Below, one piece after another: positions 1-32,000 of a stretch of 32,000 nucleotides of DNA. Numbering within the stretch: the first letter of the stretch is position 1; every line of letters starts with the position of its first letter. The notes beneath the pieces are model-generated. The model searched no databases and had not been told where the DNA came from. It saw only the letters and a program-made list of their open reading frames with translations. Made by a program: the position numbers and the translations under genes. The DNA comes from an uncultured Opitutales bacterium (lineage in GTDB: Bacteria; Verrucomicrobiota; Verrucomicrobiia; Opitutales; Intestinicryptomonadaceae). The stretch spans positions 61,312-93,311 of the forward strand of contig CAKUIA010000009.1 of NCBI GenBank assembly GCA_934660865.1. The letters are read 5' to 3'.

Positions 1-966
1 AAAGTCTATAAAGAAATAGTAGTCCCACAACTTGCGCTTGCTCGGGCGCGATTCTATGCGGGTAAGGTTTATGTTCATTCGGTTGAAAGGTACCAAAGCG
101 TCGTACAATGCGCCGGGGCGGTCGTTTACCGAAAGGACAATGCTTGTTTTATATACAACGCCCTCCGATTTCGGAACGGGGTTTTTGCCTATTATAAGAA
201 AGCGCGTTATGTTGTTCTTTTTGTCCTGTATGCCGCGCTCTAAAACGGGCACGCCGTAGGCTTCCGAAGAAATGCTCGAAGCTATCGCGCAAACGCTTGG
301 GTCGCTCTTGGCAAGTTCTACGGCCGCCGTAGTGCTTTCGGTATATACAAATTCGGCTTTTGGCAGGTAGCGGTGCAGCCAGTTGCGGCATTGCCCTATG
401 GCCTGGTCTTTCGAGGCTATTTTCTTTATGCCGTCTAAGGGGCCCGTGCAAAGCAGGCAGTGCTCTATTGCAAGGTATACTTGCCCCAAAATAACAAGCG
501 GGCTTTCAGCAAGCATGTCCATAGAGTGCATAACTGCGCCTTCGGTGGAATTTTCTATGGGTATTACGCCGTAGTCTACCTCATTCATCATCACCGCCGA
601 AAACACGTCTTGTATGGAGTGTATGGCCCTGTATTGCACGCTTTCGCCGAATGCCTTTAGGGCGGCCTGGTGGGTGAATGTGGCGTTGGGCCCCAAAAAG
701 CCAATCAAAAGCTTCTTTTCCGCCGAAATCGACGCCGAAATAATTTCCCTGTAAATCGCCTTAAGCGAATTGTCGGCAATGCGTCCGTTGTTTTTCTTTA
801 AAAGCCTGTCGAAAACCTGAACTTCGCGCCCCGGAACGTAAATCGCCTCGCCGTTCGAGTTTTTTATGTCGCTCATTTGCTTGGCGCAGCTTATGCGCTT
901 TTCAAGCAGGTTCAAAATTTCGCCGTCTATGCTGTCTATGGCGTCTCTTATTTTTTGCTTTTCCAT
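1..966 (-). CDS. pheA: Bifunctional chorismate mutase / prephenate dehydratase (P-protein); C-terminal end cut by window edge
   Basis: Missing from the supplied ORF track because no stop codon lies inside the window. My reverse-strand translation from the ATG at 966-964 stays open to base 1 (322 codons). It reads MEKQKIRDAIDSIDGEILNLLEKRISCAKQM (chorismate mutase helix), LLIGFLGPNATFTHQAALKAFG, GVIPIENSTEGAV and TRFLIIG (prephenate dehydratase), then the ACT-domain text TSIVLSVNDRPGALYDALVPFNRMNINLTRIESRPS...WDYYFFIDF. The start lies 6 nt after the scpB stop on the same strand. Confidence 0.85.
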   Translation of the reverse strand, partial: MEKQKIRDAIDSIDGEILNLLEKRISCAKQMSDIKNSNGEAIYVPGREVQVFDRLLKKNNGRIADNSLKAIYREIISASISAEKKLLIGFLGPNATFTHQAALKAFGESVQYRAIHSIQDVFSAVMMNEVDYGVIPIENSTEGAVMHSMDMLAESPLVILGQVYLAIEHCLLCTGPLDGIKKIASKDQAIGQCRNWLHRYLPKAEFVYTESTTAAVELAKSDPSVCAIASSISSEAYGVPVLERGIQDKKNNITRFLIIGKNPVPKSEGVVYKTSIVLSVNDRPGALYDALVPFNRMNINLTRIESRPSKRKLWDYYFFIDF

Positions 967-971
967 ATTTT

Positions 972-1820
972 CTACGATTTCATTCCGGTATACTCGGAAG
1001 AGCCAAAGTCTTTGTTAAGGTCCTCGAAGGCCGATTCGCCTTGCGGTGTTTGCTGTTGGGCGTTTGCGTCTTCGCCCTTTTCGGTGTCGTGCTTGATTTC
1101 CGACGGGCTTAGACCCATGTCTTTGCCGTCGAAAAGGTCGGGGTTGTTGGCCTTTTTAATCCATTCGGAAATCTGGTTGGGGCTTAATACGTCGGAAGCG
1201 GGCAGTTCGTCTAGCGAGCTTACGCCTATAAACTCCAAAAACTTGTCGGAAGTCGAATATTGTATGGGTCTGCCGGGCAAGTCTGCGCGCCCCTTTATTA
1301 TTATAAGTTCCCTGTCTAGCAGGCGGTTTATTGCCCCGTCGGCATTTACGCCCCTAATTGTTTCAATTTCGGCCCTTGTTACGGGCTGCCTGTAGGCCAC
1401 AATGGCCAAAGTTTCGAGGGCCGCCTGCGAAAGCCTTTGCGGTTTTGGGTCGTTCCTTAAAAGCCTTACCCACTCGGCATAGTCTGCCGAAATCGACATT
1501 CTCCAGCCCTGCGGGCCCTGTATTAGGTTGTACACTTCCTGCGATTCCAAAAGCTCGGCCTGTATTTCCTCTATCGCCTCTCTTATTTGGGTTGCCGTAA
1601 GCAGTGTTGGCACTTGGGCGATAAGGTCTGCCATGGTCGTTTGCCCGTCTTTTGGAGAAGTTTCGTATTCCGAAACATTTGGGTCTTTTTCGGCGGGTGT
1701 TTCGGGCTTTTCGTTTTCCTTATGGTAGCGCGTAATTACGCCCTGTATGTCCTTAATCGACAGCCATTGGCTTGTGGAAAACAGCAAAGCCTTTAAAATC
1801 TTCTTTAAATTAAATTCCAT
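972..1820 (-). CDS. scpB: Segregation and condensation protein B (ScpB)
   Basis: The ORF 972..1886 opens with TTG; the first ATG at 1820 gives MEFNLKKILKALLFSTSQWLSIKD. The winged-helix text QAALETLAIVAYRQPVTRAEIETIRGVNADGAINRLLDRELI...GRADLPGRPIQYSTSDKFLEFIGVSSLDELP is ScpB-like. The protein also has an acidic/Pro-rich insertion near the N-terminus and an acidic C-terminal tail. Confidence 0.85.
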   Translation of the reverse strand: MEFNLKKILKALLFSTSQWLSIKDIQGVITRYHKENEKPETPAEKDPNVSEYETSPKDGQTTMADLIAQVPTLLTATQIREAIEEIQAELLESQEVYNLIQGPQGWRMSISADYAEWVRLLRNDPKPQRLSQAALETLAIVAYRQPVTRAEIETIRGVNADGAINRLLDRELIIIKGRADLPGRPIQYSTSDKFLEFIGVSSLDELPASDVLSPNQISEWIKKANNPDLFDGKDMGLSPSEIKHDTEKGEDANAQQQTPQGESAFEDLNKDFGSSEYTGMKS

Positions 1821-1888
1821 TGGGCTAAAATTTAACTTTGAATTGTTATTGCGATTTGTTAAAAAGTAAACCATAAAAACACACAATT

Positions 1889-3724
1889 ATGTACGACTAT
1901 AAATCAAAGAAGAGTTTTGAAGGCAGAAATATGGCCGGAGCCCGCGCTTTGTGGCGCGCTACGGGAGTTTCCGAAAAGGATTTCGGCAAGCCCATTATTG
2001 CGGTTGTAAATTCGTATACGCAATTTGTGCCCGGGCACGTTCATTTAGACGAGGTAGGCAAATACGTTGCCGAGGAAATCAAGGCTGCAGGCGGCATTCC
2101 CCGCGAGTTCAACACAATAGCCATAGACGACGGCATTGCAATGGGGCACGAGGGTATGCTTTATTCTTTGCCCAGCCGCGAGCTTATTGCCGACAGCGTA
2201 GAGTATATGTGCCAGGCCCACTGTGCAGACGCAATGGTTTGCATTTCGAACTGCGACAAAATCACCCCCGGTATGCTTATGGCTTCGATGAGGCTTAACA
2301 TACCGACTATATTTGTAAGCGGCGGGCCGATGGAGGCGGGCGAGATTGAAGAAAACGGACAATCGCGCCATTTAGACTTAATAGACGCAATGATTCAGGG
2401 CGCAAACCCCAAGGCCGGCGACGCCGAAGTTGCGGCCATAGAAGACAAGGCCTGCCCGACATGCGGTTCGTGCTCGGGTATGTTTACGGCAAATTCAATG
2501 AACTGCCTTTGCGAAGCGATAGGCATGGCGCTTCCCGGCAACGGCACAATGCTTGCAACGCACGAGCTAAGAAAGCAGCTGTTTAAAAAGGCGGCGCACA
2601 GAATAGTTGAAATGGTATCGGAATACTATAAGCACGGCGACACCTCAATTTTGCCGCTTTCGATTGCCGACAAAGACGCATTCTTTAACGCGATGAAGCT
2701 GGACATTGCAATGGGCGGTAGCACAAACACGGTGTTGCACCTGCTTGCGGTTGCAAGGGAGGCCAATGTAGACTTTTCGATGAAAGACATAGACATGCTT
2801 TCGAGAATAACCCCGCATATCTGCAAAGTTGCCCCCAGCACCAATTTGGTTCACGTTCAAGACGTGCACAATGCGGGCGGCATTATGGGCATTATGGGCG
2901 AGCTTGCCAAAAAAGGCCTTGTAAACCTGACAAAGAAAACCGTAAGCGGCAAAACTCTCGGCGAAGAAATCGCCGAAAACGACATTTTAAGCGACAGTGT
3001 TTCGGAGGAAGTTAAAACTTTCTACAAGGCAACTTCGGGCAAACAGCGCACAACAAAGGCCTACAGCCAAAACTGCTATGTGCAAAAGCTCGATACCGAC
3101 CGCAAAAACGGCGCAATACGCTCGGTTGAAAACGCCTTCAGCCAAGACGGCGGTTTGGCGGTTTTGTTCGGCAACATTGCAAAAGACGGCTGCATTGTTA
3201 AAACAGCCGGTGTAGACAAATCCATTTTAACCTTTAAGGGTACAGCCAAAGTATACAATTCCGAAAACGAAGCCTCCGAAGCGATTTTGGGCGGCAAAGT
3301 TTCGCCCGGCGACGTAGTTCTTATTACCTACGAAGGCCCCCGCGGCGGCCCGGGCATGCAGGAAATGCTGTATCCTACCAGCCACTTAAAGAGCATGGGG
3401 CTTGGCAAGCTTTGCGCATTGCTTACCGACGGCAGGTTTTCGGGCGGTACAAGCGGCTTGTCGATTGGCCACGTTTCGCCCGAGGCGGCAGACGGCGGCG
3501 ACATTGCCCTTGTAGAAGACGGCGACTATATTACAATAGACATTCCCGACCGCAAAATTTCGCTTGAAATAGACGAAAACGAAATGGCCGCCCGCCGCGC
3601 AAGAATGCTTGCAAAAGGCGATATGGCATACAAGCCCAAGCGCGATCGCAAAGTAAGCAGGGCTTTGCAGTTTTATGCCAAAAGCGTGTCGTCGGCCGCC
3701 GACGGCGCGGTTAGAAAGCTGTAG
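1889..3724 (+). CDS. ilvD: Dihydroxy-acid dehydratase
   Basis: Full-length 611 aa. Diagnostic text: [39 protein letters not shown] (Fe-S ligand region) and [22 protein letters not shown]. Confidence 0.95.
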
Positions 3725-3730
3725 CTTTTA

Positions 3731-5068
3731 ATGCGCCAATTAAAAGTCTATTTGCGCACCTACGGCTGCCAGATGAACGAGCGCGACAGCGAAAATGTCG
3801 CCGCCCAGTTCGTCGAGCGCGGCCATATTGTTGTAGACAACGAGTTCGACGCCGACGTGTTTTTAATGAACACCTGCTCGGTTAGAGAGCAGGCCGAACT
3901 TAAGGCAATAGGCAAGCTGCGCTACGTTGTCGCCCGCAAAGAACATGGCTTGCCCATAACGGGCGTATTCGGCTGCATGGCGCAAAACAGGGGGCAAAGC
4001 CTTTTTAAACTTTTGCCCGAGCTTGACATTGTAGCCGGCACATGGCACACCCCCAATCTGGTTGATTTTGTCGAAAAGTGCTATGGCGAGCGCGTAAAAA
4101 TTTGCAGGCTCGATTCCGACGAGCAGTCGCACAACAAAATCTACAGGCACTTGCCGAACAAAACGAAAAATCCCGCCGCCTACATTTCCATAATGCAGGG
4201 GTGCTCTATGAAATGCTCGTATTGCATAGTGCCTTTCACGCGCGGCGAAGAGCGTTCCAGACCAATCGACGACATCGTAAAAGAGGCGACTGTTCTCGCC
4301 GAAAGGGGCGTAAAGGAAATATGTCTTTTAGGGCAGGTTGTAAATGCCTACGGGCGCAAAATGCCCATAGGCAAAGACGGCGCTTCGCCGTTTGTGCAGC
4401 TGTTGCGAAAGCTTAACGACATTCCGCAAATAAGCCGCATACGCTTTACATCGCCGCACCCGTCGTTTTTTAGGGACGACCTTATAAAATCGTACGGCTC
4501 GCTGGAAAAGCTGTGCGAGTATGTGCATTTGCCGATACAGTCGGGCAGCGACGAAATTCTAAAAAGAATGAAGCGCCCCTACAGAATTGACATGTTTAAG
4601 CGCATATGCGATTCTTTGCGCGCGCAAGTGCCCGTAATGTCGATTTCGACCGACGTAATTGTAGGCTACCCGCAGGAAAGCCGGCGCGATTTTGAACTGA
4701 CAAAAGAGGCGTTTGAATACTGCAATTTCGACATGGCCTACATCTTTAAATACAGCCCTAGAAAGGGCACGCCGTCGGCGCTGGAAAACGACGACATTCC
4801 CGAAGACGAAAAGGAAAGCCGCAATCAGGAATTGCTGAAAGTGTTGGAAAAACAGTCGATTGCCTTCAACGAAAAGCTTGTGGGAACAACGCAGGAGGTT
4901 TTGTTCGAGGCCGCAGCCCGAAGGGGCGAGGGCGTTTGCATGGGAAGAACCCGCACTCACCGCAAGGTTTTTGCAAAATTCGACGAGCAAAAAATAGGCG
5001 AATTTGCTGACGTTAAAATACAGTCGGCAAGCGTTTCGGCACTGTCGGGAGATGTGGTAAACCCCTAG
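3731..5068 (+). CDS. miaB: tRNA methylthiotransferase (MiaB-type radical SAM enzyme)
   Basis: 445 aa. It has the N-terminal MTTase text YLRTYGCQMNERDSE, the radical-SAM CxxxCxxC motif CSMKCSYCIVP, and a TRAM-like C-terminus. It starts 6 nt after the ilvD stop. Confidence 0.88.
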   Translation: MRQLKVYLRTYGCQMNERDSENVAAQFVERGHIVVDNEFDADVFLMNTCSVREQAELKAIGKLRYVVARKEHGLPITGVFGCMAQNRGQSLFKLLPELDIVAGTWHTPNLVDFVEKCYGERVKICRLDSDEQSHNKIYRHLPNKTKNPAAYISIMQGCSMKCSYCIVPFTRGEERSRPIDDIVKEATVLAERGVKEICLLGQVVNAYGRKMPIGKDGASPFVQLLRKLNDIPQISRIRFTSPHPSFFRDDLIKSYGSLEKLCEYVHLPIQSGSDEILKRMKRPYRIDMFKRICDSLRAQVPVMSISTDVIVGYPQESRRDFELTKEAFEYCNFDMAYIFKYSPRKGTPSALENDDIPEDEKESRNQELLKVLEKQSIAFNEKLVGTTQEVLFEAAARRGEGVCMGRTRTHRKVFAKFDEQKIGEFADVKIQSASVSALSGDVVNP

Positions 5069-5589
5069 TCGGCAAGCGTTGCCGAAATCGAAAACGTGTA
5101 GCCGCCCGAAACGACCTTTGCCATTTCGCCCAATTTTATCTTTTGCGAAAATTTGCACGAATCGTTTTTAAACACCGCCGTTTCGGCACTGTCTTTGTAT
5201 ACGATTTTTACAAGTTCTTTTGCCGAAAATGCGGCGTTTATCTCTGCAAAGCCGTTGTCGTTTGCGGCATATTCCAGCTGCATTTCGTATCCGAATTTCT
5301 CGCCGAGCGTTTTCGACGAAATTTCCCTTTGTATTTTAATGCCGTTTTTTGCCTGCAAGTTCAGGCGGAATTTAAAGTTTGCAACTTCGTCGTTTTCGGC
5401 GTCGAAAACCCTTACAAAAAACACCGCATATTCGCCAAGCCCCTCTTTGTCGGGCTTGTCGGAAACCCTCCACGAATTTTCGTGCGGTATTGTAAATTTG
5501 CCGCCGCGCAGGGGGGCAACGCGCCTTTCGGCAAAGCCCGAAAGCGCAAACAAAATCGAAACGCAAAAAACAAAAATTCTTAAAAACAT
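5065..5589 (-). CDS. Hypothetical secreted protein
   Basis: 174 aa with a signal-like N-terminus MFLRIFVFCVSILFALSGFA and no motif I recognise. It starts 3 nt after the stop of the upstream LptF/G-like gene, so the two look like an operon. Its 3' end overlaps the miaB stop by 4 nt (convergent). Confidence 0.5.
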   Translation of the reverse strand: MFLRIFVFCVSILFALSGFAERRVAPLRGGKFTIPHENSWRVSDKPDKEGLGEYAVFFVRVFDAENDEVANFKFRLNLQAKNGIKIQREISSKTLGEKFGYEMQLEYAANDNGFAEINAAFSAKELVKIVYKDSAETAVFKNDSCKFSQKIKLGEMAKVVSGGYTFSISATLAD

Positions 5590-5592
5590 AAG

Positions 5593-6738
5593 CTACGTTC
5601 TGTTTGCCCTAAACATTAGGCAAATGCCCAAAATCTGGAATATTATGTTGGGCAGCCAAATCAAAATGTCGGGTCTAAATTCGGGCACGGCTTCAAGCCA
5701 CGTTATAAATACGGTGCTCATATAGTAGGTCATAGCCAGTGCCAGCGCAATGCCCACGTTTGCCAAAGTTTCCGATCTCGACGCCTTTATGCCAAGCGGA
5801 ATTGCCAAAACAACCATCGAAAATATCGAAAAGGCCATTGCAAAATTCTTTTGTATCTGCGTTTGAACCTTGATTTTGTCCCTAAAAATCATCTCTTTAG
5901 TAAGGTCTTTTTCGGGCACGCTGTGCCACGTTTTGCGGGCGTTCATCAACTCGCCGAATGTCATTAGCGAAAGCTTTTTCTTTTGCCCCGAAAACGACTG
6001 GAATATCTTGTTAAGCGGCAGCTTTATCAAAAACTCTTTCGACTCGAATACGGTAAGCGGCTTCGAAAAATCGTCGTCTAAAACGCTTCGGCGCTGTTCG
6101 GTTATCGAGTATTCGGGGCGAATCATAATCTCTTCGTTGGCGTCGTCGTACCAAATAGAGCCGCGCTTTGCGCTAAGGGCGCTTTTTATGTCGCCGTTAG
6201 GGTCTATCTCCCAAATGCGCAGCCCCGTAAGGCCGTTTTTGTCGGCGTCGTTTGCGTATATTATGTAGCCGGGGAAATCCTTAATAAACACTCCCGGCTG
6301 AATAAACCTAAGGGGATTGTTCCTTACAAGGTTTTTAAGGGCGCTTTTGTAGGTATAGTCGGCAACGGGGGCATAGTAGAAATTTATGCCCACCGAAAAT
6401 ATCGAGGCTAAAATGGAAATCAAAAACACGGGGCACGCCATGCTAAAGAGCGAAACGCCGCCGGCTTTCATTGCGGTGATTTCGCTTTGCGCCGACATTC
6501 TGCCGAACACCAGCAAAATGCCCGTAAGCATGCCCAATGGCAACGCGTAGGGGATTACCCCGGGTATAATAAGGCAAATTATGTATACAAAAAAGCCGAA
6601 GTCTATTTTTCCCGAGGCCACATCGCCCATAACCTCTTTAATTACATTGCCCAAAACGAGAACGAACACGAAAAGCCCCACCGTCATTCCCGCGGCGGCG
6701 GCCACCTGTTTTAATATATATTTATGCAGCGTTCTCAT
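5593..6738 (-). CDS. LptF/LptG (YjgP/YjgQ) family LPS export permease
   Basis: The ORF 5593..6771 opens with TTG; the first ATG at 6738 gives MRTLHKYILKQVAAAAGMTVGLFVFVLVLGNVIKEV. The layout is N-terminal TM helices, a soluble middle region and C-terminal TM helices, as in LptF/G. I cannot tell whether it is F or G. Confidence 0.8.
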   Translation of the reverse strand: MRTLHKYILKQVAAAAGMTVGLFVFVLVLGNVIKEVMGDVASGKIDFGFFVYIICLIIPGVIPYALPLGMLTGILLVFGRMSAQSEITAMKAGGVSLFSMACPVFLISILASIFSVGINFYYAPVADYTYKSALKNLVRNNPLRFIQPGVFIKDFPGYIIYANDADKNGLTGLRIWEIDPNGDIKSALSAKRGSIWYDDANEEIMIRPEYSITEQRRSVLDDDFSKPLTVFESKEFLIKLPLNKIFQSFSGQKKKLSLMTFGELMNARKTWHSVPEKDLTKEMIFRDKIKVQTQIQKNFAMAFSIFSMVVLAIPLGIKASRSETLANVGIALALAMTYYMSTVFITWLEAVPEFRPDILIWLPNIIFQILGICLMFRANRT

Positions 6739-6824
6739 TGTACAGAGCAATAAAATAAAAAAGAGCGGCAATATTTCGCAATATTAAAAACCGCCCTTTT
6801 TAAAAAATTATCGCCTAAAGATAA

Positions 6825-7814
6825 TTACAAGCCCAAAGACTGCTTGATGATTGCCTGTTCGTCGAGCAATTCCTTGTTCGAGGCGGCAATCTTTTCCTTT
6901 GCGTAGTCGTTAAGCTCTATGCCCTGAACAACAGTCCAGTTTACGCCGTCTTCGGTGCGAACGGGCAGCGAAGTGATTGCGCCTTTGGGTGTGTTGTAGC
7001 TGCCGTCGGAGCATACGCATACGCTGAAGTATTCGCCCTTGGGGGTGGGGGTGATAAGGTGCTTTACGGTTTCTATTGCCGCATTTGCCGCGCTTGCCGC
7101 GCTCGACAAACCGCGGGCCGCTATAACGGCTGCGCCCCTCTTTTGAACCGTGGGGATAAATGTGTCTTTAAACCAGGCTTCGTCGTTGATAACTTCGGTT
7201 GCCTTTTTGCCGCCTATAAGGGCATTGGTGTAGTCGGGGAACTGTGTGGACGAGTGGTTGCCCCAAATTACCATGTTCTTTACTTCGGTGGTGTCGACCC
7301 CCGCTTTTTGTGCGAGCTGCGCCTTTGCGCGGTTTTCGTCGAGCATTGTCATTGCAAACCACCTGTTTTCGGGAATCTTCGGCGAGCTGTGTTTGCCAAT
7401 CCATGCGTTTGTGTTGCAGGGGTTGCCGACAACCAAAATGCGGACGTCGGGGGCTGCGTTTTCTTCGATAGCTTTGCCCTGGCCCACAAAGATTTTGCCG
7501 TTAATGCCGAGCAAGTCGCTTCTTTCCATGCCGGCTTTGCGGGGAACGCTGCCTACCAACAAGGCCCAGTTTACGTCTTTAAAACCTTCGTTCGGGTCGC
7601 TCGTGCAGGTGATTTTCTTTAGAGTGGGGAACGCACAGTCGTCCAACTCCATCTTAACGCCTTCAAGGGCTTTCATTGCGGGGGCGATTTCGATAAGGCT
7701 CAACTCTACGGGTTGGTCTTTGCCGAAAACATCGCCGCAAGCGATTCTGAACAAGAGGGAGTAGGCTATCTGACCGGCCGCTCCCGTTACTGCTACTTTA
7801 ATAGGTTTTTTCAT
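6825..7814 (-). CDS. mdh: NAD-dependent malate dehydrogenase (LDH-like long form)
   Basis: 329 aa. Diagnostic text: [19 protein letters not shown] (Rossmann fold), [23 protein letters not shown] and [12 protein letters not shown]. Confidence 0.9.
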
Positions 7815-8260
7815 AATAGTTATGTAGTATATAAAATCGATTAAAAGCTTTTTGCTATATTTTTATCCGTACATTTCTACCACCATTGTCGAAGAATGCA
7901 AGCTATAATACGCAATTTTTTTGCGGGTTAAATTTTTTGTAAATACGCCTCTAAAATTGCCGATTTACGGTTTTGTTTGCCCGCACTTGCGTTAAAGCCT
8001 AAAACAAAACATCTTCATATTTAAAATTTATCGAAATTATCATTTATTTTGATTGACTTTATTGTTAGGAATTTTTGAATTATGTTAAGTTTGCTGGCTT
8101 TTGTGCGTGGTTTTTGCAAAAAACGCGCCGAATTTCGGCAAAATTCTCTTATTTATTTCCCCAAAAATAAGATAAGAAAACAAGGAAGAATAATTAGTCG
8201 GAGCGGCATTTTCTCGCGGTTTCGGCTTAGGAATAACACAACTATATAAATACCAAAAAA

Positions 8261-11059
<2,799 letters not shown>

Positions 11060-11091
11060 TTGTCGGAAGTATAACATCTAAAAAACAAAAA

Positions 11092-11124
11092 GCCTCCGAA
11101 GTTTTTTTTCGGAGGTTTTTTTTG
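11092..11124. terminator. Bidirectional rho-independent terminator between ppdK and the MFS gene
   Basis: The stem CCTCCGAA (11093-11100) pairs with TTCGGAGG (11108-11115). A T-run follows on the plus strand (11116-11123) and an A-rich run precedes it, which reads as a T-run on the minus strand. It lies between two convergent genes. Confidence 0.7.
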
Positions 11125-11160
11125 CGTTTTTATCGGGCTTGGAATTTTTTAATTTTCGCC

Positions 11161-12378
11161 TTATTGCGGTTTGTTAAGCGATTTTTCCTTCATTGCCTTT
11201 ATTGTTCTAACTTTCGGCAAAAAGTAGGCTACAATGCCCAGTAGCGGCAAAAATGCGCATATGGAATATACAAATTCTATGCCGTATACGTCGGCAATTT
11301 TGCCGAGTGTTGCCGAGGCAATGCCCGCCATGCCGAACGAAAAGCCGAAAAATATTCCCGAAATAAGCCCGACTTTGTGCGGCATTAGCTCTTGTGCGTA
11401 AACCAATATTGCCGAAAATGCCGACGACATTATAAAGCCTATTATTGCGCTTAAAACTATGGTGCACTCGAAATTTGCATAGGGCATTAAAAGCGCAAAA
11501 GGCGCCGATCCCAAAATGGACCACCATATTACCAAGCGGCGCCCGTATTTGTCGCCCAAAGGCCCGCCGATAAGTGTGCCCAAAGCCGCCGAAAACAAAA
11601 ACACAAAAAGAAGGGCTTGCGCCGTTTGCACGCTGGCCGAAAACTTGTGCATTAAGTAAAAAGTGTAGTAGCTTGAAATGCTTGAGGTGTAGAAATTTTT
11701 TGAAAACACCAAAAACATTAAAAGCGAGATTATGAAAATTACCGTGCGTTTTGGCAGTGTTGCCTGCGGTGTTTGCCGCGCGTTTGTTGCGGCGTTTTGC
11801 ATGTTTTGCCTTATGCGGCGGTAATACCACCTGCAGGCGGGCAGCATTGCAAACAAAGCTACTATGCCCAACAGCGCAAACTTTATCATTCCCGACTGCG
11901 TTCTTAAAAACATTGCAGCCAAAAGCGGGCCAAGCGCATAGCCGGTAGAGCCGCCCACTTGGAATATGGATTGGGCCAAGCCCCTTTTGCCGCCCGAGGC
12001 AAACGAGGTTATTTTAGAGGCTTCGGGGTGTATTACCGACGAGCCTATGCCCGAAAAGAAAACCGACGCCATTAAACAGTATATATTGGGCGAAAGCGAT
12101 ATGCCCGCAATGCCGAGCATTGTGCTGCACATGCCCAAAGGCAAAAACAGCGCGCTCGGTTTTTTGTCCATAATGTAGCCGAAAATAGGCTGCATTATAG
12201 ACGACGAAATTTGGTATGTAAAAATAACCATGCCAACCTGTGCATAGCTTAGCGCCATTTCGCTTTTTATTACGGGGTACATTGCCGAAATTACCGACTG
12301 TATGGAGTCGTTAAACCCGTGCGCCATCGAAAGCGATACGAGAATTGAAAACATAAATGCGCTATTTTTCTTTTGCAT
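11161..12378 (-). CDS. MFS transporter (Fsr/fosmidomycin-resistance-like subfamily)
   Basis: 405 aa and hydrophobic throughout, with about 12 predicted TM segments. The N-terminal text FSILVSLSMAHGFNDSIQSVISAMYPVIK...IMQPIFGYIMDK resembles Fsr-type MFS proteins. The substrate is unknown. Confidence 0.8.
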   Translation of the reverse strand: MQKKNSAFMFSILVSLSMAHGFNDSIQSVISAMYPVIKSEMALSYAQVGMVIFTYQISSSIMQPIFGYIMDKKPSALFLPLGMCSTMLGIAGISLSPNIYCLMASVFFSGIGSSVIHPEASKITSFASGGKRGLAQSIFQVGGSTGYALGPLLAAMFLRTQSGMIKFALLGIVALFAMLPACRWYYRRIRQNMQNAATNARQTPQATLPKRTVIFIISLLMFLVFSKNFYTSSISSYYTFYLMHKFSASVQTAQALLFVFLFSAALGTLIGGPLGDKYGRRLVIWWSILGSAPFALLMPYANFECTIVLSAIIGFIMSSAFSAILVYAQELMPHKVGLISGIFFGFSFGMAGIASATLGKIADVYGIEFVYSICAFLPLLGIVAYFLPKVRTIKAMKEKSLNKPQ

Positions 12379-12544
12379 ATTCTATACGCGGTTTAACCGT
12401 ATTTTTTTATAAATCAAGCATTTTTATTTTTATGCAACATTCGGCTTATATAATGCGCAAAAGATATGTTTTTTTGTGAATATAAAAATCTTAAAATTTT
12501 CTTGAATCGATATACTGCAACTGTTAGACGTTTTACTTAAACTT

Positions 12545-13777
12545 ATGAAAACCTTATTTAAAGCGTCAATAGCACTAATACTAACTTCGTTTTTCGGCAT
12601 TTTGAATGCCGAAACAATGAAAAGCATTCAAGATTACGGGGTGTTGCCCACCAACAGTCCCGAAGTTAACCGCGACAACCTGCAAAAGGCCATAGACGAA
12701 GCCACCGACAACGGCGGAATTTTGTTTGTGCCGCCCGTAGCAAGGGGCTACCCGATAGCCAGCGGCGTAATTTTAAAGCGCAATGTTTCGCTTGTAGGCG
12801 CAAACGGGCCTTTGGGCAGGGGTTCTACTGTAGAATTTAAAACGCACCCTAAATTTGAGCCTGCAGGTTCCACATTCAGAATAATGGACGCCGAAAAACC
12901 CTTTATCACGGTTTCGCACGCAACCAAAATAAAGGGCATACAGTTCTATTATCCGAAACAGGGGCGCACTCCCGAAACGATAATAAAATACCCGCCCACG
13001 ATTCAGCAGGACACCTATGCCAATTCGGTAACTTTGCAAGAGCTTACCTTTTGGGGCGAATATATTGCAATGAATTTTGCCGACACAAAGGGCACTTGCG
13101 AGCAGATTTTGATAGAGCACTGCTACGGCTACCCCTATAGCGGCGAGTTTATAAGAATAGACCACTGCGCCGACATAAACAGAATTTTGCACTGCCACAT
13201 AAACCCCGACAATATGAGGGGCTTTAGGGGCACTATGCCAAAGTCGGTAATAGACCATATTGTAGCGCAGAAAAAGTACGCAATATGGGTGGGCCGCGGC
13301 GACAACATTGTTATAATGGACTTGCACGTTTTCGGTCTATACGGGGCTTGCTACTTTAGCACGGCAAGCTACGGGCAGCTTACAAGCTTTTCGTTCGACT
13401 GCGTAGTTAACGGTATCTATAAAAAAGGCGGCGGGCAAAAGCACCACCAGTGGATGATTTCGCAAGGCTCCATAATTGCGAATGCGGGAACAAATATAGA
13501 CGAAGTTTGGCCTATTGTTATAGAGGGGCAAGGGCACACTTCCATTGCCAATGTAGAGGCCTTTTCGGGCGGAAACGGAGCAATTACAAATGTTGGCGCC
13601 TCCAAAGGATTTTTGCTTGTAAAGGGCAACGACCCCCTAACTGTTGCCTTAAACGCCTGCCGAATGAACAACTATGTAGACGACGAACCCATACAGGTGA
13701 AAAACAAAAAGGCAAGCCTTAGGGCAAGAGACTGCGTGGGCAAAGATTTGCAGTTTTTCGACTTGGAAATAAAATAG
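12545..13777 (+). CDS. Secreted right-handed beta-helix protein (pectate-lyase-superfamily / GH55-GH28-like N-terminus), paralogue 1
   Basis: 410 aa with signal peptide MKTLFKASIALILTSFFGILNA. The text IQDYGVLPTNSPEVNRDNLQKAIDEA..GGILFVPP..GYP is the typical opening of pectate-lyase-3-type beta-helix domains. Confidence 0.7.
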   Translation: MKTLFKASIALILTSFFGILNAETMKSIQDYGVLPTNSPEVNRDNLQKAIDEATDNGGILFVPPVARGYPIASGVILKRNVSLVGANGPLGRGSTVEFKTHPKFEPAGSTFRIMDAEKPFITVSHATKIKGIQFYYPKQGRTPETIIKYPPTIQQDTYANSVTLQELTFWGEYIAMNFADTKGTCEQILIEHCYGYPYSGEFIRIDHCADINRILHCHINPDNMRGFRGTMPKSVIDHIVAQKKYAIWVGRGDNIVIMDLHVFGLYGACYFSTASYGQLTSFSFDCVVNGIYKKGGGQKHHQWMISQGSIIANAGTNIDEVWPIVIEGQGHTSIANVEAFSGGNGAITNVGASKGFLLVKGNDPLTVALNACRMNNYVDDEPIQVKNKKASLRARDCVGKDLQFFDLEIK

Positions 13778-13833
13778 TAAAAACATACATTGCTACCCGC
13801 ATTTTTGCGGAGCGTACATAAAAAAAGAGGAAG

Positions 13834-15075
13834 ATGAAGATGAAAAAATATATAAAAAGCATTGCGCTAATTTCGCTTGCCATATTTGCCGGCATTTTGA
13901 ACGCCGAAACAATGAAAAGCATTCAAGACTACGGGGTGTTGCCCACCAACAGCCCCGAAGTTAACCGCGACAACCTGCAAAAGGCTATAGACGAAGCCTC
14001 GAAACGCGGCGGGGCTTTGTTTGTGCCGCCGGTAGGCAGGGGCTACCCAATGGCCAGCGGCATTGTGTTAAAGCACAACGTGTCTTTAATTGGCATAAAC
14101 GGGCCTTTGGGCAGGGGCTCCATTGCAAAGTTCGACGAACACCCAATGTACGACCCCGCAAGCTCGGCATTCAGAATAATGGACGCCGACAAACCCTTTA
14201 TTACAATTCAAAGCTACACCAAAATTAAGGGCATACAATTCTATTATCCCAAACAGGGGTGGACACCCGATAAGGTAATAAAGTATCCGCCCACAATTCA
14301 GCAGGACACTTTTGCCCTTTCGGTAACCTTGCAGGAATTGTCATTTTGGGGCGAATATATTGCAATGAATTTTGCCGACACAAAGGGCACTTGCGAGCAG
14401 GTGCTTATAGAGCATTGCTACGGCTATCCCCTAAGCGGCGAGTTTATACGCATAGACAACTGTTCCGACATAAACCGCATTTTGCACTGCCATATAAACC
14501 CCGGTACAATGAGGGCTTTTAGAGGCGACTATATGCGAAAAGGCATGGTAGACTATGTTGTAAACCAGAAAAAATACGCCGTTTGGATAGGCCGCGGCGA
14601 CAATATCGTTATAATGGATTTGCATGTTTTCGGCGCATACGGGGCATGCTATTTTAGCGAAAGAAGCTACGGGCAGCTTACAAACTTTAGCTTCGACTGC
14701 GTTGTAAACGGCATATACAAAAGCGGACGCGACCAAAAGCAGCACCAGTGGCTAATTTCGCAAGGCTCTATAATTGCAAACGCGGGCACAAATATCGACG
14801 AAGTTTGGCCGATTATCATAGAGGGCAAAGGGCACACATCAATTACCAACGTAGAAGCCTTTTCGGGCGGCAACGGTGCCCTTGTAAACGTGGGGGCTTC
14901 CAAGGGATTTTTGCTTGTAAAGGGCAAAGACCCGTTGACGGTTTCGATGTACGGTTGCAGAATGTATAAATACACCGACAAAGAGCCGATTCAGGTTTTA
15001 AACCGCAAGGCAAGCCTTAGGGCAAAGGACTGTGTAGGCAAGGATTTGCAGTTTTTCGACTTGGAAATAAACTAA
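13834..15075 (+). CDS. Secreted right-handed beta-helix protein, paralogue 2
   Basis: 413 aa, collinear with the preceding gene over its full length, roughly three quarters identical by eye. It has its own signal peptide. Confidence 0.7.
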   Translation: MKMKKYIKSIALISLAIFAGILNAETMKSIQDYGVLPTNSPEVNRDNLQKAIDEASKRGGALFVPPVGRGYPMASGIVLKHNVSLIGINGPLGRGSIAKFDEHPMYDPASSAFRIMDADKPFITIQSYTKIKGIQFYYPKQGWTPDKVIKYPPTIQQDTFALSVTLQELSFWGEYIAMNFADTKGTCEQVLIEHCYGYPLSGEFIRIDNCSDINRILHCHINPGTMRAFRGDYMRKGMVDYVVNQKKYAVWIGRGDNIVIMDLHVFGAYGACYFSERSYGQLTNFSFDCVVNGIYKSGRDQKQHQWLISQGSIIANAGTNIDEVWPIIIEGKGHTSITNVEAFSGGNGALVNVGASKGFLLVKGKDPLTVSMYGCRMYKYTDKEPIQVLNRKASLRAKDCVGKDLQFFDLEIN

Positions 15076-15096
15076 AATTTCAATAGTATAAAAAAT

Positions 15097-16938
15097 ATGA
15101 TGAAGAAAATTATAACTATTGCCTGTGCGCTTTTTGCCGTAGCCAACTTTGCTTTGGCCCAATACAGCGCAAAGGGAGACAAAATTAAAACCGCCTGGGG
15201 TGAAAAATTAACCGTCGAAAATGTGTGGAGCGAATATCCCCGCCCGCAAATGACAAGGGGGCAGATAGACAAAAAAGACGCCGTTTGGCAAAACCTTAAC
15301 GGCTTGTGGGATTATTCCATTTGCGCAAAAAACCTGCCAAAGCCCGAAAAGGCCGACGGCAAAATTTTGGTGCCCTTTGCGGTGGAATCTTCGTTGTCGG
15401 GCGTAATGAAGCTGCTAGACGACAAAAGCGCGCTTTGGTATGAAAGGGAGTTTTCCGTTCCCGAAAACTGGAAGCAGGGCAGGGTGCTATTGCATTTCGG
15501 TGCGGTAGATTGGCAGGCCGAAGTTTTTGTAAATTCGGTAAAAGTGGGCGAACACACTGGCGGCTATGCCCCCTTTAATTTCGACATTACCGAGGCTTTA
15601 AAAGACGGCAAAAACACGCTAACAGTTAAGGTGCTAGACCCAACCGACAAGGCTTTGCAGCCTCGCGGCAAGCAGGCGTGCGAGCCTAAATCTATTTGGT
15701 ATACCCGCGTAAGCGGCATTTGGCAAACGGTATGGCTAGAAAATGTGCCCACGGTTTTCATAAAAAATTTGAAAATCGTTCCCGATTTCGACAACAATTC
15801 GTTTAAGATTACAACCACGGCAAACGAGTTGGTAAAAGTTAGCGCAACAGTTTACGCCGGCAGGGAAATTGCGGGCAAAGCACAGGGCGTTTCGGGCGAA
15901 CAGTTCTCGGTTAAATTGGCAGGCAATGCAAAGGCGTGGTCGCCCGACAATCCGTTTTTATACGATATTAAGGTGGAAATTTCGTCTCTAAAAGACGGCA
16001 AGGTTTTAGACACCGTAAACGGATATTCTGCAATGCGCAAAATTTCCATGGCAGTTTCGAAAGACGGTTGGAAAAGAATTTTGCTAAACAATAAGGAGAT
16101 TTTCCAAATCGGCACGCTAGACCAGGGTTGGTGGCCCGACGGACTGTATACGCCGCCCTCCGACGAAGCTATGAAGTTCGACATAGTAAAAACAAAAGAG
16201 CTTGGTTTTAATATGATAAGGAAACATATTAAGGTTGAACCCGCCCGCTGGTATTGGCATTGCGACAAACTTGGCATGCTTGTTTGGCAGGATATGCCGA
16301 GCCTTGGCAACGGCCCGAAATGGAGCCAAACCGAGTTTGTTAGCGACGAACCCAATTTTATAGACGGCAAATCGCGCGCAAACTACCGCAAAGAGTGGCG
16401 CGAAATTATGGAAAGCCTATATTCATTCCCCTGCATAGTTATGTGGGTGCCCTTTAACGAAGCCTGGGGGCAGTTCGATACAAAGGAAATTGCCGAATGG
16501 ACAAAGTCTATGGACGATTCAAGGCTTGTCAACGCAGCAAGCGGCGGCAACCATGTGCGCTGCGGCGACATTCACGACATTCACCACTATCCGCAGCCGG
16601 GAACTCACAATATAATAGATTTGGCGCGTGTAAACGTTGTGGGCGAATACGGCGGCATTGGCATGGTAAAAGAAGGGCACTTGTGGATTAGCGGCAAAAA
16701 GAATTGGGGCTATATAACAAAGAACGACGCCGAAACGGTTTCGGACTTGTATGTAGATTATGCCAACCAACTTTTGGGGCTTTCAAGCAAGGGCATTTGC
16801 GCGGGCGTTTACACCCAAACGACCGACGTAGAAGGCGAAGTAAACGGCCTTATTACCTACGACCGCAAAGTAATTAAAGTTAACCCCGAAAAAGTCCGCA
16901 AAGCCAACAAAAAGCTTATAGATTCTTTGGGTAAATAA
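15097..16938 (+). CDS. Glycoside hydrolase family 2 protein (beta-galactosidase / beta-glucuronidase-like), secreted
   Basis: 613 aa with signal peptide MMKKIITIACALFAVANFALA. The GH2 sugar-binding text is WYEREFSVPENWKQGRVLLHFGAVDWQAEVFVNSVKVGEHTGGYAPFNFDIT. The TIM-barrel text is IRKHIKVEP..WYWHCDKLGMLVWQD, with the acid/base region WVPFNEAWGQ and the nucleophile region VVGEYGG. Confidence 0.85.
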   Translation: MMKKIITIACALFAVANFALAQYSAKGDKIKTAWGEKLTVENVWSEYPRPQMTRGQIDKKDAVWQNLNGLWDYSICAKNLPKPEKADGKILVPFAVESSLSGVMKLLDDKSALWYEREFSVPENWKQGRVLLHFGAVDWQAEVFVNSVKVGEHTGGYAPFNFDITEALKDGKNTLTVKVLDPTDKALQPRGKQACEPKSIWYTRVSGIWQTVWLENVPTVFIKNLKIVPDFDNNSFKITTTANELVKVSATVYAGREIAGKAQGVSGEQFSVKLAGNAKAWSPDNPFLYDIKVEISSLKDGKVLDTVNGYSAMRKISMAVSKDGWKRILLNNKEIFQIGTLDQGWWPDGLYTPPSDEAMKFDIVKTKELGFNMIRKHIKVEPARWYWHCDKLGMLVWQDMPSLGNGPKWSQTEFVSDEPNFIDGKSRANYRKEWREIMESLYSFPCIVMWVPFNEAWGQFDTKEIAEWTKSMDDSRLVNAASGGNHVRCGDIHDIHHYPQPGTHNIIDLARVNVVGEYGGIGMVKEGHLWISGKKNWGYITKNDAETVSDLYVDYANQLLGLSSKGICAGVYTQTTDVEGEVNGLITYDRKVIKVNPEKVRKANKKLIDSLGK

Positions 16939-16959
16939 ATAAAACAACAAAACTTTTAA

Positions 16960-16993
16960 CACCGCCCGCCGCAAAGACAGGCGGTGTTTTTTT
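16960..16993 (+). terminator. Rho-independent terminator after the GH2 gene
   Basis: The stem CACCGCC (16960-16966) pairs with GGCGGTG (16980-16986) and is followed by T7 (16987-16993). Confidence 0.7.
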
Positions 16994-17622
16994 GCGCCAA
17001 TGCGGCTTTTGCGCACAGTTTCTTGCTGAATGTTTCACAAAAAGTTTTTTCAACCGATAATTTGACAACCCCGCTTCTTGTATGGCTCTTTTTATAGACG
17101 TTGAGAACAAGAAGCTTGTCTATTTAAAGTAGCAAGCGGCGCAACGCGTAGCTTGTTGTGGTATGGCTTTTATTTAACGTTTCTAATATATCCATTGTAA
17201 AGATCCTTAAATTGCACATTGGTTATTGTAATAGATTTTTTCTTCTTTTGCTTACTGCACAATCTTTGGCAAAGGGTTCTAAATTTAAAAAATTGTTCCG
17301 CAAGAAAAGGCATTTTTTGAGTGTAAAAAAGCATGTTTTTCCCGCCAAGAAAGTTTTTGCAAAATAAAAAACCGCGCAAAATAGGTATTGAGTTGGCGCA
17401 AATAGCGTTTTACAGAAAAACGGCATTGTTGGCTATGCTATAAAATATATGCAAAAAACAGAATCTTGTTTTGCATTTGGCGGTCTACTTTCCGCAAAAA
17501 TGCAGACAAAGGTTTAGCGCAAAAGAATGTTTTTTAGGAAAAAGCAAGAATGTGCAAAAAATTTAAATATTTTATTTGACAATCGAAACGATATATGCAG
17601 ACTTAAGGGCTTTAAATCAAGT

Positions 17623-17699
17623 GGGGTGGTAGTTCAGTTGGTTAGAACGCCTGCCTGTCACGCAGGAGGTCGCGAGTTCGAGTCTCGTCCATCCCGCCA
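17623..17699 (+). tRNA. tRNA-Asp (anticodon GTC), CCA encoded
   Basis: Hand-folded cloverleaf of 77 nt. The acceptor GGGGTGG pairs with CCATCCC. The D arm is GTTC-AGTTGGTTA-GAAC. The anticodon arm is CCTGC-CTGTCAC-GCAGG, with GTC at the centre. The T arm is GCGAG-TTCGAGT-CTCGT. The discriminator is G and the terminal CCA ends at 17699. Confidence 0.95.
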
Positions 17700-17705
17700 C
17701 TTTAA

Positions 17706-17739
17706 AAGCCGCAAGTTCAAACACTTGCGGCTTTTTTTG
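17706..17739 (+). terminator. Rho-independent terminator after tRNA-Asp
   Basis: The stem AAGCCGCAAG (17706-17715) pairs with CTTGCGGCTT (17724-17733), whose last bases run into a T-run extending to 17738. Confidence 0.75.
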
Positions 17740-17841
17740 TTTCTACATTTCGCGCCAAACCCAGTATCCACGCGGTTTGCGGGGCTGTGATGCCGCGCAA
17801 AGCCAGTATTTAAGCCACTTGCGGCGGAACGCCCGCCCGCC

Positions 17842-17862
17842 CAAAAACCGCCAAAATTGGCG
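17842..17862 (-). terminator. Terminator of the four-gene ATPase operon
   Basis: The palindrome CGCCAAAATTGGCG (17849-17862) is followed on the minus strand by GTTTTT (complement of 17843-17848). It lies downstream of the last operon gene (stop at 17947). Confidence 0.5.
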
Positions 17863-17864
17863 TT

Positions 17865-17908
17865 TTGTTGGTGGTTTTTCCAACAATTCACCAACAAAAA
17901 TCCAACAG
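17865..17908. repeat. Phased heptamer array: one inverted copy plus three direct CCAACA(A/G) copies at 11-bp spacing
   Basis: TTGTTGG lies at 17865-17871, CCAACAA at 17880-17886, CCAACAA at 17891-17897 and CCAACAG at 17902-17908. In addition, 17865-17873 (TTGTTGGTG) is the exact reverse complement of 17889-17897 (CACCAACAA). Confidence 0.65.
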
Positions 17909-17946
17909 GATTTTGAGGCGTATTTTAGGCGCGTTTTTTCGCTTTT

Positions 17947-18369
17947 TCAACGTTCGCGGGCGAACATATTTTTGATTCGCGCCCAGAGGGTGGGGTTAAG
18001 CGCGGAGATTCGCTCCAAGTAGATTTCGGCGATTGGCTCTTCAATCTGCGGACATTCGACTTTTACCGCAGCCTCATACGCCGAATAGGTGTCTTTCGAG
18101 AAGGCATTTGCAAGCAAGGCTTGCAATTCTTCGTGCTTTTGGCGCGAAACTTTTACCGTGGGCGTTCCCTTTTTGGGGAACAATGACCTGTCGAGAAAGT
18201 GGTGCTTGTCCGGCGTTGCCAATCCTGCGGCACTTTTGCCGATATAGACTTTTCTCGTTCTAAGCTCGTCTGGAACTTTCGTTCTCTTCGCCGCCTGTTT
18301 TATAAAGGCATCATACGGGTTGTTTGTATCGAACCTGTCCTTGTGCTTGTTGAATGTTGCCAATTTCAT
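17947..18369 (-). CDS. Hypothetical protein, fourth gene of the ATPase operon
   Basis: 140 aa, MKLATFNKHKDRFDTNNPYDAFIKQAAKRTKVPDELRTRKVYIGK.... Its ATG directly follows the upstream stop (TAAATG at 18372-18367). I recognise no motif. Confidence 0.6.
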   Translation of the reverse strand: MKLATFNKHKDRFDTNNPYDAFIKQAAKRTKVPDELRTRKVYIGKSAAGLATPDKHHFLDRSLFPKKGTPTVKVSRQKHEELQALLANAFSKDTYSAYEAAVKVECPQIEEPIAEIYLERISALNPTLWARIKNMFARER

Positions 18370-18588
18370 TTAGTTCCTTTCGTAAGCGATTTGCTTTGCC
18401 GCCATCAGGCGCGAAACGTGCCGAAACGGCAGCTGAGCGACTCCTTCCATTGCGAAACAAAGTTCGCGGTTTCTGCGGCGGTATGACATATACCTGCCGT
18501 CGCGTTTGTATTTTGTGTGGGGGGTATTTTCTTTTTCCATATTTTTTAACATTGCGATAAAATGTGTATCGGTCTCAAAATTTATCAT
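18370..18588 (-). CDS. Small basic hypothetical protein, third gene of the ATPase operon
   Basis: The track ORF is 18370..18633. The internal ATG at 18588 (MINFETDTHFIAMLKNMEK...KYKRDGRYMSYRRRNRE...) overlaps the ATPase stop as ATGA (18588-18585), so I prefer the 72-aa form. Confidence 0.5.
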   Translation of the reverse strand: MINFETDTHFIAMLKNMEKENTPHTKYKRDGRYMSYRRRNRELCFAMEGVAQLPFRHVSRLMAAKQIAYERN

Positions 18589-20009
18589 CTGCGCGGAGTC
18601 CGAGCCAAGGCGTCCCTCAACCCTGCCAAACATTCTCGTTCTACATCGGGTTCTGTGCGCGGATTTCTATGTGGAACGTCCACAAACAGCCGTTCGAGCT
18701 TTACGGCGCAAGGCGTGCAAAAACCGTTCGCCAGCTTGACGAATGCGTATCCCTGCGGCAGATTTTCGGGCGAAGTAAATTCCTCGCGCGGTTCTGTATC
18801 GTCAGCATTGAAGCCGATGTTTGGGCGCGGAGGCGGAGCATATGCCGCGAACTCTACAAGTTTGGCGGCTTCGGGCTCGGACGTTCTAAACACGAAAAGG
18901 TTGTTGATGTTTGCGAGCAGATGGGCGCGTTCCCTTTCGCCGATTGCCAAGTCGAGAGCAACAATTCCCTGTGTTGCGGCAATGGCAAAACCGCCTTTGC
19001 TGCGCATTGTTTGGAGGTTGTAGGAATCGCTTGAAATGTCGCGACCGCCAGTTGCAACAAGCGGGAATTCGTCCATAACAATTCCCGCAATGCGGTTGTC
19101 GGGAGAGTCGCCGCGAAGCTGTATAGTCCTATAAAATTGGGCTTTCGCGAGTTTCGCCACGATTGCCGCCGCAAACTGGTTTGTTGTCGCGGGAAATGTC
19201 AGAACGACAATCTTCCCGAACTTTGCGGTGTCTCCGATATCCAAAAGCTTTTTGCCGCTTAAAAAGTTTCGGGTTGTCCGATTTTCGAGAAGCGCGAGTG
19301 TGTTTGTCATAGTGCTTATCTCGTTGCTTTTCGTGCGCGAATCGAGCTTTTGCCACTCCGACAGGTCGGATTTTAGCCGCTTTGCAATGCGCTTTATCTG
19401 CGCCCAAGCCGCGTTTTTTCTCGATTTGTCAACGGCTTCGCGCCGGCAGATTTCGGGCAAAGCGGAAGAGATGAAATCCCGCCATTCGTCGATTTTGTCC
19501 GAATCCAAAAAATCCCGAAACGAATCGGTGAATTTGTCGAAATCCATCGAATCGTGGCGGAAGAGACAGAAGTTAAAAATTGTATTCAAACGCTTGCGGA
19601 ACGCCATTGTCCAATACACGTTTTCGCCGCTGTTGTCGCCGAATGCGGACATCAGGAAATCTACAAGTTCCGAAACTTTCGCGGACGAGTCCGCTTCGGC
19701 AAAAGGATTGATGTAGTAGTGTCCGTCGCCCGAGAAGTCCACAACATCGCGCATTCTGCCGCATTCGTGCGCCCACTTTTTGATTTTGCAAAGCGTACCG
19801 TCGTTTTTGAAATCGAAGAGCAACAAGCCTATTTTCCGCCTCTTGTCGTCTGCGCGAAAGGCAATCAGCCCGCGCAATAGGGCGTTTAGCGATGTTGTTT
19901 TGCCGCTGCCCGTGCTGCCGATAAAAAGCGTGTGCTTGCAAAGGGTGTCGGCGGTCAGGACGATTTCCCTACCGCCGCCGTTTAGCTTTGTTATAATTTC
20001 GTCTTTCAT
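18585..20009 (-). CDS. Soluble VirD4/TraG/TraD-like P-loop ATPase (FtsK-HerA superfamily) with no N-terminal membrane anchor
   Basis: The track ORF is 18585..20081. The ATG at 20009 overlaps the upstream stop as ATGA (20009-20006), giving 474 aa. Walker A is FIGSTGSGKTT (19893-19919). Walker B is GIVMDEFPL, with the DE pair at 19068-19073. These are followed by MRSKGG, AIAATQGIVALD and LFVFRTSEPEAAKLVEF. A helical insert of about 150 aa separates the two Walker motifs, as in type IV coupling proteins. Confidence 0.8.
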   Translation of the reverse strand: MKDEIITKLNGGGREIVLTADTLCKHTLFIGSTGSGKTTSLNALLRGLIAFRADDKRRKIGLLLFDFKNDGTLCKIKKWAHECGRMRDVVDFSGDGHYYINPFAEADSSAKVSELVDFLMSAFGDNSGENVYWTMAFRKRLNTIFNFCLFRHDSMDFDKFTDSFRDFLDSDKIDEWRDFISSALPEICRREAVDKSRKNAAWAQIKRIAKRLKSDLSEWQKLDSRTKSNEISTMTNTLALLENRTTRNFLSGKKLLDIGDTAKFGKIVVLTFPATTNQFAAAIVAKLAKAQFYRTIQLRGDSPDNRIAGIVMDEFPLVATGGRDISSDSYNLQTMRSKGGFAIAATQGIVALDLAIGERERAHLLANINNLFVFRTSEPEAAKLVEFAAYAPPPRPNIGFNADDTEPREEFTSPENLPQGYAFVKLANGFCTPCAVKLERLFVDVPHRNPRTEPDVERECLAGLRDALARTPRR

Positions 20010-20485
20010 GCGAAAATGCCAATGGGCGTCAAAATTTCCTCGGCAGGCGTTGGACGGTCGTTTCCGAATCGTGCCCGCCAAAGCCTTGCCAACTCTTCCC
20101 TTGCTTCGAGGTCGTAGGCGTTCTCGAATATTTCGCGGAACTTCTCCCTCGTTATCCTCCCGAAAACGCCTTTCTCTTCAAGAACGGGAAGAAGGCTGTT
20201 TTCCACCATTACAACTTCCGCCCAGACATCGTCGGGAAGCGTCAGTCTTCGCCAAAGCGGTTTTTCGAAATTCCGCTCCGCAAACAAAAGTGCCGCGATA
20301 TCCGTTTGGGGTATTTGGTATCCGTCCGAAACAATCCGCCCGAACGCCTCGTAGACCAAAGGATTTAGGCGCAAAAACATTACGGGCAAAAGCGAATGTT
20401 TCTTGATAAACGCGAGTATTTCCCCGTTCAGCGCGCCTTCGTTTTTGTCAATCATTTCAAGTAGTTTTAGATATAATTTATTCAT
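20006..20485 (-). CDS. Hypothetical protein, first gene of the ATPase operon
   Basis: 159 aa, MNKLYLKLLEMIDKNEGALNGEILAFIKKHSLLPVMFLRLNP.... It looks helical and I recognise no motif. Its stop overlaps the ATPase start. Confidence 0.6.
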   Translation of the reverse strand: MNKLYLKLLEMIDKNEGALNGEILAFIKKHSLLPVMFLRLNPLVYEAFGRIVSDGYQIPQTDIAALLFAERNFEKPLWRRLTLPDDVWAEVVMVENSLLPVLEEKGVFGRITREKFREIFENAYDLEAREELARLWRARFGNDRPTPAEEILTPIGIFA

Positions 20486-20516
20486 ACAAACCTTTCGTTG
20501 AGTTAAAATGGTTTGT
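20486..20516 (-). promoter_or_regulatory. Hairpin or inverted repeat abutting the start codon of the operon's first gene
   Basis: ACAAACC (20486-20492) and GGTTTGT (20510-20516) are 7-bp complementary arms with a 17-nt spacer. On the minus strand the 3' arm ends directly at the ATG (20485). Confidence 0.3.
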
Positions 20517-20639
20517 ATTTGCGTCTAAAAATTTACCTGAACTAAGTTTGACATGCTGCGAAATATTCTTCCATAGTCGATAAAATTGCATTTAACTGCA
20601 AAATTACAGAGTGTAGACGATTATTTTACAAAAAAACAC

Positions 20640-20675
20640 TTGCAAAATAATATTTTATAGCCGATTATTTTGCAA
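20640..20675. promoter_or_regulatory. Perfect 12-bp inverted repeat (operator candidate) upstream of the AAA+ ATPase gene
   Basis: TTGCAAAATAAT (20640-20651) and ATTATTTTGCAA (20664-20675) are exact reverse complements with a 12-bp spacer, 20 bp upstream of the ATG at 20696. A third, direct half-site CGATTATTTTACAAA lies at 20618-20632. Confidence 0.45.
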
Positions 20676-20695
20676 ATATTGAATATTTTTAGGTT

Positions 20696-21967
20696 ATGGA
20701 CGAATATTTTGCAGGCATAGAGAAATTTAACTTTTGGGGAGATAATCCGCCCGATTTGGGATTTTCGCGCAAATTTTATCTCGAAAAAATAGCGGCGTAT
20801 TCGGAGAGCAAATTGATAAAGGTTCTCGTCGGGCAAAGGAGGGTCGGCAAAAGCTACATTCTGCGGCAAATACTTTTTTCACTCGTAAAAAGCGGACTTC
20901 CAAAAGAGAACACCCTTTACATAAACCGCGAATACGCCGAGTTCGGCTTCATAGAAAGCGCGGAGGATTTGGAGCGCGTCTTTGCCGAATATAAAAAGCG
21001 GATGTCTCCGAAAGGCAAAATCGCCATGTTCATCGACGAAATACAGAACATAAACGGCTGGGAAAAATTCGTGAATTCGCACTCGCAGGATTTTACCGAA
21101 GAATGCGATATCTACATAAGCGGCTCGAATTCTAAAATGCTTTCGGGGGAGCTTGCGACGTTGCTTTCGGGGCGATATATCCAGTTCGAGATTCTGCCGT
21201 ATTCGTTTGTAGAGTTTGCCGAGGTAAACGGACTTTCCGCCGATAGGCAGGCGTATTTGAAATACCTTGCAACGGGCGGGCTTCCCGCTCTTACAACGCT
21301 TCCGACCGAGGAAAGCCGACGCAACTATGTAGACGCGTTAAAAGACACCGTGTTGTTGCGCGACATCGTGCAACGATACAATATAAAAGACCCGAATCTG
21401 CTGGAAAATCTTTTCGCGTTTGCCGTAAACAATTCGTCGTCGCTGATTTCAATCGGCGGCATCGTCAAATACTACAAAGGCAAAAATAAGGCGACGACCT
21501 ACGAAACCGTTTCGTCATACTTGGAATATATGCAAAATTCGTATATTTTGCACAAAGTTGATAGATTTGATATGCGCGGCAAGGAAGTATTGTCGGGCAA
21601 AAGCAAATACTACCTCAACGATTCCGCCTTTCACAACTACCTTTTTGCAGGCGTTGGCTACGGGATAGGATACCAGCTCGAAAACCTGGTTTATCTCGAA
21701 TTGCGCAGGCTCGGCTTCGATGTTTTTGTGGGGACTACGAGGACAAAGGAAGTAGATTTCGTGGCGAAGAAAAGCGACCGTGTTGTTTACATTCAAAGCT
21801 GTTATTTGCTATCCGACGAAGAAACCGCCAAACGCGAATACTCGGCGTTGGAGTCGATTCACGACAACTACGAAAAATACGTTGTTTCGCTCGACGATGT
21901 AAAAATGCCGAACCGCGGCGGGATAATCCACCTGCGCGCGTGGGAGCTGCAAGACGCGCTCAAATAG
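20696..21967 (+). CDS. AAA+ ATPase of the AAA_14 + DUF4143 architecture
   Basis: 423 aa. Walker A is VGQRRVGKSY (20831-20854 covers GQRRVGKS) and Walker B is IAMFIDEIQNINGWEKFV. The C-terminal half (VDFVAKKSDRVVYIQSCY...) resembles the widespread, uncharacterised DUF4143-type ATPases. Confidence 0.75.
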   Translation: MDEYFAGIEKFNFWGDNPPDLGFSRKFYLEKIAAYSESKLIKVLVGQRRVGKSYILRQILFSLVKSGLPKENTLYINREYAEFGFIESAEDLERVFAEYKKRMSPKGKIAMFIDEIQNINGWEKFVNSHSQDFTEECDIYISGSNSKMLSGELATLLSGRYIQFEILPYSFVEFAEVNGLSADRQAYLKYLATGGLPALTTLPTEESRRNYVDALKDTVLLRDIVQRYNIKDPNLLENLFAFAVNNSSSLISIGGIVKYYKGKNKATTYETVSSYLEYMQNSYILHKVDRFDMRGKEVLSGKSKYYLNDSAFHNYLFAGVGYGIGYQLENLVYLELRRLGFDVFVGTTRTKEVDFVAKKSDRVVYIQSCYLLSDEETAKREYSALESIHDNYEKYVVSLDDVKMPNRGGIIHLRAWELQDALK

Positions 21968-21969
21968 CG

Positions 21970-22908
21970 TTATTTTGCCTTGGCGGTTTCTTTTTCCAAA
22001 GCTTTCTTATTTTCGCGCTCTTCGTCGGCTGTCTGCCTTTTTAGGATTGTGCGCAAAGTTTCTTCGCTGTCCACATCGTCGGAGAATTCTTTGCAAACGT
22101 CGTCGAATTCTGCGGAACTATACTCTTTAACGAAGCTGTCGCGGAACTTTTTCAACGCCTGCTCAGGCGTATGATTTTTTCGGTCATATAATGCGAAAAA
22201 ATGGTGTTCGTATTTGCTGCGTTCGGTAATGTCGTCCCTGCCGTCGTTCGAGTCTGAAATGCAATTAGGGTGGCACGCAAAGACAACGGCGATATATTTG
22301 CCGACGTTGCCGTTGTATTTTTGAAATTCTACATTGCGGACAACCAGCCCGTAGCGTCGGCGCGGAAGCTTTGTTCGCTTGTCGGTTGGAACAATTTTGC
22401 GCCGAAGCGGAATTTTAAAATCCCTTTTCAGAATGCGCGTAATCGAAGAGGGCGGATATATCGCCTTTCTGTCTTCGGATTGCGTTTTATCGGCGGGCTG
22501 TTTTGATTTCACGCTTTGAGGTTTGCGCCTTTGCTTTTTTGAAGTCCATTTGTATCTGCACCCGCAAATGTCGTCGCGGCATTTATTGAGCTCGCCGCAG
22601 ATTTTCGAGCGCGTTTGAATTTCACCCGAGGTGAGGCAGTCCAAAATTAGTTCGTTGCGGGCGTTCAAGTTCGACGCCGGCGGCCGTCCGCGCCCGCAAT
22701 ACGGTATGTCAGCGTAAAGCCTATGCACTTCTTCGGCTGAATCGAAATCCCCTTCTTCGCGGATTATTTTTAGCATTCTGCGAATATGCGCAGGCTTGAT
22801 TGGCGAATCTTCCAACTCGAGTTTTCGATACGCATACCCGACGGAGCAATCCCCCAGCGATTTCAGTGCGTCGTACGTTTTCTCGAAAATTGTTGCATTT
22901 GAAGCCAT
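21970..22908 (-). CDS. Hypothetical protein with a Cys cluster and a basic linker, divergent partner of the helicase
   Basis: 312 aa. It contains the Cys cluster CGELNKCRDDICGCRY, the basic stretch TSKKQRRKPQSVKSKQ and a KE-rich C-terminal tail. I recognise no enzymatic motif. Confidence 0.55.
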   Translation of the reverse strand: MASNATIFEKTYDALKSLGDCSVGYAYRKLELEDSPIKPAHIRRMLKIIREEGDFDSAEEVHRLYADIPYCGRGRPPASNLNARNELILDCLTSGEIQTRSKICGELNKCRDDICGCRYKWTSKKQRRKPQSVKSKQPADKTQSEDRKAIYPPSSITRILKRDFKIPLRRKIVPTDKRTKLPRRRYGLVVRNVEFQKYNGNVGKYIAVVFACHPNCISDSNDGRDDITERSKYEHHFFALYDRKNHTPEQALKKFRDSFVKEYSSAEFDDVCKEFSDDVDSEETLRTILKRQTADEERENKKALEKETAKAK

Positions 22909-22928
22909 TTGATATTTTATATAAACAT

Positions 22929-25343
22929 ATGTTAGACGAACTGAAATTCAAAGCTTTTTTACAAGAAACCCTCAATCGGGCACCCGATGACGACCAAATG
23001 GCGGTTCTTCGCGAAATCGCGCGGGTGGCCGAGTCAAATGAGGCTTTGAATTATTTTAGGGTTGGCGCAAGCGCGGGCTCGGGAAAAACCACACTGATTT
23101 TATTTGCCTATGCCCTGCTCAGAAAATTTTGCGGAGTCCACAGTAATCAAATCGTAATTCTTACGCTTAATACACGCATCTCCAACAAGATTAACCTCGA
23201 AATCAAGGCGATTGAAAACAAACTGGAGGAACCCGAGCTTTCGGACGTTTGCGCATACACATTCCACGCATTTGCCATGAGATTTTTGAGAAAAGTCTCT
23301 ATGAAAAAAGGCGACATATTAACAGAAAATGCCAGTGTCTATCATAAAGATGTTTCATATAAGTTCCAGAATTTTATAGGCGAGGAATATCTTGACGATG
23401 AAAAGTTCCGAAAAGACATCGACAATCTCGATTTTCTTGCACATTCGGAGGCGGACTGTTCGACCGAAAAGTCGAAAAAAGTAATGTTGTCGGAGAGGCT
23501 GTCTGACTTCGGAATTTCGAGCAACGGAGCTGTGCTTCGCGGCGACATTGGCAGGCGTTGCTCGAAGGAATTTCAACAAAACCGCACGCTGCGCGGGGAC
23601 TCGTTATTGGACTCGGCGGGGAATCCGCTACCGCAAGCTTTTCAGAAGAGAATCTGCGACATCGCAAACCGCCTTTTCCTTTGGGACATAAACTACGACT
23701 TAAAAATTTGCGACGCCCGTGCGATAATTTCGATTATCGACAACTCTGACTTTGGACAAAACCGGTCTGCCGAATCGGCAAGGCGAAAATCGTATATTGA
23801 AATCGTTGACGGAGACCAAGACGACAATATGTTTTACGGATCGCTTTTGGTAAACGGCAAGTTTTTGAAATCTTTGCCGACGCAACCTACGCCCGAAGAT
23901 TGGCTAAAGTTTTCGCCCGAAGAAACGCCGTCTGACATCGCCGAATTGAGGGAATTTTGCAACGAATGCAATGCCAATACGGAAGGGCAGAAAATTAAAG
24001 ACCTTTCCGGCCTCACATACATCGGCAAGGACGAACTATCGAAGTTCCTAATGGAAATAATAGAACGGCTGAGAGCCGAAGGGAAGATAAGCGTTGTGCC
24101 CAAATCCGGCAGTATGGACGTAAAGACATATGTGGATAAAATATTAAAAAAGTATTCGTCGTCGAATGGTAATGTAGAATCGGGAAGTAATTTAATCGGA
24201 GGAAGCGTAAAAACGCGCGCACAAATCGAATCTTTTTTCAATATCCTATCTACTACGTTGTGCGAACTCATTGACGTAAACTTCGAAACATTTTCAGCTG
24301 TTATGGAAAAGGCGGTCGGAAAAAGTCCGTTGTCGAGTAGGTGCGAAAAAATGCTTAGCAATTTGCGTTTTGTGTTTGTTGACGAAGCTCAGGATATGAA
24401 CCGCGTTTTTGTAGACGTTTTAAAAGAAATTAGAAAGTGTGCGCCCGCCGCCAATTTCATAACGGTAGGCGACCCGGCGCAGGCAATTAACAGGTTTATC
24501 GGCGCACATCCTACGCTGTTTTTGAATTTGGCAAATCCGTCGAAGTCTGTGGACATTCCCAAAGACGGCGCGGATACAGGCGACAACACCAACCATACTC
24601 CCCAAGGGCAGGAAAACCCGTTCGGTAATTTCAAAGTAAAACGCTTTGAGTTGCCAATCACATATCGAATGGATTTAAAGCTTGTTAATGCCGCCAATAC
24701 TTTCAAAAATTTCAAGCGTGTAAAAAGCGACAATTCAAATTCACCCGACATGCGGCTATTCGGACTTACCATGCGTCCGTGTGCCGGAAAAACAAGCAAT
24801 GGGGATATTGAGGTTCACTGCATCGCGCCGAAGGTTATGTCGGAATTTTCAAAAAAGTTCTACGATACGCTTTGCGGGATAATCGAAAAGGAATTGGCGA
24901 AAAATGAAGACGCCGATTTTGCACTGCTAGCCAGAACAAACTTGGTGGATTCGATAGGCGATTTGGAGCTGATTAGACAAAAAACGCTGTCGCTATTGAA
25001 ATCGAAAGGCGTAAAACTCTCCCCCGCGAAATTGAGAGCTTCAACCGTCCATAGATACAAGGGCGAAGAAGCCGACTGTGTCGTAATTCTCGATGCGACG
25101 GACAAAAACTATCCGAAACACTTCGATGAAACGGCGGAGAAAATCAAGCAAATCCTCTTCAATGATCCGCCAAGTGCATATTATGACGATTCGGTAAACT
25201 TGTTCTATGTCGCCATAACGCGAGCCCGACATTCGCTGCACTTCATTTGCAACGACAACCCAAGCGCATTTTTGACGAGGGCGGGAATTTTGACTGCACG
25301 GACACGGCTCAATGAGAGGGAAGCCAGCCAAGACGTCCGCTGA
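22929..25343 (+). CDS. UvrD/Rep/PcrA-like superfamily 1 helicase with an enlarged region between motifs I and II
   Basis: The track ORF starts at a TTG at 22800. The first ATG at 22929 gives 804 aa. Motif I is GASAGSGKTT (23064-23093), followed by TFHAFAMRFL. Motif II is FVFVDEAQDMN (DEAQD at 24381-24395) and motif III is ITVGDPAQAINRFIGA. Then come ELPITYRM and ALLARTN. Motif VI is TVHRYKGEEADCVVIL (from 25044), followed by LFYVAITRARHSLHF. Confidence 0.85.
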   Translation: MLDELKFKAFLQETLNRAPDDDQMAVLREIARVAESNEALNYFRVGASAGSGKTTLILFAYALLRKFCGVHSNQIVILTLNTRISNKINLEIKAIENKLEEPELSDVCAYTFHAFAMRFLRKVSMKKGDILTENASVYHKDVSYKFQNFIGEEYLDDEKFRKDIDNLDFLAHSEADCSTEKSKKVMLSERLSDFGISSNGAVLRGDIGRRCSKEFQQNRTLRGDSLLDSAGNPLPQAFQKRICDIANRLFLWDINYDLKICDARAIISIIDNSDFGQNRSAESARRKSYIEIVDGDQDDNMFYGSLLVNGKFLKSLPTQPTPEDWLKFSPEETPSDIAELREFCNECNANTEGQKIKDLSGLTYIGKDELSKFLMEIIERLRAEGKISVVPKSGSMDVKTYVDKILKKYSSSNGNVESGSNLIGGSVKTRAQIESFFNILSTTLCELIDVNFETFSAVMEKAVGKSPLSSRCEKMLSNLRFVFVDEAQDMNRVFVDVLKEIRKCAPAANFITVGDPAQAINRFIGAHPTLFLNLANPSKSVDIPKDGADTGDNTNHTPQGQENPFGNFKVKRFELPITYRMDLKLVNAANTFKNFKRVKSDNSNSPDMRLFGLTMRPCAGKTSNGDIEVHCIAPKVMSEFSKKFYDTLCGIIEKELAKNEDADFALLARTNLVDSIGDLELIRQKTLSLLKSKGVKLSPAKLRASTVHRYKGEEADCVVILDATDKNYPKHFDETAEKIKQILFNDPPSAYYDDSVNLFYVAITRARHSLHFICNDNPSAFLTRAGILTARTRLNEREASQDVR

Positions 25344-25349
25344 CAAATT

Positions 25350-25388
25350 TTGCCGCAAAGCGCGAAAATACGAATCCGCCTGCGGCAA
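25350..25388. other. Inverted repeat between the convergent helicase and HTH genes (possible weak terminator)
   Basis: TTGCCGCA (25350-25357) and TGCGGCAA (25381-25388) form an 8-bp stem with a 23-nt loop. There is no T-run on either side. Confidence 0.3.
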
Positions 25389-25391
25389 AGT

Positions 25392-25751
25392 CTACTCCTC
25401 TTGTTTTGCCGAAAGGTATTTTTCGGCGAAAAGCGTTTTTTTACGTCTGCTCGAATCGGATTTTATCGGAGTGATGCTTTTGTATTTTTCGTCGGATGCA
25501 ACCGCTGCAAAATCGAACTTAGCCTGCATTAGCAACAGATTGTTTTCGGGCGGAATTTCCAACGCTTTCCCAATGCGGCAGGCGGTATCGGGAGTAAACG
25601 CGCGCTTTCCCTTCACCAAGCGCGAAACGACATCGGGCGTCAATTTTGACTCTTTGGCGAGCGCATACATTGTTATTTTTCTGTCGGCAAGCAAGCGCGC
25701 CAAGAATTTGTGGGGGGATTCAGACTGGTTGCCATCGTGAGTTGCATTCAT
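25392..25751 (-). CDS. XRE-family HTH protein, HigA/VapI-antidote-like
   Basis: 119 aa. The text PHKFLARLLADRKITMYALAKESKLTPDVVSRLVKGKRAFTPDTACRIGKALEIPPENNLLLMQAKFDF follows the HigA-type pattern (…GKR.IT.DTA.RL.K.. then …Q..YDL). Confidence 0.7.
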   Translation of the reverse strand: MNATHDGNQSESPHKFLARLLADRKITMYALAKESKLTPDVVSRLVKGKRAFTPDTACRIGKALEIPPENNLLLMQAKFDFAAVASDEKYKSITPIKSDSSRRKKTLFAEKYLSAKQEE

Positions 25752-25878
25752 AACGATAAGAGAATTAGGTTGTTGGATATATATTTGCTTATCGATATAC
25801 TATTTACAAGCAAAATTATTGTTATTTAAGTTCACAACACGTGCAATTATAACCTCCCCACCGCCAACGGACTGCGCG

Positions 25879-25907
25879 TATATATCATAAACGCGCAATT
25901 GTGTCAA
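25879..25907 (-). promoter_or_regulatory. Sigma-70-like promoter candidate with an inverted repeat embracing the -10 box
   Basis: On the minus strand, TTGACA (complement of 25902-25907) is followed by a 17-nt spacer and then TATATA (25879-25884). The 7-bp arms TGCGCGT/ACGCGCA flank the -10 box. It lies about 125 nt upstream of the HTH gene start. Whether this host uses -35/-10 promoters is unknown. Confidence 0.35.
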
Positions 25908-25952
25908 TCGAACTTACAATGTTTATGTTCTTGCTACGCAAGAAGGAAATTC

Positions 25953-25988
25953 AAAAAAAAGAGATACCTCCGAAACCGAAAGTATCTC
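25953..25988 (-). terminator. Rho-independent terminator after the relaxase gene
   Basis: The stem GAGATAC (25961-25967) pairs with GTATCTC (25982-25988). On the minus strand a T8 run follows (A-run on the plus strand at 25953-25960). It lies 27 nt downstream of the stop at 26015. Confidence 0.7.
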
Positions 25989-26014
25989 TGAATATGGCAG
26001 CTCAATCAAAATTA

Positions 26015-27409
26015 TTAACGATCAAAATCATAACTACGTTGTGTATCTTGCGTAGGCTGGTTTTGTTGCGTCCTACTTTGCGGTGGCGGATACCCTTGTT
26101 GTTGTCCGGTCTGTTGTTTTTGAGTTTTCTGCTGTTCCTTTTCGTGGAAGAATTCTTCCAAATCTTTTATGATATACAAAAATAGTACCATCATTTTACT
26201 ACCATTTGGCGAAAGTTTTTTTTCCCACTCCTGCTGAAATTTTTCTAACGTCGAAACATACTGTATATTTCTGAGAGCATCTGACAACATGCCCCTAACT
26301 TTTGTGCCAGCTTCCGAAATTCGTCTTGTTGTTGTTTTAAGGTTTCTTTCAATTGATAGATTTCCTGGGTGTAGCTTTCCATGATATTCTCTTCCATCTG
26401 ATCCATCGATCTGTTTAGCGCCTCCACTTCCCTCGCCAAATCTTTCGCTATTTCCTGAACCCCCTCGCGAAGAATTCCGTGAATCTGCGACTTGGGTTTT
26501 TTCAACTCGTTCATGAGGATTTCCGCAAACGGCGGAATCATATGATACAGAATTGGCGTTGCTGTTTTTGACATGTTGTCCAATGTTGTTGCTTTGTTCT
26601 GGGTGTTCATAGTTTTTTAAGTATTTATATTTATTTTTAAGACGCGCGTAGCGCGTTTGGGAAAGTTTTTTGTATTGTTCGTCAACATCTACTCCTTCCG
26701 AATCAATCGCACGCGTGTTGTCGTTATTACAAAGATTGCCTGTAAGTTTTATCTTCGTATCTCCCGATTTTACTGTTATCGAAGTGTCGGTCTTTCGGTT
26801 TATGATAAAATTGCTTTGCTTTAAAAACCTTTCGAAATCCTCGCGGTTGTTTATCGCTTTCCCATACTCCGACATCTCATTTTTCAGTCTGAGGAAAAGC
26901 GACTGCTGAGACGAATTCCAATATTTGTTTGCATCGGCAAGTCCCCGCCTGAGCTCGGGCGAATTCGGGTCGGTGAGTTTCGGATATTTTTTATGGATAT
27001 AACGCCCGAACGCCTCGAAGTATTTTCTGTCGTATTTATCGAAATAGACCGGGAAATATCTCCCGCCGACACTCTCCGCCGCAACGAAGTTTAATTCGAA
27101 ATCGTGCTTGGGATTGTCGTGCAAGATGAACAAGTGTTGAAAGTTCGACTTGTCCATATTTGGATAAACCTTCTCCAGAATGTCGTCCATTAACGAAGCA
27201 AGAAACTTTGTCCCTCCAAGCTCCGCAAGCGACTTTTTGTCGCGATAGCAGAACGTCACATAGCCCTTCTTTTTGCTGGATTTTTGTTCGATTTCGCGCA
27301 TAAAACTGTCATAGCAACCGCCGACAATTGTTGAGGGACGCTTGCGTCCTTTTGAATCTACATCGCCGAGCAAGTACTTTAACGTAGACGGTAAATATTC
27401 TATAATCAT
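26015..27409 (-). CDS. Putative mobilization relaxase (MobA/VirD2-like N-terminal domain); the C-terminal half has an uncertain gene model
   Basis: 464 aa. Its ATG overlaps the mobC stop as ATGA (27409-27406), the usual mobC-relaxase arrangement. The N-terminus MIIEYLPSTLKYLL contains a candidate catalytic Tyr. HLFILHDNPKHDFELNFV resembles the relaxase His-rich motif, but only two His align. The Q/P-rich tail is of low complexity. Confidence 0.6.
   Translation of the reverse strand: MIIEYLPSTLKYLLGDVDSKGRKRPSTIVGGCYDSFMREIEQKSSKKKGYVTFCYRDKKSLAELGGTKFLASLMDDILEKVYPNMDKSNFQHLFILHDNPKHDFELNFVAAESVGGRYFPVYFDKYDRKYFEAFGRYIHKKYPKLTDPNSPELRRGLADANKYWNSSQQSLFLRLKNEMSEYGKAINNREDFERFLKQSNFIINRKTDTSITVKSGDTKIKLTGNLCNNDNTRAIDSEGVDVDEQYKKLSQTRYARLKNKYKYLKNYEHPEQSNNIGQHVKNSNANSVSYDSAVCGNPHERVEKTQVADSRNSSRGGSGNSERFGEGSGGAKQIDGSDGREYHGKLHPGNLSIERNLKTTTRRISEAGTKVRGMLSDALRNIQYVSTLEKFQQEWEKKLSPNGSKMMVLFLYIIKDLEEFFHEKEQQKTQKQQTGQQQGYPPPQSRTQQNQPTQDTQRSYDFDR
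26245..26610 (-). other. 121-aa ORF nested in the +1 frame of the relaxase ORF (possible separate gene)
   Basis: The ATG at 26610 has an A-rich leader like other genes here. The product MNTQNKATTLDNMSKTATPILYHMIPPFAEILMNELKK...EIYQLKETLKQQQDEFRKLAQKL has amphipathic, coiled-coil character. The relaxase frame over the same bases reads as G/S/R-rich low-complexity text. Confidence 0.3.
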
Positions 27410-27858
27410 CTCGAATTCCTTTGTCTTATCTGCGATAGGATTTCTTTGTGTAATTCGGAATTACTTTTTACATATTCCACTATCGCTAAGCATTCGTCGC
27501 CGTTCTCAATTCCGCGGGCGAAATCTTCTATTGCCATAGCCTTACCCAGAATTTTCACAAGCGCAGCCTGTGTGTTTAATATATCGATGGGGTTCTCGTA
27601 TTTCAGCGCAAAATTCAGATCTCGCGCAATCTGGTTGAGATTGTTTGAAAGCCTGCTGATTGCCACAATACGCGCATGTTCAATTGTCTCTTTTTTGACG
27701 AAAACAAGATCTCGTATCTTTCCGAGAAAATCCGCAACGGCGTTACGTATAAGCTCGCCGACACTGATTTCCCGCGCCTTCGCCTCCGCGTTCCATAATT
27801 TCTTTTCCTTTTCGGGAACGCGAAATTCCACTCGTTTATCTTTTGTTTCTTTGTCCAT
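27406..27858 (-). CDS. mobC: Relaxosome accessory protein MobC
   Basis: The track ORF begins at a TTG at 27918; the ATG at 27858 gives MDKETKDKRVEFRVPEKEKKLWNAEAKAREISVGELIRNAV (RHH-like). This is followed by the MobC signature ISRLSNNLNQIARDLN. Confidence 0.8.
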   Translation of the reverse strand: MDKETKDKRVEFRVPEKEKKLWNAEAKAREISVGELIRNAVADFLGKIRDLVFVKKETIEHARIVAISRLSNNLNQIARDLNFALKYENPIDILNTQAALVKILGKAMAIEDFARGIENGDECLAIVEYVKSNSELHKEILSQIRQRNSR

Positions 27859-27905
27859 AATTACAATTTTCCTTAAGAAACGCGTAGCGTTTTCGGGGGT
27901 GTCCA

Positions 27906-27956
27906 GAGGGGGTGTCAACCACCCTCGGCAAGCTGGGGTAATGTCCGTGTACGGAC
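27906..27956. promoter_or_regulatory. Candidate oriT region (inverted repeats upstream of mobC)
   Basis: An imperfect inverted repeat pairs GAGGGGGTG (27906-27914) with CACCCTC (27920-27926). A perfect palindrome GTCCGT-GT-ACGGAC lies at 27943-27956. Both sit in the short gap upstream of mobC, where oriT usually lies in MobC/relaxase modules. Confidence 0.35.
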
Positions 27957-27992
27957 AATTCCCCTATGCTTGCACTGCGAAACCCGTGTTGG

Positions 27993-28877
27993 TTACCTTT
28001 CAATATACCCCCCTTCCTGACTTTGTGTTTTGCCTTTTTGAGGTCTCTTTGTCGCCTTGGGAGACTGGGCTTTCAACAACGCCAATGCCTCCGTCGTTTT
28101 TTGGCTGAAAATTCCCAGCGCGATTTCCCAATCGGTAATAATCTGATTCGATTCCGGGGATATGCGTTTTTTCGCCGAATCAATAGCGCGCTTGTAAAAT
28201 TTCTGCGCTTTGGTAAATCCGCTGAAAATGTTTTTTACTTTCATCGAACGTGTTTGCTTTACTCCGACAGCTTTCGGTTTCGGCGAAGACGTTATCTTTG
28301 GAATCTTCGGGATTAGCGTTTTGCATAATTTTGCGATTTGTTTTTCTACGGGGATTGCTTTGTTCGCCACGCTTTTTATTTTCGTATACGAAAGCGTTTT
28401 GATTCTGCCCAACAACTGCTCGTCTTTTATCGCATCGAAAAGTTTTTTTACCCTCGCACATTTGTAGAATTCGCTACGCGATACGAGAAACTTTTTTTCA
28501 CTCGGGAACATCTCCTGAAATTTTGCGTAGTAGTTGATACTTCCATTCGATTTTCCGTCTGGCGGGACAATCTGCGGATTTTTCTGTAAAATCCGCAACG
28601 TCATTTGCCCCTTGCCCGATTCTACAAAATTCCTGATGCGTTTCCCGCTTTCTCCGAATTCGACAATCGCCTTGGCTAAATCGCCTCCGTTGTTTTCGAG
28701 ATATAAATCGATATAAGACTCGATTTCGGCAAAACTTTCCGGAACTACCTTTTGTGAAATGGCATTCTGCTTTGGCGTTGTCGGACACGTTTCTTCGGCT
28801 ATTTCCGTCTCGTCGATTTTTGCCGACGGGTCTCTGCCGAATGTATTTTGCATTTCAGGTAAATCTGGTTGTTCCAT
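27993..28877 (-). CDS. Hypothetical protein of the element backbone
   Basis: 294 aa with an acidic N-terminus and a Lys-rich C-terminus. I recognise no motif. It is co-oriented between the Xis-like gene and mobC. Confidence 0.5.
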   Translation of the reverse strand: MEQPDLPEMQNTFGRDPSAKIDETEIAEETCPTTPKQNAISQKVVPESFAEIESYIDLYLENNGGDLAKAIVEFGESGKRIRNFVESGKGQMTLRILQKNPQIVPPDGKSNGSINYYAKFQEMFPSEKKFLVSRSEFYKCARVKKLFDAIKDEQLLGRIKTLSYTKIKSVANKAIPVEKQIAKLCKTLIPKIPKITSSPKPKAVGVKQTRSMKVKNIFSGFTKAQKFYKRAIDSAKKRISPESNQIITDWEIALGIFSQKTTEALALLKAQSPKATKRPQKGKTQSQEGGYIER

Positions 28878-28880
28878 TGT

Positions 28881-29189
28881 CTACCTTTCCATTTGGGGTT
28901 GAACGAAGCGGTGGTCGTATTTAGCTTTGAGAATTTTCTCTACGCGCAATACCTCCGATTTCACATAGGAATGCGGTTTCCCAATGCACCGCATTTCGGG
29001 ATACTTTTTTAGGTATTTCCCGAATGTTCTTCGCGACATTCGCAATATTGCGAGAGTCTGGTGAATGTCTATCAGTTCGACTCCGCAATATTCCGACAAT
29101 TTTTTGTCGTTTACTTCGGAGGTCGTCCTGATTGTTTGCGCTATTTTAAGTAGCGACTCTATTTCTGCGTCATTTAGTTCTATTATCAT
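28881..29189 (-). CDS. HTH DNA-binding protein, excisionase (Xis/AlpA, HTH_17)-like
   Basis: 102 aa. The text LIDIHQTLAILRMSRRTFGKYLKKYPEM fits the short MerR-like excisionase HTH. It lies directly downstream of the integrase gene. Confidence 0.55.
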   Translation of the reverse strand: MIIELNDAEIESLLKIAQTIRTTSEVNDKKLSEYCGVELIDIHQTLAILRMSRRTFGKYLKKYPEMRCIGKPHSYVKSEVLRVEKILKAKYDHRFVQPQMER

Positions 29190-29237
29190 TTGTACCTTTT
29201 TTTATGATTGTATTCATAAGTTTTACTGGGTAAAAAT

Positions 29238-30395
29238 TTACGCTTTCGAATTTTCCGTTGATTCCTCCGCCAAGCTTTGCGGCGTGATGGAGAAGAATTT
29301 TTCGGCATCTTCAATATTGGCGCTGCCCATATAGTGCTGAGCCAGCGTGGCGTAGCCACGAATGTGCCCCATGTCGGCAACGGTCTTTTGCGGCCCGAAT
29401 TTGAAATACGCGTATGTGGCGAACGTATGCCGCAAAACGTCCTGCGAGAGGGCAACCGGCAGCCCGCGCCGCATTTTCCGAAACGTCCAATACGAGCCTT
29501 TTATTATGTTTCCTTCCCGTTCGTCCTCGGGAACGGTTTCCAGAAACGCCCACAAGTTTTCGGAAACATTTTGAGTGGCGCGCTGCTTGCGCACTTTCGA
29601 TGTCTGCCCCTGAATCGTGATAACTTTCGATTTGAAGTTGATGTCCGACCACTGCATAAAACGCTTCTCGAAATTGCCAATCAGTTCCCCCGGGCGGACT
29701 CCGTAAAACGTCATCAGCGCAAAGCCTGCCAGATACTCTTTCGGAACTGATTTCAGCAGAGTTTTGACCTCTTCGACTGACAGAATTTTCGCAGGCATCG
29801 TGTCGCTATACTTGCGCATAAGCGTAACCTCGGCGGCAACGTCTTCCGTAATGTATCCCTCCCGTTTGGCGAACTTGAACAACGCCTTGATTACTTTGAG
29901 GTTGTTCTTCTGCGAACCGCTCGAACGTATGTAGGATTCGATTTCGCTTTTTAAGATTGTCGCGAAATTTCGAGTTCCATTGAAGTAAGTGATAAAGCGG
30001 ACGCGCAGGTATTGGTCGTATTCCTTGAGCGTTTTGTCGCGGAGATTTATGTGCTGGCTGTGTGCCATAAAGTTTCGCACGCAGTCCCGCACCAATATGA
30101 CCTTGTTGTATGAATTCAACTCGACGCGCCTGATGGCGTCCTTGATTACAATCTCGGTGGACAGCCCGCGCCTGTGGCATTCCGTGTTGAGCTTTAAGAC
30201 GGCCAAACGAACGCCGCTTGGAATTGTCATATCCTCTGGGAGCGAATACTCGCTCCTAAGCGAAATCATAAAAGATTCCGCTTCGCTTTTGGTCGTAAAC
30301 GACCTTGATTTTAATTTGCCCGCATCGGGATAAAACACCAAATAAGGCGATTTGCGCCCGTCGCGATACTCCAGTCTAATTGAATTTGTTTTCAT
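29238..30395 (-). CDS. int: Tyrosine recombinase / phage-type integrase
   Basis: The track ORF opens with a GTG at 30437; the ATG at 30395 gives MKTNSIRLEYRDG. The catalytic-domain text is FYGVRPGELI (box I Arg), LRHTFATYAY (His-x-x-Arg) and MGHIRGYATLAQHYMG (the final His/Tyr region). Confidence 0.9.
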   Translation of the reverse strand: MKTNSIRLEYRDGRKSPYLVFYPDAGKLKSRSFTTKSEAESFMISLRSEYSLPEDMTIPSGVRLAVLKLNTECHRRGLSTEIVIKDAIRRVELNSYNKVILVRDCVRNFMAHSQHINLRDKTLKEYDQYLRVRFITYFNGTRNFATILKSEIESYIRSSGSQKNNLKVIKALFKFAKREGYITEDVAAEVTLMRKYSDTMPAKILSVEEVKTLLKSVPKEYLAGFALMTFYGVRPGELIGNFEKRFMQWSDINFKSKVITIQGQTSKVRKQRATQNVSENLWAFLETVPEDEREGNIIKGSYWTFRKMRRGLPVALSQDVLRHTFATYAYFKFGPQKTVADMGHIRGYATLAQHYMGSANIEDAEKFFSITPQSLAEESTENSKA

Positions 30396-30490
30396 ACAAG
30401 GGAATGTGTTCCGCGGATAAAATTTCCGCCAAAACACCGAATCCCTTTATACGTGCGTAGCACGTCCCGCGCCCACTCGGGCGCACCCTC

Positions 30491-30525
30491 TAAAAAACAA
30501 AAAGCGGCAAAGTCCCCTTTGCCGC
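30491..30525 (-). terminator. Rho-independent terminator of the 31881-30649 two-gene module
   Basis: The stem GCGGCAAA (30504-30511) pairs with TTTGCCGC (30518-30525). On the minus strand it is followed by TTTTTGTTTTTT (complement of 30492-30503). Confidence 0.7.
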
Positions 30526-30648
30526 CGATGTTTGTTGTAAGATGCCGTTAAACGCAAAATCCGATTCTATTGTTGCTATTTGTTGAACGGTCTCTTTTTG
30601 AATTCGGTCTCGTACTTTAAACGTTCAAGAATATCGCGCATGCTCGAT

Positions 30649-31137
30649 TTATTCGATAAGCAGTTTTCCCATCTGAATTTCAATGTTTTCTTCTTTTAGC
30701 TTTATCATGTCTTGTAATGCAAAGAGTCCGTCGCAAAAGAACCAATGGGTGGCATAGCAGATATGAATACTGTATTTTCTCAGTGGCTCGAAGATTTCAA
30801 TGTCCCAATTTTCGTCTTCCAAAAGGGTTGAAATTCGGTCTGCGGGTTTTTGGGAATCGACCGAAAGCATATACGGAGTTTGATGTTCGGCAACTTTGGG
30901 TGGAAAGTTTATTCTTATTGCTTCTTCTACCGAGTAATTCCCTTCTATTACACCGATATTTACCAAATGGTTTAACAAACGTTTTCCTTTACACAATCTA
31001 TCAAAAAGTTCGTGTGATTTTCTGAGCAGAATAGAGTTAACCCGCTTTATTTGGGCAATGTTTTCTTCGGAAAACTCAAACTTTTTATTCAGTCGCATTT
31101 TCCTATTATGCAATTTTTTTGTGATTTTATTTCTCAA
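30649..31137 (-). CDS. Hypothetical protein, partner of the FtsK-like pseudo-ATPase
   Basis: 162 aa (an alternative Met lies at residue 14). I recognise no motif. It starts 12 nt after the upstream stop. Confidence 0.5.
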   Translation of the reverse strand: MRNKITKKLHNRKMRLNKKFEFSEENIAQIKRVNSILLRKSHELFDRLCKGKRLLNHLVNIGVIEGNYSVEEAIRINFPPKVAEHQTPYMLSVDSQKPADRISTLLEDENWDIEIFEPLRKYSIHICYATHWFFCDGLFALQDMIKLKEENIEIQMGKLLIE

Positions 31138-31149
31138 AATATTTACCTC

Positions 31150-31881
31150 CTATAAAATGCGAAATTTCTGTAAGTCGTCCTTAGTTTGGAGAATTACATC
31201 ATCTTTTAGCGGACGAACTTGGTCTTTCGTGTTTTGCAACACACTTTTAGATGCATTGTAAATGCGTTGGTAAAATTCAAGGCGGGTGGGAAAATATGCG
31301 TTCCATGCGTCGCGAATACACGGAGGTTCAATGGAATAGTTAGACGTAGCAACGATTAGAAATACCCCCGTTCCCTTTGTGTAGAGAGCCTTGTTTATAA
31401 ATTCGTGAAAGAAAAAATGATTTCCCTTCCGCCCAAGCAATTTTGAATAATCGGAGGTGATGGAAACAATGACGGGTAATTTTCTCTTTGCAGTTTTGTT
31501 GTATTCAAAGAACGAACCGCCAAAGTTTTCCAAGAGCTTGTATCTTTCGCGGTAAATTCTGTAAAGCACGTCTGCTACATAGAGAATTTCTGGAGTTCTG
31601 GTTTTTACCTTTCCTCCCCAAAAATGGCAATTCCCTTTAAAACTCGAAAAGATTTTTCTCTCATTTGAATTTAAAATTATCTCCAATTCCTCGTCGGAAT
31701 AACGTTCCGAAAGCGATTTGATTAAGGTTGAAACGTATTTTGTCAAAAAGCGGTTGTCTCCTCCAATTAAAATATTGTCGAGTGAGAACAAGTCTTTGTA
31801 AACGGTTTCACCTACGTCGTTTTTCCCAATCGGAATAGTTATAGCTTTTTCAGGTTCAAAATTTTGATTTTTGTCTTTCAT
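31150..31881 (-). CDS. Stand-alone FtsK/SpoIIIE-like domain protein with degenerate Walker A, Walker B and arginine-finger motifs
   Basis: 243 aa, collinear with the FtsK motor core. [41 protein letters not shown] aligns with [54 protein letters not shown]..YNKT aligns with [31 protein letters not shown] aligns with [46 protein letters not shown] aligns with [30 protein letters not shown]. Confidence 0.65.
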   Translation of the reverse strand: [243 protein letters not shown]

Positions 31882-31904
31882 GTTAATTTATATACAAAAA
31901 TGCA

Positions 31905-31946
31905 GCGACAGAATACGTCGCATTCGTACATGTCGTATTCTGTCGC
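31905..31946. promoter_or_regulatory. Perfect 13-bp inverted repeat upstream of the FtsK-like gene (operator or leader hairpin)
   Basis: GCGACAGAATACG (31905-31917) and CGTATTCTGTCGC (31934-31946) are exact reverse complements with a 16-nt spacer. They lie 24 bp upstream of the ATG at 31881. Confidence 0.5.
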
Positions 31947-32000
31947 ACTCATGTATTAATGTCTTTTCAATTAAAACTTGCGCTTTGCTGTGTGTAATAT

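Follow-up and report, generated by a model that had tools for sequence, protein, structure and literature searches.

What does a four-gene operon built around an anchor-less ATPase of the type IV coupling protein (T4CP) kind do on a mobile element in which no type IV secretion system (T4SS) gene was found among the ORFs scanned? The operon sits on an element of ∼13 kb (∼17.7–30.6 kb of the window, i.e. of the whole 32 000-nt stretch of DNA that was analysed), which adjoins tRNA-Asp in a bacterium of the Opitutales (Verrucomicrobiota) from the human gut. An initial annotation preferred a new defence system and named an orphan coupling module as the alternative. We consider a coupling module more likely than a new anti-phage system. 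The operon consists of the following ORFs, read from the sequence:

20006..20485, minus strand: p159 (159 aa), first gene of the operon
18585..20009, minus strand: 474-aa ATPase, counted from its ATG
18370..18588, minus strand: p72 (72 aa)
17947..18369, minus strand: p140 (140 aa)

The four same-strand ORFs and the stop–start junctions that had been described are all present: the p159 stop and the ATPase start overlap in ATGA (20009–20006), a further ATGA joins ATPase and p72 (18588–18585), and p72 and p140 meet at TAAATG (18372–18367). A block with the same order and overlaps was found again in dozens of independent metagenome contigs. Our survey covered about 95 related loci, a count that is non-independent as many represent the same element from different people; they reduce to three deep lineages with about six distinct arrangements. 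The co-occurrence check that the initial annotation had proposed showed strict co-conservation of the four genes in two clades: of the clade I and II loci whose flank is long enough, 29/29 carry p159, 34/36 carry p72 and 32/34 carry p140. The four-gene block is thus real and recurs beyond chance. Clade II carries it as a discrete cassette of ∼2.66 kb with a sharp left boundary, which occurs in different backbones. Clade III retains the ATPase, and proteins resembling p72 and p140 occur in a few of its loci.

The ATPase contains every motif that had been claimed: FIGSTGSGKTT, ∼275 residues later GIVMDEFPL, then MRSKGG, AIAATQG and LFVFRTSEPEAAKL, with intact Walker A (GSTGSGKTT, residues 31–39) and Walker B (VMDEF, residues 311–315). 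An AF2 model (pLDDT 78) predicts an all-helical insert of ∼140 residues (∼109–250) between the Walker boxes. In Pfam the protein matches TrwB_AAD_bind with 42.3 bits (cutoff 20.5) and T4SS-DNA_transf with 21.0 bits (cutoff 20.1); NCBIfam gives weak matches only, to conjugative TraD and VirD4-like CD1115 models. A profile of the family searched against PDB sequences had the T4CP DotL as its sole significant match (E = 2.8e-5), and the top tblastn match among plasmids was a DotL-type T4CP adjoining icmP/dotM. Foldseek with the AF2 model found TrwB as best match (TM 0.60–0.65) together with DotL, Cagβ, the DndH C-domain (0.54/0.66) and, below the T4CPs, HerA (0.46–0.47); HerA and HerA–NurA complexes are among the significant matches. 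No 19-residue window reaches a Kyte–Doolittle value of 1.6, so that neither a membrane anchor nor any TM helix is predicted, and the other family members have no TM segment either. The P-loop lies 30–55 residues from the N-terminus in 28 aligned family members, save one that is N-truncated; in the ATPase of the window this distance is 30 residues and an N-terminal HAS-barrel domain is absent. Pfam, the DotL profile match, Foldseek and hydropathy agree that the protein is a T4CP-like member of the FtsK/HerA superfamily without membrane anchor, as the initial annotation had proposed. More distant long-form relatives adjoin DnaB and RecD2-like helicases.

The three partners, in which no nameable motif had been seen, are orphan families. 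Neither p159 nor p72 matches a family in Pfam, PADLOC, NCBIfam or PHROGs, and with no Pfam match at E ≤ 1 both fall outside the MbeB and MbeD families. p159 is acidic (pI 5.2) and has no TM segment. A search of 1.84 billion cluster representatives gave it only 9 matches at E ≤ 0.001, and several of these are repeat-like. p159 is not found in clade III loci; a 538-aa protein of that clade was considered as a relative and ruled out (hhalign probability 0.2). p72 is basic (pI 9.9) and conserved only in its C-terminal ∼57 residues (...LPxxHxxRLxAxKQxAYERN); its start codon is uncertain, gene callers giving 60, 72 or 87 aa. Three clade III loci (L002, L029 and L074) encode a 51-aa homologue beside a p140-like gene, and the latter is also present in L100. 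p140, again basic (pI 9.7), shows invariant residues in an alignment of 9 sequences from three clades (H56, L63-F64-P65, G68-T69, S75, K78-H79 and E81-L82). Its AF2 model (pLDDT 72) places strands at 54–57 and 71–74, followed by a helix at 76–92, so that the invariant His would lie in a strand and K78-H79-x-E81 on the following helix. Searches against the PDB gave no significant fold or profile match for p140. In BFVD all matches are sub-threshold, led by NinG (E = 0.35) and followed by DUF968 and several HNH endonucleases; NinG, DUF968 or HNH proteins make up ∼9/50 of these sub-threshold matches among those listed. p140 is a weak candidate for a His-Me-finger (HNH/NinG-like) protein.

Besides the operon, the element and its boundaries comprise the following features:

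17623..17699, plus strand: tRNA-Asp (GTC; ARAGORN), into which the element integrates and which bounds it on the left
17837..17905, no strand assigned: cluster of inverted repeats that overlap one another (units TTGGYG / CCAACA), located between tRNA-Asp and the end of the operon
20696..21967, plus strand: AAA_14/DUF4143 ATPase, the PADLOC defence candidate PDC-S01 (Pfam; PADLOC E = 4.7e-137)
22800..25343, plus strand: UvrD/PcrA-like superfamily-1 helicase (Pfam)
26015..27409, minus strand: MbeA-like (MOB_HEN) relaxase, 464 aa (tblastn; BLASTP against MbeA)
27406..27918, minus strand: NikA-like/MobC ribbon-helix-helix relaxosome accessory protein, 170 aa (Pfam)
27993..29189, minus strand: two genes of 294 aa and 102 aa between integrase and mobC, conserved with the backbone
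29238..30437, minus strand: tyrosine recombinase (integrase), at the element end away from tRNA-Asp (NCBIfam XerD-type, 1.4e-11)

The relaxase and MobC/NikA-like genes had been overlooked in the initial annotation. The relaxase has no match in Pfam or NCBIfam, but tblastn matched 2000 plasmids, 1980 of which are typed 'mobilizable', and the matched plasmid gene is mbeA in RefSeq annotation. BLASTP against MbeA (E = 3e-15) covers residues 1–258 and aligns both the candidate catalytic Tyr Y12 (LKYLLG) and motif III, H97...E105-x-N107 (LHDNPKHDFELNF), the HEN motif as defined for MOB_HEN relaxases (PMC12857230). Its gene is translationally coupled to mobC, whose product matches the Pfam families NikA-like (28.9 bits, cutoff 27) and MobC (27.4 bits, cutoff 23.2) and, weakly, a ColE1-type MobC-family protein. 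Judged by its integrase, MobC/NikA-like and MbeA-like genes, the element is a predicted integrative mobilizable element, in line with the tRNA-linked mobile element claimed before; the claim that the window holds no T4SS gene likewise stands for the ORFs scanned. The integrase stays below the Pfam Phage_integrase cutoff. The 294-aa and 102-aa genes have no family matches and occur in the same order in L003, L013, L014 and L032.

Homology to sister elements ends at ∼30532–30565, past the integrase (blastn), where no direct repeat matching the tRNA end was found. On the other side, L003 and L004 are homologous to the window from 17655 and 17679 onwards, respectively, inverted repeats included; in L003 the module is followed by no more of the tRNA than its 3′ 45 nt (17655–17699), after which a different element starts. 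The repeat array that had been described is present, and it is possibly an element end or a recombinase binding region. The terminator claimed with it comes down to a weak terminator-like 5-bp hairpin (17862–17849) within the repeats, in a region where such sites are no more numerous than in shuffles; tRNA-Asp has its own strong terminator at 17704–17735. Nucleotide identity of the sister elements to the window is ∼89–90% in the module and ∼90–92% in the integrase–mob backbone, and the AAA_14 gene is an indel: window positions 20631–21883 are unmatched in L003, L013, L014 and L015. In these elements the module behaves as backbone and the AAA_14 gene as variable cargo, which in the window is inserted between the module and the remainder of the element. 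The true start of the UvrD-like gene, called as 804 aa in L011, is probably later than that of the longest ORF, because the latter overlaps a 312-aa gene on the opposite strand. The helicase, for which PADLOC gives generic GajB-type matches only, may serve in rolling-circle replication once the element is excised, or it may represent cargo.

We then asked how often ATPase relatives are linked to relaxases, using the 27 related gut loci whose upstream flank measures 6 kb or more. A relaxase (MbeA-like or TrwC) lies within ∼10 kb in 21 of them, often directly adjacent: in 12 it is MbeA-like and encoded upstream in the same orientation, in 7 further loci it is TrwC by HMM, and in 2 more it is TrwC by precomputed Pfam annotation. 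The remaining 6 have no relaxase within reach. Directly adjacent arrangements include MobC–relaxase–ATPase in L037 and L058 (gaps of 213–634 bp), a divergent TrwC gene at ∼0.5 kb in L057, L059 and L071, and a convergent one at 0.7 kb in L046. The marine relatives L083 and L085, ∼41–42% identical in the conserved core, have TrwC-like genes at a distance of ∼5 kb, and the only relative found among 2.9 million viral contigs is itself a MobC–relaxase–ATPase element. ATPase, relaxase and MobC diverge in parallel, with ATPase/relaxase identities of 45/34% between clades I and III and of 48/46% (MobC 34%) between clades II and III.

The initial annotation had taken ATPase homologues near relaxases and small proteins from relaxosome families as findings that speak against defence. 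The former were largely found, the latter were not; the relaxase linkage, the MbeA-like relaxase and MobC of the island itself and the backbone behaviour of the module weaken the defence reading, and the orphan coupling module is now the better supported of the two. We assign a probability of roughly 0.55 to the operon being a coupling or substrate-delivery module of the mobilizable element. The tyrosine integrase would excise the element, and the MobC/NikA-like protein and the MbeA-like relaxase would nick its origin of transfer. The soluble ATPase, presumably a hexamer, would take up the relaxase–DNA complex and deliver or pump it into a T4SS, which we propose is that of a co-resident conjugative element since the island encodes none; docking to this helper would occur without a membrane anchor. 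The small proteins would be lineage-specific partners of the ATPase: the two basic ones, p72 and p140, are likely to make contact with DNA or the relaxosome, and the acidic p159 is probably a regulator or adaptor of the ATPase, by analogy with CagZ–Cagβ and the DotL coupling complex.

Known systems offer precedents for parts of this mechanism. TrwB of R388 (PDB 1e9r, 1e9s), the best structural match of the island ATPase, has the same FtsK/HerA-type nucleotide-binding domain with an all-alpha insert between Walker A and B, and VirD4/TrwB-type T4CPs share with the island ATPase the TrwB_AAD_bind domain and a gene position beside relaxases. In contrast to them, the island ATPase has no N-terminal transmembrane domain, shows 12–16% identity in structural alignments and comes with three orphan small proteins on an element without T4SS. 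T4CPs without transmembrane domain do exist, such as TraJ of pIP501, which resembles the island ATPase in this feature (PMC7434980). However, TraJ comes from a Gram-positive plasmid that is self-transmissible, and it is believed to act with the small membrane protein TraI, whereas here the host is diderm, the element only mobilizable, and no Kyte–Doolittle TM window was found in the other island proteins checked (integrase, AAA_14 and UvrD-like proteins lay outside this check). Some mobilizable plasmids carry their own T4CP: CloDF13, with MobB of the MOBC1 subfamily, is a non-self-transmissible element that has a relaxase and borrows only a mating channel (PMC7434980). The island differs in being integrative and in its relaxase, which is MOB_HEN (TrwC in relatives) and not MOBC. 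MobB is also membrane-associated. The ColE1 mob region (mbeA-mbeB-mbeD-mbeC) resembles the island in its MbeA relaxase with HEN motif and its MobC-family gene; ColE1 is not known to encode a T4CP and relies on that of the helper. DotL gives the best sequence-level PDB match and Cagβ one of the top fold matches; both T4CPs act together with small partners of low conservation, several of them in the Legionella type IVB coupling complex (PMC12857230). Unlike the island, these systems have their own T4SS, and p159, p72 and p140 show no detectable resemblance to a solved or catalogued family (DotM, DotN, IcmS, IcmW and CagZ lay outside the comparison).

Several observations speak against a coupling role. 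The ATPase is anchor-less, and the TraJ precedent relies on a membrane partner. The modelled fold is non-discriminating, as the defence protein DndH-C matches about as well as TrwB; relaxase proximity is also expected for cargo of mobilizable elements, and the clade II cassette is cargo-like. The partners match no relaxosome or coupling-complex family, p140 has a weak nuclease-like signature, and a helper T4SS was not identified in the host. The strongest competitor, which we nevertheless regard as unlikely, is a system for conflict (defence or anti-plasmid) that mobilizable elements would carry as cargo. The ATPase would translocate on invading or competing DNA, p140 would cut it as a His-Me-finger nuclease, and p72 and p159 would act as sensor or regulator. 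Soluble ATPases of the same fold serve in defence (DptH/DndH C-domain, MADS Mad8, HerA–effector systems), PADLOC matches the island ATPase to mad8 (E = 4e-12), and the invariant His and the K78-H79-x-E81 helix of p140 would suit a nuclease. The neighbours fit as well: PDC-S01, a TIR-TPR protein, HipA, and restriction-modification and SNF2 clusters, between which some module copies lie; the clade II cassette, moreover, is portable. However, beyond the generic ATPase model, PADLOC matches no system or protein of the module; no hit had been anticipated if the system were new. The mad HMMs were built from HHpred alignments against the PDB (bioRxiv 10.1101/2023.03.30.534895). No DptF/G, methyltransferase, kinase, other mad gene, Sir2 or DUF4297 effector was identified in the island, and the nuclease assignment of p140 is below significance in all tests. 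Many clade III ATPases, including TrwC-paired ones (e.g. L030 and L059), stand beside a relaxase without any of the three partners or a candidate effector; sister elements differ in their true cargo but not in the module, which co-diverges with relaxase and MobC.

The coupling reading also has to be weighed against two less probable ones. A role in processing or maintaining the excised element, for example as a HerA–NurA-like translocase–nuclease pair or through a junction-resolving (NinG/Rap-like) activity, is improbable in our view. Along with the UvrD-like helicase, such an activity would aid rolling-circle replication, resolution or stable inheritance of the circular form. The HerA and HerA–NurA fold matches, NinG as top sub-threshold match of p140, the helicase in the island and the helicase neighbours of the long-form relatives are consistent with it; against it stand the missing HAS-barrel, TM values to HerA below those to T4CPs, the non-significant p140 assignment and the fact that the UvrD-like gene is not kept with the module outside clade I. 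It is very improbable that the operon has no current function and is left over, in decay, from the transfer region of an ancestral conjugative element. Roughly one quarter to one third of the metagenome copies have an ATPase split into 2–3 ORFs or a truncated p140 (e.g. L001, L032, L033, L042, L048, L050, L055, L067 and L076–78); misassembly of contigs with low coverage may account for some of these breaks. Many copies, that of the window among them, are intact and keep the stop–start overlaps and all catalytic motifs. The family has persisted while its sequences diverged by more than 50%, and its Walker and sensor residues are invariant.

The operon was re-read together with the island that carries it (window ~17.7-30.6 kb), whose features are the following.

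Features of the operon and of the surrounding island, in window coordinates
17623-17699: tRNA-Asp gene
18369-17947, minus strand: p140 gene, 140 aa (ORF reading)
18588-18370, minus strand: p72 gene, 72 aa (ORF reading)
20009-18585, minus strand: ATPase gene, 474 aa (ORF reading)
20485-20006, minus strand: p159 gene, 159 aa (ORF reading)
20696-21967, plus strand: AAA_14/DUF4143 ATPase, equal to the PADLOC defence candidate PDC-S01 (E=4.7e-137)
21970-22908, minus strand: 312-aa protein, no assigned family
22800-25343, plus strand: UvrD-like helicase (longest ORF, TTG start at 22800)
26015-27409, minus strand: MbeA-like relaxase, 464 aa (tblastn/BLASTP)
overlapping the relaxase gene: NikA-like/MobC ribbon-helix-helix protein
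between tRNA-Asp and recombinase: 142-aa protein, no assigned family
elsewhere in the island: 294-aa and 102-aa proteins, no assigned family
29238-30437: tyrosine recombinase

The four ORFs lie exactly where the initial annotation had placed them and have the sizes given there, and the ATGA overlaps at 20009-20006 and 18588-18585 as well as the TAAATG junction at 18372-18367 were recovered. The 72-aa ORF exists, but only its last ~57 residues are conserved and its start is disputed among gene callers. Where a terminator had been proposed at the operon end we found a weak 5-bp hairpin, but terminator-like sites in this region are no more numerous than in shuffled sequence. The hairpin is part of a dense cluster of overlapping inverted repeats with TTGGYG/CCAACA units (17837-17905) lying between operon and tRNA; these repeats are kept together with the module in sister elements and may serve as arm sites of a recombinase or as an array bound by some other protein. 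On the other side of the operon, the UvrD-like helicase, read as its longest ORF, shares ~110 nt with the start of the oppositely oriented 312-aa gene; given this overlap and an 804-aa call in the related locus L011, the helicase probably starts near 22930.

All ATPase motifs quoted in the initial annotation are present. Walker A and Walker B are intact in an FtsK/HerA-type P-loop domain, with GSTGSGKTT and VMDEF invariant across an alignment of 28 family members. The protein matches Pfam TrwB_AAD_bind with 42.3 bits (cutoff 20.5) and T4SS-DNA_transf with 21.0 (cutoff 20.1), its P-loop region is also covered by DUF87 and FtsK_SpoIIIE, and NCBIfam yielded weak matches only, to conjugative TraD and VirD4-like models. 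A profile of the 28 homologues found the type IVB coupling protein DotL as the sole significant PDB sequence (E=2.8e-5), and the top plasmid match in tblastn is a DotL-type protein adjoining icmP/dotM. The AlphaFold (AF2) model (pLDDT 78) shows a helical insert of ~140 residues between the Walker boxes, with six helices (~109-250) leading from the P-loop strand to the Walker B strand; such an all-alpha insert is a trait of type IV coupling proteins (T4CPs) and is seen here by model, Pfam and Foldseek. Foldseek ranked TrwB first (TM 0.60-0.65, normalised to target), followed with comparable E-values by HerA (0.46-0.47), DotL, Cagbeta and the C-domain of DndH (0.66). The assignment of a T4CP-like fold is therefore sound; conjugation and defence are inseparable by the fold of the ATPase alone.

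In T4CPs an N-terminal transmembrane domain anchors the hexamer at the type IV secretion system (T4SS). Neither the ATPase nor its 28-member family has this domain: no 19-residue window of the ATPase attains a Kyte-Doolittle mean of 1.6, an N-terminal hydrophobic 19-mer is absent from all 28 members, and 30-55 residues separate the P-loop from the N-terminus in the aligned members except for one that is N-truncated (30 residues in the window ATPase). Hydrophobicity and N-terminal length thus bear out the missing anchor noted before, and identify it as a trait of the family rather than the product of a mis-called start. As a TMD-less subfamily of T4CPs is recognised (PMC7434980), the lack of an anchor weakens membership of the ATPase among T4CPs and does not exclude it.

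Several defence systems contain related motors. The PADLOC model mad8 matches the ATPase (E=4e-12). However, the mad HMMs were built from HHpred alignments against the PDB (bioRxiv 10.1101/2023.03.30.534895), which makes them generic for this fold, and like the fold the match cannot separate conjugation from defence. No methyltransferase, specificity subunit, kinase or other mad gene was found among the island proteins scanned against Pfam, and eight island proteins compared with PADLOC gave no further mad match apart from mad3, which matches the P-loop of the ATPase itself and nothing more. Membership in MADS was rejected on these grounds, and apart from the generic ATPase model and P-loop-level matches the operon has no defence-system match in PADLOC, as the initial annotation had expected of a new system. 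HerA carries an N-terminal HAS-barrel before the ATPase core, whereas only ~30 residues precede the P-loop here; its TM score is lower than those to T4CPs, and Pfam and PADLOC scans of the module revealed no NurA, Sir2 or DUF4297 partner. In DndFGH/DptFGH the T4CP-like domain ends the ~1700-aa DptH, which is encoded with DptF and DptG, whereas the window ATPase is a stand-alone protein of 474 aa; DndH models in PADLOC match it at P-loop level only (E~1e-3), and neither DptF nor DptG occurs among its neighbours. A phage-satellite or packaging function was also rejected, with weak P-loop matches only in PHROGs and 1 relative in 2.9 million viral contigs, itself a relaxase-bearing element. This sole IMG/VR relative found (L100, IMGVR_UViG_2914150438_000002) is a clade III MobC-relaxase-ATPase-integrase element, a gene content indicating that a mobilizable element, and not a phage, makes up all or part of the 'viral' contig.

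The island encodes a relaxase of its own. With the 464-aa protein as tblastn query 2000 plasmids were matched, 1980 of them typed mobilizable, and the plasmid gene hit is annotated mbeA in RefSeq. BLASTP against RefSeq MbeA (E=3e-15, residues 1-258) aligns LKYLLG with VDYLLG, which holds the catalytic Tyr of motif I, and LHDNPKHDFELNF with VEHRD-KGRLELNF of motif III. An H-E-N variant of motif III instead of three His defines the MOB_HEN relaxases (PMC12857230). Judged by sequence, the protein has both the Tyr and the H-E-N motif and is a MOB_HEN (MbeA-like) relaxase. Curated models miss it: there is no match in Pfam, NCBIfam or PHROGs, and the likeness is visible only through tblastn and BLASTP against ColE1-type plasmids. 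Together with 536-aa relatives (e.g. 6608-8218 in L002) it makes up a Verrucomicrobial lineage whose identity to enterobacterial MbeA is only ~26%. The divergence is relevant to MOB typing, which in gut metagenomes would overlook elements carrying this lineage.

Relaxase, MobC and integrase together mark the island as an integrative mobilizable element. Scanning the ORFs agreed with the initial annotation that the window holds no T4SS gene, and no transmembrane segment is predicted in the island proteins checked. Candidates for MbeB/MbeD equivalents were dismissed, p159 and p72 being without any Pfam match at E<=1. A direct repeat of the tRNA 3′ end was sought at the integrase side; none of at least 13 nt and no convincing local alignment was found. 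In the sister element L003, the module is followed by no more of tRNA-Asp than its 3′ 45 nt (~10846-10890, window 17655-17699), after which a different block with AAA_14 and HipBA begins. This arrangement suggests elements in tandem that use a common attachment site at tRNA-Asp; the window's element showed no repeat matching the tRNA-Asp piece at its integrase end.

About 95 related loci were collected and then surveyed with HMMs derived from the proteins of the island. With the full ATPase alignment as query, P-loop patterns dominated the scan of GTDB genomes, which gave 3 loci only; a query rebuilt from the C-terminal half of the ATPase gave 80 loci in the metagenome scan. The ATPases fall into three human-gut clades: clade I is 88-95% identical to the window ATPase, clade II (489 aa) ~44% and clade III (470 aa) ~45%. 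Clades I and II keep p159-ATPase-p72-p140 in the same order and with the same overlaps, and of the loci with sufficient flanking sequence 29/29 have p159, 34/36 have p72 and 32/34 have p140, so that the four genes proposed as a unit do co-occur. One clade II p140 relative belongs to Candidatus Merdousia, a member of the order Opitutales in the phylum Verrucomicrobiota; the housekeeping genes flanking the window's island, for their part, share clusters at 90% identity or more with proteins of an Opitutales MAG. Clade III lacks p159 and many of its loci have the ATPase alone; a few encode homologues of p72 (51 aa) and p140 (149 aa), lying downstream of the gene for an unrelated protein of 538 aa.

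This 538-aa protein (L002 15444-17682; L006 11586-12092; L029; L074) lies between the ATPase and the p72-like and p140-like genes, has no family match in Pfam or PADLOC, and in several loci is split from the ATPase by insertions or cut by an IS3-family transposase (L007). We rejected p159 as a domain of it (hhalign probability 0.2). Distant long-form ATPase relatives carry a C-terminal extension of +250 aa and have DnaB, RVT_3, RecD2-like and AAA/Clp neighbours, contexts that were uninformative as to function. In many metagenome copies the ATPase is broken into 2-3 ORF pieces, and an identical internal p140 deletion (…SLFICLMWLRISVC) is common to L001, L055 and L067; these broken copies (for ATPase and p140 together L001, L032, L033, L042, L048, L050, L055, L067, L076-L078) point either to a module in the course of decay or to errors of assembly.

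Linkage to a relaxase and other Dtr genes, a T4CP trait, is present in the island and beyond it. Of 27 gut loci whose upstream flank spans 6 kb or more, 21 have a relaxase (MbeA-like or TrwC) within ~10 kb of the ATPase, several directly adjacent. The same elements were sampled more than once, which inflates this count; what is independent amounts to three deep lineages, about six distinct arrangements and two relaxase families. In all three clades we observed on one strand the order (591-aa protein)-MobC-relaxase-[variable insert]-(p159)-ATPase, with a gap from relaxase to ATPase of 213 bp (L037) up to 5.8 kb. ATPase, relaxase and MobC diverge in parallel (ATPase/relaxase identities 45/34 for clade I against III and 48/46 for II against III, MobC 34). 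Loci without the MbeA-like relaxase were found to carry TrwC (MOBF) relaxases: divergent at ~0.5 kb from the ATPase (L057, L059, L071), at 1.3-1.8 kb (L017, L030, L044), convergent at 0.7 kb (L046) or at 3.5-9 kb (L025, L039, L094, L095). Marine relatives (L083, L085), whose ATPases are ~41-42% identical over the conserved core, have TrwC-like genes ~5 kb off.

Backbone and cargo behaviour differ between clades. In sister elements of the window (L003, L013-L015) the module has 89-90% nucleotide identity to the window, the same as the backbone from integrase to relaxase (90-92%), and behaves like backbone. In clade II, the four genes form a discrete block of ~2.66 kb whose left edge is sharp and lies ~30 bp upstream of p159; the block is found in varied surroundings, for example between restriction-modification/SNF2 clusters, and behave like cargo. 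The AAA_14/DUF4143 gene beside the window's module is missing from the same sister elements and, as an indel, is cargo. It was rejected as a conserved partner, since AAA_14 genes adjoin the module in several clades but are non-orthologous (L002, L003, L006, L007); this pattern suggests that such genes insert preferentially at a spot beside the module.

The partner proteins p159, p72 and p140 have no match in Pfam, NCBIfam, PHROGs or PADLOC. The acidic p159 is almost without relatives in 1.84 billion cluster representatives, while p72 (pI 9.9) and p140 (pI 9.7) are basic. A 9-sequence alignment of p140 shows residues invariant in three clades (H56, LFP 63-65, GT 68-69, S75, KH 78-79, EL 81-82), and its AF2 model (pLDDT 72) has strands at 54-57 (KHHF) and 71-74 followed by a helix (76-92) that opens with K78-H79-x-E81-L82. 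In His-Me fingers two strands and a helix form the core; the first strand has a conserved His, and the helix supplies a metal ligand. The predicted p140 core recalls this arrangement and makes p140 a weak candidate (HNH/NinG-like), with no significant sequence-profile or fold match to a known His-Me finger member.

We consider it best supported, with a probability of about 0.55, that the ATPase is the element's own motor for coupling or substrate delivery. It would work with the relaxosome of MobC and relaxase and with a T4SS borrowed from a helper element, and the small proteins would be lineage-specific partners of the motor. Precedents are a T4CP without transmembrane domain (TraJ of pIP501) and a mobilizable plasmid with its own T4CP (CloDF13) (PMC7434980), as well as T4CPs acting in complexes with small adaptors (the Legionella coupling complex; PMC12857230). 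Four points speak against coupling and lend some support to the defence system preferred in the initial annotation: the island proteins checked include no membrane partner in a diderm host, relaxase proximity cannot tell function from cargo, the module behaves as a cassette in clade II, and the p140 model hints at a nuclease. Similarity of the ATPase to DndH and Mad8 adds to the case for defence. Three observations weaken it: frequently a solitary ATPase adjoins a relaxase and no effector candidate accompanies it, the module stays constant across elements that differ in true cargo, and it co-diverges with the Dtr genes. ATPase homologues consistently placed in T4SS or relaxase loci, together with small proteins matching known relaxosome or conjugation accessory families, had been named in advance as counting against defence; the linkage described here is of the first kind, and the partner proteins match no such family. 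We regard a defence system as possible but rather unlikely.

More speculatively, the soluble T4CP-family motor, the small basic protein and the His-Me-finger-like protein (with p159) might form a hitherto undescribed relaxase-agnostic module for 'piracy' or conflict in integrative mobilizable elements, either as an anchor-free coupling complex that plugs MOB_HEN/MOBF elements into foreign T4SSs, or as a motor-nuclease pair attacking transfer DNA of the helper or a competitor in favour of the element's own transfer. A role of the module in maintenance or processing appears improbable, and that it is a decay remnant very improbable.

A T4CP-family protein on a mobilizable element is already known biology. 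New are the anchor-less family, so far mainly confined to elements of gut Verrucomicrobiota, its joining in an operon with three orphan proteins, and the occurrence of one ATPase family alongside two unrelated relaxase families (MbeA-like and TrwC). Integrative mobilizable elements are abundant and poorly understood pirates of conjugation, and to our knowledge almost nothing has been described of them in Verrucomicrobiota, a phylum with common human-gut bacteria. If the ATPase is a coupling protein, it would show how a mobilizable element can supply its own substrate receptor without a membrane anchor, the scheme would work with two unrelated relaxase families, and three orphan families would join the list of coupling-complex partners. 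A motor-nuclease conflict system would be a new defence type and a warning that T4CP-like ATPases beside relaxases are not always coupling proteins.

Some further genes were observed near related modules. A 1008-aa TIR-TPR protein (TIR_2/ThsB_TIR and many TPR; L034 10393-13419, minus strand) is encoded ~1 kb downstream of the ATPase in a clade III locus and is a candidate defence gene of the same element. A type III-like restriction-modification set with SNF2 helicase, DUF4391 or Abi_C, N6_N4 methylase, Fic, and ResIII with RE_endonuc recurs beside the module (L093 1-9226 and 12139-21470; L096 1-8327; L059 1847-6303). Outside the element, the window encodes two adjacent ~410-aa proteins without Pfam match (12545-13777 and 13834-15075, both plus strand), and just downstream of them a 613-aa secreted protein (15097-16938) that looks like a candidate glycoside hydrolase.

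Follow-up and report, generated by a model that had tools for sequence, protein, structure and literature searches.

A divergent gene pair for an orphan protein and a helicase-IV-like SF1A helicase in the core of tRNA-Asp integrative elements of gut Opitutales

We identified a head-to-head gene pair that, together with an HTH_3 gene, a tyrosine integrase gene and an Xis-like gene, is the shared core of a small family of integrative elements inserted at tRNA-Asp in gut Opitutales (Verrucomicrobiota). One gene encodes a 312-aa protein, referred to here as the partner, and the other an 804-aa SF1A helicase. The pair is real and is inherited together, and its behaviour is not that of a roaming defence cassette; as it stands it is a well-delimited pair and not a demonstrated new system. 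To our knowledge almost no mobile genetic elements have been characterised from Opitutales of the human gut, and a family of integrative elements at their tRNA-Asp locus is now defined. The window, meaning the whole 32,000-nucleotide stretch of DNA that was analysed (CAKUIA010000009.1:61312-93311, from an uncultured Opitutales bacterium), contained the following features.

17623-17699, plus strand: tRNA-Asp(GTC), one element end (ARAGORN and Rfam)
18585-20081, minus strand: type IV coupling protein-like ATPase (TrwB_AAD_bind 7.4e-11, T4SS-DNA_transf)
20696-21967, plus strand: AAA_14 and DUF4143 ATPase, PADLOC candidate PDC-S01 (PDLC04787 4.7e-137)
21970-22908, minus strand: partner gene, 312 aa, orphan family, probably DNA-binding (ORF call)
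22909-22928, no strand: divergent control region, 20 bp, AT-rich, between both start codons
22929-25343, plus strand: SF1A helicase, 804 aa, helicase-IV-like core, no 2B domain (PF00580, PF13361)
23268-24380, plus strand: family-specific module at the domain 1B position of the helicase, residues 114-484 (motif spacing)
25392-25751, minus strand: HTH_3 (Xre/HigA-like) protein, 119 aa (HTH_26 and HTH_3 matches)
within 26015-27918, minus strand: 464-aa ORF downstream of the MobC/NikA-like gene, putative relaxase from its position only
27406-27918, minus strand: MobC/NikA-like accessory protein (NikA-like 1.3e-6, MobC 4.7e-6)
28881-29189, minus strand: Xis-like gene, 102 aa, 37% identical to a 108-aa gene of a second lineage of elements
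29238-30437, minus strand: tyrosine integrase (weak XerD/XerC-type NCBIfam matches)

The helicase ORF runs from its first in-frame ATG, at 22929, to 25343. Exactly 20 bp (22909-22928, TTGATATTTTATATAAACAT, 85% A+T) separate this ATG from that of the partner, the same gap that the sequence-only reading of this DNA had given. Conserved N-termini supported both start codons, and upstream extension of the helicase ORF is impossible in the distant homologues. The 20-bp control region was identical across five related elements, and both genes were under purifying selection (dN/dS 0.15-0.23). The sequence-only reading had proposed that the two genes belong together, an idea that would fail if they were not co-conserved elsewhere. 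The head-to-head pair was found in every one of the 22 distinct contigs carrying the partner, and these represented two lineages between which the helicase was 38% and the partner 28-32% identical, with a start-codon gap of 20 bp in the window lineage and 37 bp, counted from the conserved ATG, in the other. The linkage is thus genuine, tight and co-inherited.

The distribution of the pair was narrow. Searching a plasmid collection with both proteins by tblastn returned no match, a phage collection gave one 69-residue motif match only, and viral contigs contained distant UvrD cores only, with the partner not found. The pair was seen solely within this one narrow family of integrative elements and in no other genomic context, and at 86-87% identity it diverged at the same rate as the backbone (74-92% for the integrase, mob genes and coupling protein). 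Such a narrow spread is the pattern of an element backbone and not of a horizontally shuffled defence cassette. Two related elements carried broken copies: L013 had an 817-bp deletion across both 5' ends of the pair and L010 a frameshift in the helicase, each in an otherwise intact element, indicating that the pair is dispensable for persistence of the integrated element.

Homology with related elements extended from the tRNA-Asp(GTC) to about 30468-30565, and the tRNA-Asp locus was used by both lineages. The only genes common to both were those of the HTH_3 protein, the partner, the helicase, the integrase and the small Xis-like protein; all else differed. The 119-aa HTH_3 protein, which matched phrog_1381 (plasmid antitoxin with HTH), was 47-52% identical to the pair-adjacent HTH gene of the other lineage, and the window integrase was 33% identical to the helicase-adjacent integrase there. 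Downstream of the other lineage's helicase, and co-directional with it, lie the integrase and the Xis-like gene, and the partner there points towards the HTH_3 gene. The window lineage additionally carries the coupling protein, MobC/NikA and the putative relaxase, while the other lineage instead has a gene-less stretch of ~4 kb with an 18-nt iteron array and changing cargo, which includes defence- or TA-like genes (AAA_14/DUF4143, SocA_Panacea and AAA_21 fragments). Of the features looked for in an integrative mobilisable element, an integrase, a TrwB/VirD4-like ATPase, a MobC/NikA-like protein and the tRNA-Asp were present in the window, with the relaxase putative; this 464-aa protein had no family or PDB match in Pfam, NCBIfam, PHROGs and PDB searches. 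Searches of the window's element for an att direct repeat shared by its two ends, for an iteron array and for origin-like repeats all came back negative. The AAA_14/DUF4143 gene adjoining the pair is variable cargo, as 20631-21883 is missing in L006, L007, L010, L011 and L013, which keep the last 27 codons only.

The helicase belongs to the SF1 UvrD-like superfamily. PF00580 (5.5e-26, 92.3 bits, cut-off 23) and PF13361 (2.3e-12, 47.4 bits, cut-off 25.6) both exceeded their gathering scores, and motifs I-VI were present, with GSGKT at residue 50, TFH at 111, DEAQD at 485, GDPAQAI at 514, TYR at 578, TVHRYKG at 706 and ITRA at 763. The motif residues were all invariant within the family. Both the full SF1 motif set and the distance of ~439 residues between motifs I and II described by the sequence-only reading were confirmed (about 435-439 residues, all motifs intact). 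The protein also matched phrog_1967 (1.4e-37), and its best PDB sequence match was D. radiodurans UvrD (E 5.8e-7). UvrD, PcrA and Rep share this superfamily and motif set; unlike them, the window helicase has a 1B region about three times longer and no 2B domain, the latter deduced from the short motif IV-V spacing (128 aa, compared with 92 aa in HelD and ~275 aa in UvrD). The UvrD, PcrA and Rep equivalogs (TIGR01075, TIGR01073 and TIGR01074) scored 26.1, 43.6 and 44.7 bits against cut-offs of 1144, 911 and 951.

The closest family by sequence was E. coli DNA helicase IV (HelD, b0962; NF008276), which was the best NCBIfam match of the helicase at 82.8 bits, below the equivalog cut-off of 543. 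The two proteins share SF1A motifs II-VI, including a ...Q.I.RF.GA motif III and a TYR motif IV, and the 1A/2A core without 2B that is expected of a helicase IV. Alignment to E. coli HelD with hhalign gave 99.4%, over residues 436-757 only and at 28% identity. Unlike E. coli helicase IV, whose Walker A is preceded by 218 residues (GSGKT at 219), the window protein has only 49 residues before its own, so the N-terminal domain of helicase IV and HelD (~215 aa in the E. coli protein, with ~200 aa before Walker A expected of a helicase IV) is absent. The segment at the 1B position is 374 aa vs 163 aa and not alignable, and the window gene lies on a mobile element with an obligate divergent partner. 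The HelD equivalog NF041464 reached 37.4 bits against a cut-off of 419, through a motif II match only. HelD of Bacillus and Actinobacteria, which acts in RNA polymerase recycling, has a UvrD-like 1A/2A core without 2B, a large unrelated insertion replacing UvrD domain 1B, an N-terminal secondary-channel arm and a clamp arm (PMC8655204). The window helicase resembles it in the 1A/2A core without 2B and the large insert at 1B and differs from it in having no N-terminal secondary-channel arm domain. By sequence and domain spacing the core is most like that of helicase IV, yet the protein is no helicase IV or HelD orthologue. The sequence-only reading had named a match of the insert to a known HelD/helicase IV-type architecture as grounds for abandoning a two-gene system, and this holds in part: the core is helicase-IV-like in sequence and spacing, but the insert matches neither protein.

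Motifs Ib and II lie 374 aa apart, compared with 131 aa (UvrD) and 163 aa (helicase IV) in the E. coli proteins, making the insert about 210-245 aa longer than its equivalents. This agrees with the extra module of ~250 aa claimed earlier. The earlier claim that the helicase has no recognisable nuclease domain also held, since Pfam and PDB searches of the insert gave no match and detected no nuclease or other family. Over its whole length the insert had a homologue in the other lineage alone (34% identity, E 3e-56), and no similarity to solved HelD structures was detectable. An AF2 model of the isolated insert had a pLDDT of 37, too poor to judge, and its Foldseek output was meaningless. By eye, NYDLK..DNSDF..SYIEIVDG in the insert resembles Y.YE..RPDF..YIE.WG in P0023, a distant helicase. 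A nuclease of Vsr or PD-(D/E)xK-like type was considered on that basis and rejected, with the P0023 similarity at E 1.4 by BLASTP and no Pfam or PDB match. Among the candidate catalytic residues E291 alone was invariant, and D274 and D294 were lost in the other lineage.

The partner had no match in Pfam, NCBIfam, PADLOC or PHROGs, and an exhaustive profile search of 1.84 billion proteins recovered a family of only three clusters at 50% identity, all from these elements. Its AF2 model (mean pLDDT 63) had no Foldseek match at E < 0.05 in PDB or BFVD; the only PDB similarity was to a Z-alpha winged helix (E ~1, not significant). Homology to Rep, relaxase or helicase-loader families was not detectable. 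Three stretches of the protein are considered below.

22672-22704, minus strand: PYCGRGRPPAS motif, residues 69-79, with an AT-hook or Hin-arm-like RGRP core (alignment)
22387-22671, minus strand: conserved helical region, residues 80-174, the densest block of invariant columns
22552-22599, minus strand: Cys cluster of the sequence-only reading, residues 104-119, CGELNKCRDDICGCRY

Conservation was highest in the PYCGRGRPPAS motif and the helical region, and the C-terminal domain, presumed to be alpha/beta, is poorly conserved. The motif was invariant in 9/9 aligned family members, both lineages included, and its RGRP core suggests a role at the DNA minor groove. The helical region contains the conserved segments RN.LI, T.G.I.TR, CG.LN, Y.W.KK, YPPSSITRIL and IPL.R, and the AF2 model placed helices at 78-92, 100-115 and 154-163. 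It looks helix-turn-helix or winged-helix-like, and judging by these motifs the partner is probably a DNA-binding protein. The invariant G-R-G-R-P-P, followed by short helices with a recognition-helix-like ...S(I/V)(T/S)RIL segment, is reminiscent, by motif only, of AT-hook proteins and of Hin/resolvase-type and transposase HTH domains with their GRPR minor-groove arm. The partner differs from Hin/resolvase-type and transposase proteins in lacking a recombinase or transposase catalytic domain, and it had no significant match among Pfam HTH models and PDB chains. The other features singled out by the sequence-only reading were present but variable. C71 and C104 were the only invariant cysteines, so that just the first residue of the Cys cluster is conserved; C117 is R or H even in relatives 85-95% identical, and C109 and C115 are replaced by F/I/R-type residues in the other lineage. 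This variability indicates that the cluster is not a metal site, and a zinc-finger identity was rejected as a conserved spacing of four or more Cys/His ligands is missing. The highly basic linker, 21 residues long, interrupts the conserved helical region as a lineage-specific insertion and is absent from the other lineage. An HUH motif ('EHHFF') was also ruled out, as its first His is Tyr in the other lineage.

We favour, tentatively, the hypothesis that the pair is a conserved core module serving the DNA life cycle of the element itself, in targeting and unwinding, rather than immunity. Its position in the conserved core beside the integrase, its narrow spread and its backbone-like divergence all point to such a role. 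Precedents are integrative elements and rolling-circle plasmids that depend on a UvrD/PcrA-type helicase engaged by an element-encoded protein, as in the recruitment of PcrA by rolling-circle plasmids and ICEBs1 through RepD or NicK/HelP (PMC3542172, PMC4797284). Taking the window's element as mobilisable, the 312-aa protein would be a sequence-specific DNA binder, with the RGRP minor-groove arm and helix-turn-helix-like helices suggested by its motifs. It would bind element DNA, probably including its own 20-bp AT-rich control region, where one operator would set both genes. Through a presumed contact it may recruit or load the 804-aa helicase-IV-like SF1A motor, whose family-specific module of ~245 aa, placed where domain 1B would be, might serve for docking or DNA gating. 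Once the element is excised or nicked, the helicase would unwind it so that it can be replicated or transferred, a role analogous to that of PcrA engaged by RepD or NicK/HelP. Were the helicase in fact loaded or steered by its partner, the element would encode a compact means of directing an SF1A helicase to particular DNA, and a helicase-IV-like protein would for the first time have a function beyond E. coli recombination and HelD-type transcription recycling. Several results count against a life-cycle role: the neighbours of the pair, among them the defence candidate PDC-S01 and an HTH gene of antitoxin-like type, the broken copies in L013 and L010, the negative search for origin-like repeats in the window's element, and the failure to detect homology of the partner to Rep, relaxase or helicase-loader families.

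The element might instead carry the pair as a new two-gene system against phages or plasmids (exclusion), a possibility on the doubtful side. We are similarly doubtful of a mechanism in which foreign DNA is sensed or marked by the DNA-binding partner, replication of the invader is disrupted by the helicase-IV-like ATPase and its novel module, and HTH_3 acts as regulator. A helicase and a partner without known family on a mobile element form a recurrent defence layout, and chromosomally integrated elements commonly carry defence systems (PMC10201445). The pair adjoins the PDC-S01 candidate, other-lineage elements also carry defence- or TA-like cargo, and loss of the pair from otherwise intact elements fits an accessory gene. 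However, the pair sits in the conserved core beside the integrase and outside the variable cargo slot, its distribution is extremely narrow with a single genomic context, and no nuclease, TIR, SIR2, transmembrane or other effector domain was detectable. The PADLOC matches of the helicase to GajB, Nhi and AbiO were at generic SF1 motifs only (≤76.5 bits), with none for the partner. Gabija (GajA and GajB) likewise occurs on mobile DNA as a UvrD-like helicase plus a single partner, and GajB models were the top PADLOC matches; unlike the divergent window pair, the Gabija genes form an operon. Gabija was rejected because the partner lacks an OLD-type ATPase/TOPRIM, no OLD or TOPRIM gene is adjacent and the GajB match (76.5 bits) is confined to three short stretches (e.g. 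residues 700-777). Hachiman was rejected with no PADLOC match to HamA (DUF1837) or HamB, the latter an SF2 and the window helicase an SF1 protein, and Nhi or AbiO membership with generic helicase-motif matches only and nothing for the partner. The sequence-only reading was right that the partner resembles neither GajA nor HamA, as it matches no PADLOC model, but the defence layout it suggested gained no positive support, given the generic UvrD-motif GajB matches, the failure to detect an effector or nuclease domain and the core position. We consider it rather unlikely that the pair is an undescribed two-component system in which an orphan site-specific DNA binder directs a helicase-IV-like motor via the novel 245-aa module, whether against incoming DNA (anti-phage/anti-plasmid exclusion with no recognisable nuclease effector) or as a new element replication initiator using a UvrD-type and not a DnaB-type helicase.

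The two genes might share regulation only, the partner being a transcription factor that serves as the element's switch and lies divergent to the operon under its control, and the helicase acting alone, with no physical partnership. With only 20-37 bp between the start codons, control DNA has to be shared, the conserved core of the partner is DNA-binding-like, and the layout of the other lineage, with the partner towards HTH_3 and the helicase reading into the integrase and Xis-like genes, resembles a lysogeny-type switch. We regard this as quite unlikely, as 312 aa with an extra C-terminal domain look like more than a generic regulator, co-inheritance with the helicase is strict despite rearrangement of all other neighbours, and a target operon in the window lineage would consist of nothing but the helicase. 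It is highly improbable that the helicase is a HelD/helicase-IV-type housekeeping factor, acting in RNA polymerase recycling or recombination and present on the element by chance. The helicase IV match, the hhalign result over motifs II-VI and the large non-UvrD insert at the 1B position without a 2B domain, as in HelD (PMC8655204), would fit, but the scores were far under the helicase IV and HelD cut-offs, the N-terminal domain defining both is absent and the helicase is confined to these mobile elements.

Given the 20-bp gap, it is reasonable to place the promoter of each gene inside the other. Sigma-70 consensus scans around 22900 gave nothing above shuffled background and nothing convincing. 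Leaderless transcripts from overlapping -10-like TATAAA and TAAAAT boxes, picked out by eye, are possible. The helicase gene of the window lineage is monocistronic, with convergent terminator-like hairpins behind its other end.

The pair consists of two divergent open reading frames. Both lie where the sequence-only reading had placed them, and their positions bear out the 20-bp spacing it described between the start codons.

Open reading frames of the pair
21970-22908, minus strand: partner ORF, 312 aa
22929-25343, plus strand: helicase ORF, 804 aa, counted from the first ATG at 22929
Between the two start codons: intergenic gap of 20 bp, TTGATATTTTATATAAACAT, 85% A+T

The gap was identical among five related elements. 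An 847-aa form of the helicase starting from a TTG at 22800 was not supported; the N-termini of the homologues all read ML(D/N)EL or MIDEE. Upstream extension of the helicase ORF is impossible in the distant lineage, and the partner ORF, whose N-terminus is conserved, cannot be extended past 22908. Comparison with three relatives resulted in a dN/dS of 0.15-0.23 for both genes; purifying selection acts on partner and helicase alike.

The partner and the helicase are a genuine, obligately paired module. Partner-bearing contigs were gathered by genome, metagenome and exact-protein look-ups, and the co-conservation of the two genes, which the sequence-only reading had put forward as a test, held in every case: the helicase was adjacent and divergent in all 22 distinct contigs. 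A word-indexed search detected eight partner clusters, each at least 85% identical, and fifteen helicase clusters, two of them at 38% identity and one at 25%. Next to the helicases at 38% lies a divergent gene whose 284-290-aa product shares 28-32% identity with the partner (E 7e-35 and 2e-31). In this second lineage the start codons are 37 bp apart, counted from the conserved ATG. An exhaustive HMMER profile search for the partner found three clusters among 1.84 billion representative proteins, and the partner family is therefore confined to the two lineages. No partner relatives were found among the viral contigs, plasmids or phages searched, and in those collections the helicase had no more than distant core matches. 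The host MAGs belong to Opitutia, Opitutales or Verrucomicrobia, and several derive from human gut metagenomes.

The partner had been described by its Cys cluster and basic linker, and neither proved to be a feature of the family. Across nine aligned family members, C71 and C104 were the sole invariant cysteines; R or H stands in place of C117 in relatives that are 85-95% identical, and in the second lineage other residues take the positions of C109 and C115. The linker (residues ~126-148) is an insertion specific to one lineage. Conservation is found at residues ~65-174, which carry PYCGRGRPPAS with an RGRP core, RN.LI....T.G.I.TR...CG.LN....I.G..Y.W..KK and YPPSSITRIL..F.IPL.R..P. From these motifs we infer that the segment may form a minor-groove arm followed by helix-turn-helix or winged-helix-like helices. 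The sole PDB similarity of this region was to a Z-alpha winged helix, at an E value of about 1. The partner matched nothing in Pfam, NCBIfam, PADLOC or PHROGs, and no other family member matched a Pfam model. Structure prediction, which the sequence-only reading had proposed for both the partner and the helicase insert, gave an AF2 model of the partner with a pLDDT of 63 and a better defined alpha/beta C-terminal part; Foldseek found no match to it in PDB or BFVD. The partner is an orphan family.

The helicase is clearly a UvrD-like SF1 protein by its sequence, with Pfam matches to PF00580 (5.5e-26) and PF13361 (2.3e-12).

Helicase motifs and their spacing
Motifs (residue): GSGKT 50, TFH 111, DEAQD 485, GDPAQAI 514, TYR 578, TVHRYKG 706, ITRA 763
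Motif Ib to II: 374 aa in the helicase, 131 aa in E. coli UvrD, 163 aa in E. coli helicase IV
Motif IV to V: 128 aa in the helicase, ~275 aa in E. coli UvrD, 92 aa in E. coli helicase IV

Motif spacing showed that the extra module noticed earlier is real, amounting to ~210-245 aa at the domain 1B position, and that the 2B domain is absent. The insert had no Pfam match and, when searched as a family profile, no PDB sequence match. Only the family's second lineage shows homology to it along the full length (34% identity, E 3e-56). The isolated insert, modeled by AF2 with 8 sequences, reached a pLDDT of 37 and was uninterpretable, and the Foldseek output from that model was meaningless. A nuclease-like motif in the insert, hinted at by multiple alignment with the more distant 972-aa helicase P0023, was discarded (E 1.4, acidic residues not conserved).

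A match of the helicase insert to a HelD/helicase IV-type architecture had been named as grounds for giving up the two-gene idea, and the likeness held for the helicase core but not for the rest of the protein. Among curated families helicase IV ranked first with 82.8 bits (cut-off 543), and the HelD, Rep, PcrA and UvrD models scored 26-45 bits against cut-offs of 419-1144. The family profile aligned to E. coli HelD with 99.4% probability over residues 436-757 only, which correspond to motifs II-VI. An N-terminal domain is the hallmark of helicase IV and HelD (PMC8655204). The helicase has only 49 residues ahead of Walker A as compared to 218 in HelD, and thus lacks that domain. A HelD-like housekeeping role, which the shared core would suggest and the N-terminus and family scores speak against, is very improbable. 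The helicase is a new variant inside the helicase-IV-like branch of SF1A, with no N-terminal domain, no 2B and a novel module at the 1B position. PADLOC matches to the GajB, RT-helicase, AbiO and Nhi models (at most 76.5 bits, over short motif stretches) are what any UvrD-like protein yields, and PHROGs returned the generic phage DNA helicase family phrog_1967 (1.4e-37).

The element around the pair spans ~12.8 kb, from tRNA-Asp (17623-17699) to about 30470-30565. No att direct repeat was found between its ends.

Gene order of the element around the pair
Genes 1 to 4: 140-aa gene; TrwB/VirD4-like coupling ATPase; 159-aa gene; AAA_14/DUF4143
Genes 5 and 6: partner, then the opposite-strand helicase; HTH_3
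Genes 7 and 8: 464-aa putative relaxase, named from position alone; MobC/NikA-like gene
Genes 9 to 11: 294-aa gene; 102-aa gene; tyrosine integrase

The AAA_14/DUF4143 gene, which matches the PADLOC candidate PDC-S01 (4.7e-137), is variable cargo. It is present in the window and in three related loci (L004, L005, L009), and window 20631-21883 is deleted in five others (L006, L007, L010, L011, L013), leaving its last 27 codons. Directly 5' of this gene and overlapping its start, three ~36-nt units on the inverted repeat TGCAAAAT...ATTTTGCA (20597-20715) are a likely operator for it. The HTH_3 protein (119 aa, 25392-25751) has the look of a HigA-type antitoxin (phrog_1381), with no toxin ORF evident beside its gene, and convergent terminator-like hairpins (25375-25431) separate it from the helicase gene. 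The 464-aa ORF (26015-27409) occupies the place where a relaxase would be expected, running over the stop codon of the MobC/NikA-like gene, and gave no match to any family in Pfam, NCBIfam, PHROGs or PDB. Nowhere does the element diverge more than in the C-terminal part of this ORF (26187-26446), and a hairpin with a 13-bp stem lies 3' of the putative relaxase gene (25960-25989). Just beyond the integrase end, a 243-aa FtsK/SpoIIIE-like ORF (31150-31881; phrog_1358 and phrog_3551, ~1e-7) lies in a region of 36% GC, possibly the border of a further mobile element.

Elements of the second lineage run from a partial tRNA-Asp copy through HTH, partner, divergent helicase and int to a 108-aa gene, followed by a ~4 kb gene-less stretch and then changing cargo (ParA, AAA_14/DUF4143 in L100 and L105, SocA_Panacea or AAA_21 fragments). 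Their HTH-side end carries a ~50-nt copy of the tRNA-Asp 3' half, identical to window 17650-17699; compared with window 17650-17740, it lies at 266-354 in L001, 1-50 in L003 and about 12430-12480 in L015, where the same chromosomal, terminator-like flank follows as in the window. The identical copy and shared flank indicate that the two lineages have a common target locus in related hosts. Only five genes are common to the two lineages, namely HTH_3 (47-52% identity), partner, helicase, integrase (33%) and the small gene after it (37% over 56 aa). The pair was thus kept in common, and mobilisation genes and cargo were exchanged. The pair has diverged at backbone rates.

Two otherwise intact-looking elements carry decayed copies. 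L013 has a clean 817-bp deletion (at 9996-10001, equivalent to window 22647-23463) that removes the 5' ends of both genes together with the intergenic region, joining helicase codon ~179 to partner codon ~90, and L010 has a frameshift (3555-3597) near helicase residues 452-465. The pair is therefore dispensable for mere persistence.

We tentatively favor a role for the pair in the element's own DNA transactions. The partner, as a DNA-binding protein, would occupy the control region that the two genes share as well as other element sites, and would engage the helicase-IV-like motor, which would unwind the excised or nicked element. A precedent is known: ICEBs1 and rolling-circle plasmids rely on a UvrD/PcrA-type helicase that proteins of the element itself engage (PMC3542172, PMC4797284). 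The window element yielded no origin. A link between partner and helicase that is purely regulatory is improbable.

A defence-like layout had been suggested for the pair. Candidate defence and toxin-antitoxin genes are abundant around it, and such systems are often carried by integrative elements (PMC10201445). The data argue against a free-moving defence cassette because the pair has an extremely narrow phyletic distribution, its context is of a single type with a core position next to int, and no effector domain was detectable and no catalogued defence family matched. Overall, a defence or exclusion system is possible though unlikely, and a novel exclusion system that works without a nuclease, or a replication initiator system of the UvrD type, is somewhat more doubtful still. 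Nothing in the pair is categorically new. The mechanism is so far a proposal, and the pair is a clean candidate for experiment.

In the second lineage, the ~4-kb stretch beside the integrase and 108-aa genes (L105 1650-5675; L001 ~6400-11200) has no ORF above ~100 aa, is 95-99% conserved between copies, reaches a GC skew of +0.32 and matched no Rfam family. L001 carries about ten 18-nt iterons, G(C/T)CCGTTCAGGTGTCTAT, at spacings alternating between ~50 and ~95 bp (7912-8560), several of them followed by the palindrome GTGTCTATATATAGACA. The array, also found in L002, L100, L103, L104 and L105, has 4 to 6 exact copies depending on the locus, and the window has no copy at 3 or fewer mismatches. 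It could serve as origin, centromere or operator array. At L102 (7500-16388) a second-lineage element directly adjoins replication genes of phage-like type (AAA_24, DEAD/ResIII/SNF2 helicase) and a further 389-aa gene, suggesting tandem occupation of one tRNA-Asp site.

What the first reader, a model, noticed from the sequence alone, without database searches (positions are those of the whole stretch)
30649..31946. Stand-alone FtsK/SpoIIIE-like pseudo-ATPase with a 162-aa partner, behind a perfect 13-bp inverted repeat
The 243-aa protein aligns block by block with the FtsK motor core (see the feature evidence). Every catalytic element is replaced. Walker A GTTGSGKS becomes GGDNRFLT. Walker B VDEF becomes TSDY. 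The ATQRPS arginine-finger region becomes ATSNYS. The surrounding structural text is retained: IGK..GE.V..DL, ERYKLL, LIVAT and PTR..F. This looks like a scaffold kept under selection after ATPase activity was lost. Degenerate FtsK domains are known as internal regulatory modules of EssC/EccC in type VII secretion. A free-standing single-domain version with a small unknown partner, its own terminator (30491-30525) and an operator-like repeat (31905-31946) is unusual. The module sits just outside the integrase end of the element, in AT-richer DNA by eye.
Basis: partly seen in the sequence, partly recalled or inferred. Interest (0 to 1): 0.65.

Follow-up and report, generated by a model that had tools for sequence, protein, structure and literature searches.

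The report
Dead FtsK motor domain, damage-inducible operon
A bacterium of the gut Opitutales group keeps a small protein that copies the core of the DNA pump FtsK but has lost every part needed to burn ATP or grip DNA; it sits with an unknown partner behind a promoter of the type switched on by DNA damage, so it is a real but functionally unexplained regulatory or scaffold protein.

Summary
The 243-aa ORF (31150-31881, minus) has an FtsK RecA-like beta-domain fold: family profile vs PDB FtsK E 4.7e-7, Foldseek top hit FtsK 2IUS E 1.9e-10. Walker A, Walker B and the QRP motif are replaced in all eight family members. dN/dS is 0.07-0.12, so it is not a pseudogene. The 162-aa partner co-occurs in every locus, sometimes in swapped order, and matches no known family or fold.

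Three interpretations need correction.
- The 13-bp inverted repeat is two divergent copies of a 17-bp box, GCGAC-N7-GTCGC. Each lies 10 nt upstream of a -10-like hexamer. This matches the binding site and promoter position of the ssDNA-sensing WYL activator DriD. The box precedes 4-9 genes per related island locus (32 observed, 0.15 expected).
- The "own terminator" belongs to a deleted double-AAA+ gene; its last ~31 codons remain at 30548-30641.
- The R of ATQRP is FtsK's DNA-gripping R632, not the arginine finger R620, which maps to an invariant Lys.

Best reading: a non-catalytic scaffold plus partner in a damage- or phage-inducible WYL regulon. The molecular target is unknown.

The parts
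31150..31881 (-). Gene for the 243-aa stand-alone, catalytically dead FtsK beta-domain (RecA-like) protein
   Evidence: ORF. Family profile vs PDB FtsK 2IUS E 4.7e-7. Foldseek top hits FtsK motor, E 1.9e-10, TM 0.66-0.68. PHROG FtsK/SpoIIIE-like E 3.8e-7. Degenerate motifs conserved in 8 sequences. dN/dS 0.065-0.124.
30649..31137 (-). Gene for the 162-aa orphan partner: very basic N-terminal helical hairpin, acidic C-terminal alpha/beta domain
   Evidence: ORF with TTG start and AGGAGG SD. Next to the FtsK-like gene in every locus, order swapped in L006/L007/L138. 13-member alignment with invariant KSHELFD, DR.S, NWDIE, IH.CYA.H.FF.DGLFAL. AlphaFold pLDDT 82.5. No PDB or BFVD fold match. No Pfam, NCBIfam, PHROG or PADLOC hit. 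dN/dS 0.28-0.48.
31905..31921 (-). DriD-type WYL-regulator box GCGACGTATTCTGTCGC serving the 243-aa operon (one arm of the 13-bp inverted repeat)
   Evidence: Core CGAC-N7-GTCG equals the published DriD/DdaA site. Recurs upstream of 4-9 genes per island locus: 32 matches in 93 kb against 0.145 in shuffles, and none in window 1-30600.
31889..31894 (-). -10-like hexamer TATATA, 10 nt downstream of the box and 7 nt upstream of the ATG (implies a leaderless or near-leaderless mRNA; inferred)
   Evidence: In 36 unique box contexts, position +11 is T in 28/36, +12 is A in 33/36 and +14 is A in 26/36. The box-to-ATG distance of 22-23 nt is conserved in L005, L009, L131, L134, L137 and L008.
31930..31946 (+). 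Second, divergent box ATGTCGTATTCTGTCGC (other arm of the inverted repeat), followed by N10 and TAATGT (31957-31962); serves the divergent PD-(D/E)XK (PDDEXK_4) gene that starts about 18 nt past the window end
   Evidence: Contig L002 extends 642 nt beyond the window and shows the divergent PDDEXK_4 gene. The same arrangement is in L009, L010 and L134.
30548..30641 (-). Remnant (last ~31 codons, with a frameshift) of the 738-aa double-AAA+ gene that follows the partner in most relatives
   Evidence: blastn synteny break. Translation ...RDILERLKYETEFKK / KRDRSTNSNNRIGFCV* matches the C-terminus of the L005 and L134 AAA+ protein. L137 also keeps only the last 29 residues right after the partner.
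30503..30526 (-). Intrinsic-terminator-like hairpin with T-run; by synteny it is the AAA+ gene's terminator and now ends the two-gene operon
   Evidence: The same sequence lies downstream of the AAA+ gene in L005 and L134.

Best explanation
The 243-aa and 162-aa genes form a conserved two-gene operon.

**Shown**
- The 243-aa protein is a free-standing copy of the RecA-like beta domain of the DNA pump FtsK.
- Throughout its small family it has lost the P-loop, the Walker B acidic pair, the arginine finger (now an invariant Lys) and the pore-loop basic residues R632 and K643.
- It is under strong purifying selection.
- The operon promoter carries a 17-bp box, GCGAC-N7-GTCGC, exactly 10 nt upstream of a -10-like hexamer, and has no -35 hexamer.
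- The same box heads a set of neighbouring operons in related loci. These encode a DriD-like wHTH-WYL-WCX regulator with an RNase T-like exonuclease and a PdaC-like protein, a PD-(D/E)XK nuclease, a DSPc-like phosphatase, a double-AAA+ ATPase, DUF6140, and Trp-repeat proteins.

**Inferred**
- The island's DriD-like regulator binds the box.
- It switches the operon on when single-stranded DNA accumulates, that is, on DNA damage or phage or plasmid attack.
- The dead FtsK domain cannot pump DNA, so it works as a binding scaffold or receptor. This parallels the degenerate D3 domains of EssC/EccC, which bind substrate tails.
- Its most likely ligand is the partner. The partner's most conserved segment (residues ~100-120, DR.S.L.E.ENWDIE..PL) is predicted with low confidence on its own, as interface peptides often are.
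- The output is a damage- or invader-induced response carried out with the neighbouring nuclease and AAA+ genes. The molecular target is not known.
For: **FtsK homology**
- Pfam PF01580 above the curated cut-off for family member P0006: 26.7 vs 24 bits.
- Family profile vs PDB FtsK 2IUS: E 4.7e-7.
- Profile vs 1.84 billion representatives: 5200 hits at E<=1e-3 and 444 at <=1e-10, spanning profile positions ~13-240. Sampled hits are mostly FtsK-like with intact Walker A.
- Foldseek: FtsK first, then EssC/EccC/TcpA.

**Dead sites conserved**
- ILIGGD, VSITxDYS and SNY are invariant, and the P-loop region is otherwise variable.
- Residues mapped through the alignment and the published numbering: R620->K169, R632->N181, K643->N194, K657->Y208, R661->K212.

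**Selection and linkage**
- dN/dS 0.065-0.124.
- The partner is linked in all loci, with order swapping.

**Box and regulon**
- 32 matches observed against 0.145 expected, almost all 20-100 nt upstream of gene starts, with a fixed N10 spacing to TAtAnT.
- The published DriD site is ATACGAC(N7)GTCGTAT. It overlaps the -35 position at a fixed distance from -10, in promoters that lack a -35 element (PMC13004042).
- The DdaA/DriD core is CGACN7GTCG (PMC13010146).
- In the didA and CCNA_03891 promoter sequences printed in that paper I count the same 10-nt gap, to CAAGGT and CAATCT.
- The island's WYL protein has DriD as its best PDB match (9PFQ/8TP8, E 4.5e-5), followed by PafBC.
- In Chthoniobacter (L057) and Cognatilysobacter (L069) the box lies 44-52 nt upstream of a WYL homologue.
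Against: - No experiment and no co-folding was possible, so the physical interaction of the two proteins is inferred only from linkage.
- The WYL regulator gene is not inside the window. It is inferred from near-identical relatives (L009, L010, L134, L137).
- WYL-WCX regulators next to defence genes (CapW, BrxR) are repressors, and here the regulator's own gene carries the box. DriD does not autoregulate. The box could therefore be a repressor site. Induction by ssDNA would still follow, because CapW also senses ssDNA (abstract of PMC11662680, listed).
- In L009 the partner is truncated to 107 aa while the FtsK-like gene is intact.
- The window and L137 lack the AAA+ gene. The components are therefore not strictly interdependent.
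- The structure model of the 243-aa protein is only moderate: pLDDT 66, pTM 0.67.
Confidence: 0.55

Rival explanations
1. Adaptor for the neighbouring double-AAA+ (Cdc48/IetA-like) ATPase. The dead FtsK domain and its partner would be a substrate-adaptor pair, or a latent complex that the 738-aa AAA+ unfoldase loads, remodels or activates. The three would form one machine.
For: FtsK-like, partner and AAA+ are adjacent in that order in L005 and L131-L136. An AAA+ gene of the same type is close by in the 40%-identical L006. The AAA+ protein matches IetA/IteA anti-phage ATPases and TRIP13/CDC48. The CoCoNuT survey describes defence-island extensions that encode either EssC-like FtsK ATPases with inactive domains or CDC48-like AAA+ ATPases, each with associated small proteins (PMC11090510).
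Against: The AAA+ gene has its own box and promoter. It is cleanly deleted in the window and in L137 while the pair stays intact and under selection. In L009 it lies 8 kb away.
Confidence: 0.2
2. Toxin-antitoxin or abortive-infection pair. One protein is toxic, the other neutralises it, and the pair fires on DNA damage or phage infection.
For: Two small, tightly spaced genes with a 12-nt gap whose order is swapped between lineages, as is common for TA families. They lie in a low-GC variable island next to SIR2, GmrSD, Fic, HipA and restriction genes in relatives. The promoter is inducible.
Against: No similarity to any toxin or antitoxin, or to any PADLOC model. Neither protein has a recognisable DNA-binding antitoxin domain. 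The promoter box is shared with many non-TA genes rather than being a private autoregulatory operator. The 243-aa protein is far more constrained than the partner, which has no obvious TA reading.
Confidence: 0.12
3. Accessory factor of the adjacent integrative mobilisable element, for example a helper or regulator of its VirD4-like coupling protein at 18585-20081.
For: The module abuts the integrase in the window. The coupling protein belongs to the same FtsK/HerA superfamily. TcpA-type coupling proteins appear among the fold hits.
Against: The pair occurs without any integrase, relaxase or coupling protein in L131-L133 and L006-L008. tblastn of all element proteins finds only integrase fragments in related loci. 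The synteny break lies within ~20 nt downstream of the partner's stop codon. GC content differs: 0.37 against 0.46.
Confidence: 0.03
4. Decaying remnant of a larger FtsK-like gene (pseudogene).
For: All catalytic motifs are lost and the alpha, gamma and membrane domains are absent.
Against: dN/dS is 0.065-0.124 over dS up to 0.73. Length is constant at 241-260 aa down to 38% identity, with 62 invariant columns that include the replacement motifs. It has a dedicated promoter 23 nt upstream and an in-frame stop just upstream of the ATG.
Confidence: 0.01

Closest known systems
FtsK/SpoIIIE dsDNA translocase motor, beta (RecA-like) domain (PF01580; PDB 2IUS, 2IUU, 6T8B)
   Same: Same fold and collinear sequence blocks over ~230 residues. 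Best sequence, profile and structure match. Retains the PTR arginine (R200) and core strands.
   Different: No alpha, gamma, linker or membrane domains. Walker A, Walker B, the arginine finger and pore-loop residues R632 and K643 are replaced. It therefore cannot be an ATP-driven DNA pump.
Degenerate ATPase domains D2/D3 of type VII secretion EssC/EccC (PDB 5FV0, 4LYA, 4NH0, 4N1A, 6TV1)
   Same: FtsK-fold domains kept as non-hydrolysing regulatory or substrate-binding modules. Second tier of fold hits, E 1e-9 to 1e-4. Weak NCBIfam EssC hit.
   Different: Those are internal domains of a membrane-anchored three-domain ATPase inside T7SS loci. This one is a single free domain in a Verrucomicrobia island with no T7SS genes, and its partner is not WXG100-like.
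DriD (Caulobacter), DdaA (Acinetobacter) and PafBC (mycobacteria) regulons: ssDNA-sensing WYL activators of a non-SOS DNA damage response
   Same: Box core CGAC-N7-GTCG, T-rich spacer, position over the missing -35, and the same 10-nt gap to the -10. The regulator has wHTH-WYL-WCX architecture and DriD is its best PDB match. A divergent promoter pair resembles driD/CCNA_03891.
   Different: The regulated genes seen here are clustered in one low-GC island of mostly orphan genes, not the known repair genes. The regulator's own gene carries a box. No FtsK-like target has been reported for DriD, DdaA or PafBC in the papers read.
CapW/BrxR-type WYL repressors of defence systems
   Same: wHTH-WYL-WCX regulator next to defence-like genes. 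Autoregulatory box. ssDNA sensing (abstract of PMC11662680).
   Different: Those are repressors with one operator per system. Here a multi-promoter regulon has activator-type geometry.

Membership tests
FtsK/SpoIIIE translocases (PF01580) | RecA-like beta-domain fold and significant profile similarity | tested here: met
   Foldseek FtsK 2IUS E 1.9e-10, TM 0.66-0.68. Family profile vs 2IUS E 4.7e-7. Member P0006 scores 26.7 bits against the cut-off of 24. The window protein alone scores only 11.2 bits.
FtsK/SpoIIIE translocases (PF01580) | Walker A GxxGxGK[ST] | tested here: not met
   GGDNRFLT here. Only GGD is conserved in the family and the Lys is absent in all 8 sequences.
FtsK/SpoIIIE translocases (PF01580) | Walker B hhhhDE | tested here: not met
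   VSIT[SCH]DY: Asp->Ser/Cys/His and Glu->Asp, in all members.
FtsK/SpoIIIE translocases (PF01580) | Arginine finger (P. aeruginosa FtsK R620) | tested here: not met
   Aligns with the invariant K169. R620 identity from PMC7321959.
FtsK/SpoIIIE translocases (PF01580) | Pore-loop DNA-gripping residues R632, K643 (loop II) and K657, R661 (loop I) | tested here: not met
   N181 (invariant), N194, Y208 and K212 in the window protein. Loop I positions are not conserved in the family.
FtsK/SpoIIIE translocases (PF01580) | Alpha and gamma domains and/or membrane anchor | tested here: not met
   The 243 aa cover only the beta domain. No other Pfam hit. The partner has no FtsK_alpha or FtsK_gamma hit and no FtsK fold match.
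EssC/EccC degenerate domains (type VII secretion) | Domain of a multi-domain membrane ATPase within a T7SS locus (WXG100, EssA/B or EccB/D/E) | tested here: not met
   Single-domain protein. No T7SS family appears in the neighbourhoods listed.
DriD/DdaA/PafBC-type WYL-activator regulon | Pseudo-palindromic box with core CGAC-N7-GTCG | tested here: met
   GCGACGTATTCTGTCGC at 31905-31921. Literature site.
DriD/DdaA/PafBC-type WYL-activator regulon | Box overlaps the -35 position at a fixed distance from -10; no -35 hexamer | tested here: met
   N10 spacing to TAtAnT in 36 unique contexts. The box positions where a -35 would fall match TTGACA at 1/6 (read from sequence). Same spacing counted in the published didA and CCNA_03891 promoters.
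DriD/DdaA/PafBC-type WYL-activator regulon | Cognate wHTH-WYL-WCX regulator | tested here: inconclusive
   Present 1-3 kb from the module in L005, L008-L010, L131-L133, L137 and L139, with DriD as best PDB hit. It lies beyond the end of this window.
DriD/DdaA/PafBC-type WYL-activator regulon | Induction by ssDNA or DNA damage through the regulator | not testable with these tools
   Needs expression and binding experiments.
Known anti-phage defence systems (PADLOC-DB 2.0) | Match to a defence-protein model | tested here: not met
   No hit for either protein at E<=0.1. Only the neighbouring AAA+ protein matches IetA/TRIP13 models.

The most novel reading that the evidence does not exclude
The dead FtsK domain is a motor mimic. 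When the ssDNA-sensing WYL regulator switches it on, it would, together with its partner, dock onto FtsK-family hexamers. These could be the cell's own FtsK at the septum, a conjugative coupling protein or a phage packaging or takeover ATPase. Docking would jam them, giving a new kind of damage checkpoint or anti-invader effector built from a pseudo-enzyme. The evidence does not exclude this: the domain derives from FtsK proper rather than from coupling proteins, keeps the core fold and has lost everything needed for its own activity. The one DriD and one DdaA target I read about in this class (didA, aciT) are cell-division inhibitors. There is no direct evidence for it, and the same regulon also holds a small membrane-anchored protein that could fill the division-inhibitor role.
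Probability: 0.12. Interest if true: 0.8.

Novelty: new variant of a known kind. Interest (0 to 1): 0.55.

Why it matters
Pseudo-ATPase FtsK domains are known only as internal modules of type VII secretion ATPases. Here one is a free-standing protein family, strongly constrained, with a dedicated orphan partner. The finding also reveals a multi-operon island in gut Verrucomicrobia wired by DriD-type boxes, with the same geometry as in Caulobacter. That extends this recently solved activation mechanism to another phylum and to a set of mostly uncharacterised genes. Function becomes directly testable. A cultured relative exists (Opitutia bacterium KCR 482, CP149973.1, gene P3B99_008725), and the prediction is simple: DNA damage should induce the operon through the WYL regulator.

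Tried and rejected
- **att sites.** I searched for attachment-site repeats of the integrase element: the tRNA-Asp 3' end and the 30430-30660 junction against the whole window. Nothing convincing appeared. A 17-nt match between 30489-30505 and 11077-11093 is an A-rich terminator tract.
- **Box scan of genome contigs.** It gave 120+ hits across phyla. About 400 chance hits are expected for this pattern in 596 Gb (my estimate), so the breadth alone proves little. Only the loci where a WYL homologue is present count; adjacency was checked for L057 and L069.
- **Partner searches.** PDB by sequence and fold, BFVD, Pfam, NCBIfam, PHROGs and PADLOC all returned nothing. The idea that the partner is a split-off FtsK alpha or gamma domain is rejected on the same grounds.
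- **Viral contigs.** No relative of the partner.
- **Origin of the domain.** Cluster look-up of the nearest active FtsK relatives returned no names or taxa, so the donor lineage is undetermined.
- **RNA hairpin or terminator reading of the repeat.** Both inferred transcription starts point away from it. The apparent compensatory change in L009 is simply both boxes carrying T instead of C at the variable Y position.
- **Pseudogene hypothesis.** Rejected by dN/dS.
Full report
**1. What is in the sequence**

The two ORFs are real: 243 aa at 31150-31881 and 162 aa at 30649-31137, both on the minus strand and 12 nt apart. The 162-aa reading from a TTG start is correct. An AGGAGG Shine-Dalgarno lies 7 nt upstream, and homologues start with ATG at the aligned position. 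An in-frame TAA 9 nt upstream of the 243-aa ATG rules out a longer protein. Three further features check out:
- the perfect 13-bp inverted repeat at 31905-31917 / 31934-31946;
- the terminator-like hairpin at 30526->30503;
- the low GC of the module, 0.37 against 0.46-0.48 elsewhere.

**2. The FtsK relationship is solid**

Alone, the protein is borderline: Pfam PF01580 E 0.25 and PDB FtsK 2IUS E 0.014. It belongs to a very small family. Seven clusters turned up among 5.8 billion proteins. Four are 88-94% identical and three are 38-42% identical.

| Test | Result |
|---|---|
| Member P0006 vs Pfam PF01580 | 26.7 bits, cut-off 24 |
| Family profile vs PDB E. coli FtsK | E 4.7e-7; P. aeruginosa FtsK also hit |
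| Family profile vs 1.84 billion representatives | 5200 hits at E<=1e-3, 444 at <=1e-10, covering profile positions ~13-240 |
| AlphaFold model vs PDB (Foldseek) | FtsK motor first (E 1.9e-10, TM 0.66-0.68), then EssC, EccC, TcpA |
| Window protein vs PHROGs | FtsK/SpoIIIE-like, E 3.8e-7 |

The AlphaFold model is moderate (pLDDT 66, pTM 0.67). Sampled representative hits are mostly FtsK-type proteins with intact Walker A motifs. A wide gap separates the family (E<=1e-120) from the next full-length protein (E 3e-31). The family is therefore an isolated offshoot of FtsK proper.

**3. What has been lost**

| FtsK motif | Window protein |
|---|---|
| GTTGSGKS (Walker A) | GGDNRFLT |
| VDEF (Walker B) | TSDY |
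| ATQRPS | ATSNYS |

These replacements are conserved across the family: ILIGGD, VSITxDYS and SNY are invariant. The rest of the former P-loop varies freely.

One label needs correcting. In P. aeruginosa FtsK the arginine finger is R620. R632, K643 (loop II) and K657, R661 (loop I) grip the DNA backbone in the pore (PMC7321959). Counting along the FtsK sequence in the alignment gives these assignments:
- R632 is the R of ATQRP. Here it is the invariant N181.
- R620 lies in 'ARAAG'. Here it is the invariant K169.
- K643 corresponds to N194.
- K657 and R661 correspond to Y208 and K212, positions not conserved in the family.

The protein has therefore lost both ATP chemistry and the DNA-gripping pore residues. 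It lacks the alpha, gamma and membrane parts entirely. The core strands and the PTR arginine (R200) remain.

**4. It is not a pseudogene**

I took pairwise dN/dS among five orthologues.

| Gene | dN/dS | dS range |
|---|---|---|
| 243-aa FtsK-like | 0.065-0.124 | 0.12-0.73 |
| 162-aa partner | 0.28-0.48 | 0.09-0.23 |

Length (241-260 aa) and 62 invariant columns persist down to 38% identity.

**5. The partner**

The partner gene lies next to the FtsK-like gene in every locus recovered. It is downstream in most loci and upstream in L006, L007 and L138. It is an orphan:
- no Pfam, NCBIfam, PHROG or PADLOC hit;
- no PDB sequence hit;
- no fold match in PDB or BFVD, despite a good model with pLDDT 82.5.

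Its first 60 residues form a long helical hairpin with pI 11. The rest is acidic, with pI 4.7. The most conserved stretch (DR.S.L.E.ENWDIE..PL, residues ~100-120) is the one low-confidence part of the model. I read that as a likely binding interface; this is an inference. The family is rare: 14 clusters, five JGI metagenome loci and none in viral contigs.

**6. The inverted repeat is a pair of DriD-type boxes**

I aligned upstream regions from relatives. The conserved unit is not the 13-bp repeat. It is a 17-bp box, GCGAC-GTATTYT-GTCGC.
- In L005 only the gene-proximal copy is present.
- Where a PD-(D/E)XK gene lies divergently (window, L009, L010, L134), a second copy faces the other way. Together the two copies make the inverted repeat.

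The box recurs throughout related loci. It lies upstream of these genes:
- the WYL-regulator operon;
- the FtsK-like operon;
- the PD-(D/E)XK gene;
- the 738-aa AAA+ gene;
- DUF6140;
- several Trp-repeat proteins;
- small ORFs.

Six non-redundant loci (93 kb) hold 32 matches, against 0.145 in shuffles (maximum 2). Window 1-30600 holds none. In 36 unique contexts the box is followed, after exactly 10 nt, by TAtAnT: T in 28/36, A in 33/36 and A in 26/36 at the first, second and fourth positions. The box positions where a -35 hexamer would sit match TTGACA at only 1 of 6 bases.

For the 243-aa gene the layout is box, N10, TATATA, 7 nt, ATG. That layout is conserved in six lineages and implies a leaderless or near-leaderless mRNA; this is inferred.

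The geometry matches published work:
- DriD of Caulobacter binds ATACGAC(N7)GTCGTAT, over the position of a missing -35 and at a fixed distance from the -10 (PMC13004042).
- The DdaA/DriD core is CGACN7GTCG (PMC13010146).
- In the didA and CCNA_03891 promoter sequences printed in that paper I count the same 10-nt gap, to CAAGGT and CAATCT, and a similar T-rich spacer.

The island's 332-aa wHTH-WYL-WCX protein has DriD as its best PDB match (E 4.5e-5), followed by PafBC. In Chthoniobacter (L057) and Cognatilysobacter (L069) the box sits 44-52 nt upstream of a WYL homologue. The regulator could instead be a CapW/BrxR-like repressor, and its own gene carries a box. Either way the expected signal is ssDNA.

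**7. Neighbourhood and the "own terminator"**

The usual order in relatives is:

PdaC < RNase T-like < WYL | 412-aa Trp-repeat > DSPc-like phosphatase > (PD-(D/E)XK <) FtsK-like > partner > 738-aa double-AAA+

Variable defence-type cargo lies around it: SIR2, GmrSD, Fic, HipA and restriction-modification genes.

In the window, homology to relatives fades within ~20 nt downstream of the partner's stop codon, inside a degenerate left half of the AAA+ gene's box. It resumes at the last ~90 nt of the AAA+ gene. The remnant at 30548-30641 still translates, with one frameshift, to the AAA+ C-terminus. L137 also keeps only the last 29 AAA+ residues right after the partner. The hairpin at 30503-30526 is therefore the AAA+ gene's terminator.

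The integrase that follows (29238-30437) leads a mobilisable element running back to tRNA-Asp at 17623-17699. That element encodes a 102-aa protein, a 294-aa protein, NikA/MobC, a 464-aa protein (no Pfam hit) that sits in the relaxase position, a UvrD-like helicase and a VirD4-like coupling protein.
- Integrase N-terminal fragments lie at the same place after the AAA+ gene in L005 (141 aa) and in L134 and L135 (78 aa).
- L131-L133 have no integrase there, and their AAA+ C-terminus differs.

This suggests that such elements insert at the 3' end of the AAA+ gene. I found no att repeats. The FtsK-like pair is not part of that element.

**8. How it most likely works**

Shown:
- a constrained, catalytically and pore-dead FtsK beta domain with an obligately linked partner;
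- a promoter with DriD-type geometry, shared by a clustered gene set that includes nucleases and an AAA+ ATPase.

Inferred:
- The WYL regulator turns the operon on when ssDNA signals DNA damage or invading DNA.
- The dead domain serves as a docking scaffold, as the degenerate D3 of EssC/EccC does for substrate tails.
- The partner is its first candidate ligand.

Rival readings, with my confidence in each:

| Reading | Confidence |
|---|---|
| Adaptor for the AAA+ ATPase | 0.2 |
| Toxin-antitoxin or abortive-infection pair | 0.12 |
| Accessory of the mobilisable element | 0.03 |
| Pseudogene | 0.01 |

The most novel reading still open is a motor mimic that jams FtsK-family hexamers. It fits the fact that didA (DriD) and aciT (DdaA) are damage-induced division inhibitors. 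It has no direct support, and a 70-aa membrane-anchored protein in the same regulon could fill that role instead.

**9. Comparison and novelty**

By fold the protein is an FtsK beta domain. It fails every functional criterion of the translocase family, so it should be called FtsK-derived rather than an FtsK. It works like the pseudo-ATPase domains of EssC/EccC but is not one: it is a single domain, has no T7SS context, and occurs in Verrucomicrobia. I found no described free-standing family of this type, and no FtsK-like target of DriD, DdaA or PafBC, in the literature searched. The verdict is a new variant of a known kind, set in a previously undescribed DriD-type island regulon.

**10. Limits**

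No co-folding, expression or binding data could be obtained. The regulator gene lies outside the window. The full regulon in a complete genome was not scanned. The molecular target is unknown.

Noticed in passing
window 30548-30641 (minus): Frameshifted remnant of the last ~31 codons of a 738-aa double-AAA+ (Cdc48/IetA-like) gene. The deletion starts inside the degenerate left half of that gene's own DriD-type box (GCGCGATAT vs GTGCGACAT), which suggests a microhomology-mediated deletion. L137 also keeps only the last 29 AAA+ residues after the partner.
   Followed up: yes
window 17623-30437: Integrative mobilisable element next to tRNA-Asp (17623-17699). It encodes a VirD4-like coupling protein (18585-20081), AAA_14/DUF4143 (20696-21967), a UvrD-like helicase (22800-25343), a 464-aa protein with no Pfam hit in the relaxase position (26015-27409), NikA/MobC (27406-27918), 294-aa and 102-aa proteins, and a tyrosine integrase (29238-30437). 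No att direct repeats were found.
   Followed up: partly
L005:13633-14055; L134:6696-6929; L135:3850-4083: N-terminal fragments (141 aa and 78 aa) of the same integrase lie directly after the AAA+ gene in relatives. In L005 the fragment overlaps a gene called as an ISL3 transposase. L131-L133 have no integrase there and a different AAA+ C-terminus. This suggests recurrent integration of such elements at the 3' end of the AAA+ gene.
   Followed up: partly
L005:2096-3769, L005:8228-9466, L009:2528-3847, L009:4866-5522, L007:1955-2914: Several paralogous proteins built from a ~25-residue repeat (W..LL..QPQF...CDK.NGW) with no Pfam hit. In the box scan most are preceded by a DriD-type box; L007:1955-2914 was not checked. 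The function of this repeat family is unknown.
   Followed up: no
L005:3966-4178 (and L009:4046-4258): A 70-aa protein with one N-terminal hydrophobic segment, preceded by a box plus TATTAT/TATGAT. It resembles in outline the small membrane-anchored, damage-induced division inhibitor AciT (and, from memory, DidA).
   Followed up: no
L142:6086-8780 (phage contig with terminase and portal): A phage encodes FtsK in pieces: a 104-aa FtsK_alpha ORF, a 259-aa beta-domain ORF with a degenerate Walker A (GSGVT), Walker B (NEF) and DNL in place of QRP, and an FtsK_gamma domain fused to an FtsH-type peptidase. This is another, unrelated case of a free degenerate FtsK beta domain.
   Followed up: no
L009:10906-11229: In this relative the partner gene is called as only a 107-aa C-terminal fragment, while the FtsK-like gene is intact and still constrained. 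This is either recent decay or an assembly error.
   Followed up: no
L057:1531-1547; L069:5875-5891: The exact 17-bp box occurs 44-52 nt upstream of a WYL-regulator homologue in Chthoniobacter flavus and Cognatilysobacter xinjiangensis. Box and regulator therefore travel together across phyla.
   Followed up: partly
window 30489-30505 and 11077-11093: A 17-nt exact direct repeat (CTAAAAAACAAAAAGCG) between the terminator region after the module and the terminator region after the pyruvate phosphate dikinase gene. It is probably a coincidence of A-rich terminator flanks.
   Followed up: no
L005:9453-9944 and homologues: A 163-aa DSPc-like (HCxxGxxR-type) phosphatase is a constant member of the island and matches a phage family of unknown function (phrog_5614, E 4e-11).
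   Followed up: no
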